Below the pieces are notes generated by a model. It did not search any database. It was not told where the DNA came from and saw only the letters and a program-made list of their open reading frames with translations. Source: an uncultured Candidatus Saccharibacteria bacterium (lineage in GTDB: Bacteria > Patescibacteriota > Dojkabacteria > J137). From it: 64,000 nt of DNA. Within the stretch, counting starts at the first letter, position 1, and every line of letters begins with the position of its first letter. The stretch spans positions 573,009 through 637,008 of the forward strand of contig OZ246402.1 in assembly GCA_965230975.1 (NCBI GenBank), given 5' to 3'. Made by a program: the position numbers and the translations under genes. This document shows, one piece after another, positions 1-64,000 of this stretch.

Positions 1-110
1 TAAAGCATTTTGCATTTAAGAATATTAGCATGAGTATTCTATTTTTTGTAAAGGGAGATTTATTGCAAAATTGTTTTGGTTAAACTATAATTACCATACC
101 TCAATAATAT

Positions 111-313
111 GCGGGTATAGTATATCGGTTATTTAGAGTGTGCTTTTAAGCACTTAGAACAAGGCAATTACCTTGCTCGCAATAACCGAAGCTAGAACAT
201 TTAAAAAGTGCGGGTATAGTATATCGGTTATTATTTTAAAGTAGCTTTAGCTACGATAAGATTAAGTCAATTTCTGATAGAAAAAATAACCGTTAGCAGA
301 ACATTTAAAAAAC
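111..313 (+). repeat. Two tandem partial copies of the tRNA-Gly 5' end (111-133 and 210-232), each followed by a unique hairpin-containing insert and a conserved 29-nt element (181-209, 285-313)
   Basis: The 23-mer gcgggtatagtatatcggttatt occurs at 111, 210 and 314; the third copy is the start of the intact tRNA. The element aataaccgNNNNNagaacatttaaaaaNN is conserved before copies 2 and 3. Its 5' end aataaccg is complementary to tcggttatt in the repeat. Confidence 0.7.
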
Positions 314-385
314 GCGGGTATAGTATATCGGTTATTATGACAGTTTTCCAAACTGTAGAGGGGGGTTCGATTCCCCCTACCCGCT
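314..385 (+). tRNA. tRNA-Gly (anticodon UCC)
   Basis: Hand-folded cloverleaf: acceptor stem GCGGGTA/TACCCGC, anticodon stem ACAGT/ACTGT with loop TTTCCAA (anticodon TCC), T-arm GGGGG-TTCGATT-CCCCC, 4-nt variable loop. No encoded CCA; followed by a T-run. Confidence 0.8.
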
Positions 386-495
386 TTTTCTTTATTTCTT
401 CAATTCTGGCAATCATTTAGTTTATACTACTAACAGTCTGCTCGATCAGATTCTAAAAATGTAGTAAAATTTTCACAATATTTAGTAGTATTAAA

Positions 496-1251
496 ATGAA
501 TAAGTATAAATTGTTGGTTCTTGATGTAGATGGAACCCTAGTAAAAGACACTTCTCAAGTGATTTCACCTAGAGTTATTGAAGCAATAAAATCACTAACA
601 GGTAAAATAACTACTATTCTTTGCACTGGTAGATCACTTGAGGATCTAGATCAGATAATACCTTTATTAAATTTAGAGAATTCGTATAATGTAATTGAGA
701 GTGGGTCTTCGGTTCTAAGTCCTGGGTTAAATATTGAATTTGTACGCTCAGTTGATCTAATAGATGCAAAAAGAATGTTTAATCTTCAGGGTTCACTTAT
801 AAGTAATTTTAGTATTTGTGTAGATGGAAACTGGAGATATAGCCTGGACAATATAGGAGACAATAATCATATTACTACTGTGACCTTTTATTTTGACGAT
901 CCTTCTAAAAGTGACGAAGTAATTTCTTATTTTAATGAGTTCAAAGATAAATATCATATGGCAATAGGAACTCAGTGGGGAAATCCTGAGGGGAGACAAT
1001 TAATGATTACACATAAAGATGCATCTAAGGAGAAGTCTTTGGAGTATGTTCAAAATAAATTGGGGGTAACAATTGAAGAAACCGTATGTATTGGAGATAT
1101 GCCAAATGACTTGCCTATGTTCAGAAGATCTGGATTGAAGATTTGTATGGGAAATGGTGATCAAAAACTTAAAGATGCCTCAGACTTAATAGTAAAAAGT
1201 ATAGATGAAGATGGTGTGGCAGATGCAATAGAAAACTATATTTTGAAATAG
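496..1251 (+). CDS. HAD-IIB (Cof-type) phosphatase
   Basis: N-terminal DVDGTL motif I, GDMPND motif IV, cap domain of Cof size. Confidence 0.8.
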   Translation: MNKYKLLVLDVDGTLVKDTSQVISPRVIEAIKSLTGKITTILCTGRSLEDLDQIIPLLNLENSYNVIESGSSVLSPGLNIEFVRSVDLIDAKRMFNLQGSLISNFSICVDGNWRYSLDNIGDNNHITTVTFYFDDPSKSDEVISYFNEFKDKYHMAIGTQWGNPEGRQLMITHKDASKEKSLEYVQNKLGVTIEETVCIGDMPNDLPMFRRSGLKICMGNGDQKLKDASDLIVKSIDEDGVADAIENYILK

Positions 1252-1423
1252 TTGGTTCGAACTTCGTACACTAACCCGCTTTTCTACTAAGATCAATTTC
1301 ATTTAATTCCCACATCTTAATTAAACATCCAAGTCCATACTCTTTATATCTTGAACTAATCTAGTTATTTGCCCCACTAGTAGAGTACATGTTATCATCG
1401 GCTAATAAATTTGAAATATATTT

Positions 1424-2005
1424 ATGGATAGTCAAAATTTTACCCTTGCAATACGTACTAGGTTAGAATCTACCGAAGAGAGAAAAAAATCATGCAGTGA
1501 AAGGTATGATTATTATAGACTAAGGTTGATACCAACAGCACAGGCATTTTTAGCTTGTTTAGGAGCAGATGAACAAACAATACAAAGAATTAAGTCGTTA
1601 TTAGAAAATAGGGAATCGGGCATAAAGATGATTGAAATAGCCTCTTTATTAACTACAATGCAACATAAATTACCTAGATTACTACAATCAGCTTATAACC
1701 TAGACGAGAAGTTAGCTTACGAGGTGAAAGATGAGATATTGGAAGTATATGACAAGTTAATAGCTGCATTCACTGCATCTCAAGAATTAAAAAAATTTAC
1801 TAAGAATCCAGAAAAGATTAAATCAATTGTGAGGGCTTATTTACTTATACTATCAGCGTATAACGAGTTTATGAGTGAGATCCAATTAGCTCAATCATTA
1901 AATGAATTGGTACCAGGACTTGGAGAAAACTTTCTTAGTCATTACAATAATATTGTAGGTAAGATAGTAGGAACCATTCCACTTGGCGATGCTACAGAAG
2001 GATAA
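1424..2005 (+). CDS. hypothetical protein
   Basis: 193-aa ORF with no recognised motif. Confidence 0.45.
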   Translation: MDSQNFTLAIRTRLESTEERKKSCSERYDYYRLRLIPTAQAFLACLGADEQTIQRIKSLLENRESGIKMIEIASLLTTMQHKLPRLLQSAYNLDEKLAYEVKDEILEVYDKLIAAFTASQELKKFTKNPEKIKSIVRAYLLILSAYNEFMSEIQLAQSLNELVPGLGENFLSHYNNIVGKIVGTIPLGDATEG

Positions 2006-2132
2006 CCTCGCATAATGAAATTAATTTGGTTTAATAAGTTCTTCTAAGGGTATAGGTAACTAATGAGTAGATTATTATTATAATTGTTTCCATATTCTCG
2101 AAATAATATTCCCACTCCGCTATAATAATTGA

Positions 2133-2621
2133 ATGGAACTAATCCAAATAACAACACAAGACCTTGCACAAAAAGCTTCGGACTTTTTATCTACCTACAA
2201 TGCTTTTGAAGACTCGAAAGATTGGAACGAAGAAGAGGTAAGACATTTAGTAGAAACACCATTTAAAGCACTAGGAAACTTAGATTACTATGGGTGGATA
2301 ATGCTAGAAAATGAAAAAGTTATTGGATATATAGACTTAAGACGACACGAATTTGCGGATGGAGGATATTATTCTGATTGGTTCGCAGTTCATAAAGACT
2401 ATAGAGGAAAAGGTATAGGAAGCAATATGCTATCTGAAGTTGAAAAATTCGCAAAATCAATCAATGCAAGGTACATATTAATAGAAACAGGAGATATTGA
2501 TTTTTATATAAGAACAAGAAATTTCTACGAGAAGAACGGTTTTAAACAAGTTGGACATATTCCCGAATACTATTATAAAAATTGGGGAATGTATATTTAT
2601 CAAAAGATGCTAATAGTGTAG
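2133..2621 (+). CDS. GNAT family N-acetyltransferase
   Basis: Acetyl-CoA binding motif A (HKDYRGKGIGSNML), typical GNAT length. Confidence 0.75.
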   Translation: MELIQITTQDLAQKASDFLSTYNAFEDSKDWNEEEVRHLVETPFKALGNLDYYGWIMLENEKVIGYIDLRRHEFADGGYYSDWFAVHKDYRGKGIGSNMLSEVEKFAKSINARYILIETGDIDFYIRTRNFYEKNGFKQVGHIPEYYYKNWGMYIYQKMLIV

Positions 2622-2729
2622 AATATTGCTATAAATATAAACCAAGATTGGACAAGATTACCTCCCAAACCACAGCCTAACCCAAAGTATAGGTATGATT
2701 ATTCAAATGCTTCTTTAACACCTGAAGAA

Positions 2730-3065
2730 ATGAAAGAGTTTACTGAAATGGGAGGTATTAATGCATATCTATCTTATTGCCCAATCGAGATAAACCCATG
2801 GTCTAAAGATAAAGCGTCTAAAGAAATGAATAATGCTAATTTTTTAAAATATAGAAGATTGTACTTAATAGCAACCCACGCTGAAATGGACACTGATAAC
2901 TATAGATTAACCAAAGAGGAGTCAAAGAGATATTACGATATTATGATGGATCAAGGAAGCTCACCTGACGATCCAGATGATATATTATCGCAAGATTTGC
3001 AGTCAGAGTTTCATATTTTAGGTAGTATTCAAAAATTTCAAGCATTAGACGCTCTTGCTTGGTAA
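2730..3065 (+). CDS. hypothetical protein
   Basis: ORF only. Confidence 0.4.
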   Translation: MKEFTEMGGINAYLSYCPIEINPWSKDKASKEMNNANFLKYRRLYLIATHAEMDTDNYRLTKEESKRYYDIMMDQGSSPDDPDDILSQDLQSEFHILGSIQKFQALDALAW

Positions 3066-3174
3066 ATGTTTCTGCCAATCCCTTTCTATTTTTAAGCATA
3101 ACCACTAAACTCAACTTTACTAGATGCCTTTAAACTCCCAAGTTATAGTTAGTCATATTTATTAAATAATAACT

Positions 3175-3684
3175 ATGAATTTGGATAGCTTTTTTGGCGA
3201 ATGCTCAGCAGAACTAATAGAGCAAATAAAACAATATGATCAAATTTTCAGAGAAAGTGGTAATTTACCAACCAAAGAATGGGACCTCAAACTAAAAAAA
3301 GAGATGCAAACTGAATGCGACTTAATAGAATTTAGATTAAAAAGAGATTTGGGTATAGAAAAATTTGCCCAAATAAAGAGCATTATAGTTCAAAGAATAG
3401 ATGAAGAACTACTAGAATTAGTAATGCGAGTTCATAACAAAGAGGAGATAACGCCACAAGATAACTTGTTTTTGTTTAATTTAATCAATAAAGTTTATAA
3501 CTTGATTAATGAATTTGCAGAATCCGGAGGTCCCTATAGTACATACGAATATGATAGTCCCGAAAGTGATGCTTTAATTGTAGGTTACAGACTTCTAGTT
3601 AGTAAAACAAATTGGAGTTGTGAAGCAAAAATTAGTGATTTATTATGGAGTATTATCGAATTCCACGAACCTGATGAATCTTAA
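3175..3684 (+). CDS. hypothetical protein
   Basis: ORF only. Confidence 0.4.
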   Translation: MNLDSFFGECSAELIEQIKQYDQIFRESGNLPTKEWDLKLKKEMQTECDLIEFRLKRDLGIEKFAQIKSIIVQRIDEELLELVMRVHNKEEITPQDNLFLFNLINKVYNLINEFAESGGPYSTYEYDSPESDALIVGYRLLVSKTNWSCEAKISDLLWSIIEFHEPDES

Positions 3685-3745
3685 AATTCACTGGTACATC
3701 AAAAAAATAGGCTTTATAATAATCAATACTTCTTAGAACATTAAG

Positions 3746-4195
3746 ATGACAGAAATATTAGGTGTAACTGAAAGATATTTCCAATATCTACTAGATGAAG
3801 CAGAAAGATTATTAGAAGTTGGCGACTTCAAAGCTGTAGCTCTTCAAGTGCTTGTACCACATAATAATATGAGATCTGGTTGGACTCTTTATATAAGCCA
3901 AATGTACTACAATCCTGCAAACGAAGAGCAAAGACAAATGGTAGAAAGAATGAAAATAGTAATACTAAAAACTATACAGGGTATTATCCCCAATTTAAAA
4001 GCCTCAAGATCATGGTTTGACTTTGTTGAAATTGAATTTATTGCAAGACAACTTAGTAAACTCGGTAAAGAAGCACCTCGAGAACTTGTTAATCAAACAA
4101 GATCTTTAATACTAGAATCAGAAAGATTAGGCGCAAATAAGGATTTGGTATGGAAAGCTTTAAATTTATTACCATCAACTGAAACTGAAATATGA
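3746..4195 (+). CDS. hypothetical protein
   Basis: ORF only; stop overlaps the next start (ATGA). Confidence 0.4.
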   Translation: MTEILGVTERYFQYLLDEAERLLEVGDFKAVALQVLVPHNNMRSGWTLYISQMYYNPANEEQRQMVERMKIVILKTIQGIIPNLKASRSWFDFVEIEFIARQLSKLGKEAPRELVNQTRSLILESERLGANKDLVWKALNLLPSTETEI

Positions 4196-4383
4196 AAAAT
4201 ATACCTTTACCAAAAATTGGCGCACCGGCAACAAGGGCACTAAATTCAATAGGAATTTATAATTTAGAACAGCTAACTAAGTTTACAGAAAAAGAGATTA
4301 TGGATTTGCATGGAATGGGCCCAAAAGCTTTGGGAATATTAAAAGTAGAAATGCAAATAAATGGATTATCTTTTAAAATTTAA
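4192..4383 (+). CDS. small helix-hairpin-helix DNA-binding protein (RNAP alpha-CTD-like fold)
   Basis: 63 aa with the pattern LxxIGIxxLEQLxxxxEKEIxxLHGMGPKALGIL, typical of HhH/alpha-CTD domains. Confidence 0.45.
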   Translation: MKNIPLPKIGAPATRALNSIGIYNLEQLTKFTEKEIMDLHGMGPKALGILKVEMQINGLSFKI

Positions 4384-4420
4384 CTTTGCTATTCTATATA
4401 ATTACTATTAAATTAAAACT

Positions 4421-4774
4421 ATGCAATCTTTCAAAACAATAGATGAATACATTGCTCAATTTCCAAAAGATGTACAAGAAAAATTAGAAAAAATGAGAAA
4501 AGTAATTCACGAATCGGTACCAAACTTAGCTGAGGCCATATCTTACGGAATGCCTACATTTAAACTAAAAGGTAAAAATTTAGTTCACTTTGCAGCATAT
4601 AAAAGTCATATTGGATTTTACCCAACCCCAAATGGACTAGAAGCCTTTGCCCAAGATTTAAAAATGTACCAAACTTCTAAAGGTACAGCACAATTTCAGC
4701 TAACAGAGCCAATACCTTTTGATTTAGTAAAAAAGATAACTAAATTTAGAGCTGAACAAGTTTTGGCTAAGTAA
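4421..4774 (+). CDS. DUF1801 (YdhG-like) domain protein
   Basis: 117 aa; IDEYIAQ...PNLAEAISYGMPTFKLKGKNLVHFAAYKSHIGFYP matches the DUF1801 pattern. Confidence 0.55.
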   Translation: MQSFKTIDEYIAQFPKDVQEKLEKMRKVIHESVPNLAEAISYGMPTFKLKGKNLVHFAAYKSHIGFYPTPNGLEAFAQDLKMYQTSKGTAQFQLTEPIPFDLVKKITKFRAEQVLAK

Positions 4775-4875
4775 CAGTAGTGTCGCTGGTTGTATCTTCA
4801 AATTCTACCTCACTTTTCACTCAAAATTCACTATACGGTGATATAATAAAATTTTAGAGCCTTATAAAAATATTT

Positions 4876-6699
4876 TTGATTACTATCAATATGCAAACCA
4901 CATGGGATTTATCAAAGATTTACAATCCGGCGGCAACAGATAAAGATTTTGAGAAAGAGCTTCAAGAATACGAAACCTTGGTTATGGAATTTGTAAATAA
5001 GTGGAATCCTAAACTATCAAAGGGCTATAGAGATGATTACTTAAAAGACCCTAAAGTGTTAAAGATCGCCTTAGATGAATACGAAGAACTAGAACAAGAT
5101 TGGAAAGGTTTATCTAAGGTAAGCTATTACTATCATCTTGCAACCTCAATTGACCAACTTAATACAAAACTAAAAGCTAAAGAAAATAAAGTTCACGATG
5201 TTACTATTAGAATGGCAAATGAGATCCAGTTTTTTGGATTAAGAATTGCAAAAATCCCACAATCAACCCAAAAGAAATTTTTAAAAGATAAAAATCTAGC
5301 CCAATACCACCACTGGCTAGATTCTGCATTTAAAGAAGCTAAATATCTTTTGTCTGAACCAGAAGAGAAAATTATGACCTTAAAAGGTAAAGTTGCATAT
5401 TCTAACTGGACAAGGCTTGTTTCGGAACAAATTTCTAAAGCTGAAAGAGAGGTTTTAGATGAAGATGGGAACTTAGCTACTAAGTCTTTTAGCGATATTA
5501 TGGGTTTAATTGATAATAAAGATAAAAAAATCAGAGATAGGGCGGCCGAGGCGCTGAACGGCATTTTTGAAAGTGTGGTGGATATTGCCGAGGCCGAGCT
5601 GAATTCTATAATTGAAAATAAAAAGATCGATGATTCATTAAGAAAAATGAGTAGGCCGGATGAAAGCAGATTGGTGGGAGATGATATTGAACCAGAAGTT
5701 GTAGATGCGCTAAGAGATGTAGTTACTGCAAATAACGATATTGCTAAAGAGTTTTATAAATTAAAAGCTAAATTATTGGGTCAAGAAAAGTTAGCCTATC
5801 ATGAAAGAAATGTTCCTGTTGGAGATATAGATAAAAAATATACATTCGAAGAGAGCGTAGTAATAATAAAAAAAGTGTTTAAAGATTTAAATCCTGAATT
5901 TGAAAAGTTAGTTGATGAATTTTTAAAAGGTAGAGTAGATGTATATCCTAAAAAAGGTAAAGACAATGGTGCTTTTTGTAGCTTTGCTTTCAAAAAGTCA
6001 CAACCCTACATTATGCTTAACCATACAAACAGGTTAAATGATGTACTTACATTTGCTCACGAATTAGGTCATGGAATTCATTGTGAATATTTTAGTAAAA
6101 AGCAAAACGCTTTGAATTACGGTGCTTCAATGGCAACTGCAGAAGTTGCAAGTACTTTTATGGAAGATTTTGTTTTGCAAGAATTAGCTAAAGAAGCCGA
6201 TGACAAACTTAGATTTGCTATAAATATGATGAAATTAAACGATGATGTATCAACTATAATAAGGCAAATTGCTTGTTATAACTTAGAAATGGAGTTACAT
6301 ACAGAGTTTAAAAAAGTGGGTTACTTATCAAAAGAGGTTATTGGTCAAATATTCTTAAAACACATGAAAGATTATATGGGAGATTATGTAGAACAAAACA
6401 CCGGCAGTGAAAACTGGTGGGTTTACTGGTCTCATTTAAGATATTTCTTTTATGTTTATTCTTATGCTAGTGGTTTGTTAATTTCCAAAAGTTTGCAAAA
6501 TAGTGTAAAAAAAGACCCTAAGTTTATAAACAATGTGGTTAAATTCTTTGAAGCTGGAGAGTCAAAATCACCAAGAGATATATTTTTAGATTTAGGAATA
6601 GATATTGCTCAAAAAGAGTTTTGGCAAAAAGGTATGCAAGAGGTTAGAAGTCTACTTGAAGAAACAAAAGAATTAGCAATTAAATTAAAGTTAGTTTAA
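4876..6699 (+). CDS. pepF: M3B oligoendopeptidase F
   Basis: 607 aa; zinc-binding HELGH (FAHELGHGIH) at the usual position. Confidence 0.85.
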   Translation: MITINMQTTWDLSKIYNPAATDKDFEKELQEYETLVMEFVNKWNPKLSKGYRDDYLKDPKVLKIALDEYEELEQDWKGLSKVSYYYHLATSIDQLNTKLKAKENKVHDVTIRMANEIQFFGLRIAKIPQSTQKKFLKDKNLAQYHHWLDSAFKEAKYLLSEPEEKIMTLKGKVAYSNWTRLVSEQISKAEREVLDEDGNLATKSFSDIMGLIDNKDKKIRDRAAEALNGIFESVVDIAEAELNSIIENKKIDDSLRKMSRPDESRLVGDDIEPEVVDALRDVVTANNDIAKEFYKLKAKLLGQEKLAYHERNVPVGDIDKKYTFEESVVIIKKVFKDLNPEFEKLVDEFLKGRVDVYPKKGKDNGAFCSFAFKKSQPYIMLNHTNRLNDVLTFAHELGHGIHCEYFSKKQNALNYGASMATAEVASTFMEDFVLQELAKEADDKLRFAINMMKLNDDVSTIIRQIACYNLEMELHTEFKKVGYLSKEVIGQIFLKHMKDYMGDYVEQNTGSENWWVYWSHLRYFFYVYSYASGLLISKSLQNSVKKDPKFINNVVKFFEAGESKSPRDIFLDLGIDIAQKEFWQKGMQEVRSLLEETKELAIKLKLV

Positions 6700-6704
6700 T
6701 TAAT

Positions 6705-7166
6705 ATGGATAGATCATACGGCCCAGGGGGGATGCAAATTTCTAGACATTGGAGATTAAACAGTCAAAGATACGGTTTAGAAGGAGTAAGGTATCAAGAT
6801 GGAGGTGTAAGTTTGCAAAATAAAAGAAGTGTTGATTACTTGCCAATTAATCGCATAAAATTCCCAAGCGAGTTAACAGATATAGTTGCTCAAGAATTTA
6901 TGCTGTATCCAGAAGATGTAAAAATCCTATTAAATCTTTTGGCTAAATGCATAGAAAGTGGTTATTCGACTATCGAAGAAATTAGCAAAATGCCTTTCTT
7001 GCAAAGAAGAGGGTTAGATATAAACATTGAAGACTTAATAATTTTTTTAAGCGAGATTGGTATTTTAATGATTAATAATAGTAGTGAAGAAGGTTTGAGA
7101 ATATTGGCAGTTATTAATAATGTAGCGTTATCCGAACTTAGTGAAAATAAGCAGATAGAACCTTAA
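6705..7166 (+). CDS. hypothetical protein, translationally coupled to pepF
   Basis: ORF 6 nt after the pepF stop. Confidence 0.45.
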   Translation: MDRSYGPGGMQISRHWRLNSQRYGLEGVRYQDGGVSLQNKRSVDYLPINRIKFPSELTDIVAQEFMLYPEDVKILLNLLAKCIESGYSTIEEISKMPFLQRRGLDINIEDLIIFLSEIGILMINNSSEEGLRILAVINNVALSELSENKQIEP

Positions 7167-7260
7167 GTTAAAAATTTATTTATTCTAAACCGTTGTCTAA
7201 ATTTAAAGATGATAAGAAGCATTTTTAAAATTGTGAGCCAAATTGAAATTTTGTCATTAA

Positions 7261-7334
7261 GAAATTTCAATTTGTGGGCTAATTTCAAAATTCTCAAGTA
7301 AAAATTTTGAAATTGTAAGAAGTTTGTAAGATTT
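7261..7334. repeat. 74-bp conserved promoter-proximal element, copy 1 (second copy at 24451-24524)
   Basis: About 85% identical by eye to 24451-24524. Contains the hairpin aatttcaaaatt-N10-aattttgaaatt. An 11-bp inverted repeat aattgaaattt/aaatttcaatt sits just upstream at 7241-7272. Lies 35 bp upstream of the ABC ATPase start. Confidence 0.6.
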
Positions 7335-7368
7335 AAATTTTATAATTAAATATTTTAAAAAAAACAAT

Positions 7369-8292
7369 ATGATTCAACTAACAGATGTAATTAAAAAGTA
7401 TGGCGAATATACAGCTGTAAACAAACTAAGCTTAAAAATAGATAAAGGTGAAATTATAGGTTTGTTGGGTCCAAACGGTGCTGGTAAATCTACAACAATG
7501 AAAATAATGTCGGGCTATTTAATACCAGATTATGGAACAGTAACGATAGATGGAAAAGATTTTCAAACATCTGATGTAGACTTAAAAAGAATCATAGGCT
7601 ATATGCCAGAAAATAACCCATTATATAAAGAAATGAAGGTTAACGAAGCATTAAGATATGCAGCTGTATTAAACGGTGTAACCAATTTGAAAGATAGAAT
7701 GGATTTTGTAATAAAAGCAACCGCTATAGACGGTGTTTTAAAAAAAACAATAAATGAATTATCTAAAGGTTACAAACAAAGAGTTGGGTTAGCAATTGCA
7801 TTAATCCACGATCCAAAAATATTAATATTAGATGAGCCTACCGAGGGTTTAGACCCAAATCAAAGAAACGAAATTAGAAACTTAATAAAAGATTTAGGGC
7901 AAGAAAGAACTGTAATAATTAGCACACACGTACTTCAAGAGGTAGAAGCAATGTGCAACAGAATAATTATAGTTAATCAAGGTAATGTAGTTTTAGATGA
8001 TTCAAAAGAAAATATTTTAAAAAGAGCAGATTCTAATAGCGAGTTTGTTCTAACTATAAAAGCTTTAGAAAGTGATTTAGCCGATATAGAAAAAGATTCT
8101 AAAATTCACATAATCTCTAAAGAAAAATCAAAAGAAACAATTTCTTATATTCTAGTAGCAGATAATGTAGATGAATTTATCACGCTTGTTAATGTTTTAG
8201 TAAAAAAGAATAAAATATTAATTACAGAACTATCTAGAAAACAAAATAACCTAGAAGAGATATTTAGACAATTAACTATTAAAAATCAATAA
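7369..8292 (+). CDS. ABC transporter ATP-binding protein
   Basis: Walker A GPNGAGKST, signature LSKGYKQRVGLA, Walker B ILILDEPT. Confidence 0.85.
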   Translation: MIQLTDVIKKYGEYTAVNKLSLKIDKGEIIGLLGPNGAGKSTTMKIMSGYLIPDYGTVTIDGKDFQTSDVDLKRIIGYMPENNPLYKEMKVNEALRYAAVLNGVTNLKDRMDFVIKATAIDGVLKKTINELSKGYKQRVGLAIALIHDPKILILDEPTEGLDPNQRNEIRNLIKDLGQERTVIISTHVLQEVEAMCNRIIIVNQGNVVLDDSKENILKRADSNSEFVLTIKALESDLADIEKDSKIHIISKEKSKETISYILVADNVDEFITLVNVLVKKNKILITELSRKQNNLEEIFRQLTIKNQ

Positions 8293-8297
8293 TAAAT

Positions 8298-10586
8298 ATG
8301 AGTAAAATAAATTTAAAAATAAAAAAACCACAATTTAATATAAAAAATATTAAATTTGAAAAACCAAAGTTCAGCATGCCAAAAATAAGCTTAAAAAATA
8401 TTTGGATAATTCTTTCAAAAGAACTTTATAACTTTTTTACACAACCTATTGGCTATATTATTTCTACTATTTTTGTAATTGCATTCTTAATAATTACTTT
8501 TGGAGTTCAAAAATATTTACAGTATGGTACAAACAACCTATCTCAAATATTTGGCTATACAGCATTTTTACTATCAATTGTAATACCTGCAATTACAATG
8601 AGTAGCATATCTAAAGAGAGACAATCTGGCACATTAGAATATATATTAACCAGGCCAATAAGGGTTGTTGAATATATTTTGGGCAAAATTGCCGGCAACT
8701 CTTTAATAGTGTTTGTATTGTTACTAACTACTATACCTTTCACTTTAATTGCATCTGGTCACACACAATTTGATTTTGGGCAATTAGTTATGCAATATTT
8801 TGGATCTATGGTTTTTTCTGTAGCACTAGTAAGTGTAGGTGTTGCAGTTTCTGCAGGCTTTAAAAATGAAATTGGTGCTTTCTTAACTACAATTATTTTA
8901 TCTGCACTACTTATCTTGCTTGGTTCAGAATTAATTAGATTACCACTTATTTTAGATCCATTTATAAGTAAGTTCAGTTTAATATCTCACTATCAAGTAA
9001 TATCACAAGGCGTTATTGACATTAGAGATGTTATTTACTTTGTAGCCTTTATAATAACTTTTGTATTTATTGGATTTTATTTAGTTAAAAAAGATAAATA
9101 CCCACAAGATCATCAAGATCGAATTGGTTTAAGAAATTTAGTAATACTAAGTGTTGTAATAACATTATTAGTAGGTTATTTTGGTCAACAACTTGTTGGC
9201 AGAATAGACTTAACATCTAATAAGCTATATACATTATCTGAAGCCTCAACTCAAACAATTAATAATGTAAAAGATTTGGTTACTATAGATATTTATAAAT
9301 CTTCGGGTTTACCATTAGAATACGAATCAGAAATTAGATCAATCGAGGCCTTATTTTCAGATTATAAAAGCTATTCTGGTGGAAAGTTAGAATTAAATTA
9401 CAAAGATCCATCTACCTCAGATACAGCAAAATCAGATGCACAATCTGCAGGGTTAACTCCAGTAAATTTTACATCACAAAGCAACACATCTGCTCAGGTT
9501 GTAGAGGGTTATTTTGGCGCTGTAGTTAGATATAAAGATGATTCTCAAACAATTAACTTAATTGATGTGAATAATAACGCTTTGGTTTTAAATCCAGAAT
9601 ATGAAGTTACAAAAGCAATTAGAAGATTAACTAATTCAGAGTTAAAGAAAATCGCATTTGTAACTAATAATGTTGGGGCATCTAGATCATCTAACTTTAC
9701 AGGCTGGGATTCAGAATTGTCTTCATTATTTAATGTTGTAGATTTAGAGATTAAAGCCGAAGAAGATATCCCAACAGATGTGGCTGCATTGATTATTGCA
9801 GCTCCAAATGCAAAATTTGATGATGCAATTTTAAATAAGCTTAAGACCTACTACAGTAATGGAGGTTCAATTTTCTTGTTAACTAATAGCTTAAATGTAA
9901 CAGATTTAGCACAAGCTCCAACTGTTAACGAAGGTAGCCTGACAGAGCTTTTTGCAGATTATGGAATAGGAATTAATAGCGAGATTGTTTATGATTTAGA
10001 AAGCTACAATACTGTAAATATTCAAGGTTATTTATTCCCAATTGCTTATCCATTTTGGATTACTGCAGAAACAACAGATGTTGACTTGGCTCCAGTAAAA
10101 GGTGTAAATCAATTATCTTTGCTTTGGACAAATTCAATTAGTTTAGAATCAAAAGAGGGAAGCCAATATTGGGAGCTTGCAAAAACAACAAACTCATCAA
10201 ATGGTGAAGGTGCAGATAAAGTTTCTTTATCTTTAGATAGAGAATACACATTTCAAGAATCAGATAAATCTAGATTAATCGCGCTTGCAACTGAAAATAG
10301 TAAACAAGGTAGGGCTGTAATTGTTGCGGATTGGAAGTTTTTAAGTGATACAAATAGTTTGGTAAGCAGGTTAGATAATTTAACATTTGGAATTTCTTCG
10401 GTTGAATGGCTTACTAAAGAAGATGGCTTATCTAGTATTAAAGCTAAAGATAGAGCACCGTTAAGAGTAATTTTAACAGAATCAGAAGGATTAACCTTAG
10501 TTGCTTTAAGCTTTGTAATACCGGCAATCGGATTAATAGTAGTAGCATCTTCACAATACTACCTAAGAAAACGATTAGACGCTTAA
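8298..10586 (+). CDS. ABC-2 type permease fused to a GldG-like auxiliary domain
   Basis: N-terminal six-TM ABC-2 permease-like region, C-terminal about 450-aa soluble domain and terminal TM, as in GldF+GldG. The N-terminal 26 codons are a low-complexity K-rich repeat; the true start may be the Met at about 8376. Confidence 0.55.
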   Translation: MSKINLKIKKPQFNIKNIKFEKPKFSMPKISLKNIWIILSKELYNFFTQPIGYIISTIFVIAFLIITFGVQKYLQYGTNNLSQIFGYTAFLLSIVIPAITMSSISKERQSGTLEYILTRPIRVVEYILGKIAGNSLIVFVLLLTTIPFTLIASGHTQFDFGQLVMQYFGSMVFSVALVSVGVAVSAGFKNEIGAFLTTIILSALLILLGSELIRLPLILDPFISKFSLISHYQVISQGVIDIRDVIYFVAFIITFVFIGFYLVKKDKYPQDHQDRIGLRNLVILSVVITLLVGYFGQQLVGRIDLTSNKLYTLSEASTQTINNVKDLVTIDIYKSSGLPLEYESEIRSIEALFSDYKSYSGGKLELNYKDPSTSDTAKSDAQSAGLTPVNFTSQSNTSAQVVEGYFGAVVRYKDDSQTINLIDVNNNALVLNPEYEVTKAIRRLTNSELKKIAFVTNNVGASRSSNFTGWDSELSSLFNVVDLEIKAEEDIPTDVAALIIAAPNAKFDDAILNKLKTYYSNGGSIFLLTNSLNVTDLAQAPTVNEGSLTELFADYGIGINSEIVYDLESYNTVNIQGYLFPIAYPFWITAETTDVDLAPVKGVNQLSLLWTNSISLESKEGSQYWELAKTTNSSNGEGADKVSLSLDREYTFQESDKSRLIALATENSKQGRAVIVADWKFLSDTNSLVSRLDNLTFGISSVEWLTKEDGLSSIKAKDRAPLRVILTESEGLTLVALSFVIPAIGLIVVASSQYYLRKRLDA

Positions 10587-10611
10587 ATCGTTTCGATACT
10601 ACAACAATAAA

Positions 10612-10643
10612 ACGGGGGATTGGTTTGAAAACCAATCCCCCGT
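10612..10643. terminator. Perfect 14-bp stem hairpin between convergent genes (putative bidirectional terminator)
   Basis: acgggggattggtt-tgaa-aaccaatcccccgt; T-rich tract on the minus-strand side. Confidence 0.5.
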
Positions 10644-10719
10644 ACAATCCTAACCCATTTGCCAATACTTAAAAAAGCTCTAGTGCATTATGGTAATTGT
10701 GTAATTTAAACTAATAACA

Positions 10720-11676
10720 CTAGTTTATTCCAAATATTATTGCTACCTCGGTGATTAATAATGCGATATAAAGTCCAGTTAGCATAAAACCTTCGGTTCG
10801 ACTAACTTTTTTACCAGTCCAAGTGGCAACTCCAAACATTATTAAGGTTAATAATAAAATTACAGTGGATGGAATTATTGCTATAAAGCTATCAATTTTA
10901 ACGCCACCCGCCATTATTGCCAGTAATCCTAAAATGCCTGGGTTTACGCATGCGCTTCCAAAAAAATTACCTAAAGCAAGCGCTTCGTTATCTCTATTCT
11001 TTTTTGAAATTGCTAAAATTGTAAGCTCGGGTAAGTTTGTCCCAATTGCTAAAACTAAAACTCCAATAACCGCAGGAGAAATAGAAAGTATTAGTGCCAG
11101 ACTTTCTGCTAGCTTAACAGTCATTGAAGATGAAATTAGAAGCAAAACAATACCAATACTTGCTTTCCCAATAAGTCTAGATAGCTTTTTAATATTAATA
11201 TTTGCATGTTTTTTTAAAGCTACCTGATTAAATTTTCTATTAAGATAAGCAATAAAAATAAAATAACCACCTAATAAAGCAATCCCTTCGGTTATTGAAA
11301 TATACTTATCTAAAATCGAAATTACCATAAAAGTAATGAGTCCAACTCCCATTAAAACCTCTTTCTCTTGAAATCTATTTTTAAATTCTAATTTGCCGTA
11401 CTTAACTGCAGATAAACCAATAACTAAAGTTAAAAGTACTGTTGTAGCACCAATTAAATTCCCAACAGAAAGTTCCGGTAATTCCTGGCTAGAGAGTACA
11501 GATATAGATATCTCGGGTAAAGATGTAATAATGCTTAAAACTACAAACCCAGTAAAAAATTCGCTTACATGAAGTTTCCTAGAAAGAAAAACAAAAGAGC
11601 CTTCTACAAGCTCTGCGGATTTAACTAAAATTAACAAAAAAAATAATAACGCACCAACTATACCTAATACTTCCAT
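10720..11676 (-). CDS. CaCA family cation/Ca2+ exchanger (YrbG-like)
   Basis: Two alpha-repeat motifs (GNLIGATTVLLTL and LAIGTNLPELTILAISKK), 10 predicted TMs. Confidence 0.7.
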   Translation of the reverse strand: MEVLGIVGALLFFLLILVKSAELVEGSFVFLSRKLHVSEFFTGFVVLSIITSLPEISISVLSSQELPELSVGNLIGATTVLLTLVIGLSAVKYGKLEFKNRFQEKEVLMGVGLITFMVISILDKYISITEGIALLGGYFIFIAYLNRKFNQVALKKHANINIKKLSRLIGKASIGIVLLLISSSMTVKLAESLALILSISPAVIGVLVLAIGTNLPELTILAISKKNRDNEALALGNFFGSACVNPGILGLLAIMAGGVKIDSFIAIIPSTVILLLTLIMFGVATWTGKKVSRTEGFMLTGLYIALLITEVAIIFGIN

Positions 11677-11739
11677 TTGTTTTTATATAATTATCTTCGC
11701 TATTCTAGTATACTGTGCATATTAAGTAAATTTATTTTT

Positions 11740-13581
11740 ATGGATCAATATTCTAATATTCAAGAGATTTCCAAAACATTAAGATACTGGATTTTAAAAT
11801 CAACAACACAAGCCCAAAGTGGTCACCCAACATCGTCAATGTCTGCAGTAGAGCTTATGGCAACTTTAATGTTTGCTGGGTTCTTTAAATTTAACATTTC
11901 TGATCCAAAAAATATTTATAATGATTCTCTAGTTTTTTCAAAAGGACATGCATCTCCTTTGTTTTATTCATTGTGGGCTGCGGCAAGGGGCTTGGATTAT
12001 GAAGAATTAATGAGTTTACGAAAATTAAACTCCAGATTAGAAGGTCACCCAACAAAAAAATTCCCATTTACAATCGCTCCAACAGGATCTTTAGGGCAAG
12101 GGTTATCTGTTGGCGTTGGAATAGCTTTAAGCAAAAAATATTTAGATAAAGTTGATTCAAAATCATTTGTATTACTTGGAGATGGAGAGTTAGAGGAGGG
12201 GCAAGTTTGGGAAGCAGCACAAATAGCCTCTAAATATAAACTAAGTAATTTAATTGCTATTGTAGATGTAAATAGGCTAGAGCAAGCTGGAGAAACCTTA
12301 CATGAGTGGGACATTAAATCTATATCAAATAAATTTGAAGCATTTGGTTGGAAAACTTTAATAATTGAAGATGGGCATAATCTTCAATCTATTGCTTTGG
12401 CTTATGAAGAAGCCTTTAAGTCTATATATTTGCCTGTAGTTATAATTGCTAAAACTGTTAAAGGTAAGGGTTACCCTGCTTGGGAAAATGAACTTAACTA
12501 TCACTCTAAAGTTTTAAAAGAAGCAGATTTAGTGCAAGCGTTAGATAAGCTTGGTCAGGTTAATGTTAGTTTTACACTTCCGTTAACTAAGCCAGAAGTT
12601 TTTGCAAAGCTACCTGAAATAGCTTTAAAAACTACTTTGCCAGAATCTTTATCTTTTGATGAAACTCAAAATCTTGCAACTAAAGCTGTTTATGGAAAGG
12701 TATTAAATTACTTAAAACAAAGTAATAAAAATATAGTTGCCCTAGATGCAGGTGTGAAAAACTCTACAATGGCCCAAGATTATAGTGATAAAAATCAAGA
12801 TAGTTTCTTTGAAATGTTTATAGCAGAGCAGAATATGGTTAGTGTTGCGGTTGGACTAGCAACAACTGGTAAAGTTCCTTTTGTTTCTACATTTGCAACT
12901 TTCTTTACAAGGGCATTTGATCAAATCAGAATGGCATCTCAATCTAATGAAAATATTAAGCTTGTTGGTTCGTATTGTGGTGTTTCTATTGGAATGGACG
13001 GGCAGTCTCAAATGGGTTTAGAAGATATTGCTATGATTAGAGCCTTAAATCACTCTGTTGTTTTATATCCATCAGATATTTACTCAATGAAAGCAATGAT
13101 GGAGCTAGCTTTGGCCTATAAAGGTTTGGTATATATAAGAGCCACTAGAGAACCATCTAAATCTATTTATAATATTAATGAGAAATTTACTGTTGGAGGG
13201 TTTAAAACTTTTGAAAATGATTCAAATTCTAGTGTTGTTGCAACTGTTATTTCTGCAGGTATCACCTTACAAGAAGCATTAATCGCTCAAGAGCAATTAG
13301 AGAATCAAGGTACAAATATTCAAGTAATTGACTTATATTCAATAAAACCAATAGATTTTGAAAAATTAAAACAAGCTATAAAAAGTAATAATATAGTTAT
13401 TGTAGAAGATCACTTTCCACAAGGTGGTATTGGAGAAGCAGTAATGAGTGGGTTAATAAATTCTAACTACAAATTTAAACATTTAGCTGTAAAAAAACAG
13501 CCTATGAGTGGTTTACCTGCCGAATTACTAAAGCATGAAGAGTTAGATTCACAAGCTATTATTAAAGCTTGTAGTAATTAA
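11740..13581 (+). CDS. tkt: transketolase
   Basis: TPP-binding GHPTSSMSAVELMATL and GDGELEEGQVWEAAQIAS motifs, full length. The track start at 11677 is a TTG; the ATG at 11740 is more likely. Confidence 0.85.
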   Translation: MDQYSNIQEISKTLRYWILKSTTQAQSGHPTSSMSAVELMATLMFAGFFKFNISDPKNIYNDSLVFSKGHASPLFYSLWAAARGLDYEELMSLRKLNSRLEGHPTKKFPFTIAPTGSLGQGLSVGVGIALSKKYLDKVDSKSFVLLGDGELEEGQVWEAAQIASKYKLSNLIAIVDVNRLEQAGETLHEWDIKSISNKFEAFGWKTLIIEDGHNLQSIALAYEEAFKSIYLPVVIIAKTVKGKGYPAWENELNYHSKVLKEADLVQALDKLGQVNVSFTLPLTKPEVFAKLPEIALKTTLPESLSFDETQNLATKAVYGKVLNYLKQSNKNIVALDAGVKNSTMAQDYSDKNQDSFFEMFIAEQNMVSVAVGLATTGKVPFVSTFATFFTRAFDQIRMASQSNENIKLVGSYCGVSIGMDGQSQMGLEDIAMIRALNHSVVLYPSDIYSMKAMMELALAYKGLVYIRATREPSKSIYNINEKFTVGGFKTFENDSNSSVVATVISAGITLQEALIAQEQLENQGTNIQVIDLYSIKPIDFEKLKQAIKSNNIVIVEDHFPQGGIGEAVMSGLINSNYKFKHLAVKKQPMSGLPAELLKHEELDSQAIIKACSN

Positions 13582-14879
13582 AAGCTAATATCTTTTACAT
13601 TTTTGAACTCTTTGTTAGAAACAATGCTTTGAAATCCAATCCTTTTGGCTTCTTTAATTCTTTTATCTTCAAAGTATACTTTTCTAATTTCTCCGGTTAG
13701 CCCAACTTCTCCAAAATAAACTTTATTACTACTTACGTTTTTATCTTTAATTGAAGATATTACAGCTGTAATTACTGCCAAATCTAGCCCAGGGTCAGTA
13801 ATTTTTATACCACCAGTAATATTCACATAAACATCGAAATCCCAGGTTGGAATTTTTAGCTTCTTATCTATAATCGCCAAAAGTATATAAAGTCTATTTA
13901 AATCAAACCCAGAGGTTGTTCTTCTGGGATTTGGAAAATATGTTTTAGTAGCTAATGCTTGCACTTCTACTGCAACTGGACGGCTACCTTCCATAACCAA
14001 TGAAAAAACTGATCCAGGTTCATCATTTTTACTTTCACTTAACAACTCTTTCGTATCACTTACTTCTGTTAATCCATTGTTGCCCATTCTAAAAATCCCA
14101 ACCTCATCTGATGGGCCAAATCTATTCTTTTCTATTCTTAAAACCCTAAACTCATAACGCTTTTCGCCCTCAAAGTAAATTACCGTATCAACCATATGTT
14201 CTACAATTTTAGGGCCTGCTATGTCCCCACTTTTCGTAACATGTCCAATCATTAAAGTGGTTATATTTAAACCTTTAGATAGGCTTGTAATTCTATTTGT
14301 AGCCTCTGCAACTTGAGAAACGGAACCGCTTGAAGATGCAATTTGCGGGTTTATTAATGTTTGAATTGAGTCTGCAACTATAAAGTCAATATCTTTAGCG
14401 TGAGAAGATATGTATCTCTCTAAATTGTCTACATTTACCTCTGGTAAAAATAAGACGTTACTAAGCTTTAGTTTTAGTCTATCTGCACGTTCTTTAATTT
14501 GATGCGGAGATTCTTCTCCGGCAATATATATAATTTTTAAACCTTGATTAGATAAAGTTTCTATTATTTGTAAAGTTAAGGTACTTTTACCAATACCAGG
14601 CTCTCCAGAAAATAGTATTACCTGTCCTTGAACCATTCTTCCACCAATTGCATTATCAAATTCGCTTATACCTGTTTTTATTTGAGATAATTTTGTTTCC
14701 TTTTCAAGTTCAGAAAGTTTTACAGGGGACACAGTAGAATTTGTTAGCTTACTTTTTTTTGTAGCTTTTTTATCTTCTACTCTACCTTCTAGTTCTATAA
14801 TTGTATTCCACAAGCCACAACTATCACATTGACCTTGCCATTTGTTGTATTCTTTTTGGCAGTTTGAACAAATATACAT
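13578..14879 (-). CDS. radA: DNA repair protein RadA/Sms
   Basis: N-terminal C4 zinc finger (CSNCQ...CDSCG), Walker A GEPGIGKST, KNRFG motif (RIEKNRFGP), Lon-like C-terminal domain. Confidence 0.9.
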   Translation of the reverse strand: MYICSNCQKEYNKWQGQCDSCGLWNTIIELEGRVEDKKATKKSKLTNSTVSPVKLSELEKETKLSQIKTGISEFDNAIGGRMVQGQVILFSGEPGIGKSTLTLQIIETLSNQGLKIIYIAGEESPHQIKERADRLKLKLSNVLFLPEVNVDNLERYISSHAKDIDFIVADSIQTLINPQIASSSGSVSQVAEATNRITSLSKGLNITTLMIGHVTKSGDIAGPKIVEHMVDTVIYFEGEKRYEFRVLRIEKNRFGPSDEVGIFRMGNNGLTEVSDTKELLSESKNDEPGSVFSLVMEGSRPVAVEVQALATKTYFPNPRRTTSGFDLNRLYILLAIIDKKLKIPTWDFDVYVNITGGIKITDPGLDLAVITAVISSIKDKNVSSNKVYFGEVGLTGEIRKVYFEDKRIKEAKRIGFQSIVSNKEFKNVKDISF

Positions 14880-14986
14880 ATAATGTTGTTAATTAAATTT
14901 ATTTTACTATGAGTGAACCAAAAATAAACATATTTTCTGCTAATGATGCATAAAAAGAGTCATGGAGTTTTGAAACTATCAAAGTC

Positions 14987-15331
14987 TTGAGACGCGACAT
15001 TTCTAACTATTTAAAATCATTTGAGAGTATTGAATCGCTATCGGTATTACAACTAGAGTTTTTTATCGATTTGCTTAAAAGATTGATATACGTAACAAAT
15101 AAGTATCTTAAGTTTACTTACTCATTAAAAGACCTAAATGATAATTACTCTATACTAATGTCCATGGTAAACACAGATGAAAATTTAGATGATACGTATT
15201 ATAAGCTGGTAAACAAAAGTGAAGGTCTGATAGATATAGGCGAGCTAATGTCTTTAATGATTTTATGTTACGAAATTCTTGAAGAAAGGAAGGAATTGCT
15301 ACATAACAAAAAAATATCAACGGAGGGTTAA
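14987..15331 (+). CDS. hypothetical protein
   Basis: ORF only. Confidence 0.4.
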   Translation: MRRDISNYLKSFESIESLSVLQLEFFIDLLKRLIYVTNKYLKFTYSLKDLNDNYSILMSMVNTDENLDDTYYKLVNKSEGLIDIGELMSLMILCYEILEERKELLHNKKISTEG

Positions 15332-15656
15332 TCTCTTTTAGCTATAATTTAAGCTTTGGCAACTAATCATTTTGTATAATTGTCAGTATTAAATAGATGT
15401 AAATGTTGATCTTCTATAATCGTAATATATAATGCTAAGTAGGGAGTTTAATTTAAAGTGATATAATTAGTAAATAAGTTTTAGATTTGCTTGTTACAAA
15501 AAGTTTATAATTAGACTATTTAATATTTTGAATTTTTAAGAAGATATAAGCTCTTAATACAATATAATGCAAAATATTAGTTTATTTTTGACTTAATTGA
15601 AAAATAGAGCCATTTTTATATAAAATTGATACGTAACTTATTTGTCACTATAAGTT

Positions 15657-16238
15657 GTGGACAATATGAGAGATTTAAAAATACTACAACACGATTTTTA
15701 TAGCTCGAAAACTACAGTGGACTTAGCTAAATCGCTATTAGGTAAGTATTTGGTTAGAGAGCTTGAAAATACAGTTTTAATAGGCCAAATAAATGAAGTT
15801 GAAGCATATCTGCAAAATGACCCCGCCAGCCACTCATTTAAAGGTTTAACTAATCGAACTTCACCAATGTTTGAAGAGCCAGGAACTGTGTATGTTTACT
15901 TTACATACGGTAAGCACTGGTGTTTTAACATAGCTGGCAATAATAAAGGTATAGGAGAAGGTGTTTTAATTCGAAGCGTAATACCGTTAGTAGGAATTGA
16001 CACTATGTTGAAAAATAGAGGTGTTGAAAGTATAGAAAACATTTCTAATGGACCAGGTAAAATAACAAAAGCATATCAAATTGATGCTTCATTTAATGGT
16101 CATAAGATTTGGAACCCACCTTTATATATTGCTACTGATGATACGAAAATTGAAGAGAATAGAATTGAGTCAACTTCACGAATTGGAATTACTAAAAATA
16201 AAGATGCAATGTTACGATTTGTTTTGGTTGAAAAATAA
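15657..16238 (+). CDS. mpg: DNA-3-methyladenine glycosylase (Mpg/AAG family)
   Basis: TVDLAKSLLGKYLVR..NEVEAYLQNDPASHSFKG..TVYVYFTYGKHWCFNIAG..GEGVLIRSV..NGPGKITKA matches the AAG family pattern across the length. Confidence 0.8.
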   Translation: MDNMRDLKILQHDFYSSKTTVDLAKSLLGKYLVRELENTVLIGQINEVEAYLQNDPASHSFKGLTNRTSPMFEEPGTVYVYFTYGKHWCFNIAGNNKGIGEGVLIRSVIPLVGIDTMLKNRGVESIENISNGPGKITKAYQIDASFNGHKIWNPPLYIATDDTKIEENRIESTSRIGITKNKDAMLRFVLVEK

Positions 16239-16262
16239 TTAAATAAGTCATAATATATATTT

Positions 16263-16442
16263 ATGAACTCAGAAGCAACAATGCCAACTATGCCCTCCAT
16301 GCCAAATACAGAAACCAAATTGGATACTAAACCTAAGACTTCGACAAATGCTATTGAATCTTCAATTAATGCAGTTGGCGATTTTGTATTGGATACTTTT
16401 AAAGAAAGTTTATCTAGTCTTGGGAAATTAATTTTCGGCTAG
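16263..16442 (+). CDS. small ORF (59 aa) below the track threshold, coupled to the downstream gene
   Basis: ATG at 16263; stop TAG 2 nt before the ATG of the 16444 ORF; codon usage looks typical for the window. Confidence 0.3.
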   Translation: MNSEATMPTMPSMPNTETKLDTKPKTSTNAIESSINAVGDFVLDTFKESLSSLGKLIFG

Positions 16443-16443
16443 T

Positions 16444-16848
16444 ATGAATTTAAATTCTCATTACAAATTCGTAGATGATTGTAAAGATAAGTACGATAGT
16501 ATTATTTCACTTCTAGATTTAGAAGGAGATGCTGTTGCACTAAAAAATAACTTTTTTGATAAATTAAATGCTTTAGTTATAGATAAGTTATTAAGTGAAC
16601 TATCAGAAGACTTCCGAAAATCCATTTTGGATTTGCTGAAAACTAATGATTATATACAAATTCAAGAAAAGGTTTTAACTCACTTTACGGAAAAGCAAAT
16701 GGAAGATGCGTATGTTGAGAACTTTAAAATGCTTATAAGGAAAATGTTTGAATCTGCAAATTTTGATTCTATTAGATCTCAAGTTGAATCTATATTAGAA
16801 CTAACCACAGCTCCCGAGACTATTCCACAAGCTGTTACGACTGCATGA
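16444..16848 (+). CDS. hypothetical protein
   Basis: ORF only. Confidence 0.45.
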   Translation: MNLNSHYKFVDDCKDKYDSIISLLDLEGDAVALKNNFFDKLNALVIDKLLSELSEDFRKSILDLLKTNDYIQIQEKVLTHFTEKQMEDAYVENFKMLIRKMFESANFDSIRSQVESILELTTAPETIPQAVTTA

Positions 16849-17080
16849 TTCTATTAATTTCATCTACTTCTGCTTGTATTCTTCTTTTATAATCTTCTAA
16901 CAAGCTGTCCATTTTATTCTTCAATTCTACGCTATAGTTAGTAACCAAGGTATCTATATTATTTCTTTTAGATCTAACTCTGTCTTTTCTATTGCTATCA
17001 ATAATGCCGTTACTCAAGAAGTTTGTAATAGCTGTATCTACAGGTTGTATTATGGGCGAAAAATCAGGATTCATATTCAA
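16835..17080 (-). CDS. hypothetical small protein
   Basis: ORF only; convergent overlap with the previous gene. Confidence 0.35.
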   Translation of the reverse strand: MNMNPDFSPIIQPVDTAITNFLSNGIIDSNRKDRVRSKRNNIDTLVTNYSVELKNKMDSLLEDYKRRIQAEVDEINRIMQS

Positions 17081-17153
17081 TTTATTAACTAATATTGAAT
17101 ATACACCTTAGAGTTCACTAAATAACCAAATAGGTGTTAAGAAAGTGTAAATA

Positions 17154-17504
17154 CTATTTTGACAATGTTCGTCTGCTCACAAAAAGTAAATCAACAAAAT
17201 CATAAAGAGAGCCTACTGACTCGATATGTTGATCTACAATATACTTATCTAATAAGTTAAATTGAGCTTCGCCTACTCGTGTTCTTGCAGTATATAGAAT
17301 ATTGCTAATAGTAGAATCAGGAGTCACTAGGTATTGGTTTTCATGGAAGATTACATTATCCATAATTATTCTTAACGCTGTCAAAGCGCCTTCTTCTAAA
17401 TCGTTTATACTTTGGTCTATTGTAATTCCAAAGTGTTGTGCTAAAAGTACATGAACAAGTTGAGGTTCTGTAATTAAATTTAATGTAACATCTTTCCAAC
17501 TCAT
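17154..17504 (-). CDS. hypothetical protein
   Basis: ORF only. Confidence 0.4.
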   Translation of the reverse strand: MSWKDVTLNLITEPQLVHVLLAQHFGITIDQSINDLEEGALTALRIIMDNVIFHENQYLVTPDSTISNILYTARTRVGEAQFNLLDKYIVDQHIESVGSLYDFVDLLFVSRRTLSK

Positions 17505-17580
17505 ATTATTTATTTAACTGCCAAGATTATAACAAATTTGTACTTAATTGATATATTTGTAAATATTCCTAAATAGTATA

Positions 17581-18570
17581 CTAGCCAGATGTAATAATCT
17601 CATCTTCTATTTCGTCTATCTGATAAGCATCGTAACCCTTTTTTCTTAACCAGCTTGTATAAGTTTTCGTAAAACCATGAGTTGTAAAAATTGTTTGCGC
17701 CCCACATTCTTTAACAGCGTAATTAAGCCCATTCCAGTCGGCATGGTCTGAAAGAACAAACTTTTTATCTATATTTTTTGGATTAAATAATTTCATCCAC
17801 CCAGATGCCTCTGCCAAAGAATATTTTGATCTGTCAATAATATTTGCAGAAACAAAATTATGAGGTGCTAATAATAAATCTCCGGGCTTAACTTTTGATG
17901 CTTCAAACAAAGAATAACTTGGAAGTTTTACACCACTTGATTCTATTGCCTGATTCATTTCAAAGACAGATTTATATGTAAATATTCTGCCGTCAATTTG
18001 TAAGTTCTTTAAAATTCTTTGAGCTTTACCAAGAGAGTAGCAAAGAACTACACTAAAAAGCCCCAGTGATTGATTAAACTTTATCCAGTTGGACATATCT
18101 TTAAAAATATCTGCTTGTGAATCCCATCTATAAATTGGTTGAGCAAAGGTAGTTTCTGTAACAAAATTGTCGCATTTAATTGGTACGAAAGATTGAGAAA
18201 TATTGTCGTTTTCAATTTTATAATCACCTGTAATTACCCAGCTCTCGTGCTTAGTTTGAAGCTTAATTTGAGCAGAACCAACAACATGCCCCGATGGGAA
18301 AAACGTAACTTTTACACCATTAATATTTAAAACCTCACCGTACTCAACACCCATTACATTAGTTTTTTTACCTAATCTGGTTTTTAAGATTGGAATATTT
18401 TTATAGTGCGAAAGATATTGTGTATGGCCACTTATAGCATGATCTGAATGTGCGTGGGTAATTAAAGCTTTTTTTACCTTTCGCTTAGGGTCTATGTAAA
18501 AATCACCTTGAGGGCAATAAAAACCTTTATTTGTAAATTGTATTAGCGAATTTTTTTTCATGCTTTCCAA
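17581..18570 (-). CDS. MBL-fold (beta-CASP-like) exonuclease resembling the ligase-associated DNA damage response exonuclease
   Basis: N-terminus KGFYCPQGDFYIDP, HxHxDH (THAHSDHA), C-terminal DHAD motif; about 330 aa like that family. Confidence 0.5.
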   Translation of the reverse strand: MESMKKNSLIQFTNKGFYCPQGDFYIDPKRKVKKALITHAHSDHAISGHTQYLSHYKNIPILKTRLGKKTNVMGVEYGEVLNINGVKVTFFPSGHVVGSAQIKLQTKHESWVITGDYKIENDNISQSFVPIKCDNFVTETTFAQPIYRWDSQADIFKDMSNWIKFNQSLGLFSVVLCYSLGKAQRILKNLQIDGRIFTYKSVFEMNQAIESSGVKLPSYSLFEASKVKPGDLLLAPHNFVSANIIDRSKYSLAEASGWMKLFNPKNIDKKFVLSDHADWNGLNYAVKECGAQTIFTTHGFTKTYTSWLRKKGYDAYQIDEIEDEIITSG

Positions 18571-18621
18571 TAATTATTTGGTAAGCTATATTATCACTAG
18601 TATACTTATTTACTGCTAAAT

Positions 18622-19083
18622 ATGAATATTACTTGCGGGCTATTGATTTATAAAATAATTCCTAAATTACAAGTATTTTTGGTTCACCCTGGTGGCCCGT
18701 TTTGGAGCAAAAAAGATATTGGGGTTTGGAGCATTCCTAAAGGGGTAGCAGAAATTGGTGAATCTTTTGAAAGTGCTGCAATTAGAGAATTTCAAGAAGA
18801 AACAGGTTTTGATTTAGTTGTAGATTTAAAAGATCTATTGCCTTTAGGTGAGCAAAAATTACATGTTAGCAAGCTTATGCATTGCTTTGCTTTAGAAAAA
18901 GATATAGGTAATATAAAAGTTAAAAGTAACTTGTTTGAAATGGAGTGGCCATTTAAAAGTGGTAAATTTGAAAAATTTTCTGAAACAGATAAGGGTGAGT
19001 ATTTTGAGATTGAAGTAGCAAAAGAAAAGTTGAATCCAAAACAAGTAGTATTTTTAGATCGGTTAGAAAAATTATTAAATTAA
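18622..19083 (+). CDS. NUDIX hydrolase
   Basis: Canonical Nudix box GVAEIGESFESAAIREFQEETGF. Confidence 0.75.
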   Translation: MNITCGLLIYKIIPKLQVFLVHPGGPFWSKKDIGVWSIPKGVAEIGESFESAAIREFQEETGFDLVVDLKDLLPLGEQKLHVSKLMHCFALEKDIGNIKVKSNLFEMEWPFKSGKFEKFSETDKGEYFEIEVAKEKLNPKQVVFLDRLEKLLN

Positions 19084-19096
19084 AATATTATAAAAA

Positions 19097-19124
19097 ACCC
19101 CTCAATAAAAAGTTTATTGAGGGG
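19097..19124. terminator. Hairpin between convergent genes (putative terminator)
   Basis: cccctcaataaa-aagt-ttattgagggg with flanking T-rich tracts on both strands. Confidence 0.55.
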
Positions 19125-19144
19125 TTAACTTTTGTTTATAAAAG

Positions 19145-20401
19145 CTATTTTCTAGAATTAGATGAATAAGCTACATAACCTCCAGCTGCAAGTAATATAA
19201 CTAATAAGATTAATAAAATAATCCACCAGTTAATTGCCTGTGCAATGTTGTTATTATAAACCGCAAAGTTTACGCTATCGTTTCCGTTAGAGCTTATTAA
19301 TTCAAATTCAAAAGTATCGTTTCCACCTAGTGTTACATTAGATGATAAGTCACTTTTTTCAATTCTTATAAAATATTTTCCTGGGCATAACTCTGTTTCC
19401 CAGAATCCAATTCTATTAGATTTTACTTTTACAACTTCTACCTCTTTTTCTTCTTGGTCTTTAACAAATATTGTTAAATTAATATCTTGAATTCCCTCTT
19501 CTGCATTCTCTTTTACATTGTTTCTATTTATATCTATAAATACAAAACCTGAAGCCTTTGATCTTTCTAAACAATTAGATGCACTAGTATTTTCTTGTGT
19601 ATCTTGATTAGTATTATTTTCGGTTTGGTTATTTGTATTTTGTGTGTTTGTAGTTTGAGCAGAGTCAATTCTTGGAGCTTGTCCTGAGACAACGATTAAA
19701 ACTGATGCTGTTGCAACATCACCATTTTGGTCAGTAACATTTACTCCGCAAAAGTATTGTCCTGCGGAAAGTGTAATATTATTGCTATTTGCAAGTTCAT
19801 CTGATGTGGTTTGTAAACCGTTGCAAACACCGGTGTATTGATATGTGTAAGGAGTATTACCAGGATTGTTAATATGTGCAAAAACTTTAAATGTTGTATT
19901 TTCGTTTACGTAGATTGTGCCACTGTCGTTAGTTACAGGTGGTACATTACCATATAAAACTACTGTTGGTATAAGGTTGTTTACAACAGGAGGTTCTGGT
20001 TGTGGAGCAGGTGCAGGTTCTATTGTAAAAGTACCATAAGCAAATGCAGATGACTCACTCCAATCCCATACCATTACCATACATTCATGAGTACCAACTT
20101 CTGTTAAAACCAAAGTATCTGTCTCACTAGTTTCTCCGGTTTCGCATAACCAATCGTATGTTAATTCGCCTTCTGGGTATGCATTTTGAACAACCGCAGT
20201 TAATGTGATTGTGCTTGGATAAGTAACAGTTGGTGAAGGAGTAGCAATAATCCCTACACTTAATTCGGGAACTTCCGGTTCGCCTTCGTATTCTTGTGCT
20301 TTAACTACATTTGATTTGAATGTAATTAACAAAGCAAATAGAACCCCAAGGAGTATTGGAAGCTTGAATGCTAGAGCCTTTAAAGAAGACTTACTAAACA
20401 T
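19145..20401 (-). CDS. membrane-anchored surface protein with PKD/Ig-like repeats
   Basis: N-terminal signal peptide, two repeated Cys-containing beta-rich modules, T/N-rich linker, C-terminal TM anchor followed by basic residues. Confidence 0.5.
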   Translation of the reverse strand: MFSKSSLKALAFKLPILLGVLFALLITFKSNVVKAQEYEGEPEVPELSVGIIATPSPTVTYPSTITLTAVVQNAYPEGELTYDWLCETGETSETDTLVLTEVGTHECMVMVWDWSESSAFAYGTFTIEPAPAPQPEPPVVNNLIPTVVLYGNVPPVTNDSGTIYVNENTTFKVFAHINNPGNTPYTYQYTGVCNGLQTTSDELANSNNITLSAGQYFCGVNVTDQNGDVATASVLIVVSGQAPRIDSAQTTNTQNTNNQTENNTNQDTQENTSASNCLERSKASGFVFIDINRNNVKENAEEGIQDINLTIFVKDQEEKEVEVVKVKSNRIGFWETELCPGKYFIRIEKSDLSSNVTLGGNDTFEFELISSNGNDSVNFAVYNNNIAQAINWWIILLILLVILLAAGGYVAYSSNSRK

Positions 20402-20507
20402 AGTAGCTTGTATGTAACAAATATAATAAAGCGATTCTACTATGCAAAGTTATTTTTTCGCAATAATCCTATAGCACGGGAATATAATTACCTGTTAAAA
20501 AGCTTTG

Positions 20508-21677
20508 CTAGCTTACATATAGCAATATACTTTTTAAGTAATCTACTTCGTTGTGGTTAATATTTATTGGATGGTCAAAAGCCAATCTTTGTTTATGTAT
20601 TATTTTTATATCTCTTTTTGCGTCTCTAGCTGCTCTTAAAACGATCTCTTCGTGCATTTCGCGGCTTACATGGTAAGAGCAAGAACATGTTAGTAAAAAG
20701 CTTCCTGCTGGCATTTTGCTTAATGCTAATCTGTTAATTTCTCCATAACCTCGTTTTGCACCTTCTATATCTTCTTTCTTTTTTGCAAATGCTGGTGGGT
20801 CTAAGATTATAAATGAATATTGTAGTGGGTCGTTTCGCAAAAATTCAAATACGTCTTGTGCTATAAATTTGTGATTGTTGCCTGTGTAGCCGTTTAATTC
20901 AAAGTTTTTGCTTGCGTAATCTACTGCGTCTGGGTCTATGTCTATAGATGTTGTTGTTTTTGCTCCATTTCTTGCTGCATATAAAGAGAATCCTCCCGTG
21001 TAGCTAAAGCAGTTTAGTAGGTCTTGGCCTTTAGAAAATTCTCCTACTAAGTGTCGCATTTCTCTCATGTCTAAGAATAGTCCGGTTTTTTGTGCTTTTA
21101 AAAAGTCTATTGTAAATTTTATTTTGTTTTCTAAGACTTCTGTGTCGCCGTTTAATTCTCCGTATAGTATGCCTTCAAAGTTTTCTAGTCCGTCTTTTCT
21201 TCTGGCAGACATGTTTGATTTTTCATATATGCATTTTGGGTTGTAGATTGCTTTTAGTTCTTCTACTACAATTGGTTTTAATTGTTCCATTCCAATTGTT
21301 GCTATTTGGATTACTATTACGTCTCCATATTTATCTACTATTAGTCCTGGTATAAAGTCTCCTTCTCCGTTTATTACACGGTATGTGTTTGTTTCTTTTT
21401 CGTTAAAGATTTTTTTTCGCATTTCTGCGGCTTTTCTTATGTTTTGTTTTAGTGATTCTATTGGGTCTTGGGTGCTAAAGTTTAGCATTCTGATTGCGAT
21501 TACAGTGTCGTTGTTGTAGTAGCCGTGTCCGAGTATTTCGTTGTTGCCACTTACGACTTGGACTATTTGTCCGTTTTGAGCGTTGGGTTTTCGGGCAATT
21601 GCTCCGTTAAATATCCAGTGATGCCTGTGTTTTATTGGCATTTCTTTACCTTGTTGCAAAAAGACTTTTTGATACAT
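20508..21677 (-). CDS. class I SAM-dependent rRNA methyltransferase (RlmI/RlmK-like)
   Basis: N-terminal PUA-like region, SAM-MTase core with DPPAF motif (ILDPPAFAKKK). Confidence 0.7.
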   Translation of the reverse strand: MYQKVFLQQGKEMPIKHRHHWIFNGAIARKPNAQNGQIVQVVSGNNEILGHGYYNNDTVIAIRMLNFSTQDPIESLKQNIRKAAEMRKKIFNEKETNTYRVINGEGDFIPGLIVDKYGDVIVIQIATIGMEQLKPIVVEELKAIYNPKCIYEKSNMSARRKDGLENFEGILYGELNGDTEVLENKIKFTIDFLKAQKTGLFLDMREMRHLVGEFSKGQDLLNCFSYTGGFSLYAARNGAKTTTSIDIDPDAVDYASKNFELNGYTGNNHKFIAQDVFEFLRNDPLQYSFIILDPPAFAKKKEDIEGAKRGYGEINRLALSKMPAGSFLLTCSCSYHVSREMHEEIVLRAARDAKRDIKIIHKQRLAFDHPININHNEVDYLKSILLYVS

Positions 21678-21827
21678 ACAGAAACCTATAAACGATAAAA
21701 TTGTGAGCTTAAAGCCTGGTGTATTTTAAGATAAATAAAGTATAAATGCTATAGACACTGATATGTGGCGACAAACGGCTATCCAAAATGCTATAATGCA
21801 AGCAGTATAAATTAATATAGAATTATT

Positions 21828-23486
21828 ATGCAGGATGACCCTAAAGAAAAAGGAGAAATAAGTATAGAAATGAAAATAGCATATTTCATGTCTATTTATG
21901 GCTATATAAGACAGATGGTAGCAGAAGATAATATAGTAAATGACTTCTCGTTGGATAGTGTAGCTAAAAGAATGAATTTATTGAGTATATTTAACCATTT
22001 GAGAGTGTTTATAACTAAACATAATGAATATGCAAATGAACCTGGTTTAATAGAAAAAAATTTGGAGTCTATAGGTATTACTTATTCGGCAGATAAGTCA
22101 AGGATAGAAACTATAGCTTTCGACAGAAAATCTATGAATCCTCAAGCCAGAGCTTTAATCGAATATTATGATGACAATAGCATTAGCTCAATAAGTCTAG
22201 TGTTTAATAAGGTTCATACTGCAATAGTTACTCCAGTTTATTCAGAAGAAGAGGAAATACAATCTTTTAAAGTAGAAATGTCGACAGACTATGATAGTGC
22301 CATAGGGCCTAGTATATACCCAGAAATTACAATACCGGCAGGCTCACTAGAAGAATTAATATCGTATTTTTTCCCAAGTGATGATAAAGAAGCACGAAAT
22401 TTAAAAATTGAAGAATTAAAGCAGAATAAAGAACTATTTTTAGAATTTAATGTTGATACAATAGAATCTTACAAACGAGGAATTATTTTTAATACATGGG
22501 AGGATTTAAGAGAAGCTCTAATTATTTATGGAGAGGGCAAGTTTGTAAAAAGAGGTGCTAAAAATAAATTGGACTTAGAAAATGAAGCTTTTATTGATGC
22601 CACACCACCTGAATCAGATGTGAGAGAACTAACACAAACATTTTTATCGGCAATAAGGTCTACTTCTACCGACAGCGTAAGTGATTTTGTGGATGCATAT
22701 TTCCCATTTAAAGCGAATTTTCAACCTGGCGAGGTTTATGAGCAATACTTTGATTATGGGGAAATGGGTCTTTGGTCTAACAACTTTTTTAAATCAACTA
22801 TAAAAATTACCAAGACTGAAGATGGCAGATATATTTTAGAGGCTTGGGCTGGCTCTTCTGGGGATTCTTTAGAGAAAAGATTAGCAGAATCTCTTTTGAC
22901 AGAGAGAGTTGCCCTAGATTCTACAGTTAGAGTATATTTTCCTACAATTGATAATTATTTTTGGGTTGGTGGGTTAGATAAAATTCAAACCGAGTTGGCA
23001 AAACATGGTTATGTTACACCATATCAGTTTACACATCTTATTTATACAGAAGGTATTCCTTTGGGTTTGGTTCATTCAAAAGAAAAAAATACACTTGAAT
23101 ATAATTACGTATATGATTCTAATAAAGTAATAATACCTATTGTTCGAGAAGGTCTTCCGTTTAATATAACACTTGAATTAGTTATGCCAAGAGAATGTAG
23201 GGCTGGTTATACTCTAGAACAGTCTGAAGAAGAAGGTGAAAAAAGTTATAAACCCGAGGTATATGATAACTGGACTATATCAACAGATGGAACAGATATA
23301 AATGGGACAATAATTAAATCTGGTAAGGGAGAAGTTCATTTACCGTACATTAAAATTCGAGTCTTCCCAAATATTAGGGATTTTCTTGACCAAGAAGGTG
23401 ACCCCTATTCTCAAGAAGTAGCAAGGGCACAAAGACGTATTGTGAAAGAGGTCGCTACAATAATTGCAGGAGTCAAACTTAATTAA
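21828..23486 (+). CDS. hypothetical protein (552 aa)
   Basis: Long ORF with typical local codon usage; no recognised motif. Confidence 0.5.
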   Translation: MQDDPKEKGEISIEMKIAYFMSIYGYIRQMVAEDNIVNDFSLDSVAKRMNLLSIFNHLRVFITKHNEYANEPGLIEKNLESIGITYSADKSRIETIAFDRKSMNPQARALIEYYDDNSISSISLVFNKVHTAIVTPVYSEEEEIQSFKVEMSTDYDSAIGPSIYPEITIPAGSLEELISYFFPSDDKEARNLKIEELKQNKELFLEFNVDTIESYKRGIIFNTWEDLREALIIYGEGKFVKRGAKNKLDLENEAFIDATPPESDVRELTQTFLSAIRSTSTDSVSDFVDAYFPFKANFQPGEVYEQYFDYGEMGLWSNNFFKSTIKITKTEDGRYILEAWAGSSGDSLEKRLAESLLTERVALDSTVRVYFPTIDNYFWVGGLDKIQTELAKHGYVTPYQFTHLIYTEGIPLGLVHSKEKNTLEYNYVYDSNKVIIPIVREGLPFNITLELVMPRECRAGYTLEQSEEEGEKSYKPEVYDNWTISTDGTDINGTIIKSGKGEVHLPYIKIRVFPNIRDFLDQEGDPYSQEVARAQRRIVKEVATIIAGVKLN

Positions 23487-23573
23487 ATTCCTTTTTGATT
23501 TTAATAGATTAACTGATTTTTATCTATCCTTAATTCTTGTTTCTTAGTAAAATCCTTTGGTTTACCAAAGTTT

Positions 23574-24371
23574 ATGTCAAGAAATCTTCGCTTTGGTGAT
23601 GGGTTTGTTATTTCTCATGTTAGCCCTGAATACAGGGCAGATATTTTTCACTCTTTAAATTCCGGTTTTATTAATAAAGATTCTTTGTTAGAGCTTCAAT
23701 CTAAGGGTCTTACCCGAATGCTTTTGACTTTGCTTGTTGTTATGGTTTTTGTTCTTTCAAGATCCGATGTTTTGGCAAGGTTTGGTGGAGATGTTCATTT
23801 GGCTGTTCAAAGTATTTTAAGTATTCAACCTTTAACTTACAGGAATCATGTTACTAATATTAGGTCTGTTTTGGGTGTTGGTTCTACTTTTGCTTTGTTT
23901 GTTTATTCTTTTTTTAGGTTGGTTAATGTTAAAGAGGGTGGTTTTCAAGATATTGATTTTGCTACATTTCAGGCTAGTCGTATTAAGATTTTGTTTGATG
24001 ATTTTAATGTTTCAGATTCTTTGGTTAGAAGTTACCTTTTGTTGGCTTTGCGTTTTGAGTGGGTTAATTGGGATAGGTATTCGGCTTTGGTAGAAGAGTT
24101 GGAGTTGGATTTTTTTGAGGAGGTTTTGTTGTGGGTTGTGCTTATTTTGCCTAATGATGAGGAGTATTGTAATTACAGGTTTATTGCTGGTGTTTTGAAT
24201 AAGTCTGAATGGTTTGTTAGTAAAAGGGTAGATGAGTTTTATAAGAAGATGAATAGGCTGGTACCGGGTAAAACCCCAGAAACAAGATCCAGCCCACTAA
24301 TGCTATTTACGGCACTACTACATTATGGAGTGTATACAGGGAATTACTTGAAGGGGGTAGGAGAAGGGTGA
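23574..24371 (+). CDS. ORF with atypical composition: extreme GT skew and alien codon usage; hypothetical protein or hypermutated gene
   Basis: Strong third-position T periodicity (GTT, GGT, TTT, GAT). Leu mostly TTG and Arg mostly AGG, unlike the rest of the window (TTA, AGA). Plus strand is about 8% C against about 22% G (hand count of a sample). Confidence 0.35.
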   Translation: MSRNLRFGDGFVISHVSPEYRADIFHSLNSGFINKDSLLELQSKGLTRMLLTLLVVMVFVLSRSDVLARFGGDVHLAVQSILSIQPLTYRNHVTNIRSVLGVGSTFALFVYSFFRLVNVKEGGFQDIDFATFQASRIKILFDDFNVSDSLVRSYLLLALRFEWVNWDRYSALVEELELDFFEEVLLWVVLILPNDEEYCNYRFIAGVLNKSEWFVSKRVDEFYKKMNRLVPGKTPETRSSPLMLFTALLHYGVYTGNYLKGVGEG

Positions 24372-24450
24372 TTTTTATTTCCTCTAAAGTGTCTGGAAAA
24401 ATCTTTCAAATCAATTTTATTAAATATGCAGACGGTGTCTGCAGAATTAG

Positions 24451-24524
24451 AAAATTTCAAACTGTGGGATAATTTCAAAATTCTTCAGTACAAATTTCGA
24501 AATTGTAAGGTTTTTGTAAGATTT
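24451..24524. repeat. 74-bp conserved promoter-proximal element, copy 2
   Basis: Aligns with 7261-7334. Preceded by the 7-bp inverted repeat tgcagac-ggt-gtctgca (24427-24443). Confidence 0.6.
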
Positions 24525-24526
24525 GA

Positions 24527-25573
24527 TTGGTAATATTAAGGTATATGAATACTGTGAATAATTATAACCTTGTTCTGAAAAGTATTAAGGAAAAAATAAT
24601 TGAATCCCAAAGTCGTGCTCTTAGTTCTGTTAATCGTATATTAATAGATCTATACTGGTATATAGGCAAGCTAATCGTCGAAAAACAAAGTAAAGAAGTG
24701 TGGGGTAAGTCCATTGTAGAGCAGTTATCAAAAGACTTGCAATCTGAATTCCCAGGAATAAAAGGGTTCTCGGTTAGAAATCTTTGGAATATGAGAAATT
24801 ATTATTTAAGATATAAAGATAATACAATTCTGCAGACACTGTCTGCAGAAATTTCATGGAGTAGTAATATACTGCTATTGAATAAATGTAGTAACGATAA
24901 GGAGTTGGAATTTTATTTGCAAATGACAAGATCGAATTCTTGGTCTGTAAGGGATTTGGAGTATAGACTTAGGAGTAATGAGTTTGATAATTTTATTCAG
25001 CATCAGAGCAACTTTTCTAGTACGCTTAACTTTAAAGCAAGTAGTTCGATCAAACTTAAGGACGAATATAATTTAGACTTCTTAGGTATAAGGGAAGACT
25101 TTGCAGAAAGAGATTTGGAAAGTCTTATTGTTAAGAAAATTGACGCTTTTATAAAAGAATTTGATTGCAATTTAATGTTTTCTGGTAGGCAAGTCAAACT
25201 AGAGTTTGATGAAGAAGAATTCTTTATAGATCTTCTTTTTTACCATAAACTTTTAAGGTCATATATCGTTATAGAGCTTAAAACAACTCGATTTAAACCT
25301 GAATTTGCCGGAAAGATGTCCTTCTATCTCTCGGCAGTCGAATCAAAATTGAATCAATCCGGTTACGATAACCCTGCAATCGGAATAATTTTATGCAAAG
25401 AAAAGAATAGGAATGTAGTTGATACCACTCTTAAATTTATTACTAGACCTATTGGCGTCGCAACTTTCTCTGTTTATGAAAGAAATACTCCTCTACCATC
25501 AGATATTTCAAAGTATCTACCATTAACCGAAGAGGTAGAAAATAAGCTACTTAAATTGGCAGATATTTATTAA
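24527..25573 (+). CDS. DUF1016/YhcG-like PD-(D/E)XK nuclease family protein
   Basis: C-terminal core FIDLLFYHKLLRSYIVIELKTTRFKPEFAGKMSFYL matches the YhcG pattern. An internal near-perfect palindrome ctgcagaca-c-tgtctgcag lies at 24830-24848. Confidence 0.65.
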   Translation: MVILRYMNTVNNYNLVLKSIKEKIIESQSRALSSVNRILIDLYWYIGKLIVEKQSKEVWGKSIVEQLSKDLQSEFPGIKGFSVRNLWNMRNYYLRYKDNTILQTLSAEISWSSNILLLNKCSNDKELEFYLQMTRSNSWSVRDLEYRLRSNEFDNFIQHQSNFSSTLNFKASSSIKLKDEYNLDFLGIREDFAERDLESLIVKKIDAFIKEFDCNLMFSGRQVKLEFDEEEFFIDLLFYHKLLRSYIVIELKTTRFKPEFAGKMSFYLSAVESKLNQSGYDNPAIGIILCKEKNRNVVDTTLKFITRPIGVATFSVYERNTPLPSDISKYLPLTEEVENKLLKLADIY

Positions 25574-26829
25574 TTCACCCTCAACAAGTGTTCCCAGTTA
25601 GTTGTATATTGAGGGCTGCACATCTCTTTTTTATTCCTCCACGGCTGCTTAAGCCCACTAGACGCATACTTAACAACCTCTCTACCATAAGTCGCATTCA
25701 AGTTATCAAACTGCTTCATCAAACTCATCTTCTTATTATAAGTATCATCACTCTCAAACAAATCTAGCGGAGCCTGAGAATCCGGAACCAAACCAAGCAA
25801 CATAATCGTAGCCTTCTTATACCTAAACCCAGGCTTAAAAATAGAATGCAAAGCAGCAAAACCCGTCTTAATCAAATCCGGATTATAAGCAGTAGGGCAC
25901 TTGGTAGCCACAATCGCATAGTTAAAATACTGAGGCAAATCTTTACGGTGCATATTAGTCTTAATAGACACATACACAAAACTAGCCAAAGAACCTTGCT
26001 CGCGTAATTTTTCTGACCCACGAGTAATATAACTAGAAACCGCCTCTTCTAACCCTTCTATAGTATAAACAGGTTTACCAAACGTACGGGAACTTAAAAT
26101 ATTCTTTCTAGGCGCTTTGGTTTCTAGGTTCAAACAAGGAATCTCTTTTAACTCTGTAGCGATACGTAATTCGGTAACACTAAAGTTCTTTCTAAGCCAC
26201 ATTTCGTTACAATTTTTAAACTGCAAAGCGTTGTAAATACCCAATTCGTTTAGCTTATAGCTTGTCTTTCTACCTACACCCCAAATCTCTTGTACGGGAA
26301 GATCTTTAAGAAATGCGTCCTTATCTTGGACTGAATCCCAGTAAAACACACCACTCTTTGTTTTCTTTTTTGCTACATGATTACAGATTTTTGCTAAAAC
26401 TTTTGTTGGTGCAATACCAACACTGACTGGGATTCCGGTGGATTTTAGAATATCTGTTCTCATTTTGATACCAAAATCAATATAGTCTTTTTTTATATCC
26501 AAACTATCCATTGATAAAAAACTTTCATCAATAGAGTATATTTCCATTTGTGGTACATACGAATTTAGTATACGCATAACTCTATGGGACATATCTCCAT
26601 ACAATTGAAAGTTGGCAGAGAACACCTGAACATTATGAAGTTCTACCATGTTACGTAATTCATGTATTGGAGCACCCATTGGGAGCCCAATATCTTTTGC
26701 TTCTTGAGAACGGGCAATAATGCAACCATCATTATTAGACAAAACAACAATAGGTTTGCCTATTAATTTAGGATTAAAAACTCTTTCACAAGATGCATAA
26801 AAGTTGTTACAGTCTACTAAAGCGTACAT
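25570..26829 (-). CDS. Y-family DNA polymerase (UmuC/DinB-like)
   Basis: N-terminus MYALVDCNNFYASCERVFNP (hVDxDxFFASxE signature); 419 aa. Confidence 0.85.
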   Translation of the reverse strand: MYALVDCNNFYASCERVFNPKLIGKPIVVLSNNDGCIIARSQEAKDIGLPMGAPIHELRNMVELHNVQVFSANFQLYGDMSHRVMRILNSYVPQMEIYSIDESFLSMDSLDIKKDYIDFGIKMRTDILKSTGIPVSVGIAPTKVLAKICNHVAKKKTKSGVFYWDSVQDKDAFLKDLPVQEIWGVGRKTSYKLNELGIYNALQFKNCNEMWLRKNFSVTELRIATELKEIPCLNLETKAPRKNILSSRTFGKPVYTIEGLEEAVSSYITRGSEKLREQGSLASFVYVSIKTNMHRKDLPQYFNYAIVATKCPTAYNPDLIKTGFAALHSIFKPGFRYKKATIMLLGLVPDSQAPLDLFESDDTYNKKMSLMKQFDNLNATYGREVVKYASSGLKQPWRNKKEMCSPQYTTNWEHLLRVN

Positions 26830-27142
26830 GTTTTTTAAGTGCTATAATCCCTATTGTACAAAGTGTATACCAATAAATTTAATAAGTATTTGCATGAGTT
26901 TTTTACTTGGGATAGATCCAACAAAGTTTAGGAATAGATTAAATACAGAAAAATCATTACCAGAAAGTTTTAACTTTGATGGTTTAGAAAATAGAGCATA
27001 TAAAGCATTGTTTGTATTGGTTGATAAACTTAAAACCTTCAAATAAGATTTACCTTTAGAAGAGCGAAGTGATGGATTAAGGCTTAATGGTAAATTTGCC
27101 AACTATAGAGCTATTCATTTCTTAATTCAACAATATTTACAG

Positions 27143-27439
27143 TTGTATATGTATGTTACTCAATTTCAAGAAAAAACCCAGGCTATATTAATTACCTCCT
27201 TTGAACCAGATTATATAGATATAAGAAATGCAATTAGCTTTATTGACTACACTCATATACCAACTAAAAGTAGAGATTCAGAATTTTATAATCACACAGT
27301 TTCTATTCAATATTTAATATTCTTAGCAGTAATGCTTTCTATGGGAGTAGATCTAAATGCTTTAAGAGAGAATCTTGTAAGCGTTATAGAAATTTTAGAG
27401 AACCCTGAAAAAAGTCCTAATATCATAGAAGAACCCTAG
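27143..27439 (+). CDS. hypothetical protein
   Basis: ORF only. Confidence 0.4.
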   Translation: MYMYVTQFQEKTQAILITSFEPDYIDIRNAISFIDYTHIPTKSRDSEFYNHTVSIQYLIFLAVMLSMGVDLNALRENLVSVIEILENPEKSPNIIEEP

Positions 27440-27446
27440 TTTCTAA

Positions 27447-27911
27447 TCAAGCCTCTTCTGTACTAATTATAGGCATCAATTGCAGTTGATTATTTTCTAA
27501 TCTAATATCTCCAGAAAAGTATAATTCCCCACTTGGCGATATTATGCCGATGTAGTGAGGTGCACAGCGAATCCCAGAATATCCACCATCAACATAAAAT
27601 ACTACAAATAAATTATTACTTTTAGTTTTGGCATAATTTTGCAGAAGTTTAGTAGCCATGTTAATCGTTACTCCTTGAGGTAAATCAATAATCTTTAAGG
27701 GGTTATCGAATGTCCCATCTCCTCTTACCGTAATATTAAAGCCACCATCTCTATCGTATAAAGAATATACTTCTTTATGTGCATACATTTCGTTTGCTAG
27801 TTTAATTGTTTCTATTGGGTCTATTTCAACTAATGGTGTATCTAATTCAACGAGTGTTCTTCGTAGGTATTCTTCTTCATATATAGTCATACCTGGAATG
27901 GAATTTGACAT
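27447..27911 (-). CDS. hypothetical protein
   Basis: ORF only. Confidence 0.45.
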   Translation of the reverse strand: MSNSIPGMTIYEEEYLRRTLVELDTPLVEIDPIETIKLANEMYAHKEVYSLYDRDGGFNITVRGDGTFDNPLKIIDLPQGVTINMATKLLQNYAKTKSNNLFVVFYVDGGYSGIRCAPHYIGIISPSGELYFSGDIRLENNQLQLMPIISTEEA

Positions 27912-28007
27912 AAACTAAATTTAAAAAATAATGTGGTGATTATAGTTAAGGTTTGAGAAATTGTTAGTGAAGTTGACTTCACTTCATCTATTCGCTAGAC
28001 TTTTGAT

Positions 28008-28679
28008 ATGTTTGACCTCCACTACATTCAACTAAGAACAATAGAAGAACTTTTATTCAAAAAAGAGGCTACTTTTACACAGTTAAATGCTTTAAATTTA
28101 ACTAACGATCACTTTACCTTTCATATAAAGCAATTAATAAAACGAGGTCTTATAGAAAAGGTGGATGATTTATACAAACTTACATCTTCGGGTTTAGAAT
28201 TAGCAGGGCGATTAAATACAAATAAAGGGACTATATATAATCAAGCCAAACTGAGCATATTAGTAGGTATATTTAGAGAAAACAATGGAACCTTAGAGGT
28301 CCTACTATCTAAAAGAAAACGAGACCAATCAATTGGAAAAATTGCTTGGCATACTACAAAAGTAGATATTGGAGAACTATTAAAAGATTCAGCTAATAGA
28401 TGTTTAAAAAACGAGACCGGATTAACTGGAAACCCTGAATTTGCAGGAGTAACTCATGTAATTAGAAAAGATGAGAACAATTATGAAATAGATGTGGTAT
28501 TAGTAGATTTTCTTGTATTAAACCCAACTGGAGAATTAATTACAGAAACTCCAGATCAAACTAACTTTTGGATTAGCTATGAAGACGCTTTAAAGTTAGA
28601 CAACACACTTGTTGGAATGAAAGAAAAGCTTGAAGCTTTCAAGAATAGACAAATCACTTTTAACGAATACATAAACTAA
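28008..28679 (+). CDS. winged-helix DNA-binding domain protein with a degenerate Nudix-like C-terminal domain
   Basis: N-terminal wHTH-like segment (TFTQLNALNLTNDHFTFHIKQLIKRGLIEK); C-terminal GELLKDSANRCLKNETGL resembles a degenerate Nudix box. Confidence 0.35.
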   Translation: MFDLHYIQLRTIEELLFKKEATFTQLNALNLTNDHFTFHIKQLIKRGLIEKVDDLYKLTSSGLELAGRLNTNKGTIYNQAKLSILVGIFRENNGTLEVLLSKRKRDQSIGKIAWHTTKVDIGELLKDSANRCLKNETGLTGNPEFAGVTHVIRKDENNYEIDVVLVDFLVLNPTGELITETPDQTNFWISYEDALKLDNTLVGMKEKLEAFKNRQITFNEYIN

Positions 28680-29062
28680 GTTGCGTGAATAACATAAGTT
28701 ACAACACCCCAAATTTGATTCCCTTCCGCTAATTTTATTGGATGGTAGTTTGGGTTTTCTGGGCATAAAAACTCTCCATTTGCGCTTTTAACATACCTCT
28801 TTACCGTAAACTCATTATCTATAACACCAATAACAATATCCCTGTTTTTAGGCTCTTTAGATTTATCTACAATAAGAATATCATTAGGAAAAATCCCAGC
28901 TTTAATCATAGAATCTCCAGAAACCTTTACAAGAAAAGTAGCAGCCGGGTGGGGAATTAAATATTCGTTTAAATCTAAAGACTTATCTAAAAAGTCATCT
29001 GCAGGTGATGGAAATCCGGCTTTAATTGTTGTTAAAAATAACGGTAAAGTTACCATACACAC
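28676..29062 (-). CDS. S24 peptidase, UmuD/LexA C-terminal domain-like (no DNA-binding domain)
   Basis: Ser-Lys dyad context SGDSM...KRY, 128 aa. Confidence 0.75.
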   Translation of the reverse strand: MCMVTLPLFLTTIKAGFPSPADDFLDKSLDLNEYLIPHPAATFLVKVSGDSMIKAGIFPNDILIVDKSKEPKNRDIVIGVIDNEFTVKRYVKSANGEFLCPENPNYHPIKLAEGNQIWGVVTYVIHAT

Positions 29063-29101
29063 ACAATAAGTTAGGGGATACCATTTTTCGCAAGAGTTTT
29101 G

Positions 29102-30313
29102 CTAATCTTTAATATACTTTCTACCTTTAAGTTCTTCTGGAAAGTGCTCTTGATCCACCTTAGCATCTTTAAAGTCGTGAGCATATTTGTAGCCTTTACC
29201 ATAACCAAGCTCTTTCATAAGCTTTGTAGGCGCGTTTCTGATGTGTAATGGAACAGGTAAAGAACCATGTTTATAAACATCTTCTTTTGCGTGGCTAGAA
29301 GCCATATAAGCAGAGTTATCTTTAGGTGCTTTTGCCAAGTAAATTGCCAACTGACACAATGCAACATCGCATTCCGGCCTGCCAAGTTTTTGGCATGTTT
29401 CAAAAATAGTGTTAGCCAAAATAACAGCTTGTGGGTCTGCATTACCAATATCTTCAGATGCAAATCTAAGTAATCGTCTTGCAATGTAAAGAGGATCATC
29501 ACCTGCTTCTAGCATTCTAGTAATCCAATACACAGAGGCATTTGGGTCTGAATCTCTCATGGATTTATGCACAGCAGAAATTATATTGTAATGGTCTTCA
29601 CCTTTTCTTTCGTATTGTAAAAAGTTTTCTACCGTCTTTTTTAAAATATCTTCTGTAATCTTATTATCAACAGAAGCCATCAAAGCGCTTTCTAAAATGT
29701 TAGAAGCACTTCTTAAATCTCCATCACTAGCTTTTGCTATAAATTCTAAAACCTTTTTGCCGGCTTTTACTTCTAACCCTTCTTCTTTAACTTTACTTAT
29801 AAGCTTCTCTAGATAGTCTTGTACCTCTGTAACCGAATGCTTGTTTAGGGTGAATACCCTGCACCTAGAAAGTAAAGCTGGTATTAAACTAAAAGATGGA
29901 TTTTCTGTAGTGGCACCAATTAATGTAATAATTCCTTTTTCTACATAAGGGAGCAGAGCGTCTTGTTGAGATTTATTCCACCTGTGGATTTCGTCTAAAA
30001 ATAATATTGTCCTACTAGGAATTAATTCCATGTTACCGTTCTTTTGGTGAGCCATTGCCTTAACAATAATCTCTTTTAGCTTGTCTTTACCACTCATTAC
30101 TGCAGATAGTTTGTGAAAGTCTGCATGTATTTCTTTAGAGATTATGTAGGCTAGAGTAGTTTTGCCTGTCCCGGGTGGACCCCAAAATATTAAAGAGGGT
30201 AAGTTTTTTGTTTCTATAAATCTTCGAATAGGCATTCCTGGCCCGACTAAATGTTTTTGACCAATGTAGTCATCCAGTTTTGAAGGTCTATATTTTGATG
30301 CAATTGGTTCCAT
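29102..30313 (-). CDS. rarA: replication-associated recombination protein A (AAA+ ATPase)
   Basis: YRPSKLDDYIGQKHL..., Walker A GPPGTGKTT, sensor motifs, MgsA C-terminal domain. Confidence 0.9.
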   Translation of the reverse strand: MEPIASKYRPSKLDDYIGQKHLVGPGMPIRRFIETKNLPSLIFWGPPGTGKTTLAYIISKEIHADFHKLSAVMSGKDKLKEIIVKAMAHQKNGNMELIPSRTILFLDEIHRWNKSQQDALLPYVEKGIITLIGATTENPSFSLIPALLSRCRVFTLNKHSVTEVQDYLEKLISKVKEEGLEVKAGKKVLEFIAKASDGDLRSASNILESALMASVDNKITEDILKKTVENFLQYERKGEDHYNIISAVHKSMRDSDPNASVYWITRMLEAGDDPLYIARRLLRFASEDIGNADPQAVILANTIFETCQKLGRPECDVALCQLAIYLAKAPKDNSAYMASSHAKEDVYKHGSLPVPLHIRNAPTKLMKELGYGKGYKYAHDFKDAKVDQEHFPEELKGRKYIKD

Positions 30314-30368
30314 GAGTTATTAATTCAAAAGTATACTAAGTATAGCTCTAGTATACCGATTGATGATA

Positions 30369-31181
30369 TTAATTTAAGAAGTCTTTAATTGTAAATTGGT
30401 TAGGTTTTGTTTTTTCTAAATCTTCCCACTCAATTGGCAATGAAATAGGCGCACCTTCTCTTGCCCTTGTAGAATAGGCTGCAACGGTTGTTGCTCCTCT
30501 GGAATTTCTTAAATAGTCTATAAATATCTTACCCTTGCGTTGGTCTTTAGTCACAACTGTGGTGTATAAATCGTTTTGTAATGCTAGTTTGTCGGCTATT
30601 TCTTTTGCATAGGCATGAACATAGTCCCAATTCTTTTTTTCTCTCATTGGTGCGATTATATGAAACCCTTTTCCACCTGATGTTTTTAAAGTTGGCTTAA
30701 AACCTCTAGATTCTAACTCTGCTTTTATATCTCGGGCACACTTGTAAACATGTTTAAAATCTAAATCTTCGTCTGGGTCTAAATCAAAAATCATTCTATC
30801 TGGATGTTCATAGTCAGAAAGCCGGCTATTTGTTGTATGAAATTCTAATACGCCAAGATTTAATAGGTAAAGAATGTCATCAATTTGATCTATTTCAATA
30901 TAATAATCAGTATGTCCATCCTTCTCTTTTATTTTTACGCGTTCTATATACTCAGGAAACGATTCTGATGGGTGTTTTTGAACAAATTGAATATCTCCAC
31001 CTAGGCCGTGAGGGCTTCTTATTAATGTTATTGGTCTGTCTTTAAGCTCTTTTAATATTAGTTTTTCTACCTTTAAATAGTAATTTACGAGTTCTAGCTT
31101 GGTTATTTTAGATTTAGGGAAAAGTATTTTACTTGGATGTGTTATTTTTATACTTCTGATTGTTATAAAATCATTGTCCAT
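30369..31181 (-). CDS. stand-alone LigD-type polymerase (primase-polymerase) domain protein
   Basis: ITHPSKILFP..TKLELVNYY..RPITLIRSPHG..FDLDPDEDLDF..KTSGGKGFHI..IDYLRNSRGATTVAAYSTRAREGAPIS matches the NHEJ LigD PolDom pattern. Confidence 0.75.
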   Translation of the reverse strand: MDNDFITIRSIKITHPSKILFPKSKITKLELVNYYLKVEKLILKELKDRPITLIRSPHGLGGDIQFVQKHPSESFPEYIERVKIKEKDGHTDYYIEIDQIDDILYLLNLGVLEFHTTNSRLSDYEHPDRMIFDLDPDEDLDFKHVYKCARDIKAELESRGFKPTLKTSGGKGFHIIAPMREKKNWDYVHAYAKEIADKLALQNDLYTTVVTKDQRKGKIFIDYLRNSRGATTVAAYSTRAREGAPISLPIEWEDLEKTKPNQFTIKDFLN

Positions 31182-31267
31182 AAACTTAGTATATATTATT
31201 GTTTTTGTTTATAAAAGTTAGTTTTACATTTGGTTGGTAGGGTATCTCTTCAAAATTTAAAAAAAAT

Positions 31268-31290
31268 TTAGTTCGTATTACGAACGAACT
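31268..31290. promoter_or_regulatory. Nested palindromes in the divergent promoter region (candidate operator)
   Basis: gttcgt-att-acgaac (perfect 6-3-6) nested inside tagttcg-N9-cgaacta, between ligD-pol (minus) and the GATase gene (plus). Confidence 0.35.
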
Positions 31291-31346
31291 ATTTAAAAAT
31301 GGCTTTGAAAACGATATAGTTATATATTAGAAGTTAATTTCCTGTA

Positions 31347-31916
31347 ATGAAAATATTAATTGTTGATAATTTAACCTATAACTCTGAGTATTTAAAATCT
31401 CTTTTAAAAGATCATCAGGTAGATGTACAAATTTACAAGCAATTACAACTAGCAAGCTTGAATGAGTATGATTTATATATCCTAACTGGAACACATCATA
31501 ATTATATGGGAACAGTGATAGAAGAATGGGACAATTTATTATCAGAAAGAGAGTTGATAATGGATTCAAACAAACCTATTATTGGAATTTGCTACGGTTA
31601 TGAACTTATAGCAACTGTTTTTGGTTCAGAAATAGATTTTTACGAGCAAAGAGTACGGGGAGATTATAAAATTAAATTTATTAAAGATATTGGCTTAGAT
31701 ATCAATAAAGAATATACAGTTTATGGTAACCACTTATTGTATATTTCCAAAGTCGGACAAGATTTAGAAACTATAGCTTCATCTGAGCATGGCCCAGAGA
31801 TAATTAAGCATAAAACAAAGCCAATTTACGGACTACAATTTCACCCAGAAAAAGAAGCTGAAACAACAGATGGAGATGAGATCCTGTTAAAAATTTTGGA
31901 AAGCTTTACTGCCTAA
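31347..31916 (+). CDS. class I glutamine amidotransferase-like protein
   Basis: Nucleophile elbow GICYGYE; catalytic His in LQFHPE. Confidence 0.7.
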   Translation: MKILIVDNLTYNSEYLKSLLKDHQVDVQIYKQLQLASLNEYDLYILTGTHHNYMGTVIEEWDNLLSERELIMDSNKPIIGICYGYELIATVFGSEIDFYEQRVRGDYKIKFIKDIGLDINKEYTVYGNHLLYISKVGQDLETIASSEHGPEIIKHKTKPIYGLQFHPEKEAETTDGDEILLKILESFTA

Positions 31917-33117
31917 AAATCACTTCTTCTCTTGTAAACATCTTTACACAAACATAAAGCACCACAAAGAAAAGAATAGTAGTAGTAAGTAAAGAAAGCA
32001 AAAAATTTGTAGCAATAAATTGCCCAAGCAAAATCTGCTTTAACATAGCAACCTGCCCAACAAGAGGAATAGCAAAAATAAATGCAGAGGTATTTGCATC
32101 AAAAGCCTGCCCACTTAAACCAACAAAAATAGAACCCATAATTAATGGCAAAGTATATAACCCACCCTCTTTCGCATTTCTTGCATAAATACCAAGTAAA
32201 ACCAACAATGCTGCAATTAAGCAAGATAAAGGTAATAACACAATAAATATTTGACCTAAAATCTCTGGAGTAATATGTATGGAACCCAAATCTGGGGTAT
32301 TAACATTCCCACCGGTAGTTGCCCCACCAAACAATGCCCCTGGCAAAATACCAAAAGCAATAACCATAGAACTTACATTCAAAACCAAAGAGAGAAGAGA
32401 AAATACTAAAATTGCACCAATCTTTGACAGTCCTATAGTAATTCGAGAAGCATTCAAACTTAAAGTTGTAGCCAACGTATTCTTTTCTTTTTCACCTGCA
32501 GTTAACTCTATAGCAAACTGAGCTGCACCTTGAATTAACCCTAATATAATAATGTAAGGCAATAAAAACAAAATAAACGAACTTTGAGCTGGTTTATTTT
32601 GAACCTCTTGCAAAGTAACAGCACCAAAATTAACCGGATTTAATTGAAGTTCATCTATGGCTAAATTTGCCAAAAGCTTTGACCTTTCTATAGCAGAAAA
32701 CTGTTGGACCAAAGCTTGAACTTTTGCCAAAGAAGCAGATGAAATATTTGATGTTTGGTCAAAAACGTATCTTGAATTAGTTATTGTCTTTTCAACTGAA
32801 ATTTCAAGGTAACCTGAAATCTTTTTGTTTTCTAAATCCTGCTCGTAATTATCAGAATTCACTACTTTAACTATGCCAGAATCTTTAATGTAATTTGCTA
32901 AATCTTGATTTGCATTTGCATCTTTAATGGCAATCACTACCTCTTCTTTTTCTAGTTGTTGTCTTTGAAAATTATCTAATGCACCAACACCAAGAATTAA
33001 CATTGGTGTCAAAAACAAAGATAGTGCAATAAAAGAAACAAAAGATTTTCTATCTCTAGTAATTGTTAAAATCTCTTTTTTAAAAAGTATCCAAAAATGT
33101 CTAGTGTTCATAATCAC
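31906..33117 (-). CDS. ABC-2 family transporter permease
   Basis: N-terminal TM, large extracytoplasmic loop, five C-terminal TMs; coupled to the upstream ATPase (4-nt overlap). Confidence 0.6.
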   Translation of the reverse strand: MIMNTRHFWILFKKEILTITRDRKSFVSFIALSLFLTPMLILGVGALDNFQRQQLEKEEVVIAIKDANANQDLANYIKDSGIVKVVNSDNYEQDLENKKISGYLEISVEKTITNSRYVFDQTSNISSASLAKVQALVQQFSAIERSKLLANLAIDELQLNPVNFGAVTLQEVQNKPAQSSFILFLLPYIIILGLIQGAAQFAIELTAGEKEKNTLATTLSLNASRITIGLSKIGAILVFSLLSLVLNVSSMVIAFGILPGALFGGATTGGNVNTPDLGSIHITPEILGQIFIVLLPLSCLIAALLVLLGIYARNAKEGGLYTLPLIMGSIFVGLSGQAFDANTSAFIFAIPLVGQVAMLKQILLGQFIATNFLLSLLTTTILFFVVLYVCVKMFTREEVIFRQ

Positions 33118-33896
33118 AATTTATCACTAACTAAATCAAAAAATATTTGTTCAATGCTATCTTTCTTAAATTGCTTTTTAAGCTCTTTTACTTCACCTTT
33201 GGCCAAAATTTCACCTTTATGAATTATCGCAACATCGTCACAAAGTTCTTCGGCATCTGGCATTATGTGCGTACTGTAAAGAATAATTCTACCCTCATCT
33301 TTAAGTTTTAAAATTTGATCTTTAACTGCTCTTGAGGCAAAAATATCTAAACCATTAGTTACTTCATCAAAAATAATAACTTCTGGGTTTGTTACTAAGG
33401 CTCTGGCAATTGAAGTTTTTTGCTTCATACCTGTAGAAAAGTTAATACAAATGTCGTTTAAAAATTCTTCCATTCCAAGTTTTTGTGATATTTCAATAAT
33501 TCTCTTTTCTAAGTCTTCACTTTTGATTCCAGAAAACTCTCCAAACATTTTCATAATTTCGTAAGGGGTTAGTCTATCAAAAACTTGAGTCTCTCCAGAA
33601 ACAAAGCCCAGTTTCATTTTTAAATTGTAAATTTTTTTGTATTGTTGCCCATCTAATGTTATATCTCCAGAATGTGGGTAAGTTAGATTGGCGATTATTC
33701 GCATAGTAGTTGTTTTACCCGCACCATTGGCACCAATAAGCCCAAATATTCTGCCAGGTTTTGCTTCAAAAGAAACCCCTTTAATACCCACCTTAGACTT
33801 TTGTTTGGTTTTTTTATCTGTTCTGGTGAATAGTTTTGTTATGTTTTCTACTTTAAGCATAAAGCTTAGTATACTCCCAACTATTTTTATATTCAA
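33114..33896 (-). CDS. ABC transporter ATP-binding protein
   Basis: Walker A GANGAGKTT, signature FSTGMKQKTSIARAL, Walker B IIFDEVTNGLD. Confidence 0.85.
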   Translation of the reverse strand: MNIKIVGSILSFMLKVENITKLFTRTDKKTKQKSKVGIKGVSFEAKPGRIFGLIGANGAGKTTTMRIIANLTYPHSGDITLDGQQYKKIYNLKMKLGFVSGETQVFDRLTPYEIMKMFGEFSGIKSEDLEKRIIEISQKLGMEEFLNDICINFSTGMKQKTSIARALVTNPEVIIFDEVTNGLDIFASRAVKDQILKLKDEGRIILYSTHIMPDAEELCDDVAIIHKGEILAKGEVKELKKQFKKDSIEQIFFDLVSDKL

Positions 33897-33998
33897 GCAA
33901 TTGTCTTAACATACTATGATATCGAGGTTTTGGCATTTTATTGTGTTCTAAATTTTTTTTAATTAATATATAATTTGTAATATCTATTAAAAAACTGC

Positions 33999-34436
33999 AT
34001 GGATAATTCAGAACAAAATATTTCTAAAAAAAAGAGATTAATGCAAAAAGCATCAAAGATGAAGGAAAAAGTACCAACAAAACAGGTTGGGGACTTTTGG
34101 TCTGATTTTAGAGATTTCGCTTTTAAGGGCAATATTATTGAATTAGCTGTTGGAGTTGTAATTGGTACAGCATTTAATAATTTGGTTCAGTCTTTAGTTA
34201 CAAATATAATTATGCCTCCAATAGGTAAGCTTTTGGGTAATACATCTTTTACTAATCTTTTTATAGATTTATCTGGGAGTAACTATGAAACTTTGTTGCA
34301 GGCAACTACTGCTGGGGCACCAGTTATAAAATATGGTTTGTTTATTAGCAATATGATAGATTTTTTAATAATGGCACTAACTATTTTTATTGTTATAAGA
34401 TTTGTTTTAAGAGTTAAAAAGGAGGAAAAATCTTAA
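33999..34436 (+). CDS. mscL: large-conductance mechanosensitive channel
   Basis: FKGNIIELAVGVVIGTAFNNLVQSLVTNIIMPPIG matches the MscL TM1 signature; 145 aa. Confidence 0.85.
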   Translation: MDNSEQNISKKKRLMQKASKMKEKVPTKQVGDFWSDFRDFAFKGNIIELAVGVVIGTAFNNLVQSLVTNIIMPPIGKLLGNTSFTNLFIDLSGSNYETLLQATTAGAPVIKYGLFISNMIDFLIMALTIFIVIRFVLRVKKEEKS

Positions 34437-35173
34437 TGTATAATTTAATAAAACTTCTTTATAAAAATTTTAAATACAATTTCGACTATTTGAAAGACTT
34501 TTCATATTTTCTTTTAAAATCTTTTAATTTAAAAAAAGATAAAAAATATGGTTTTGATAAAGATCTTTTCACTGTAGATCAGCTAGGTAATCCCAATCCC
34601 GTAAAGGTCACAGAGTACTATGGCTTTATAAACGACCCTGCCGCGGCAAAACGTTTTGGGACTTCGGATCTTGAAGAGTATAGTTTTTGGAGTTGGAGAT
34701 CTTGTGGCGTTGCAAATGTGGTATCAATTTTAAAAACTTTTAATAAGTATGATGGTACTTTATTTGATTTGGTTAGCGAGCTAAAAACCAAAGAGGGTTA
34801 TTTGTTTCAAGATCATTATGGCAATAAAGATTTGGGCTGGAAGCATTTTACTCTTATTAATACTTTAGAAAGTTATGGTTTTAAATCAAAATTACTTAAA
34901 AGAGTAACTCCATACAGAGTTTTACTTGAAATATTAGGTGGAAAAGTAGTAATTGCATCGGTTAAAAGTAATTTAAGATTCGAAGGAAGCCATATGATAA
35001 TTGTTAAAGGCTTTTCCAAAACAAAAAAAGGACTTGTTTTAAACATATTCAGCTCTTACAATTTAGATGGATTAGGAGGAAATACTACAATGCCATTTAA
35101 AGAGTTTAGGAGAGATTTTTTAAGGAAAGGTATAAGCGTTGATTTCAATAGTATACCAACCAATACTATATAG
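34436..35173 (+). CDS. C39-like (papain-fold) peptidase domain protein
   Basis: SWRSCGVANVVSIL resembles the C39 catalytic Cys motif. Confidence 0.4.
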   Translation: MYNLIKLLYKNFKYNFDYLKDFSYFLLKSFNLKKDKKYGFDKDLFTVDQLGNPNPVKVTEYYGFINDPAAAKRFGTSDLEEYSFWSWRSCGVANVVSILKTFNKYDGTLFDLVSELKTKEGYLFQDHYGNKDLGWKHFTLINTLESYGFKSKLLKRVTPYRVLLEILGGKVVIASVKSNLRFEGSHMIIVKGFSKTKKGLVLNIFSSYNLDGLGGNTTMPFKEFRRDFLRKGISVDFNSIPTNTI

Positions 35174-35174
35174 T

Positions 35175-35831
35175 ATGAATATAGTTGTACTACATGGTTG
35201 GGGTCAAAATTCAGAATATTGGCAAGAAATATCTTCAAAATTTGATAACTCACTTACATTAGATTTACCCGGATTTGGGAATACACCATTAATAGATTCA
35301 AACTGGGGTATTGCAAATTACGCATCATGGGTAGTTAACCAAATAGAGTCTAAGGGTTTAAAAAATGTAGTACTTGTAGGACACTCTTTTGGTGGTAGGA
35401 TTGCAAGTTACGTAGCTAGTCAAAACCCGGAGTGGTTAAATTTGCTAGTGCTTTATGGCGCACCTTGCATTTACAGACCATCTTTAAGTTTAAAGATGAA
35501 AACAAGGCTTTTTAAAATTTTAAAAAACCTAGGAATAAAAAAGAAGCCAAAAAATTCTGAATTAAATATCGCAGATTCAAACGGTATGGGAAAAATTTTT
35601 AGAAAAGCAGTTGTTTTTGATCAAACAGAAATCTTACCTAAGATAAAAGTCCCTACTTTGTTAATTTGGGGTGAAAAAGATTTTGATGTCCCACTTTCTA
35701 TAGCAAAGGAAATGCATACCCTTATTCCAAAAAGCCAACTTGTAGTATTAAATAACCTTGGACATAATGCACATTTAGAAAACCCAAATCTTTTTTATGG
35801 AACAATTAAAAACTTTATACAGAATAATTAA
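35175..35831 (+). CDS. alpha/beta hydrolase
   Basis: Nucleophile elbow GHSFGG; HGWG oxyanion region. The ATG at 35175 is preferred over the track TTG at 35139. Confidence 0.7.
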   Translation: MNIVVLHGWGQNSEYWQEISSKFDNSLTLDLPGFGNTPLIDSNWGIANYASWVVNQIESKGLKNVVLVGHSFGGRIASYVASQNPEWLNLLVLYGAPCIYRPSLSLKMKTRLFKILKNLGIKKKPKNSELNIADSNGMGKIFRKAVVFDQTEILPKIKVPTLLIWGEKDFDVPLSIAKEMHTLIPKSQLVVLNNLGHNAHLENPNLFYGTIKNFIQNN

Positions 35832-37173
35832 TTTAGTACTTCCACTTTCAGACTTTTTCTATATTCTTCAAATAGAGGAGTATTCAAGCAAAAGATTTAT
35901 TAAGTGGTTGCCCTTATACTTTTTTAAAAGAGATTTTCAAAAAAGAGATAGCTTGAAGTTTACCAAGCGAGTAAAAATAAGTATATTCTTCACTTTGATT
36001 ATTTGGATTACCTCCCTTTTGGTTATTGTTAGTTTACTAAACGAAGTATTTATTCAAATTTTAATTCTTTTATTATGGAGCTTATTAACACCCATTTTTG
36101 TGCTAATAGGTAATACTTTAGTATCGCCCTATTTTGAGTATAGGAAGAGTGCTATTAGGGCTCTATCAGTTGAAAAAATAAATTCTAATCCAAATCTGAA
36201 GATAATATTAATTGCAGGAAGTTATGGTAAAACAACAACCAAAAATTTTATATATCAATTGGTTCAGTATAGCTACAAAACACAAATGATACCTGGCAAT
36301 ATTAATACTCCTGCAGGGATTGCTAATTGGGTAAATAACAGCTTGCAGACTTCTACACAATTGCTTATTGCAGAAGTAGATGCCTATGAAGTTGGCGAAA
36401 TAGCTAAAAGTTGTAGTATTTTAAAAGCAGATATTTCAGTTTTAACAAATATTGGTGATCAACATTTAGAGAGGTTTGGAAACGTTGGGAATCTTGCAAT
36501 GGCGTTATCCGAGGTTTTTGCCTTCTCTAAACCAAATGCAAATCTAATAACAACTTCTGATGTTCTAAATACACTAACTAATAAAGAGTTTGGTTTAAGG
36601 GAGTTAACAATTATTAAACCACATGCAGTTTTAAAATATAATAGTGAAGCCCTAGATGTATCTCATTTATCTCAAACTAACCGTACTAATTTGAACTTTG
36701 CACTTTGTGTTGCTAGCATTCTAAATGTTCCTTCAAGGTTCGTTGTTGATTCGGTTGCAAAATTAGAGTTACCAGACAGAAGGCAAAAGCCGAGCACTAT
36801 TTTTGGTTATCAGGCTATAGATGATTCATATAATATAAGTTATTCAACTGCACTAGCAGGTATTAATTTTGCAAAAGAAGAGTCGAAAAAAGCTAATAAA
36901 AAACTATTGGTTATAACAGCAGGGATTCCAGAACTTTCAAATGATAATAAAGATAAGAATCAATTACTTGGAAGTTTTTTAGAAAAAAATGCTGACTATA
37001 CTGTTGTTTTAAAAAGCATCTTATATAAAGATATCTTGAGCGGGTTTACCAATAATGAAAAATATATTCTAGTTAAAGATTTAAAAACTTTTATTAAAGA
37101 TATAAATCCAAATTTTACTAAAGATGAGTGGTTTCTATTGTTACAGCCAGAGTTAAATGACTTGTATTATTAA
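35797..37173 (+). CDS. Mur ligase family protein (MurF-like) with a hydrophobic N-terminal extension
   Basis: ATP-binding P-loop IAGSYGKTTTKN, Mur ligase central-domain layout. The first about 110 aa contain two predicted TM helices. Confidence 0.55.
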   Translation: MEQLKTLYRIINLVLPLSDFFYILQIEEYSSKRFIKWLPLYFFKRDFQKRDSLKFTKRVKISIFFTLIIWITSLLVIVSLLNEVFIQILILLLWSLLTPIFVLIGNTLVSPYFEYRKSAIRALSVEKINSNPNLKIILIAGSYGKTTTKNFIYQLVQYSYKTQMIPGNINTPAGIANWVNNSLQTSTQLLIAEVDAYEVGEIAKSCSILKADISVLTNIGDQHLERFGNVGNLAMALSEVFAFSKPNANLITTSDVLNTLTNKEFGLRELTIIKPHAVLKYNSEALDVSHLSQTNRTNLNFALCVASILNVPSRFVVDSVAKLELPDRRQKPSTIFGYQAIDDSYNISYSTALAGINFAKEESKKANKKLLVITAGIPELSNDNKDKNQLLGSFLEKNADYTVVLKSILYKDILSGFTNNEKYILVKDLKTFIKDINPNFTKDEWFLLLQPELNDLYY

Positions 37174-38312
37174 CTAACGCTTTCTATAAATTTATCTATA
37201 ATATCTGTAGAGTAGTTTAGGGTTTGGCCTTTTGAGGAATCAAAATCAATAATAGATTGCTCAATTAAATCTGTAATTTGTTGCTTAAACTGAATTCCGC
37301 TAGCTTCCCATAAATAAAAAGCCATAGAACCAGGTATAGAATTTATCTCAGTTAAATAAAGTTGATTTTCACATACCATAAAATCAATTCTAACCATACC
37401 TTTACATCTACACGCTAAGAATGCTTTTTTTGCTGACTCTTGAATTTGTTTCTTTAAGTCATCAGAAATTTTTGCTGGCAAGTCTCTTTGTAAAGAAGCC
37501 ATTCCACTTGTACCACCTGTTTTTTTAGCTCCGCTTTGGTATTTATCGGCAAAACTTAAAATCTCATCTTTTGAAATTGGTTTCTCAATCTCACTGGTTT
37601 GTAAGTTTCCGTTTACTAGTCTAACAGAACAATTGTATTCAATAATATTAGTCAAAAATTTTTCTACCAATATTTCTGAATCTATAAAAGAAGCTTCTAA
37701 TAAAAACTTTTCGAGTTCAACTTCTGTCTTTGCTACTTTTATTCCAATGCTAGAGCCAAGGTGTACGGGCTTTATTATTAAGGGCAGATTAAGATCTCTA
37801 ATTATATTCTTAGTTATGCTTACAGAATTCTCTTTTATATCTAAAGCCTTTACGCTAAGGCCAGGTACAACATTTACACCAGCTAATTGCACTTGTTCTT
37901 TTGTTAATTGTTTATTCATCAAAATTGTAGACGATTCTTTAGATGATGATGTGTAAGCAATATTAAAGCTTTCCATCATTCCCTGAATAGCTCCATTTTC
38001 GCCGTTTCCTCCATGAAACGCTAAGTAAGCCGAATACGGGTAGATCTTTTTGTTACTTAAACCTTCAGAGAACTCTATAAAGCCACCATTTTCATCGCAT
38101 CCAAACTTTACATTAATTTGTTTTGAATTTTTAAAATCATTTCGAGACTTTAAATGCTTAAGCAGCTTAAATACTCCATTTTTATTTATGTATATTGGTA
38201 GTGGCGTGTATATTTCTAAGTCAATATTTTCAATAACTTGAAGACCTGTAATTATAGATACTTCGTGTTCGGGGGAAATTCCACCAAACATTATAAGTAC
38301 ATCTTTTTTCAT
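37170..38312 (-). CDS. ddl: D-alanine--D-alanine ligase family ATP-grasp enzyme
   Basis: N-terminus LIMFGGISPEHEVSIITG, ATP-grasp motifs, C-terminal E..N catalytic region. Confidence 0.7.
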   Translation of the reverse strand: MKKDVLIMFGGISPEHEVSIITGLQVIENIDLEIYTPLPIYINKNGVFKLLKHLKSRNDFKNSKQINVKFGCDENGGFIEFSEGLSNKKIYPYSAYLAFHGGNGENGAIQGMMESFNIAYTSSSKESSTILMNKQLTKEQVQLAGVNVVPGLSVKALDIKENSVSITKNIIRDLNLPLIIKPVHLGSSIGIKVAKTEVELEKFLLEASFIDSEILVEKFLTNIIEYNCSVRLVNGNLQTSEIEKPISKDEILSFADKYQSGAKKTGGTSGMASLQRDLPAKISDDLKKQIQESAKKAFLACRCKGMVRIDFMVCENQLYLTEINSIPGSMAFYLWEASGIQFKQQITDLIEQSIIDFDSSKGQTLNYSTDIIDKFIESVS

Positions 38313-38315
38313 AAT

Positions 38316-38774
38316 TTAAATCTTATTAGCTAAATAAATAGATGTCAAAGCCAGATTTCCCCACCAGCATGTAAACGAGATTATAAAACTTATTGCAATT
38401 TTCATCTGCATAGAATTACTTAATAACTGAGTAGATCTACCTTCTTTTTCCTGTTTTAATAATGCAGGGCTTATATAAAAAGATAAAAAACATCCATTCA
38501 AAATCATGGCAATTATAGATATTACTTGTAGGTTAACAAATGAGGGTGCCCCAAATTTAGAATATGTAAGAAACAATCCAATCATTACCAAAATCATACC
38601 AATCCAAATTAAAGGTTTAGTAACTTTGTGGCTTCTAATAGTTGCTTCGGTCCAATAAGATGATTTAGTACCTAAAAATCCAAGAAGATCAATAACTGTT
38701 ACTGCACCTTGCCCTATAACAAAACCTGCTATTAAAATAAATATTGGTAAAGCTGAATCGAATTCTATATTCAT
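38316..38774 (-). CDS. integral membrane protein, hypothetical
   Basis: Four predicted TM helices. Confidence 0.45.
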   Translation of the reverse strand: MNIEFDSALPIFILIAGFVIGQGAVTVIDLLGFLGTKSSYWTEATIRSHKVTKPLIWIGMILVMIGLFLTYSKFGAPSFVNLQVISIIAMILNGCFLSFYISPALLKQEKEGRSTQLLSNSMQMKIAISFIISFTCWWGNLALTSIYLANKI

Positions 38775-38842
38775 AACGAATTAAAAAAGAGATATAAATA
38801 AATTGTAACAAAAAGAATTAAGCTAGTATAATTCATCACTTT

Positions 38843-39094
38843 ATGGAAAATACTATTTTATTAATACAAGACTTAGATTCTGTAAGCGCAGAGAGTGTGT
38901 CGTTAATAGTAGATATTTTAAATAAAAAGAACATAAGCAAACCCGAGTATTTATTCTTTTTAGAACTTTATAAGAATATCAGGGCAAATTGTATACAAAA
39001 TAAAGCCAGTCTTTATATAGCACTGCTAGATTACAGAGATGGCAAGAATAAAAATTTATTAAAATTCTGCTCTTTTATTAAAACTGAATCTTAA
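38843..39094 (+). CDS. hypothetical small protein
   Basis: ORF only. Confidence 0.35.
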   Translation: MENTILLIQDLDSVSAESVSLIVDILNKKNISKPEYLFFLELYKNIRANCIQNKASLYIALLDYRDGKNKNLLKFCSFIKTES

Positions 39095-39153
39095 CAATTT
39101 TAGTATAAGTTTCTAAAATGTGAAATTTTGACAACAATTAGCTAAACTATTTC

Positions 39154-39181
39154 TTGCAAAATATTCTCAACTCTCTATAAT
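39154..39181 (+). promoter_or_regulatory. Putative sigma70-type promoter for the giant surface protein gene
   Basis: TTGCAA-16 bp-TATAAT, 27 bp upstream of the start at 39208. Confidence 0.4.
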
Positions 39182-39207
39182 AAAGTATTACGTATAATTT
39201 CATATTC

Positions 39208-42200
39208 ATGAGAATGAGAGATCCGCTAAGAAAATATAGAACCAGTCAGCGAAAGCTCAAAAAAATTCATTTGCTTATTATTTTGGCGGTTAGCATAACC
39301 ATATTCCCATTTGTACTTGTAGTTAATACTATCACAACAAGAGCAGTAGACTTTACATGGACACAAACAGACTGGAGTGGGGGTGTTAATACCAACGTAA
39401 TAACTTCAAATTCTAATACTTTCGTATCTCAAAGCTCAGTAGATTATGCAACTCCAGGAGAGATATTTTTAGGAGCAACTGAAAATTGGAGTGATGGTGC
39501 CTGGTCATATAGAAAATCAGTTAATCTTTCTAATACCGGATCAACATTAAGTAATTATCAGGTTATGGTAACTATTAACACCCAGCAACTTGTCTCTTTA
39601 GGTAAATTACAAAATGATTGCGATGATTTACGATTTACTACAAGTACAGGCACACAACTCAGTTATTATATGGATCCTGACTCTACTTGTAACACAGCAT
39701 CAACAGACTTTTGGGTTAAGGTTACTAGTATCCCAGCAGGTGCATCTGTAATACATATGTATTACGGAAATATAGCAGCGTCAAATGTTCAAAATGCAGA
39801 AAATACATTTGAATTTTTTGATGAATTTACAGGGTCTTCTTTAGATGCTGCAAAATGGCAAACAGGCGTAGGTGCAACAATTCCGGTTACTATAACCGGT
39901 GGGTATATGCTTCCTGGTTATGTGCCTTACAATTGGTCTGGTGCTTTAGCAAATGGTATGGGGGTTGCTCAAAACCAAATTAAGTATGGTGTTGTGGATG
40001 ATGTAGCTGTTGAATGGAAATCTTATATGGTTTTAGGTTCCACATTAGAGTATGGTCAATCAGGGTTTGCATTTGTAGACTCCAGTAATCTTTTAAGAGC
40101 AGCTATGTACCATGCAGATACAAATGTGAATACTTTAAACCCTTACTATGGTAATTTTATAGGGACTACAGTTGGTTCTTGGACCGAAGTCAATGGAGGC
40201 ACTTCTCGATTTAAACTTGTTAGAAATGGAACAAGTGTTACTTCGTATAGAAATAATGCACAGCAATCAACTGGTACTATGACAGTTAGCCCTACCAAAA
40301 TCACTTATTTCAAGCAGGACTATTATCCTAATGGTGGAAGTTGTGGTGGTAACTGTTACATGCAAAATAACAGAATATTTTGGGTCTTTACAAGAAAATC
40401 TGCTGCTACACCTCCAACAATCTCATCTTATGGGGTAGAACTTGGTCAATATGCAGATACGGGTACGTTAGAATCAAATATTTTTGATACTGGATTTTCT
40501 TCTAATTGGAATGCATTAACATTTACTAAAACAGGTAGTGGTACTGCAACAGTTAGAATTAGAACAGGAAATGCATCAGATTTAAGTGATGCTACAGCTT
40601 TTGCCTCTTGCAACACAATCTCAACTGGTGCAGATATATCAACAAATAATTGTGTAACTGATGGGCACAGATATTTACAGTATCAAGTCTCATTAAGTGC
40701 TAGTGGGACTTCACCAACTCTAACTGATATTTCAATCTCTTATACTCCTCAAGATTCTACTGCACCATCTGCAAATTCAACAAATGTACAATTAACAGGT
40801 TTATCTAATAACGATTGGGCAAAAATTGCACCAACAATAACTTGGACAGCAGGTACAGATGCAGGTGTTGGCATTGCAGGTTACTGTGTTTCTTTAGATG
40901 AAGTTCCAGTAGCTGGTTCATCTTCAACTTTGAATCCAATAACTTCATCAGGAAAATTTACAGGCTTAACAGATGCTAGCAGTTTAACACCTACAGTTTG
41001 CCCATATATTGTCAGTGGTAATTCACTAGATTTATCTACAGTCACGGGTTTAACTTTAACAAGTGGTAATAAATATTACTTTAGTTTAAAAGCGGTAGAT
41101 TTGGCAGGCAACGTTTGGACAGGAGCAAGTAATTTATATCAAGATTTAGTATGGTTTAGATTTGATAATACTTTACCTACAGCACCTAGTTTTATATCTA
41201 TGCCATCTAACTTTATATCTACAAAAGATGTAACAATAACTTGGCCAACAAGTAGCGGAGGTGCGTCAGATGCTGACTCTGGCTTAGCTGGTTTACAATA
41301 CAGAATTGGTGCTAGTGGAACATGGTTTGGTAATTTACGAAATGGAAATCAAGATTTAACAGACTTGCTTTTAAATAATGGAACTTATACTACAGATGCA
41401 ACCGTAGATTACCCACTATTACAAGAAGGTGTAAATGTTATTTACTTTAGATCTCTAGATTATGCAGGCAATGCATCTCTAACAATATCTGGAGCATTAA
41501 AATTAAATACTATTGCACCACAATCGATACAAAATTTAACTGCAACCCCTACTGACAATAATGTAAATAGTTACGCATTCTCTTGGGATCTACCATCTAG
41601 CTTTAGTGGTTCTGCAGATAACTTAACTTATTGTTATACAATAAATACTTTACCAACTGTCAATACTTGCCAATTTACCTCTGCAGGGGCTACTAACGTA
41701 TCTGCAGATGCATATGCAAGCCAACCAGGAGATAATACATTTTATGTAGTTGCAAAAGATGAGGCAGGTAATATTAACTATGCAACAGCAGAAAGTGTTA
41801 CATTTACGTATTCTGGTAGTGCACCTGGAATACCTCAAAATTTAGATGTTTCAGATATTTCTAATAAAGATACTCAAGATTGGAAGCTAGCAGTTACTTG
41901 GAATGAACCAACAAATGTAGGCGCAGGTATATCTACCTATAGAGTTTATAGAGCTATAGGTCAAGGTTTAACTTGTGCAAATGACTTTGGCCTATTTAGT
42001 CAGGTGAGTGTTGTTCAAGATGTATCATATATTAATACAGGTTTAAGCCAACAATACTACTCTTATTGTGTAAGGGCGTGTGATAGCGCAAATAATTGTT
42101 CTGCAGTTAGTGGTAGTGGAGATGAATTACCAACAGGTAAATACACAACACCTGCAACATTAGTTGCTGGCCCAACAACTCAACAAATTTCTACCAGAAA

Positions 42201-43359
42201 AGCAGTTGTAAGTTGGTCTACAAACAGAACATCAGATTCTAAAATTCAGTATGGTACGCAAACAGGTGTTTATTTTGAAGAAGAGTTTTCTAAATCTGCA
42301 CAAGTTACAGAGCATGTTATTACTTTAAATAACTTACAACCTGGAACTGTTTATTATTACAGAGCAAAGTGGACAGATGAAGATGGCAATACAGGTATTA
42401 GTGAGGAAAAAACATTTAAAACTGAACCTGCACCAGAAATCTCAAATGTTCAAACAAGTTCAGTAGGTGTTAACTTTGCTTTAGTTAAATTCACATCTGT
42501 TAGAGCTCAGAAAGTTAATATATATTATGGTAAAACAAGCCAATTTGGTGGTTTACAAACTATAAACACATCTATTCAAGAATCTCAAAGTATTTTTCAA
42601 TTAACTGGTTTAGATGATGGCACAAAGTATTATTTTAAAATAAACCCATTTGACTTAGATGGATTTGAGTATGAAGGAACTACACTTGACTTTACAACAG
42701 TTCCAAGACCAAGGGTCTTAGATGTTCAAATAGAAGAGGTAAAAGGCACAGCTCAACCAACTATTAAAGTTAATTGGAATTCAAATACAGAAATTAGCTC
42801 AATTGTTACATTTTACCCGGCTTCTAACTCGGGTTTAAAGCAAGATGTTGTAAATGTTACACCAAAAACTAAACATGAGCTTAAGTTAATATCATTAGAA
42901 GCAGAGACAAGATACGTACTAACTGTTAGAGGTATTGATAAATTAGGAAACGAGGCACTATCTACAGAATATAGCTTTACAACTGCTACAGACTCAAGAC
43001 CTCCAGTAATTTCTAACCTTAATGTAGAGACAGCAATCACAAATTCTACAGAAGTTAATAACGCCCAAATTGTAGTTTCTTGGACTACAGATGAATTATC
43101 TACTAGCCAAGTGTTGTTTGGTGAAGGGATTAATGAAAATGTAACACAAAGTACAACAGAAGATAAAAACTTAAAGTTTAATCATGTAATAGTTATATCT
43201 AACTTAAACCCATCTCAGGTTTATACAATAAGGGCTGTATCTAGAGATAGCCAAAGAAACGAAACTCAATCTGCAGATAATGTAACCGTTACTCCTTCAA
43301 GAACTGATTCTGCACTAGAGCTTATTTTGCAAAATGTATCGGATATTTTTGGAATATAA
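39208..43359 (+). CDS. giant extracellular/surface protein (1383 aa) with a lectin/LamG-like region and multiple FN3/Ig-like repeats
   Basis: N-terminal signal-anchor, S/T/N-rich beta-rich composition, repeated modules of about 90-100 aa with conserved W/Y spacing. Confidence 0.65.
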   Translation: MRMRDPLRKYRTSQRKLKKIHLLIILAVSITIFPFVLVVNTITTRAVDFTWTQTDWSGGVNTNVITSNSNTFVSQSSVDYATPGEIFLGATENWSDGAWSYRKSVNLSNTGSTLSNYQVMVTINTQQLVSLGKLQNDCDDLRFTTSTGTQLSYYMDPDSTCNTASTDFWVKVTSIPAGASVIHMYYGNIAASNVQNAENTFEFFDEFTGSSLDAAKWQTGVGATIPVTITGGYMLPGYVPYNWSGALANGMGVAQNQIKYGVVDDVAVEWKSYMVLGSTLEYGQSGFAFVDSSNLLRAAMYHADTNVNTLNPYYGNFIGTTVGSWTEVNGGTSRFKLVRNGTSVTSYRNNAQQSTGTMTVSPTKITYFKQDYYPNGGSCGGNCYMQNNRIFWVFTRKSAATPPTISSYGVELGQYADTGTLESNIFDTGFSSNWNALTFTKTGSGTATVRIRTGNASDLSDATAFASCNTISTGADISTNNCVTDGHRYLQYQVSLSASGTSPTLTDISISYTPQDSTAPSANSTNVQLTGLSNNDWAKIAPTITWTAGTDAGVGIAGYCVSLDEVPVAGSSSTLNPITSSGKFTGLTDASSLTPTVCPYIVSGNSLDLSTVTGLTLTSGNKYYFSLKAVDLAGNVWTGASNLYQDLVWFRFDNTLPTAPSFISMPSNFISTKDVTITWPTSSGGASDADSGLAGLQYRIGASGTWFGNLRNGNQDLTDLLLNNGTYTTDATVDYPLLQEGVNVIYFRSLDYAGNASLTISGALKLNTIAPQSIQNLTATPTDNNVNSYAFSWDLPSSFSGSADNLTYCYTINTLPTVNTCQFTSAGATNVSADAYASQPGDNTFYVVAKDEAGNINYATAESVTFTYSGSAPGIPQNLDVSDISNKDTQDWKLAVTWNEPTNVGAGISTYRVYRAIGQGLTCANDFGLFSQVSVVQDVSYINTGLSQQYYSYCVRACDSANNCSAVSGSGDELPTGKYTTPATLVAGPTTQQISTRKAVVSWSTNRTSDSKIQYGTQTGVYFEEEFSKSAQVTEHVITLNNLQPGTVYYYRAKWTDEDGNTGISEEKTFKTEPAPEISNVQTSSVGVNFALVKFTSVRAQKVNIYYGKTSQFGGLQTINTSIQESQSIFQLTGLDDGTKYYFKINPFDLDGFEYEGTTLDFTTVPRPRVLDVQIEEVKGTAQPTIKVNWNSNTEISSIVTFYPASNSGLKQDVVNVTPKTKHELKLISLEAETRYVLTVRGIDKLGNEALSTEYSFTTATDSRPPVISNLNVETAITNSTEVNNAQIVVSWTTDELSTSQVLFGEGINENVTQSTTEDKNLKFNHVIVISNLNPSQVYTIRAVSRDSQRNETQSADNVTVTPSRTDSALELILQNVSDIFGI

Positions 43360-43362
43360 ATT

Positions 43363-45633
43363 ATGGCAAATATATTAGAAGTAAAAAATCTATTTAAGGT
43401 TTACAACGTTAAGTCTGAAAATGTAGTTGTGTTAAGAAATATTAATCTTGAAATGCAAGATGGAGAATTCTTGATTCTTTTTGGCCCATCCGGTTGTGGA
43501 AAATCTACACTTTTAAATACAATTTTAGGTTTAGAAACTATCAGTAGTGGTAGTGTAAACTTACTTGGAAAACAAATTTCAAACCTCTCTCAAGACCAAT
43601 TAGCAGATATTAGAAAAAACAATGTAGGTATAGTTTATCAACAACCAAATTGGGTTAAATCTTTAAATGTTTTAGAAAATGTAGCTTTTCCATTATTAAT
43701 TAAAGGGATTAAAAGGGATGTAGCCTTAAAAAAGGCTAAAGAGAAGTTAGCATTGGTAGAAATGACAAATTGGACAGAATACTATCCGGTTGATTTATCT
43801 TCGGGTCAACAGCAAAAAGTTGCATTAGCCAGAGCATTAATTAATGAACCAAAAGTTTTAATAGCAGACGAGCCTACTGGTAATCTTGATTATAAAAGTA
43901 GCAATTCGTTAATGGGTATTTTTAGAGATTTATCTAATCAAGGTATCTCTATACTTTTAGTAACTCATAACCTTGTAAACTTAGATTATGCAGATAGAGT
44001 TGCCAGAATGTTTGATGGACAAATTGTAGAGTATATAGATGCAAAAAAAATATCTGAAAAAAAGCTAGATGAAATGTTGCACCCTACAGATGTTACCAAT
44101 AGTACATCTTATAAATTAAGTTTTAATATTAATAAACCTAAAAAAATTAACTTACTGGCAGATATTTTAAAAGGTCTATTATTACCACTTTTACTAGTAA
44201 AAACTGTAACTCTATTAGCTTTGTTTAGCGTGTTTAAATTATCAACTATTTTAAATAGAATAGGGTTTTATAAGTTATCTGAATCCATAGATTATTTAAT
44301 AAATATTATAGATAGAAGAGAGAATAATTCAGTAAGGTTTTCAGATGTAGCTGATATCTCTTTGAAAACTTTATTTACACACAGGGTTAGGACTTTTGTA
44401 ACAATTGGTGGTGTTGCTGTTGGTGTAAGCTTTACTGTATTGTTATTTTCTATTGGATTTGGATTTGAGCAAGTTGTTGTATCTAGAATTGCTAACTTAG
44501 AAGAATTAAATCAAGTTGATGTTGCACCACTCCCTACTAGTAATGTTTTTATAACAACTAATTCTGTGGAATCACTTAAAAATATTCCATCAATTAACAC
44601 TGTTTTACCTGTTATTGGTATTGCAGGCAAAACTAATTATGAAGGTGCTTTAGCAGATGTTGTTGTTAAGGGTGTTTCTACGAATTATATAAAAGATACA
44701 GGTTTAAAGATTACAGCAGGTAATGAGTTTTCTGCTGAATCAAATGATTTAAACTTTCAAAACATAGATGAAATTGTTCAAAATTATAAAGATAAGAATC
44801 AAATCGAAGATGATTCTTTAGGTGAAATAATTTTAGATTTACCAATTAAAGAAAGGCAAGCTGTTGTAAATGAGTCAATTTTGAATCTTTTCAATTTGCG
44901 TAAAGAAGATGCAATAGGTAAGACTTTTAAAGTTAAATTTATAGCTACTAATTCTTTAATAGGGAATAATTATAAAATATCTTCTACAGATACAGAGTAT
45001 ACAATTGTAGGTGTTGTTTCTTTTAAAGAAGAGAAGAATATTTACATTCCTGCAGAGGATTTATTGCCATTGGGTGTTCAAAGATTTTCAGAAGCCAAGT
45101 TAATTGTTTCTAATACGGACGATATTAGAAATGTTAGGGTTTCAACAGAGGCATTAGGTTTTAGGACTAGATCTATTCAAGATACTATTTCTCAGGTTAA
45201 TGCTGTGTTTGATAATGTTAGGTTAATTTTTGGAGCTGTTGGAGTCGTTGCTTTGTTTATAGCATCTTTAGGCATGTTTAATACTTTAACTGTTTCTTTA
45301 CTTGAAAGAATAAGAGAGGTTGGATTAATGAAAGCAATTGGTATGAAGTCTTTTGAAGTAAGGTCTTTGTTTTTAGCAGAGTCTACTATTATGGGCTTTT
45401 TTGGCGGTTTCTTTGGTATTATTTTAGGGGTTATTTTAGGTACGATCTTATCTTCTATTATATCTGCACTTTATATATCTAGAGGGGGAGAGTATGTAAC
45501 ATTGACTTTCTTACCACTAGAAGCAGCATTGGCAATATTGTTTATATCTGTATTGATTGGTATTTTGACAGGGTACTATCCTTCTGTAAGAGCAACAAGA
45601 ATATCTCCGTTAGAGGCATTAAGACACGAGTAG
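43363..45633 (+). CDS. MacB-like ABC transporter, fused ATPase-FtsX permease
   Basis: Walker A GPSGCGKST, signature LSSGQQQKVALARAL, Walker B LIADEPTGNLD. C-terminal four-TM FtsX-like permease with a large periplasmic domain. Starts 3 nt after the giant protein stop. Confidence 0.8.
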   Translation: MANILEVKNLFKVYNVKSENVVVLRNINLEMQDGEFLILFGPSGCGKSTLLNTILGLETISSGSVNLLGKQISNLSQDQLADIRKNNVGIVYQQPNWVKSLNVLENVAFPLLIKGIKRDVALKKAKEKLALVEMTNWTEYYPVDLSSGQQQKVALARALINEPKVLIADEPTGNLDYKSSNSLMGIFRDLSNQGISILLVTHNLVNLDYADRVARMFDGQIVEYIDAKKISEKKLDEMLHPTDVTNSTSYKLSFNINKPKKINLLADILKGLLLPLLLVKTVTLLALFSVFKLSTILNRIGFYKLSESIDYLINIIDRRENNSVRFSDVADISLKTLFTHRVRTFVTIGGVAVGVSFTVLLFSIGFGFEQVVVSRIANLEELNQVDVAPLPTSNVFITTNSVESLKNIPSINTVLPVIGIAGKTNYEGALADVVVKGVSTNYIKDTGLKITAGNEFSAESNDLNFQNIDEIVQNYKDKNQIEDDSLGEIILDLPIKERQAVVNESILNLFNLRKEDAIGKTFKVKFIATNSLIGNNYKISSTDTEYTIVGVVSFKEEKNIYIPAEDLLPLGVQRFSEAKLIVSNTDDIRNVRVSTEALGFRTRSIQDTISQVNAVFDNVRLIFGAVGVVALFIASLGMFNTLTVSLLERIREVGLMKAIGMKSFEVRSLFLAESTIMGFFGGFFGIILGVILGTILSSIISALYISRGGEYVTLTFLPLEAALAILFISVLIGILTGYYPSVRATRISPLEALRHE

Positions 45634-45635
45634 GT

Positions 45636-46190
45636 TTACCAATGCGGAAATTTGTGAGTAATTTTATTGTTTTCTTCTAGCGTTGTTTTTATTTGTTGGC
45701 TATTATTTGAATAGTAGATTACATCCCCGTCTTCTGTATATTCATTTCCATTCTCAGATACATGAATAAAATTTTGGTTCTTACCAGTGAACACTTCCAT
45801 TCCAGATTTTTTGTAGAACTCTGCATTTTTAGGTTCACAAAACCCTACAATCGTTTGTTTTGATTCTTTGGCATATTCCACCATTTTGTTTATTAGTATT
45901 TTCCCGTAACCTTTACCTTGAATAATAGAAATTATTGCTTGCATTCCTAATATTTCTACTTCTCGTTTATCTACCATTACTTTTAAAGAACGTAGAGTCC
46001 CAAATGAAACTAGTTTGTTGTCATCTCTAACTAGGAAAAAAAGTCTGTCCTGGAATTGGTTATTTATTTTGTGATCCCAGATTCGATTTCTACCCAGTCT
46101 GATTACCCTGTATTCATTAACCAAATCAAGATCTTCTTGTTTAAGATTTGTTCCCAGTACTATTTCTGTAGTTATGTTCATGATTAGCAT
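45636..46190 (-). CDS. GNAT family acetyltransferase
   Basis: Motif A IQGKGYGKILINKMVEYA. Confidence 0.6.
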   Translation of the reverse strand: MLIMNITTEIVLGTNLKQEDLDLVNEYRVIRLGRNRIWDHKINNQFQDRLFFLVRDDNKLVSFGTLRSLKVMVDKREVEILGMQAIISIIQGKGYGKILINKMVEYAKESKQTIVGFCEPKNAEFYKKSGMEVFTGKNQNFIHVSENGNEYTEDGDVIYYSNNSQQIKTTLEENNKITHKFPHW

Positions 46191-46220
46191 ATGTCAAAAA
46201 ATATTTATTCATTTTCAAAA

Positions 46221-46814
46221 TTATTTTTCATAAAGATATCTAGATATAATATTTAGTAATTCTTCGTCACTCATGTTTCTACTATCTAGATTTAGTTCTT
46301 CGTTCCATTTGTCCCAGAATGGTTTGTCTTTTGGTGTGTGATCAGGTTGCAATCCTAATTCTTTACAGATCTCATCTAAGTTTTTAGTGTCGTCAAATAA
46401 TTCTACTTCAAATGGGTATTTTTCGCTTTTGCCTGTTTGGTGAGACAACTTAATTTCTGCATATCCTAGATCAAACAAGTAGTTTGTGTACTGCATTATT
46501 TGTTGGGATGGTATTTGTGCATTTACAGATATTATTATTGCTTTAAAAAAGTTTAGGATTGCTTTAGCATCGTTTACTAGTGGTATTTCTAGTTCTGTTC
46601 TTTCTCTTTTATTCCAGTCTCCTGTTTTTTGTACAAACTCAGCTTGTCCGTTTGTTATTTTTATTCTGCTATCTACTTCTGGCCTTGCCCAGTCGCTTGT
46701 TTCTATTGCTAGTCGAGTCTTTTTAATTGGCTGACCAAATTTGGCTGTAAACTCTTCAAGTTTTTGGTTAAATTGTTGTTGGGTTAATAGTCCCCAGTAT
46801 TCTTTTTCTAACAT
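46221..46814 (-). CDS. hypothetical protein
   Basis: ORF only. Confidence 0.45.
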   Translation of the reverse strand: MLEKEYWGLLTQQQFNQKLEEFTAKFGQPIKKTRLAIETSDWARPEVDSRIKITNGQAEFVQKTGDWNKRERTELEIPLVNDAKAILNFFKAIIISVNAQIPSQQIMQYTNYLFDLGYAEIKLSHQTGKSEKYPFEVELFDDTKNLDEICKELGLQPDHTPKDKPFWDKWNEELNLDSRNMSDEELLNIISRYLYEK

Positions 46815-46829
46815 ATGGTTTTACTAAAT

Positions 46830-47771
46830 TTAGTAAAAGGAAAAGACTTCATCGGAAACTTCTCCAGTATCCCAAAGTATTTTGTTCTCTGGTTTGGATT
46901 TTATTACTACTCTTACAACCACATTCGTTGTGAGGGTAGGTAAAAATTGTACATCCTTTCTTTCATATCTTACATCTCCATATTCATTTGAAATATTGAA
47001 ATCGGTAAGCCAAATTTGGTATGGAACCCAGGAATTTCCACTTGAAATATAATTATTCTTAAATTCACCTTCATCGTTATTCTTAATATAAGCAAGAATT
47101 TCTAAATCATTAACACTGTCTAGTCCTGGACACATAAATGAACCTCGCATCTTTTGAGATGGATTATAAATTCCACCTAAAATCTCGTTTACAGGAGAGA
47201 GTATAGTTAGAGTTTTAAAATAGTAAAATGTGTCAGAAACTTTAATTTCAGATAATAAATCACCCTGAATGACCTGGACATAACATTTGTAATATCCATT
47301 TTGTAAGTTGTAAAGTCTTAGTTCAGTTTGATATCCTGTAAATTCTAATGAGTTTGGTATAGGGTCAGATGCTTTGAGAATTGCAGATTTGAATCCTCCT
47401 AGCATATTTTCTCCTTCCCAGTTGCATTCCAGAACGCCAATATCAGATTTATTTACTAATCTTATTGCAGTAACCCGAGGTAAAGTTGAAGAATTATTAT
47501 TATTTATATTTTCGTTATTATTAGTGTTAGTGATAACTTTTTGCTCATTATTATCAGTTTTTGAGACTTCTTTAGTCTCATTGGATTCGTTAACTGTCAT
47601 ATCCTCATTGTTAATTATGACATAAGATGTAGGGTATTCTTGAATCGAACTACTAAAGACATTTTTATCATGTTCGAATTTCAAAAATATACAAATTAAA
47701 AGTGTGACTATAATCGCTACACCTAGCGCAAAAATAATTAGCGATTTTTTATTAATATTTAAAAGAGACAT
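46830..47771 (-). CDS. membrane-anchored hypothetical protein with N-rich linker
   Basis: N-terminal TM, Asn-rich low-complexity spacer, about 200-aa C-terminal domain. Confidence 0.5.
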   Translation of the reverse strand: MSLLNINKKSLIIFALGVAIIVTLLICIFLKFEHDKNVFSSSIQEYPTSYVIINNEDMTVNESNETKEVSKTDNNEQKVITNTNNNENINNNNSSTLPRVTAIRLVNKSDIGVLECNWEGENMLGGFKSAILKASDPIPNSLEFTGYQTELRLYNLQNGYYKCYVQVIQGDLLSEIKVSDTFYYFKTLTILSPVNEILGGIYNPSQKMRGSFMCPGLDSVNDLEILAYIKNNDEGEFKNNYISSGNSWVPYQIWLTDFNISNEYGDVRYERKDVQFLPTLTTNVVVRVVIKSKPENKILWDTGEVSDEVFSFY

Positions 47772-47885
47772 AATAGTAACTTAATTTAGTAATCTTAGCA
47801 TTTAATTATTTATATTTCATTGTGTCGCATTACAAATATAGAAATTTTCTCTTATTAAATATTTGCTTAGATTTATAATCATGTT

Positions 47886-48323
47886 ATGAATTACTCACAG
47901 ATTTTATTTGAAAAAGCAACTTCATTTGCAGAAAATTTAAAAGTCAATACCGATATATCGTCTATATTTCTAGGTGGTTCAGGTAGTAGAGGAGTAGAGG
48001 AGTAGAGGATATTAATTCGGATGTCGAAATATATATTGTGCTCAATATTAAACGTAAACTGAATTCATACGTTTACTATTAAAATGCTTGTAGATATGGA
48101 ATATGAAGTGCCTGGAGAGTGGACCATATCTTTATTAATTGAAGGAATTAAATATGACATGTATTTTTGGGAGCTTTCATATATAGATGAGTTAATTACT
48201 AATCATTCTAATTCAATATTGAGTTCTTTAGATGAATGTTCTATTTCTTCGATTTTGGATGCAAAAGTAATTACTGGCAAACTATATATCAAGTCATTGC
48301 AATTAAATTATCAAACTACCTAA
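47886..48323 (+). pseudogene. Disrupted nucleotidyltransferase-fold gene: +8 frameshift from a third copy of an 8-bp tandem repeat, plus a second 1-nt frameshift
   Basis: 5' ORF encodes ...IFLGGSGSRGVEE then stops. With two rather than three copies of agtagagg (47985-48008), the frame continues into DINSDVEIYIVLN (hG[GS]...D[IV][DE]h nucleotidyltransferase motif). The downstream ORF 48084-48323 is in a further shifted frame. Confidence 0.5.
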
Positions 48324-48533
48324 AACAACTACAGTCCAAACTTATTCATGAATAAATTTCCATTGAAATTTGAGGAGTTTAAATTGTTTTTGAAGTTTTA
48401 ATTACGTAGTTTTTCTCTTTTTGTGAAATCTTCATTTTAATTCACTAATAATTTCCAATATATTTGTGCCACGGTACATTGTTGAGTTTCTGTTTAGAAG
48501 TTACTATGCGGTATTAAATTTTATAAGAATAGT

Positions 48534-48746
48534 ATGACCTTTGGTGAAAAAATTCAAATTTTGAGATTAAAAAAAGGCATTAGCCAAAAGCAGTTTTCTA
48601 AAGAATCTGGTATTCCCTTTTATACAATTGTCTCTTTAGAATATGATAGAACTAAAATCCCCCTAATAACTACTGTAATAAAACTAGCCCACTATTTTAA
48701 ACTAAGCATTATAGAAATTATTGAGGGTGTAGATTTTAAAAAATAA
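48534..48746 (+). CDS. XRE-family helix-turn-helix transcriptional regulator
   Basis: IQILRLKKGISQKQFSKESGIPFYTIVSLE is a classic HTH_3 motif. Confidence 0.75.
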   Translation: MTFGEKIQILRLKKGISQKQFSKESGIPFYTIVSLEYDRTKIPLITTVIKLAHYFKLSIIEIIEGVDFKK

Positions 48747-48789
48747 GGTTTTTATAATTGTAAAAAACTAGTACGCCTTTTAAATATCT

Positions 48790-49989
48790 TTATTCTATAG
48801 TGCTTTTATCAAATAAAGATATGGGTATTTCCTCTTCTTCGGCAGTTAGCAAAAACTCTTTAAGCATCTCTTTATGTTCGTCATTTTGCATATAAGACCA
48901 GTCTGTTGCCTCATTATAGTTAGATTTATCTTCACTAAAAAGATTAATCTCTACTCTATATTCATTAAGTTGGTAGTTTTTTATATATTTTGCAACCTCT
49001 ATTATGCCTTCTAATATAGCTTTCCTATCGTTTAATGATATAGTAATACGTTTTTCTTCATCGTTAGTATATTTTTGATAGAAAGAACCGGTGTTAATCC
49101 ACACATCTCTCGTTCGTAGTTCTTGAGCTGCACCTATGGCAATATCAGGTTGAATAAATTCAGATGCTCTAAAAATTTCTTGTGCATTAAACTGGGCATT
49201 TGGAGCCCATGGGAATCCTTGAATACCAAAACTATCTACCAATGTCTTATCTATATTAACTAAGTATGGAGCTAAGCTAATGTAGTCTCCATTGTCCCAT
49301 AACACATCATCAGGTTCATAAGTTGTAGCATTTAATAAAATACTACCTTTTGCGTTTGGAAAATACTTTTTTAAAGATCTTAAATATGTATTTACTACAA
49401 TCCCAAAATCAGAAGGCTCTGTGTCTTTATTATCCCAATTTGGAGTATTCGATTCTGGAAAGGGCACCCATGTCCCCATCATTTCATCTGTAACACCTCT
49501 TTGCTTTAGTTCAAAAAAGAATGTATCTAGTGGCTTATTGTAAACTCCATTTAAAAAATCTCTGTACCTCAATAAGTTGCCACCAGTATATGGCTCTACT
49601 ATTACAATAGGCTGTATATTATTTTGCTTAAATAAATCAAGCTTAGTAGCGATAGTAAAGGCAAGTTCCTGGGCTGAGGTTTGATCAAAAGGAATATGTG
49701 TAAAAAACATTAGTTTATTTGTAACATAGGAGTCACAAATATCTTGATATTCTGCTAATTTTATTAAGTTTTCGTCTTGTTGTGTATTTAAATTTAATGA
49801 GTCTTTTGTTGAGCATTTAGTAAACATTGGCAAATTATCACTTTTATCTTCTTTAACAATATTGGTTAAGGTTTCGTTTAAAATCTCTTTTATGGTTTGG
49901 TTACTAAATATATTGAAAGTGAAAATCACAAAACAAAAAACTGACATAATAATAATCCCGTTTGCAATAAGTAATTCTCTGTTTTTCAT
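48790..49989 (-). CDS. membrane-anchored hypothetical protein, possibly a TIM-barrel glycoside hydrolase-like partner of the GT2 synthase
   Basis: N-terminal TM. No motif recognised with confidence. Starts 17 nt after the GT2 gene stop. Confidence 0.4.
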   Translation of the reverse strand: MKNRELLIANGIIIMSVFCFVIFTFNIFSNQTIKEILNETLTNIVKEDKSDNLPMFTKCSTKDSLNLNTQQDENLIKLAEYQDICDSYVTNKLMFFTHIPFDQTSAQELAFTIATKLDLFKQNNIQPIVIVEPYTGGNLLRYRDFLNGVYNKPLDTFFFELKQRGVTDEMMGTWVPFPESNTPNWDNKDTEPSDFGIVVNTYLRSLKKYFPNAKGSILLNATTYEPDDVLWDNGDYISLAPYLVNIDKTLVDSFGIQGFPWAPNAQFNAQEIFRASEFIQPDIAIGAAQELRTRDVWINTGSFYQKYTNDEEKRITISLNDRKAILEGIIEVAKYIKNYQLNEYRVEINLFSEDKSNYNEATDWSYMQNDEHKEMLKEFLLTAEEEEIPISLFDKSTIE

Positions 49990-50006
49990 ATTTTAATAAT
50001 AAAATC

Positions 50007-51266
50007 TTAAATTCCTTCGCGTTTCCATACTTGCCAAACAACCTCTTCTTTTTTTAAGTACATTCGTAGACTCTTAAATAATGCCATGTATTCAATCCAG
50101 TCAAGAAAGTAAAATAGAGGCCATGTAAATGGAAACATTAATATAATTCCAATCCTAGGCTTTTCGTTGCTAAACAAGGCTGTAATTACGTAAGATAAAA
50201 ATATAAATAGAATACCAATGCTTATAGATACAAATTCAAGTGTAATTAAGCTGTAAATTAACAATACAGCTATAGCTATTGGCTCAAAAATAAGTTGTAT
50301 TTCTGTAAATAATGAAAATGGTAGTACAAAATAAGATAAAAAGAAATTGTGTGAATCTTCTGTAGAAAAAAACATTGATTTATACTTTTTAAATGTATCT
50401 AATCTTCCTTTTTTCCATCTAATTCTTTGAGAAATTAATCCTTTTACAGTAGAAGCACCTTCTGTATAGCAAACTACATTTTCTGCATAAGTACATTTGT
50501 ATCCAAAGTATCTAAGTCTCATAGACATTTCTATATCTTCGGTTTTGTTTACAGTATCAAAAAGCCCAATTTTATCAAAAACTTCTCTTCTAAAAGATGC
50601 GCAAGCACCTCCAAAAATATATTCAGCACCAAGTACTGCGTGTGTTCTCTTGTTGTAAAATCCAAAGTAGTATTCTAAGTATTGTGCTAGCCCCAACAAG
50701 GTTTTTGTATTGGTTACTTGTACATTCCCAACAACTCCAAATATTGTTTCATCTCTGTAATATTTCACTAAATTACTTATAGAACCATTTTTAAGTTTTG
50801 AATCCGCATCTATAGTTAAAACTATCTCTCCTTTAGCAAGTTGAATTCCAGTATTTAAAGCAACTCCCTTTCCACCATTTGTCTGATATTTGTAGGTGAT
50901 TTTTTCACCTAGCTCTTTATCTTTATTTTTTAAATCAGAGATGTATTTTTTCATTATTTTATCTGAGTTGTCTGTAGATCCATCGTTAACAACTATTATT
51001 TGTACATTCGAATATCCGTTATATAAGGCTGATTCAACTGTTTTTAAAATTCCAACTTCTTCATTCCAAGCAGGTATTACTACTGACACTAAATAAGGTT
51101 CTGGGTTTTCTAATGAACCATTTTTTTTATATTGCTTTATTAATCTTAATTTTTCTTTAATTGTGTACCACGGAGCTATTACTAAAAAGAGATAATTTTT
51201 AAGTAATACTAGGCTTACAAATAATGCTATTAATGATGTGAATATTATATAGATTGTATTTTCCAT
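50007..51266 (-). CDS. family 2 glycosyltransferase, processive polysaccharide synthase type (PgaC/IcaA-like)
   Basis: N-terminal TMs. Cytoplasmic GT-A domain with VVIPAWNEE, VVNDGSTD, DAD and QRIRW motifs. C-terminal TM cluster. Confidence 0.8.
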   Translation of the reverse strand: MENTIYIIFTSLIALFVSLVLLKNYLFLVIAPWYTIKEKLRLIKQYKKNGSLENPEPYLVSVVIPAWNEEVGILKTVESALYNGYSNVQIIVVNDGSTDNSDKIMKKYISDLKNKDKELGEKITYKYQTNGGKGVALNTGIQLAKGEIVLTIDADSKLKNGSISNLVKYYRDETIFGVVGNVQVTNTKTLLGLAQYLEYYFGFYNKRTHAVLGAEYIFGGACASFRREVFDKIGLFDTVNKTEDIEMSMRLRYFGYKCTYAENVVCYTEGASTVKGLISQRIRWKKGRLDTFKKYKSMFFSTEDSHNFFLSYFVLPFSLFTEIQLIFEPIAIAVLLIYSLITLEFVSISIGILFIFLSYVITALFSNEKPRIGIILMFPFTWPLFYFLDWIEYMALFKSLRMYLKKEEVVWQVWKREGI

Positions 51267-51270
51267 TTAT

Positions 51271-51879
51271 TTATCTGTAACTGACTAAAGAGTAACCGTA
51301 ATATATTGAATTATTAGTGTCTTCTATTAATAAAATAATTTGTCTTTTATCTGATTTACTTGCTACAAAGATATCGTTGTAGTTCAGAATTTTGATTGAT
51401 TCAACTGAGTAACTAATAGATTGCCCTTTCTTTGTAGATATATTTACAGTGTTTCCGATTTCAATGTTGCTGGTGTAGGGGATTGTTCTCCAAGATTTTT
51501 TTAAGTAAATTAAGTAGTCGACTGGATTGTTAAATTTATCGTAATTTAATTCAATGTATTGAGCCATACTAGGTCTTTGGTACCAAATATCATTTATATT
51601 TCTTGCTTCTTCAACAATCGATTTAATACCAAGTTCTTCTATTTCTATTAAATCTATTATTCCAATGTCTAAATTAATATCAATATCTTTATTACCTTGT
51701 TTAATTTTATATTCTGATACTATTTTATTTATTGGTTCTTGTATCTCCATTTGGTTCAAGGACATTCCAAGTGGTATGTCTTGGTTTGCTAGTACTTCAA
51801 ATGCATTTGCAAATATGAAAAGTGTAAATGTAAAAGATGCCAGGCCGAATATGAGCTTTTGAGGCTGTAAAAATTTCAT
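51271..51879 (-). CDS. secreted hypothetical protein
   Basis: Signal peptide. Stop is 4 nt before the GT2 start. Confidence 0.45.
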   Translation of the reverse strand: MKFLQPQKLIFGLASFTFTLFIFANAFEVLANQDIPLGMSLNQMEIQEPINKIVSEYKIKQGNKDIDINLDIGIIDLIEIEELGIKSIVEEARNINDIWYQRPSMAQYIELNYDKFNNPVDYLIYLKKSWRTIPYTSNIEIGNTVNISTKKGQSISYSVESIKILNYNDIFVASKSDKRQIILLIEDTNNSIYYGYSLVSYR

Positions 51880-52158
51880 GATATTTTTTTGAATCTTATG
51901 TATAGACTTAAAATTATGTTTAGTATTAGTGTTATTAAGTTTATTAGTACTACTGTTGAGGCAATAAAAATTAACCCAAAAATAATAAAGTTTTCAAACA
52001 ATATGTATTGAATCATATATGTTAGTATGATTTTTAACTTTGATAATTAAAAAAGGCTTGGTTAATTAGTTAGTTTTATTAACTAATTAGGTTTCGGTGT
52101 ATGATAATCTTATTACTTACTAAAGTCGGCAATTTTTAGTAAATAAAGTGTAAAGAAA

Positions 52159-52575
52159 TTATTTCTTTTTGTAGTTTAAATATACCTGTACCATTAGTGC
52201 TACAAGTATAAAGTTTTTTAGAATATATTGTGCTTCTAGTGTTGGCAGTAAGAATCCTGTCCACGCAATATTTGGTAAGAATATTAACGGCAGGAATGTT
52301 GTTGCCATGTGGGCTATTGATAAGACAAATGTGATTTTTGTGATTGGTTTGTATAGGTAAAGTAAACCAATTATTACTTCAGTTAATCCTAAAAATATTA
52401 CAAAGGAGTTTGAGTCTAGAAAGGGTAGGGTTGCCTTTTGAAGATCAATAACTAAGGGTGAGGCTGGGCTTTGTCCGGTTACTTTTATTATTCCAAACCA
52501 AAAGTATGCTAAGAATATTGATAGTCTAGAAAATGTATCTATGTATTTACTAAATATTGGGTCTAGCTTTTGCAT
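52159..52575 (-). CDS. DoxX-like small integral membrane protein
   Basis: Four TMs, 138 aa. Confidence 0.4.
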   Translation of the reverse strand: MQKLDPIFSKYIDTFSRLSIFLAYFWFGIIKVTGQSPASPLVIDLQKATLPFLDSNSFVIFLGLTEVIIGLLYLYKPITKITFVLSIAHMATTFLPLIFLPNIAWTGFLLPTLEAQYILKNFILVALMVQVYLNYKKK

Positions 52576-52700
52576 TAAATGTAACTTTTAATAAGTATTG
52601 TATTATTTAACAATTTCTTGGGTTAAAGATCAATAGTTTGTATTTTAGTAAGTTTGAAAGTTTGTGGGATACTGGTATAAGTTATTAGTTATCAAATTTT

Positions 52701-52889
52701 ATGGAAGGTTTTAATTGGGGAGTTTTTGACTTTATTATTGGGTTTTCTTTGATTTTTGTTACAGCTTTAGTTTTTTATTTTGTTTCTAAAAAACTAAAAA
52801 TACTAAAACATAAGGTTGTTTTAGGTATAGGTTTATTAGCCATATTATTAGTGGTTTGGGTGGAATTAGCTGTAGGGATTTTTAACTGA
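52701..52889 (+). CDS. small two-TM membrane protein
   Basis: 62 aa with two hydrophobic helices. Confidence 0.35.
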   Translation: MEGFNWGVFDFIIGFSLIFVTALVFYFVSKKLKILKHKVVLGIGLLAILLVVWVELAVGIFN

Positions 52890-52980
52890 TTAAATATTTG
52901 CGGGATTGGATATATATCCTATTGCACATGTCAGTGCATCTATAAATTCATCAATTTGGGTTAGCGTATTTTTAGATTAT

Positions 52981-53727
52981 TTATGCAAGTTTTAAGACCT
53001 TTTTAAGAACCTTGTTATCTGTATTATATTCAACTATTTCAAAACGCCTAAAGTTTAATAGTTTTTCTCTAGAGAATTTAAGTTCAATTTTATAACCATA
53101 TATATTTAATGCTACTTGCCTAAAGTTTTGATCGTATACATTAAAACTTTGTTTTTGGGTTGTTATTTTGTCCCAAAGCTTACTTGTAATTGAGTTTGAT
53201 TTTATTTTAATTATTGAGTCTTGATAAATCTGATCATCTTCTTGGTAGCCCATTTCTGCGTAGAAGAGTTTTAGTTGATTCGCAACAATTTCTTGTAATC
53301 TGAAGATTTTAAATATTGGATTGCTAGCCTGATCTACAATTAAGTTAATTACTGATTGATCAATATATTTATCCCAATCTACTGGAATTAGTTTTTTGAA
53401 ACCATTAGATACAGCAATTAGTCTTTTTCTATCATCAAGTAAGTAGAGTAATCTATTATTAGAGTTTAATAGATCTTGTATTGAATTTTTTGCTAGATTT
53501 ATTTCTTCTTTAGAAGCTGGGTTTTGAGTTTTGCCAATTAGGTAATCGATTTCTTCTTCGTTAAGTTTAAAAACCTCTGCAATTTTTAATACACTTTCTT
53601 TAGTAGGATTTATAATATTATTTTCTATTCTGCTTATAACACCTGCTGATAATCCTGTGAGTACCTCGGCTTCAAGTTGGCTTAAGCCACATCTGTTTCT
53701 AAAGTATTTTAGTCTGGTTCCTAGCAT
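52981..53727 (-). CDS. XRE-family HTH regulator with a C-terminal domain of unknown function
   Basis: N-terminus LKYFRNRCGLSQLEAEVLTGLSAGVISRIENN. Confidence 0.65.
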   Translation of the reverse strand: MLGTRLKYFRNRCGLSQLEAEVLTGLSAGVISRIENNIINPTKESVLKIAEVFKLNEEEIDYLIGKTQNPASKEEINLAKNSIQDLLNSNNRLLYLLDDRKRLIAVSNGFKKLIPVDWDKYIDQSVINLIVDQASNPIFKIFRLQEIVANQLKLFYAEMGYQEDDQIYQDSIIKIKSNSITSKLWDKITTQKQSFNVYDQNFRQVALNIYGYKIELKFSREKLLNFRRFEIVEYNTDNKVLKKVLKLA

Positions 53728-53871
53728 AATGTTTTAGTTTTGAAGTAGGATTTAATTACAATATGAATTTTAGCATGAGTTACAATAAGATCTTTACAAT
53801 GTAGCCATATCAAATCAAATCACACTAGTGTGATATAATGCGTATATACTATTTTATGTAGTTAATTCACA

Positions 53872-54972
53872 ATGTCAATTAATACTGATTTAGAACAAAG
53901 TAATTCGGTTAGACTAATAAGTAGCCAAATTAAAGAGCGTTCTTCAAATGTGGTTTTATACTCTGATTCAGATTTTAAATCTGCCCACAGTATTTATTGC
54001 CCTATAGGATTTGAGTCTGTTGCTGACTATTATGTTGCTCCTTACATGCGTAAGTTTGCAGACATTATCTTTGGTGTCGCACAAAATCCTTCTTATGGAT
54101 ATTCCCCTGAAAAGAATGAAATACATATTTACTTTTCAGAAATGGATTTATATAAAGGAATTTTAGCTTTGTTAGCTAATAATACTCGAGCATTAGAGGG
54201 TATTCTTAAAGCTCTAGAAATAGATCATACTCAAATTGAAGATACTATTTTAAGATACGTAAGGCTTCTCAATAGAATTACCTTTGATAATAAATATAAT
54301 TTGGATAATCAAGATAAACTTTTACTTGAAAGGATGGGTGCTTTTTTTAGTGGCCATCCGGATTTTATAGAATTGATTTTTGGTAATTCTGTAAATTACT
54401 CTGTTTATCATGAGGTAAATCACGCCAGGTTAGATGATTTGTATTTAAATGTAGCATATATTCCAAGATATAATTCTAGTTCTGCAAGAAATGCGATGCA
54501 AGTCAGTTATATAGGGTTTATGGATAAGTTTAATGAAATTGAGACTTATTTAATTGAAAATAATAACTTAACAGATTCCTATATTACTATTCTTCAACTA
54601 ACTAATCATGGTATGTTTAAGATTTTGTTAAGGGATATCTATTCTTATCCAGATAAGATAGATGCATTGTATACAAGTTATCTGGGTTCTTTACAGGAGC
54701 TGTTTAATTTTATGCAATTCGCAATTCTAAAAAAAGATTTAGCTAAAGATGAATTACAAAAGCAATTGATTAGATATTTTTGTGCATATATTGCAGATGT
54801 AATGTTTTTATTCCCTGATAATGCTATTGTTAGAAGATACTTGGATTTGGCAAATTCTTTAGATGCAAATCAAATAAATTTGTTTTTGAAAGAGTTAGTC
54901 GCCCTAATGAATAAGGAGTCGTTTGATAAGTTTGTAGATACTCATTTTAGATGGCTACAAAAAGAGGATTAA
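53872..54972 (+). CDS. hypothetical protein (366 aa)
   Basis: ORF only. Confidence 0.5.
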   Translation: MSINTDLEQSNSVRLISSQIKERSSNVVLYSDSDFKSAHSIYCPIGFESVADYYVAPYMRKFADIIFGVAQNPSYGYSPEKNEIHIYFSEMDLYKGILALLANNTRALEGILKALEIDHTQIEDTILRYVRLLNRITFDNKYNLDNQDKLLLERMGAFFSGHPDFIELIFGNSVNYSVYHEVNHARLDDLYLNVAYIPRYNSSSARNAMQVSYIGFMDKFNEIETYLIENNNLTDSYITILQLTNHGMFKILLRDIYSYPDKIDALYTSYLGSLQELFNFMQFAILKKDLAKDELQKQLIRYFCAYIADVMFLFPDNAIVRRYLDLANSLDANQINLFLKELVALMNKESFDKFVDTHFRWLQKED

Positions 54973-55457
54973 TTTTCGCTATACTGATCAAGTTCCTCCT
55001 GTGTTATAGAAAACATTTGTCTTATCATATCTAGTTGAGATCTTAATACCATAAAATTTATACTGTTAGATTCCATTTCTTCAGCACTTAATATTAAAGG
55101 CATTTCTGGGTTATGTTCTTCGTAATCTGTTCTAATTTCTCCGATATGTGGTATCTTACCTATTTGTTCTATGGTTTTTAAAATTCCACCTGCTAGCCAT
55201 TGTGAGCAGTTTAACGGGCTATTTACATATTCTTCGAGGCTTAAACCTGACCTGATATTTGGATATATTCCAAGTTCTTTAAGATGGTTTAAGACTAGGT
55301 ATATTTTGTTTAGAAGTATTTCTTTATCCATTGGTCTTAAAGGTAGTGTTGGGTCCTCACTATAACTAGTAATGTATGCCATTACTTCTACACATAAATC
55401 TCTTAGCTCTTTACTTTTGTGGTCGCTATTAAAGAAATATTTATCAGGTTTGAACAT
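54969..55457 (-). CDS. hypothetical protein
   Basis: ORF only; convergent 4-nt overlap with the previous gene. Confidence 0.45.
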   Translation of the reverse strand: MFKPDKYFFNSDHKSKELRDLCVEVMAYITSYSEDPTLPLRPMDKEILLNKIYLVLNHLKELGIYPNIRSGLSLEEYVNSPLNCSQWLAGGILKTIEQIGKIPHIGEIRTDYEEHNPEMPLILSAEEMESNSINFMVLRSQLDMIRQMFSITQEELDQYSEN

Positions 55458-55537
55458 GAATTTATTCTCAAAAAATATTGTGTGGATTATATACTATTTT
55501 TCTGAAGTTTAAAGAATTGTACATTTAATTGGCAGAT

Positions 55538-55583
55538 CTCGTAACATTCGACTACATTTCATTTGTCTCATTAACTACGGAGA
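55538..55583. repeat. 48-bp direct repeat, copy A (copy B at 57210-57258)
   Basis: ctcgtaacattcgactacatttcatttgtctcattaactacggag is nearly identical to 57210-57258, with one internal mismatch (t/a). Confidence 0.7.
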
Positions 55584-55709
55584 GCTTCGGATGTTTTTCC
55601 AATTTGACCCGTGGCAAGAAATATTATTGATTGACCAATAGATATTAATTCTACACTCTATAGATTTATTAATAGTGTGTTATGATCTATCATATTTCAT
55701 TCTCAAAGT

Positions 55710-56783
55710 ATGAAACAAATGGTTCATTTAAATGAAAACATGCGTTCTAGTAGAGGCATTGTTAGAATGTTTAATCAAATACCCACACAGGAATTATTAG
55801 AAGCTCTCTCGAAATATCCTGATTTAATACCACCTGGTGCAGAGATTGTAGCAACCAATTTTGGACAGATAAATTTGGTCTACATTGTTAGAGTTCCAGG
55901 TATAAAGATCCCTAAACGAGTAATTATTATACCCAGGCCAGATAAAGAGACAAATCAGGTTGAGCAAGACACAATGGAAGATTTTTACGGTTTAAAAGAA
56001 GTGTATGAATCTTTTGTGGCATTTAAATCTGAAGGTAAGATTCAAGCTACAGCTACCATACCTATACCTAGACCTTTAGGACTTATTTGCTCTCAATTTT
56101 TAACTGTAATGGTTAATGAATTCGCGGGCAGTCAAGAAGGTTATTTTGGTTCTGAAGAAACCTTTCCTGCTTTTGTTTCGGGAGGAACAGGTGGTAATAC
56201 ATATTTAGGTTTATCCTGGATAGTGAACCCAAGTTTCACTAATGAGACAGACTTATTAAGACGTCAGACTACAAGTATTGCTAATAGGTTGACTCATCAT
56301 CTGGGTAACAATGGAATTGATAGTGAATATAGTAGTATCTCTCATGCGATAGCTATCTCTCATATTGAAGCTCTAGTCAAAGTTTGGTTACTTACAGGAA
56401 AATATCCTCTAAAATACTGTCCTTCTGCTGGAGATGGTGTTATGTTAAATAAAGATTATGATTCAAAAAGTCATCCTGACATAGCTAATGTGGATATTAA
56501 TTTAATTACATTAAGAGGCGGACTATCTCGGGTAGTAGATTCGCAAGCTTTTATTCAATTCTTAAGAGGACTAAAGGATAAGCCAATCGTTTATTGCGAT
56601 TTTAAAGGTTCGGATTTAGTCATAGTTCAACCTAATAATGCTAAATTATATGAATACTGGGGAGGAGAGGAAGTTAGTGTTTTTAGTGATAAACAAATTA
56701 GAGAAGGTATTGAAAGGGCATTTATGAATTACTTTGGAAACGATTCTTTGCATTATCTGCAAAGAATTTTGGCTGAAGTATAA
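55710..56783 (+). CDS. hypothetical protein (357 aa), possibly kinase-like fold
   Basis: Gly-rich segment and HPDIANVD segment weakly reminiscent of the APH/protein-kinase-like fold. Not a confident call. Confidence 0.45.
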   Translation: MKQMVHLNENMRSSRGIVRMFNQIPTQELLEALSKYPDLIPPGAEIVATNFGQINLVYIVRVPGIKIPKRVIIIPRPDKETNQVEQDTMEDFYGLKEVYESFVAFKSEGKIQATATIPIPRPLGLICSQFLTVMVNEFAGSQEGYFGSEETFPAFVSGGTGGNTYLGLSWIVNPSFTNETDLLRRQTTSIANRLTHHLGNNGIDSEYSSISHAIAISHIEALVKVWLLTGKYPLKYCPSAGDGVMLNKDYDSKSHPDIANVDINLITLRGGLSRVVDSQAFIQFLRGLKDKPIVYCDFKGSDLVIVQPNNAKLYEYWGGEEVSVFSDKQIREGIERAFMNYFGNDSLHYLQRILAEV

Positions 56784-56808
56784 AAAGCTCTATCAGTTTT
56801 TAATTTTA

Positions 56809-57108
56809 TTAAGCTTCTCTGTCGATTTCTTTATTTCCTAGTTCAGATTCTTGAATGTTTTTAATATCAACAGTTCTTCTAGCTAAGTACAGAGAACCAA
56901 CGCTATGTTGAAGCATTTTAATTAAACCATCAGGAGTATGGCTGCTATCGATTTCACCCTGCCCGTTAATTCCTACATAAATATTCCCATCAGTTTGAAC
57001 AAAATATACTGTATTCTTCTCTATAGCTAGTTTTTTAGCATTCGCAAGTCTTTCTTCATATGTTTCAGGAACAGTTTGATCTATTAAATCCTCAATGTGG
57101 TAGTTCAT
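56809..57108 (-). CDS. hypothetical small protein
   Basis: ORF only. Confidence 0.4.
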   Translation of the reverse strand: MNYHIEDLIDQTVPETYEERLANAKKLAIEKNTVYFVQTDGNIYVGINGQGEIDSSHTPDGLIKMLQHSVGSLYLARRTVDIKNIQESELGNKEIDREA

Positions 57109-57209
57109 TTATATAGGTTTAAAATTTAATAACTGATTATAACGTTGACAAATTATGTGGTCAATATTAGTTTCGAATTTAAGAACGGAGGAGACCAAGT
57201 AGGTCGCTC

Positions 57210-57258
57210 CTCGTAACATTCGACTACATATCATTTGTCTCATTAACTACGGAGGAGA
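57210..57258. repeat. 48-bp direct repeat, copy B
   Basis: See copy A. Flanked by inverted cggaggagac motifs at 57186-57195 and 57249-57259. Confidence 0.7.
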
Positions 57259-57500
57259 CAGGATTCACCCATCCGGGCATCTCAATTTTCTAGAATTCGC
57301 CAAATAGTTTTAAGTAGCTCATTAAGAAAATTAGAGACGAACCTTGTTCTCATCCTGGTTTTCTTTCTTTGCTCAAATTTGCCACAATATACAATTGTGT
57401 CAAACCTGAGAACGGGACACACGGGTCTGGAACCGTAGTCACCACTAAGATTATATCCAAAAATGAGACATTTGAGACATATAAAAAAGGAGTATCAAAT

Positions 57501-58211
57501 TTATGATTCTGGAGTATCGCCAACCAGTAATCTTAATTGGGAGATAATTTGGTCCAATTCCCCATCTTTATTAGAAATATAATTAGAAAATAAATGTCTT
57601 TTTGCAAGAATAGCTCGTGCATTTCTAATTCGACCCTGAAATTCAACCTCACTTTCTCCTCGATCTCTTAGTGAAAGTCTACTTGAAATTACCTCTAAAG
57701 CTTTTTCTACTCCATTCTCACCTTCAATTTCTTCAGTAGTAATAGGACTTATAAAGCAATCATAAATTGGAATATTAAGTCTCTTGAAGATATCTTTCAA
57801 AAGTAGAGCTCCATCAACGTCAATATCTAAGATTAAACGGTTTCCATTGTTCAAAGCCACTAGTATATCATCTAAGCTTGTTCCATAGTATCCTTGCCCA
57901 TATTTACTCCATTCTAATAGCTTATTTTTATTTACTTGGTCTAGGAAGTCACTTTCATCTAAGGAATGATAATTAGATTCATTAGGATTCATACTTTTAG
58001 TCGTCGTTCTATTAACTTTAGTATATCCTCGATTGCTTGCCATAAGTTTTTCAATTATAGAACTTTTACCAACTCCATTAGGGCCAGTAATCAAAATAAC
58101 TTGAAAGTTATGTTCACCTAGGCGTTCAGATAAAGTTAGAAAATTAATCTTATCTACAGTTTGGTTCTGTCCCCATTTATAATTTCTATCTAAGTCCATA
58201 ATTATCATCAA
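57501..58211 (-). CDS. guanylate kinase-like P-loop NMP kinase (divergent)
   Basis: Walker A ITGPNGVGKSS; TTTKSMNPNESNYHSLDESDF...LLEWSKYGQGYYGTS aligns with the guanylate kinase TTRxPRxGE..Y.FvsxxxF...fLEwaevhgnyYGT. Confidence 0.55.
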   Translation of the reverse strand: MMIIMDLDRNYKWGQNQTVDKINFLTLSERLGEHNFQVILITGPNGVGKSSIIEKLMASNRGYTKVNRTTTKSMNPNESNYHSLDESDFLDQVNKNKLLEWSKYGQGYYGTSLDDILVALNNGNRLILDIDVDGALLLKDIFKRLNIPIYDCFISPITTEEIEGENGVEKALEVISSRLSLRDRGESEVEFQGRIRNARAILAKRHLFSNYISNKDGELDQIISQLRLLVGDTPES

Positions 58212-59115
58212 TTAAATGTAATCTGCGTTCAATTTCTTCTATATCAATAGGAAACTCTATCATCCCTTCGTGCTCAACACTTATACTCGAGAGAGCATTT
58301 GCAAATTCAATAGATTCTTTTAATGCTGCAGATTGATTTAATTTAAATATAAAACCTGCTCTCCAAACATCTCCTGCTCCAGTTGGATCTATAGAATTTG
58401 TACGATAGGTTGGAAAGATTTGTTCTAATTCAGCAGTAACTAATTTGACTCCGCCTGCTCCCAAGGTTTCAATTACTACTTTTTTATTGTCAGTTAATTC
58501 TTTGGGAGACATCTTCAATCTTGACTGAATTCTTTCCCATTCGGCATGATTAGCAATTACAATACTAGAATTAGTTATACCACTTAATAATTCCTCGTCA
58601 GATAAATTATGTAATATCATTCCTGGATCATACATATAAGTACATTTTGATTCGATTAATATTCTTTGAACTGTGAGAAATAAACTTTTATCAATAGGTG
58701 AGAGTATTGTAAAGTCAGTTGATAAGAAAGGTGGAAGTAATTCCGGATCAATTAGTCTAGATAGTCTATCCTCAAATCTTAACCAGTCTTGGTGACCATC
58801 AGAGTATGTATTTACTTCTCCTTCTGAAGTAGAAGATCTTTCAAATACAAATAAATTTGCAACATCAACACCTACTTCAGCTAAAGTATTTCTCAGAACT
58901 TCTCCATTAGATCCTATCGCGCCAATTAAACTTATTTTATTTTCTGATAGGCGAGCTAAAGTATGAGCTATTGTGAATCCAGTGCCTCCTAGAAAAATTT
59001 CTGAAGATATATTTCTGTCTAAATAGTTATTTTTTACAAATCCAACTGAACCAATAATATTTATATGTGCCATACTATTTTTTATCACCAAATATCCTTC
59101 TGAATTCTTTATCAA
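58186..59115 (-). CDS. PfkB-family carbohydrate/nucleoside kinase
   Basis: C-terminal DPTGAGDVWRAGFIF (DTxGAGD motif) and N-terminal GG motif. The Met 14 codons downstream (start at 59073) would remove the overlap. Confidence 0.7.
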   Translation of the reverse strand: MIKNSEGYLVIKNSMAHINIIGSVGFVKNNYLDRNISSEIFLGGTGFTIAHTLARLSENKISLIGAIGSNGEVLRNTLAEVGVDVANLFVFERSSTSEGEVNTYSDGHQDWLRFEDRLSRLIDPELLPPFLSTDFTILSPIDKSLFLTVQRILIESKCTYMYDPGMILHNLSDEELLSGITNSSIVIANHAEWERIQSRLKMSPKELTDNKKVVIETLGAGGVKLVTAELEQIFPTYRTNSIDPTGAGDVWRAGFIFKLNQSAALKESIEFANALSSISVEHEGMIEFPIDIEEIERRLHLIDDNYGLR

Positions 59116-59662
59116 CTAACTTTCTTATTAATTCGGCTTTGCTAACTTCAAGATTTGTAGAGAGTTGTTCCATTTGTTTAAGTGTATTTGTTTTTAAAAC
59201 TACATTAAATCTTCTCTTTGGGGGATCAAGTTCGTCGATGTATTCAATAATCACATCTTCTAATTTATCTAAGTCCTTATATCTTCTAACGGTAACGAAG
59301 TCTTCTCCATACGAAAGAAGTGTTTCTGGAAATTCATTATATTTATCCTCATGAACAAGACAAAGTACAGGAATTTTATTTTCTAATGCTAATATTGTCT
59401 GAAAGAATACAGTTCTTGATTTATCAGTGAAGTATGCAACAGCAAAATCAATAGATCTAATTTGTTTTTGCGTCCCATCTACAATCGAATCTGTTTTATT
59501 CCTAACAGTTTTCTTGATAGCTGGTGGATATTCGTCAACAAATGCTGGATTATACATAGATACTCCTTGTGCACGAATTATATTTGCTATTTTTCTATAT
59601 ATTTCTATATTCAGATCTATATTTTTTATTGAAGCAAATAATCCAAATCTTTTAGCTTTCAT
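59075..59662 (-). CDS. hypothetical protein, possibly nucleoside 2-deoxyribosyltransferase-like Rossmann fold with an RHH-like C-terminal tail
   Basis: Weak pattern similarity only. Confidence 0.35.
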   Translation of the reverse strand: MKAKRFGLFASIKNIDLNIEIYRKIANIIRAQGVSMYNPAFVDEYPPAIKKTVRNKTDSIVDGTQKQIRSIDFAVAYFTDKSRTVFFQTILALENKIPVLCLVHEDKYNEFPETLLSYGEDFVTVRRYKDLDKLEDVIIEYIDELDPPKRRFNVVLKTNTLKQMEQLSTNLEVSKAELIRKLVDKEFRRIFGDKK

Positions 59663-60453
59663 AGTTTATAAAAATATTTAAGAACAATATTAAATAATCT
59701 TTTAGGTAAGTGACATTTACAAAATGCCAGAACTTTATCCCTATAGCTAACAAACTGAGATCTATTAGATTCAAAAATTATTGACTCTACGAGCTTAGCT
59801 ACATCTTCAGCTTTATTTCTGTCACTAAAAAAGTTTCTAAATCGTATTTGCCATTCCTCATATAGACTTTTGTATATACTATTTTCTATATTAATTGTTT
59901 CAATTATATTTTTGCCAAAACTACTTTTCACAGCACCTAAATAAATATTAGCTACTTTTATTTCAGATTCCTCGTTTAGAATGTCCAGAGTTTTACTAAA
60001 TGCCAGTTTAGATATTTCGTAATAGCCAAATGTAGGTATGTCTAATAATGAGCCTAAGGCTGCTAAATTTATTACTATTCCTTGGTTACTACGCAATTTG
60101 GGAATCAGAGATTTTAATAATTCTGTTGGACCGAAATAATTTATTTCAAATTGCTTACGAATATTCTCTATACTTAAGTCTTCGATAGTCCCTCTAAAAC
60201 CAACACCCGCATTGTTTATAAATATGTCTACTTGTTCATCTTTAAGTAAATTTATAACTTTCGGTATGCTATTAGAGTTACCTAAATCAACTTCAATAAA
60301 TTTATAATTGGACGGTTGTGAATCTATATTATTTCTACCTAATCCGATTATCTCCACATCATTTCTACTAGACAGCAAGGAAACAATAGAGTATCCAATG
60401 CCTGAACTGACTCCTGTGATAATGATTTTTTTCCTTTTATTTGATTGATTCAT
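59659..60453 (-). CDS. short-chain dehydrogenase/reductase (SDR)
   Basis: TGVSSGIGYSIV cofactor motif; YEISK catalytic YxxxK. Confidence 0.8.
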   Translation of the reverse strand: MNQSNKRKKIIITGVSSGIGYSIVSLLSSRNDVEIIGLGRNNIDSQPSNYKFIEVDLGNSNSIPKVINLLKDEQVDIFINNAGVGFRGTIEDLSIENIRKQFEINYFGPTELLKSLIPKLRSNQGIVINLAALGSLLDIPTFGYYEISKLAFSKTLDILNEESEIKVANIYLGAVKSSFGKNIIETINIENSIYKSLYEEWQIRFRNFFSDRNKAEDVAKLVESIIFESNRSQFVSYRDKVLAFCKCHLPKRLFNIVLKYFYKL

Positions 60454-61381
60454 CTTTAGCTAAACTTAGTAATAATCCAGTTGAAATATTGTTGTTACTT
60501 GGAAAAATTCTATTTATTTTTAAATATTCGCAGATTGCAAATATATTCATAAGCGCCTTATCTGCTGCCCACATATAATAAGGTTCGTCTGGGTAAAGAG
60601 GCATTCTATCTTCATAACTTAAACTAATTAGTTTCTCGTAAAGAGGTTTTAATTCTTCAACAGTTGTTTCGAACTTATGAGCACCAGTATTGTCAGAAGG
60701 TATTAGATTAAGATTCATTGCTTTAAAGAAATCTATAATGTTTGTACTTCCATAAACTAACAGTTCAGGTTGATTCTTTCCCTCAGTTAGAGATTTTAAC
60801 TGTTCTTTGACATAATCATAAGCTGCATTTACTTCCTCTTCACTAGGATGATGTGTTTTAGAGAATCTTTCTTGTAGATAATAAGTCCCTGTTTTAAATA
60901 AGAATGTTTGGAATATTTCTTCATCTTTTCCAATAACGACCTGAACACTTCCTCCTCCAATATCTGAAACTGCAATCACTTTACCGGGAAAATCTTTAGA
61001 AACTGAATGAAAGTAGACTTTTGCTTCATCGTCATGAGAAAGTGTTATTAATGAAATCTCAGTCTCTTGTTTTATCTTTTTTAAAACCTCATCTGCATTT
61101 TTTGCCTTTCGAATAGCTTCTGTGGTAACTCCAACATATTTGTTAACTCCAAATTCATTCATTTTTTCTTTGAAAAGTTTAAGAGCCTCAATTGTTTTAT
61201 CAATAGATTTCTCAATGATTGTATTATCAGTTTTATCAAGATCTCTTCCAAGAACAGTTAATTGTTTATCTTTATAAACTAATTCTGAATTGTAATTCGA
61301 ATCAAATTCTCTAATTTCGAACTTTGATTTTAATGTTCCAACATCTATCACAGCAACTTTTTTCTTTTTATTTTCTGACAT
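60437..61381 (-). CDS. Ppx/GppA-family (ASKHA-fold) phosphatase
   Basis: VAVIDVGTLKSKFEI phosphate-1 motif; VGVTTEAIRKAKNADEVLKKIKQETEISLITLSHDDEAKVYFHSV matches the Ppx/GppA core. Confidence 0.65.
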   Translation of the reverse strand: MSENKKKKVAVIDVGTLKSKFEIREFDSNYNSELVYKDKQLTVLGRDLDKTDNTIIEKSIDKTIEALKLFKEKMNEFGVNKYVGVTTEAIRKAKNADEVLKKIKQETEISLITLSHDDEAKVYFHSVSKDFPGKVIAVSDIGGGSVQVVIGKDEEIFQTFLFKTGTYYLQERFSKTHHPSEEEVNAAYDYVKEQLKSLTEGKNQPELLVYGSTNIIDFFKAMNLNLIPSDNTGAHKFETTVEELKPLYEKLISLSYEDRMPLYPDEPYYMWAADKALMNIFAICEYLKINRIFPSNNNISTGLLLSLAKDESIK

Positions 61382-62666
61382 AAAAATAATTTTTTAATAA
61401 GTAATAATTTTGAGATAGATTAGATCGTAAAAAGCTACCACTAACAATATTAACGGTTTTTACATCTTCAATATCTTTTATTGTTTCTAAATCTACACTT
61501 CTATCTATTGTAATCGAAACAGGTCCCTTATATGCGTAGTTAATCATTTTGTGAGCTCGATTAAAATTAGATACTCGTTCAGTGTGATTCTTTGATTGAA
61601 GACAGACTAATGTTTCGTCTTTAATAAATTTTTCCCAAGGAAATAACTCATCAATTAAATCTTTAACGTCAAGGCTATAGTTTATTTTTTCAATAGTTAA
61701 TTTCTCGGTTTCAAATTTATCATAATTATCTCGGTTAATATGAAGAAAGATCTTACTACTTATATCTGTTTCTATATCTAAAAATTTGATCATTTGTTCA
61801 TACGATTCTTCTGATTTTGCAAATATGTGATAGTGAACATTAATGTGCGATGATTTCTCCCTTATATTTTTTATCAATTCTAATGTTAGATTAAGATTAG
61901 TGGATTGTTCGACAAATCCATCGGTGATATCTATATGTAAAAAATCAATTTTAGCTAATATTGCCTCATCGAGTGTATCAATATTTTGCTGAACAATATC
62001 TTGTATGGCATATCCAACTTGGTGATTTGAGATAATACTTTCTTTGTATAAAAGTTTAGCAATTGTGGACATTTTATTAGCATCTGTATTTTCAAATTCT
62101 GTTTTAGTAGCGGCTTTTATATTAGATTGTATATCAAAGCCATAAATATCAAGATCGATATACTTATAAAGATTTTCAGCTGCAATTCCACCTGCGAGAA
62201 AGATATTTTTTATATTGAGACTTTTAACTAGAGTATTTACTTTATCAAAACCTATTTCTTTTCCTGTACCTCCAACAAAGGATTTATCTAAAATATAGTT
62301 ATCTGCGTTTTTATTAGGTTTATCACTTTCAGATATAAGTACTTGAAATATTTCAACACTATCTCCATAGACACCTTTTAGATTGTCAATAATCTCATTT
62401 GAGTTAGAGTAATGTAGTTGAACAGCATCAAACTCCATGGAATTAATTAATTCTATAAGTGTCTCTAATTTTGTTTCCTTAGTAACCAAAACAGATTTGG
62501 TATCGGGATAAAACATTTTTAATTCCTTTATACAAATCTTGATCAGATCTAATCTTTTAAAATCATTTTCTGAAATAAGGTGAAACCCAAGATAATCTAT
62601 ACCTAGTTTTCCTGCAGTTCTTGTTTCGAAAATATTTTTTATATCGCAAAATTTAATTTTCTTCAT
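61368..62666 (-). CDS. fusion of two ribulose-phosphate-binding (beta/alpha)8 barrels: TrpF-like isomerase plus RPE-like domain
   Basis: N-terminus KIKFCDIKNIFETRTAGKLGIDYLGFHLI resembles TrpF; C-terminal IDFLHIDITDGFVEQSTNLNL...HINVHYHIF resembles ribulose-phosphate 3-epimerase. Confidence 0.45.
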   Translation of the reverse strand: MKKIKFCDIKNIFETRTAGKLGIDYLGFHLISENDFKRLDLIKICIKELKMFYPDTKSVLVTKETKLETLIELINSMEFDAVQLHYSNSNEIIDNLKGVYGDSVEIFQVLISESDKPNKNADNYILDKSFVGGTGKEIGFDKVNTLVKSLNIKNIFLAGGIAAENLYKYIDLDIYGFDIQSNIKAATKTEFENTDANKMSTIAKLLYKESIISNHQVGYAIQDIVQQNIDTLDEAILAKIDFLHIDITDGFVEQSTNLNLTLELIKNIREKSSHINVHYHIFAKSEESYEQMIKFLDIETDISSKIFLHINRDNYDKFETEKLTIEKINYSLDVKDLIDELFPWEKFIKDETLVCLQSKNHTERVSNFNRAHKMINYAYKGPVSITIDRSVDLETIKDIEDVKTVNIVSGSFLRSNLSQNYYLLKNYFYVRK

Positions 62667-63352
62667 AGTAGATTATTTATAACATTCAACATGTCTGATT
62701 TGTAATCAGCTAATATAAACTTTGACCCAGCATTTAGTGCAAATTCCCTATCAATTAGATCATTATCACCAATATAATAATCCATCTTTACTCCAGAAAC
62801 ACTGTTCAGCTTATAAGCACCAAAACTATCAGGCTTATCTTTTAATATTTGACCTTCATATAAATCTTCTTCACCAATAATTACATCAAAAAAATCAATT
62901 AGATTGGCTTTAATTAATAGTGAAGTCACAATAGTCTTTCTAGTTGAACTAACAATTCCAATCTTTATATTTTTACTTTTAAGTGCAATTAATGCTGGAG
63001 TCAGATTCAGAGCAATTTGCTCTAATAAAGAATAGGTTTCTTCTTCAAGAATTGCTTTTATAGTTGCACTTTCTTTTAAACCCATAATTCTTTTTACTAT
63101 TTCATCTTCATTTTTTTCATTAAAATAAATACTGATCTGTTCTTTCATTCGAAAGTTGTTATCTAGAAATCCTTTCTTAATTCTTCGATAACTGTCAAAT
63201 CTTTCTCGGAGATTTGGTTCATAAGGAAGTAAATCTTCCAATAGAAAATTTATCCTCAAATCTTTTAAAGCAGATTCCCATCCTCTCTTATGAAAGCTGG
63301 TAGATTTTGCTATTGTTCCATCGAAATCAAATACAATAAACATATTAATCAA
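62663..63352 (-). CDS. HAD-family phosphatase (beta-PGM-like subfamily)
   Basis: IVFDFDGTIA motif I; helical cap between motifs I and II. Confidence 0.7.
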   Translation of the reverse strand: MINMFIVFDFDGTIAKSTSFHKRGWESALKDLRINFLLEDLLPYEPNLRERFDSYRRIKKGFLDNNFRMKEQISIYFNEKNEDEIVKRIMGLKESATIKAILEEETYSLLEQIALNLTPALIALKSKNIKIGIVSSTRKTIVTSLLIKANLIDFFDVIIGEEDLYEGQILKDKPDSFGAYKLNSVSGVKMDYYIGDNDLIDREFALNAGSKFILADYKSDMLNVINNLL

Positions 63353-64000
63353 TATAATTTTTTAATAAACTAATTATTTTTTGTTTCTCTTTATCAAAAA
63401 CTCCTTGACGATTAGTATAACTAAATTTTTTATAAGTACCTGTGAAATTACTTGTGTAAGTAACTATTGCCTTTTCTAATACTTCGGGATTTACTCCTCC
63501 ATGATATGGTCTGATGAGATGATGATACCTATTAGTATTTTTAAATGATACAACAGCTAGAAAAGCTTCTTTAATATTTTTTGGATACAAATCTAAGAAG
63601 GTTTGAATTGTCTTTCCAGTTGTGGTCGAATCATCTAGGATTAAGACCTTATCAAAGCCTTGAAAATAGTTCTCATTATAAAAAGGTGGTAAAGAGTCAT
63701 CTAGATCTTGAACATAATTTGAACTTCCAGTTGAGTAGTTTGAAAGTGAGCAAATAATCTGACTTTCTAATGATTTATTTATGGTCATTCTAAAAGCATT
63801 AACAGCAAACGGAAGTTCCATTCCACCATATGCGAAACTCACAAGAAGAGTGTTAGATGGAATATATTGATCCGATACAACTTTAGCAAAATTTATAATT
63901 TTGTAAGGATGGCTACATTCTCTTATCTTCCTAATAATGTTGTTTTCCCAATGCTCACTAAATAGAGATCGAGAAGAGATCTCACTACAAAATCTCTTGT
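63345..64000 (-). CDS. type I phosphoribosyltransferase domain protein, 5'-truncated by the window edge
   Basis: PRPP-binding loop KVLILDDSTTTGKT. The reading frame stays open upstream of the track GTG at 63842 all the way to position 64000. Confidence 0.6.
   Translation of the reverse strand, partial: KRFCSEISSRSLFSEHWENNIIRKIRECSHPYKIINFAKVVSDQYIPSNTLLVSFAYGGMELPFAVNAFRMTINKSLESQIICSLSNYSTGSSNYVQDLDDSLPPFYNENYFQGFDKVLILDDSTTTGKTIQTFLDLYPKNIKEAFLAVVSFKNTNRYHHLIRPYHGGVNPEVLEKAIVTYTSNFTGTYKKFSYTNRQGVFDKEKQKIISLLKNYID

Follow-up and report, generated by a model that had tools for sequence, protein, structure and literature searches.

A conserved Patescibacteria gene cluster with a phosphoribosyltransferase-like protein and a TrpF/Rpe-like double barrel: a candidate undescribed pathway

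Gene content and conservation of the cluster

One end of the window (the whole 64,000-nucleotide stretch that was analyzed) carries eight open reading frames on the minus strand. They lie where the original prediction had placed them and, as it claimed, overlap or abut, with junctions from +1 to -17 nt (Table 1). All eight of its domain assignments hold in profile matches. The first frame, which encodes the phosphoribosyltransferase (PRTase)-like protein X427, runs open to the window end; following it past position 64000, as had been suggested, recovered the whole 427-aa gene, which reaches to about 64628 (L001 8039-9322). The overlapping frames and one conserved upstream promoter/operator suggest that the eight genes may form one transcript.

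Table 1. Features of the cluster in transcription order; junctions are to the next gene, measured from the gene-call starts of L001, an identical Logan contig
Feature	Positions	Strand	Profile match	Junction (nt)
X427 PRTase-like, C-terminal 218 codons of 427 aa	63345..64000	-		+1
HAD-IA phosphatase, 226 aa	62663..63343	-	PF13419 at 1e-16	-4
TrpF-like N-terminal barrel of 432-aa fusion protein	62052..62666	-	PF00697	
Rpe-like C-terminal barrel of 432-aa fusion protein	61368..62051	-	PF00834, weak	-14
Short two-domain Ppx/GppA-family phosphohydrolase, 314 aa	60437..61381	-	PF02541 at 2e-32	-17
Classical SDR oxidoreductase, 264 aa	59659..60453	-	PF00106 at 3e-21	-4
Y195 (195 aa): MilB/Rcl-like domain and C-terminal ribbon-helix-helix domain	59075..59662	-		+1
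PfkB-family sugar or sugar-phosphate kinase, 295 aa, accessory	58186..59073	-	PF00294 at 3e-25	-14
Divergent guanylate-kinase-fold P-loop kinase, 232 aa, accessory	57501..58199	-	PF00625 at 6.5e-16	

The 29 loci that were fetched, 18 of them non-redundant, repeat this gene order at protein identities down to ~30%, far beyond what chance would give. X427, the HAD protein, the TrpF+Rpe double barrel, the Ppx/GppA protein, the SDR and Y195 form the core across the 18 loci. Usual neighbors, which fall off-window here, are a GT2 glycosyltransferase, an APH-type kinase, a cytidylyltransferase-like enzyme and a 183-aa protein. The eight-gene unit first proposed therefore stands as a conserved core, but it extends past the window and its PfkB and guanylate kinase (GK)-like genes are accessory, being present in 4 to 5 of the 18 loci (PfkB in 5, fragmentary in L005; GK-like in 4). 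The most persistent pair across variant clusters is the Ppx/GppA and barrel proteins, and X427 and Ppx rank among the three most persistent genes.

The cluster appears to be rare and confined to Patescibacteria (CPR) bacteria of tiny size: only ~40 clusters reached E<=1e-30 in a search of 1.84 billion representatives (50%-identity clustering), and all seven species matched in GTDB (7/7) are Patescibacteria. At 29-30%, its GC content resembles that of the host genome (28-36% across the window's 2-kb bins).

No protein of the eight reaches its NCBIfam equivalog cutoff, and all fall short by a wide margin, which sets them apart from ordinary APRT, Gmk, RbsK, TrpF and Rpe enzymes. Cutoffs missed throughout, together with orthologs that are clustered rather than scattered in related genomes, leave standing the earlier claim that these are not canonical salvage enzymes. 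All of the proteins do fall in common superfamilies, as would be expected if independent salvage enzymes (APRT, Gmk, RbsK, TrpF, Rpe, Ppx) were adjacent by chance. Synteny and the missed cutoffs contradict that explanation, and we consider it very improbable: lineages with 30-60% identity keep the gene order, the frames overlap, a conserved operator is shared, domain fusions link the steps and trp genes are adjacent in no locus.

As to the wider surroundings, the window is rich in envelope genes (Ddl, Mur ligase, processive GT2) and holds a transketolase gene at 11677-13581. Neighbors of L001 include SMODS, an S24 peptidase and DUF1508; L003 and L004 neighbor a methyltransferase, Fic, ResIII, an IS1595 transposase, KilA-N and RhuM.

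Conserved catalytic domains and a probable autoregulator

X427 has a helical bundle at its N terminus and a type I PRTase fold with a PRPP loop at its C terminus; its fold matches include 7f06, an adenine phosphoallulosyltransferase. Active-site motifs are conserved in the HAD, SDR, Ppx, PfkB, APH-type kinase, nucleotidyltransferase and GT2 proteins. The HAD motifs DxDGT, S/T, K and GDxxxD are kept in 15 orthologs. The closest solved relative of the Ppx/GppA protein, at 1e-25, is Aquifex PPX/GPPA (1t6c), and the protein keeps the DIGGGS loop as well as the position of the catalytic Glu. The SDR carries conserved TGxxxGIG, NNAG and YxxxK motifs and is a probable ketoreductase; it has no NCBIfam equivalog match, and its best hit, KdsR, reaches 116 bits where the cutoff is 400.

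The N-terminal half of the double-barrel protein matches PF00697 (PRAI) at 1e-14 (54.8 bits; cutoff, 22.7). Cys7, Asp127 and the GGTG and LAGG loops are invariant, also against annotated TrpFs, and Asp127 aligns with Asp379 of E. coli PRAI. This half is predicted to be a TrpF-like aldose-ketose (Amadori-type) isomerase domain. Its family-specific invariant basic residues (K10, R16, R38, K43 and K63) might accommodate a negatively charged group at C1, for instance phosphate, a point in favor of the pentose bisphosphate alternative considered below. PF00834 (Rpe) matches the C-terminal half in 11 of 13 members (best E value, 2.7e-5), and the profile aligns DFLHIDIxDG and HxF with the His/Asp/His metal ligands of Rpe structures 1h1y, 2fli and 3ct7. 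It also aligns ITIDRSVD with IEVDGGVD. H244, D246 and H280 are invariant and D388 nearly so, and this half is predicted to be a ribulose-phosphate 3-epimerase-like, metal-dependent domain. Related fusions occur elsewhere: HAD+PRAI+barrel (P0135, P0169), PRAI+PRTase-CE (P0191) and PNP+Rpe-like barrel (P0128, P0131, L014). Together with the conserved TrpF Cys and Asp, they lend support to the proposed logic of a PRTase followed by a TrpF-type Amadori isomerase.

The PfkB protein conserves the DPTGAGD motif, and its best NCBIfam matches (ribokinase, nucleoside kinase and ribose-1-phosphate kinase) are all far under cutoff. The GK-like kinase scores 91 bits against TIGR03263 (cutoff, 160). The predicted loss of GMP-binding residues is only partial: relative to yeast Gmk (1gky), R38, R41 and E44, which bind the GMP phosphate, are replaced by T, K and N, with the K not conserved among orthologs, but equivalents of Y50, E69, Y78, S80 and D100 are kept.

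Y195 was originally described as a protein with a possible deoxyribosyltransferase-like fold. The fold assignment stands, since it contains a MilB/Rcl-like (nucleoside 2-deoxyribosyltransferase fold) domain and so shares its fold with an NMP-binding enzyme. A catalytic role in the pathway is less likely, because a C-terminal ribbon-helix-helix (RHH) domain follows, and a 19-bp palindrome, TTATACA-N5-TGTATAA, precedes X427 by 12-87 bp in every locus that has Y195 and holds the X427 upstream region. It is absent from loci lacking Y195, and chance alone would produce 0.01 copies per 64 kb. In L005 a second copy precedes GT2-kinase, and in L013 and L025 one precedes the inverted SDR-Y195 unit. The RHH domain and the palindrome suggest that Y195, instead of catalyzing a pathway step, probably senses a ligand and controls its own operon. 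Relative to DNPH1, the Tyr/Asp/Glu triad is presumably replaced by Gly/Thr/Gln, which would make Y195 a binder and not an enzyme. That triad is catalytic in MilB and DNPH1 (Rcl) (PMC10603095, PMC4081090). Y195 thus joins domain types otherwise seen in these N-glycosidases and in RHH (CopG/Arc/MetJ) repressors, a fusion for which the literature searched held no description.

The GT2, APH-type kinase and nucleotidyltransferase (cytidylyltransferase-like) genes lie in the neighborhood in at least 10 of 18 loci and share the regulatory region, suggesting a biosynthetic rather than catabolic unit. This gene set, with the 183-aa protein, points towards an activated sugar/polyol or cofactor-like compound at least as much as a nucleoside analogue. 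Of the nucleoside or nucleotide pathway first envisaged, the non-salvage PRTase/Amadori logic survives, but the GT2, APH-type kinase and cytidylyltransferase-like enzyme suggest a sugar or polyol at least as strongly.

A candidate pathway and its alternatives

Our tentative reading, to which we give somewhat less than an even chance, is of a Patescibacteria-restricted, autoregulated biosynthetic cluster that may start from a phosphoribosyl unit and yield a keto-pentose or pentitol derivative substituted at C1. From the observed gene content, conserved order, catalytic residues, fusions and operator, we infer which substrates are used, in what order the steps run and what is made. In the first step X427 would couple a phosphoribosyl donor (PRPP or a relative of it) with a nucleophile; an amine nitrogen is the likeliest candidate, and a nucleotide might carry it. 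The Ppx/GppA-type hydrolase would trim a terminal phosphoanhydride, a role proposed purely by analogy with HisE in the histidine pathway. The TrpF-like barrel would then perform an Amadori-type aldose-to-ketose shift, the fused Rpe-like barrel would epimerize C3 of the ketose phosphate, the SDR would reduce the C2 ketone and the HAD would take off the 5-phosphate. Finally, the off-window APH-type kinase would re-phosphorylate the product, the RfaE/TagD-like nucleotidyltransferase would activate it and the GT2 would glycosylate or transfer it; such a loss and later regain of phosphate is plausible but counts among the model's weaker points. Y195, as a MilB/Rcl-fold sensor with an RHH domain, would bind the operator before the operon, and PfkB and the GK-like kinase would be optional feeder or nucleotide-handling modules. 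A GT2 normally requires an NDP-sugar donor, which the model does not clearly supply. If the model is true, an unusual sugar-like compound would arise from a phosphoribosyl unit by an undescribed route; our literature search found no description of the cluster or pathway, in keeping with the original prediction.

The histidine pathway likewise runs from a PRTase through a pyrophosphohydrolase to an Amadori isomerase (HisG, HisE/I, HisA), and coformycin/pentostatin biosynthesis adds to this order (HisG, HisE/I, HisA/TrpF) the SDR CofB/PenB and then a phosphatase. With these routes and the early tryptophan steps the cluster would share a PRPP-dependent N-glycoside former, a phosphoanhydride hydrolase and a TrpF/HisA-type isomerase with Cys/Asp, followed by SDR reduction and dephosphorylation. 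It differs in its PRTase (a type I fold preceded by a novel helical bundle, unlike HisG/TrpD), its hydrolase (Ppx/GppA-type rather than HisE), the fusion of its isomerase to an Rpe-like 3-epimerase barrel, its lack of cyclohydrolase, trp, his and SAICAR-synthetase-like genes, and its hosts, CPR bacteria with reduced genomes.

The coformycin parallel (PRTase, Amadori isomerase, SDR, phosphatase) would also suit a conflict or defense island module making a nucleotide-derived toxin or signal, such as a nucleoside analogue resembling coformycin or a modified nucleotide aimed at phage or host. Mobile or defense genes beside L001, L003 and L004 are consistent with this, as is P0191, in which PRAI is joined to PRTase-CE, a conflict-system PRTase family. 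However, that PRTase-CE domain has no similarity to X427, PADLOC returned P-loop noise only, GC content is host-like, and the cluster comes with a probable metabolite-type repressor of its own and with partners of the envelope type. We regard such a module as distinctly improbable.

The later steps of the proposed biosynthetic route resemble flavin-to-FAD logic, in which HAD dephosphorylation precedes a kinase and a CTP_transf-family adenylyltransferase. Shared with riboflavin-FMN-FAD synthesis would be a ribosylamine-type intermediate reduced to a polyol side chain, HAD dephosphorylation, later re-phosphorylation and nucleotidylation by a cytidylyltransferase-like enzyme. In the cluster, though, an SDR acting on an Amadori ketose would replace the RibD-type reductase, an APH-type kinase stands in place of RibK, C3 epimerization has no flavin counterpart, and lumazine and riboflavin synthases are lacking.

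An unlikely alternative is a bacterial, non-carboxylating, pentose bisphosphate-like route recycling the ribose of scavenged nucleotides or nucleosides. Here PRPP or ribose-1,5-bisphosphate would come from the reverse reaction of X427, or from PfkB phosphorylating ribose-1-phosphate, and Ppx would turn PRPP into the bisphosphate. The TrpF-like barrel would produce RuBP by the O-phosphate analogue of the Amadori shift and the Rpe-like barrel xylulose-1,5-bisphosphate; the HAD (CbbY/RuBP phosphatase-like) would strip one phosphate, the SDR would reduce a downstream carbonyl and Y195 would sense NMP. The additional invariant basic residues of the TrpF-like domain, the PNP domains joined to Rpe-like barrels and the NMP-binding enzyme fold of Y195 favor this route. 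So does precedent: a haloarchaeal pathway uses a similar set of nucleoside phosphorylase, PfkB ribose-1-phosphate kinase, isomerase, HAD RuBP phosphatase and reductase (PMC9700705), and CPR bacteria use nucleoside-derived RuBP pathways (PMC5113843). Like these archaeal and CPR pathways, found in nucleotide-scavenging organisms, the cluster would act on ribose phosphates that stem from nucleotides, drawing on a PfkB kinase, the isomerization of an aldose-1-P to a ketose-1-P, a HAD phosphatase and a reductase. Against it, no locus contains an e2b2-type isomerase, aldolase or RuBisCO; MtnA-type isomerase and AMP phosphorylase are also lacking, and the cluster's isomerase is instead TrpF-like and fused to an epimerase. 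Further, most loci lack PfkB, NCBIfam scores are all well under cutoff (66 against 330), and the operator and neighborhood shared with GT2, APH-type kinase and nucleotidyltransferase genes are unexpected for catabolism. The transketolase gene in the window also suggests that conventional pentose-phosphate entry is available.

The partner genes would also fit an NDP-sugar pathway on ADP-heptose or lincosamide-octose logic, leading to an unusual surface glycan. The barrel isomerase/epimerase, a kinase (APH-type or PfkB), the HAD, an RfaE-II-like nucleotidyltransferase, the SDR as epimerase/reductase and the GT2 would act in that order, with X427 and Ppx in precursor supply or regulation. Indeed, the closest NCBIfam match of the nucleotidyltransferase is rfaE domain II (66 bits), the PfkB, HAD, SDR and GT2 proteins parallel HldE, GmhB, HldD and heptosyltransferase, the APH family includes the anomeric sugar kinases MtnK, NahK and AmgK, and envelope genes surround the cluster. 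Unlike the ADP-heptose pathway, the cluster has no SIS/GmhA-type isomerase, its SDR is classical rather than of the extended NDP-sugar type, and its scores are all under equivalog cutoffs. No more than 6 of 18 loci carry the nucleotidyltransferase and 5 carry PfkB, X427 and Ppx have no counterpart and go unexplained despite their persistence, and the conserved TrpF Cys/Asp suggest C1-N (or C1-O-P) chemistry rather than plain aldose-ketose isomerization. We judge this pathway to be improbable, a little more so than ribose recycling.

An unusual ketose nucleoside is made in angustmycin/psicofuranine biosynthesis, which uses allulose-6-P 3-epimerase, a pyrophosphokinase, the adenine phosphoallulosyltransferase 7f06 and a HAD phosphatase; the likeness to the cluster lies in the Rpe-family epimerase, APRT-like PRTase and HAD phosphatase.

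Operon layout and conserved gene core

An ORF scan of the window recovers eight ORFs in the region under study, all on the minus strand, with intervals of +1, -4, -14, -17, -4, +1, and -14 nt from each gene to the next when the gene-call starts are used. This spacing is a translationally coupled arrangement, confirming the overlapping and abutting genes described in the original prediction. The most upstream ORF is stop-free up to the window end. L001, a Logan contig identical to the window that extends past its end, completes the first gene product to 427 aa, with a start near 64628 in window coordinates. The N terminus of this phosphoribosyltransferase (PRTase)-like protein, X427, is thereby recovered together with the candidate promoter/operator region upstream. 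X427 is followed by genes for a HAD phosphatase, a 432-aa double (beta/alpha)8 barrel, a Ppx/GppA protein, an SDR oxidoreductase, the 195-aa protein Y195, a PfkB kinase, and a guanylate kinase (GK)-like protein.

The window belongs to a cellular genome of low GC content (about 30%), on a contig of 1.19 Mb. Transketolase, RadA, Mur ligase, Ddl, UmuC, and peptidase M3 are encoded in the window, which rules out a phage or plasmid origin; ABC transporters are also encoded. Because the DNA is AT-rich, scans for sigma-70 promoters and terminators gave no useful signal; shuffled sequences contained more promoter-like sites than the real one. The region's best match to a sigma-70 promoter (TTGACC-17-TATAAT, 11/12) lies directly before a 99-aa ORF without family match, some 390 nt beyond the end of the GK-like gene, and marks a transcription unit distinct from the operon that precedes it.

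Exact-protein look-ups together with GTDB and JGI scans fetched 29 homologous loci, onto which all cluster proteins were mapped. Counts over the 18 non-redundant loci are lower bounds, many contigs being incomplete. The barrel and the Ppx protein each occur in at least 17 of the 18, X427 in at least 16, the HAD protein and Y195 in at least 14, and the SDR in at least 13; these six constitute the conserved core. PfkB (at least 5 loci, merely a fragment in L005) and the GK-like protein (at least 4) are an accessory tail. The predicted block is therefore conserved in related genomes as a core with these two as accessories. A GT2 glycosyltransferase (at least 10 loci), an APH/choline-kinase-like kinase (at least 11), an RfaE-II/TagD-like (cytidylyltransferase-like) nucleotidyltransferase (at least 6), and a 183-aa protein (at least 5) share this neighborhood and accompany the cluster in most loci. 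The kinase looks active from its HxDxxxxN and DW motifs, and the 183-aa protein has no match in Pfam, NCBIfam, or the PDB.

The family is rare. Forty-nine clusters at 90% identity contained a match, about 40 of them full-length, and a search of 1.84 billion representatives gave about 40 clusters at 50% identity with E<=1e-30. Matches occurred in 7 of 185,579 GTDB species, all Patescibacteria; since all homologous GTDB loci fall in this group, the host of the window is almost certainly a CPR bacterium as well. Mobile/defense-type genes border the cluster in L001, L003, and L004 (a faint SMODS match, S24 peptidase, DUF1508, N6/N4 methyltransferase, Fic, ResIII, IS1595 transposase, GIY-YIG, RhuM, and KilA-N), which suggests that the cluster sits in variable genomic regions. 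The location of some loci within mobile/defense-rich regions would suit a conflict-system toxin or signal, but PADLOC is negative: its defense models give P-loop noise for the GK-like protein alone, and the other nine cluster proteins are without match. We regard such a role as very improbable.

Coordinates of the operon, neighboring features, and homologous loci (L numbers)
Feature	Sequence	Position	Strand	Remark
Eight-gene operon	Window	57501-64000	-	
GK-like gene	Window	57501-58199	-	
Best sigma-70-like match	Window	57136-57164	-	
99-aa ORF	Window	56809-57108	-	
ORFs without any Pfam match	Window	53872-56783 and 46221-49989		366, 162, 357, 399, 313, 197 aa
419-aa GT2	Window	50007-51266	-	
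1383-aa and 756-aa proteins	Window	39208-45633	+	
GT2, kinase, nucleotidyltransferase, and 183-aa genes	L001	5097-7919		Just past window end, upstream of operon
Palindrome	L001	7934-7952		About 715-733 nt past window end; overlaps TGTATAAT -10-like box
Palindrome	L003	7972-7990		
Palindrome	L005	6147-6165 and 7977-7995		
Palindrome	L013	3675-3693 and 9239-9257		
Palindrome	L025	7994-8012 and 13593-13611		
Bordering mobile/defense-type genes	L001	1-2406		
Bordering mobile/defense-type genes	L003	1-5453 and 15559-16227		
Bordering mobile/defense-type genes	L004	10776-14154		
Variant cluster (Candidatus Shapirobacteria MAG)	L014	2925-13799		AAA_33 P-loop kinase, DUF4037, Ppx/GppA, NUDIX, PLP-dependent decarboxylase, NTP_transf_2; further genes: 673-aa PNP_UDP_1 plus Rpe-like fusion, separate PRAI-like, class I/II aminotransferase, amidohydrolase

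Enzyme families of the operon proteins

HMM searches agree with the predicted enzyme classes: Pfam gives HAD, PRAI plus a weak Rpe, Ppx/GppA, SDR, PfkB, and guanylate kinase folds. None of the eight operon proteins reaches an NCBIfam equivalog cutoff. Active-site motifs of the HAD, SDR, Ppx, and PfkB proteins are conserved among orthologs.

The N-terminal half of the barrel is TrpF-like (PRAI), scoring 54.8 bits against PF00697 (cutoff, 22.7). Its general base Cys7 and general acid Asp127 are invariant, the latter aligned with Asp379 of E. coli PRAI, and both phosphate loops (GGTG, LAGG) are kept, also in the alignment with annotated TrpFs. Scores of 57 to 66 bits against the NCBIfam TrpF models miss the equivalog level (cutoffs, 212 to 380), and trp genes are found in none of the 18 loci. 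The C-terminal half is Rpe-like; it matches PF00834 with 18.7 bits when the whole protein is searched and with 22.1 bits when the domain is taken alone (gathering score, 21.1), and 11 of 13 barrel members match this family. Residues H244, D246, and H280 align with the HxD...H ligands of Rpe in 1h1y, 2fli, and 3ct7, ITIDRSVD aligns with IEVDGGVD, and VxGSYL aligns with the phosphate loop VAGSYL. The segments DFLHIDIxDG, HxF, and ITIDRSVD map onto the His-Asp-His-Asp site of Rpe/AlsE structures.

The Ppx protein matches PF02541 with 113 bits (cutoff, 27), conserves the ASKHA phosphate loops DxGxxxxK and DIGGGS, and has a DDE aligned with the EQE of Aquifex 1t6c, giving the catalytic Glu a counterpart. 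It too falls short of equivalog level, with 142 bits against the exopolyphosphatase model TIGR03706 (cutoff, 307) and 53 bits against the GppA model (cutoff, 624).

X427 has weak sequence matches only. Scores against PF00156 range from 12.9 to 14.7 bits, below the gathering score of 26.3, and 13 of 13 members match weakly (best E, 7e-6). The PRPP-binding loop, VLILDDSTTTGKT, contains a hydrophobic run, two acidic residues, and the T/S-G-x-T pattern. Among 13 sequences, D333, S334, T337, and G338 never vary, L331, D332, T336, and T340 are nearly invariant, and the YGGxELPF loop is invariant in 13 homologs. In an AF2 model (pLDDT, 82; pTM, 0.88), a helical bundle at the N terminus is followed by a type I PRTase core with the PRTase alpha/beta fold at the C terminus. 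As modeled, the C-terminal domain is a type I PRTase fold, and PRPP-dependent transferase activity is predicted. PRTase folds are also present in the noncatalytic regulators PurR and PyrR.

Of the accessory kinases, PfkB scores 89.7 bits against PF00294 and conserves DPTGAGD (the GAGD catalytic motif); it misses the ribokinase (75 bits; cutoff, 300) and ribose-1-phosphate kinase (NF053626, 66 bits; cutoff, 330) equivalogs. The GK-like protein scores 91 bits against guanylate kinase TIGR03263 (cutoff, 160). The predicted loss of GMP-binding residues holds for R38, R41, and E44 of yeast Gmk, replaced by T, K (not conserved in orthologs), and N, but does not extend to Y50, E69, Y78, S80, and D100, whose equivalents are retained along with the fold and the P-loop. 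An N-terminal extension of the GK-like protein carries an invariant WGQNQ (within KWGQNQ, residues 12 to 17 of the 236-aa ORF), kept in 5/5 orthologs and not part of canonical guanylate kinases.

An ADP-heptose-like NDP-sugar route, in which we place little confidence, would differ from the known pathway on two counts: the SIS isomerase GmhA is absent from the loci, and HldE level is missed here (rfaE_dom_II, 66 bits versus 181.5; rfaE_dom_I, 34 versus 345).

Y195 and a palindromic candidate operator

Y195 is the most conserved cluster protein, with 50 to 80% identity versus 34 to 62% for the barrel in the same comparison. Its N-terminal domain has the flavodoxin-like NDT fold, bearing out the deoxyribosyltransferase-like fold that had been proposed tentatively. 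The last 45 residues resemble a ribbon-helix-helix (RHH) domain: Pfam RHH_3 (PF12651) matches with an E value of 0.005 and 17.2 bits (under its cutoff of 21.6), the Y195 profile weakly matches CopG at residues 148 to 182 (E, 0.17), and the modeled C-terminal domain is an extended segment followed by two helices.

Members of the MilB/DNPH1 family use a conserved Glu (MilB E103, DNPH1 E104) as nucleophile, with Tyr and Asp partners, and DNPH1 E104Q binds substrate and does not cleave it (PMC4081090, PMC10603095). A profile search of Y195 against the PDB did not retrieve MilB or Rcl. In a gap-free register with the DNPH1 sequence, the Tyr/Asp/Glu triad positions presumably correspond to G7, T64, and Q88 of Y195, and we take the phosphate-binding Ser to be kept in K81-S82-R83. 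E94, six residues beyond Q88, is invariant. If this register is right, the triad is lost, and the N-terminal domain would sense a phosphorylated ligand instead of catalyzing a reaction. Y195 may also be a dual enzyme-regulator like PutA.

An alignment of the intergenic sequences that precede X427 in four loci shows an inverted repeat without variation, the 19-bp palindrome TTATACA-N5-TGTATAA, a candidate operator. It lies 12 to 87 bp upstream of X427 in every Y195-encoding locus that includes this region and is missing from the three divergent loci without Y195. Second copies lie upstream of the GT2-kinase genes in L005 and L011 and upstream of an inverted SDR-Y195 unit in L013 and L025. The 64-kb window contains no copy (chance expectation, 0.01 per 64 kb). 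This distribution points to one promoter/operator that precedes X427 and to coregulation of the GT2 and kinase genes with the operon. Since the palindrome is confined to Y195-encoding loci, Y195 is a putative autoregulator.

A proposed PRPP-based route and its alternatives

Exhaustive profile search of a representative protein library recovered several fusions. P0135 (717 aa) and P0169 (1417 aa) combine HAD, PRAI, and barrel domains, and P0128 and P0131 join a nucleoside phosphorylase (PNP) domain to an Rpe-like barrel, as does the 673-aa protein of L014. In P0191, PRAI is fused to a PRTase-CE domain (PF24390) that has no similarity to X427; the support this protein lends to a PRTase-TrpF link is limited to the enzyme class. 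Another, separate family, about 470 aa in length, matches only the first ~310 profile positions. Among variant loci, L027 and L029 retain X427-like, Ppx, and barrel proteins, and L014 may encode a related pathway in which one branch forms amines. Together, the fusions and variant clusters argue for one substrate family shared by an enzyme that forms or cleaves glycosyl bonds (PRTase or PNP), TrpF/Rpe barrels, Ppx-type hydrolase, and HAD; this family is probably derived from ribose phosphate or nucleotides.

The best-supported reading, which we put forward tentatively, is a seven-step route from PRPP. X427 would form a C1-N bond from PRPP (step 1), and Ppx would remove the terminal phosphoanhydride, as HisE does after HisG (step 2). 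The TrpF-like barrel would carry out an Amadori shift (step 3) and the fused Rpe-like barrel would epimerize C3 of the ketose phosphate (step 4); the fusion of the barrels suggests that the two steps are consecutive. The classical SDR would reduce the C2 ketone (step 5), HAD would take off the 5-phosphate (step 6), and the coregulated kinase, nucleotidyltransferase, and GT2 would activate or decorate the product (step 7). The logic parallels the histidine, coformycin, and riboflavin-to-FAD routes. The amine-forming enzymes of L014, as putative cluster members, fit an N-linked intermediate.

The main alternative is catabolic: a pentose-bisphosphate-like route with phosphate as the C1 substituent, in which ribose-1,5-bisphosphate is converted via RuBP to XuBP. 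It has a haloarchaeal precedent comprising PNP, a PfkB ribose-1-phosphate kinase, an isomerase, a HAD RuBP phosphatase, and a reductase (PMC9700705). The PNP fusions with an Rpe-like barrel would agree with it, as would the invariant basic residues of the TrpF-like domain. However, the cluster is linked to GT2 and a nucleotidyltransferase, no aldolase or RuBisCO accompanies it, and PfkB is rare among the loci. The e2b2/MtnA-type isomerase, RuBisCO, and ribulose-1-phosphate aldolase of the archaeal pathway (PMC9700705) recur in none of the 18 loci. We consider this route rather unlikely.

Returning to chemistry that starts from PRPP, a fuller proposal, distinctly less probable, is an undescribed histidine-/coformycin-like route to a new dinucleotide-type cofactor or modified nucleotide confined to a few CPR lineages, with a dead MilB/DNPH1-RHH regulator. 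Here the helical-bundle PRTase would phosphoribosylate an amine or (guanine) nucleotide, the GppA-like enzyme would trim polyphosphate, and the TrpF-Rpe fusion would turn the ribosyl group into a 3-epimerized 1-amino-1-deoxy-pentulose. SDR and HAD would complete an N-pentityl compound, which would then be phosphorylated, nucleotidylated, and glycosylated. The catalytically dead MilB/DNPH1 fold would be the sensor of an RHH repressor, a new regulator class.

We give almost no weight to a set of unrelated ordinary salvage genes; separate genes of this kind are ruled out by synteny, equivalog cutoffs, and the operator. A full-text literature search on enzyme-family combinations and Patescibacteria returned nothing relevant to the cluster, and across NCBIfam, PADLOC, and the literature searched, no family-level equivalog, defense model, or paper accounts for it. 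The components all fall into known superfamilies and there are precedents for the chemistry, so the cluster is not categorically new; it is probably a PRPP- or ribose-phosphate-derived small-molecule pathway. The proposed nucleoside- or nucleotide-derived pathway is supported in part and sharpened, its product and physiological role being what we infer from the genes.

As far as we found in the literature and databases searched, four features are new: the TrpF-Rpe fusion family, which joins a TrpF-type Amadori isomerase outside tryptophan synthesis to an Rpe-type epimerase; the PRTase, whose N-terminal helical bundle is a new domain; the occurrence of a Ppx/GppA enzyme in a small-molecule pathway of this kind; and a possible new regulator architecture in which a nucleotide-glycosidase (MilB) fold as sensor is combined with an RHH domain and a defined 19-bp candidate operator. 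CPR/Patescibacteria have tiny genomes with most biosynthesis missing. That a tightly regulated cluster of 10 to 12 genes is kept across lineages in such genomes implies an important specialized product, which might decorate the envelope or be a cofactor or bioactive nucleoside. The finding is robust and conserved within a poorly understood bacterial radiation; once identified, the product might turn out to represent a new class of metabolites and to mark host-symbiont interaction in these uncultured bacteria.

Elsewhere in the window, the plus strand encodes a 1383-aa protein of secreted type whose domains are DUF2341, fn3, and purple-acid-phosphatase-N, directly followed by a 756-aa fused ABC ATPase and MacB/FtsX permease. 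Several sizeable ORFs without any Pfam match occupy two stretches adjoining the cluster. Within a run of unannotated minus-strand genes, a 419-aa processive-type GT2 with chitin- or cellulose-synthase-like Pfam matches would represent a further envelope polysaccharide function near the cluster.
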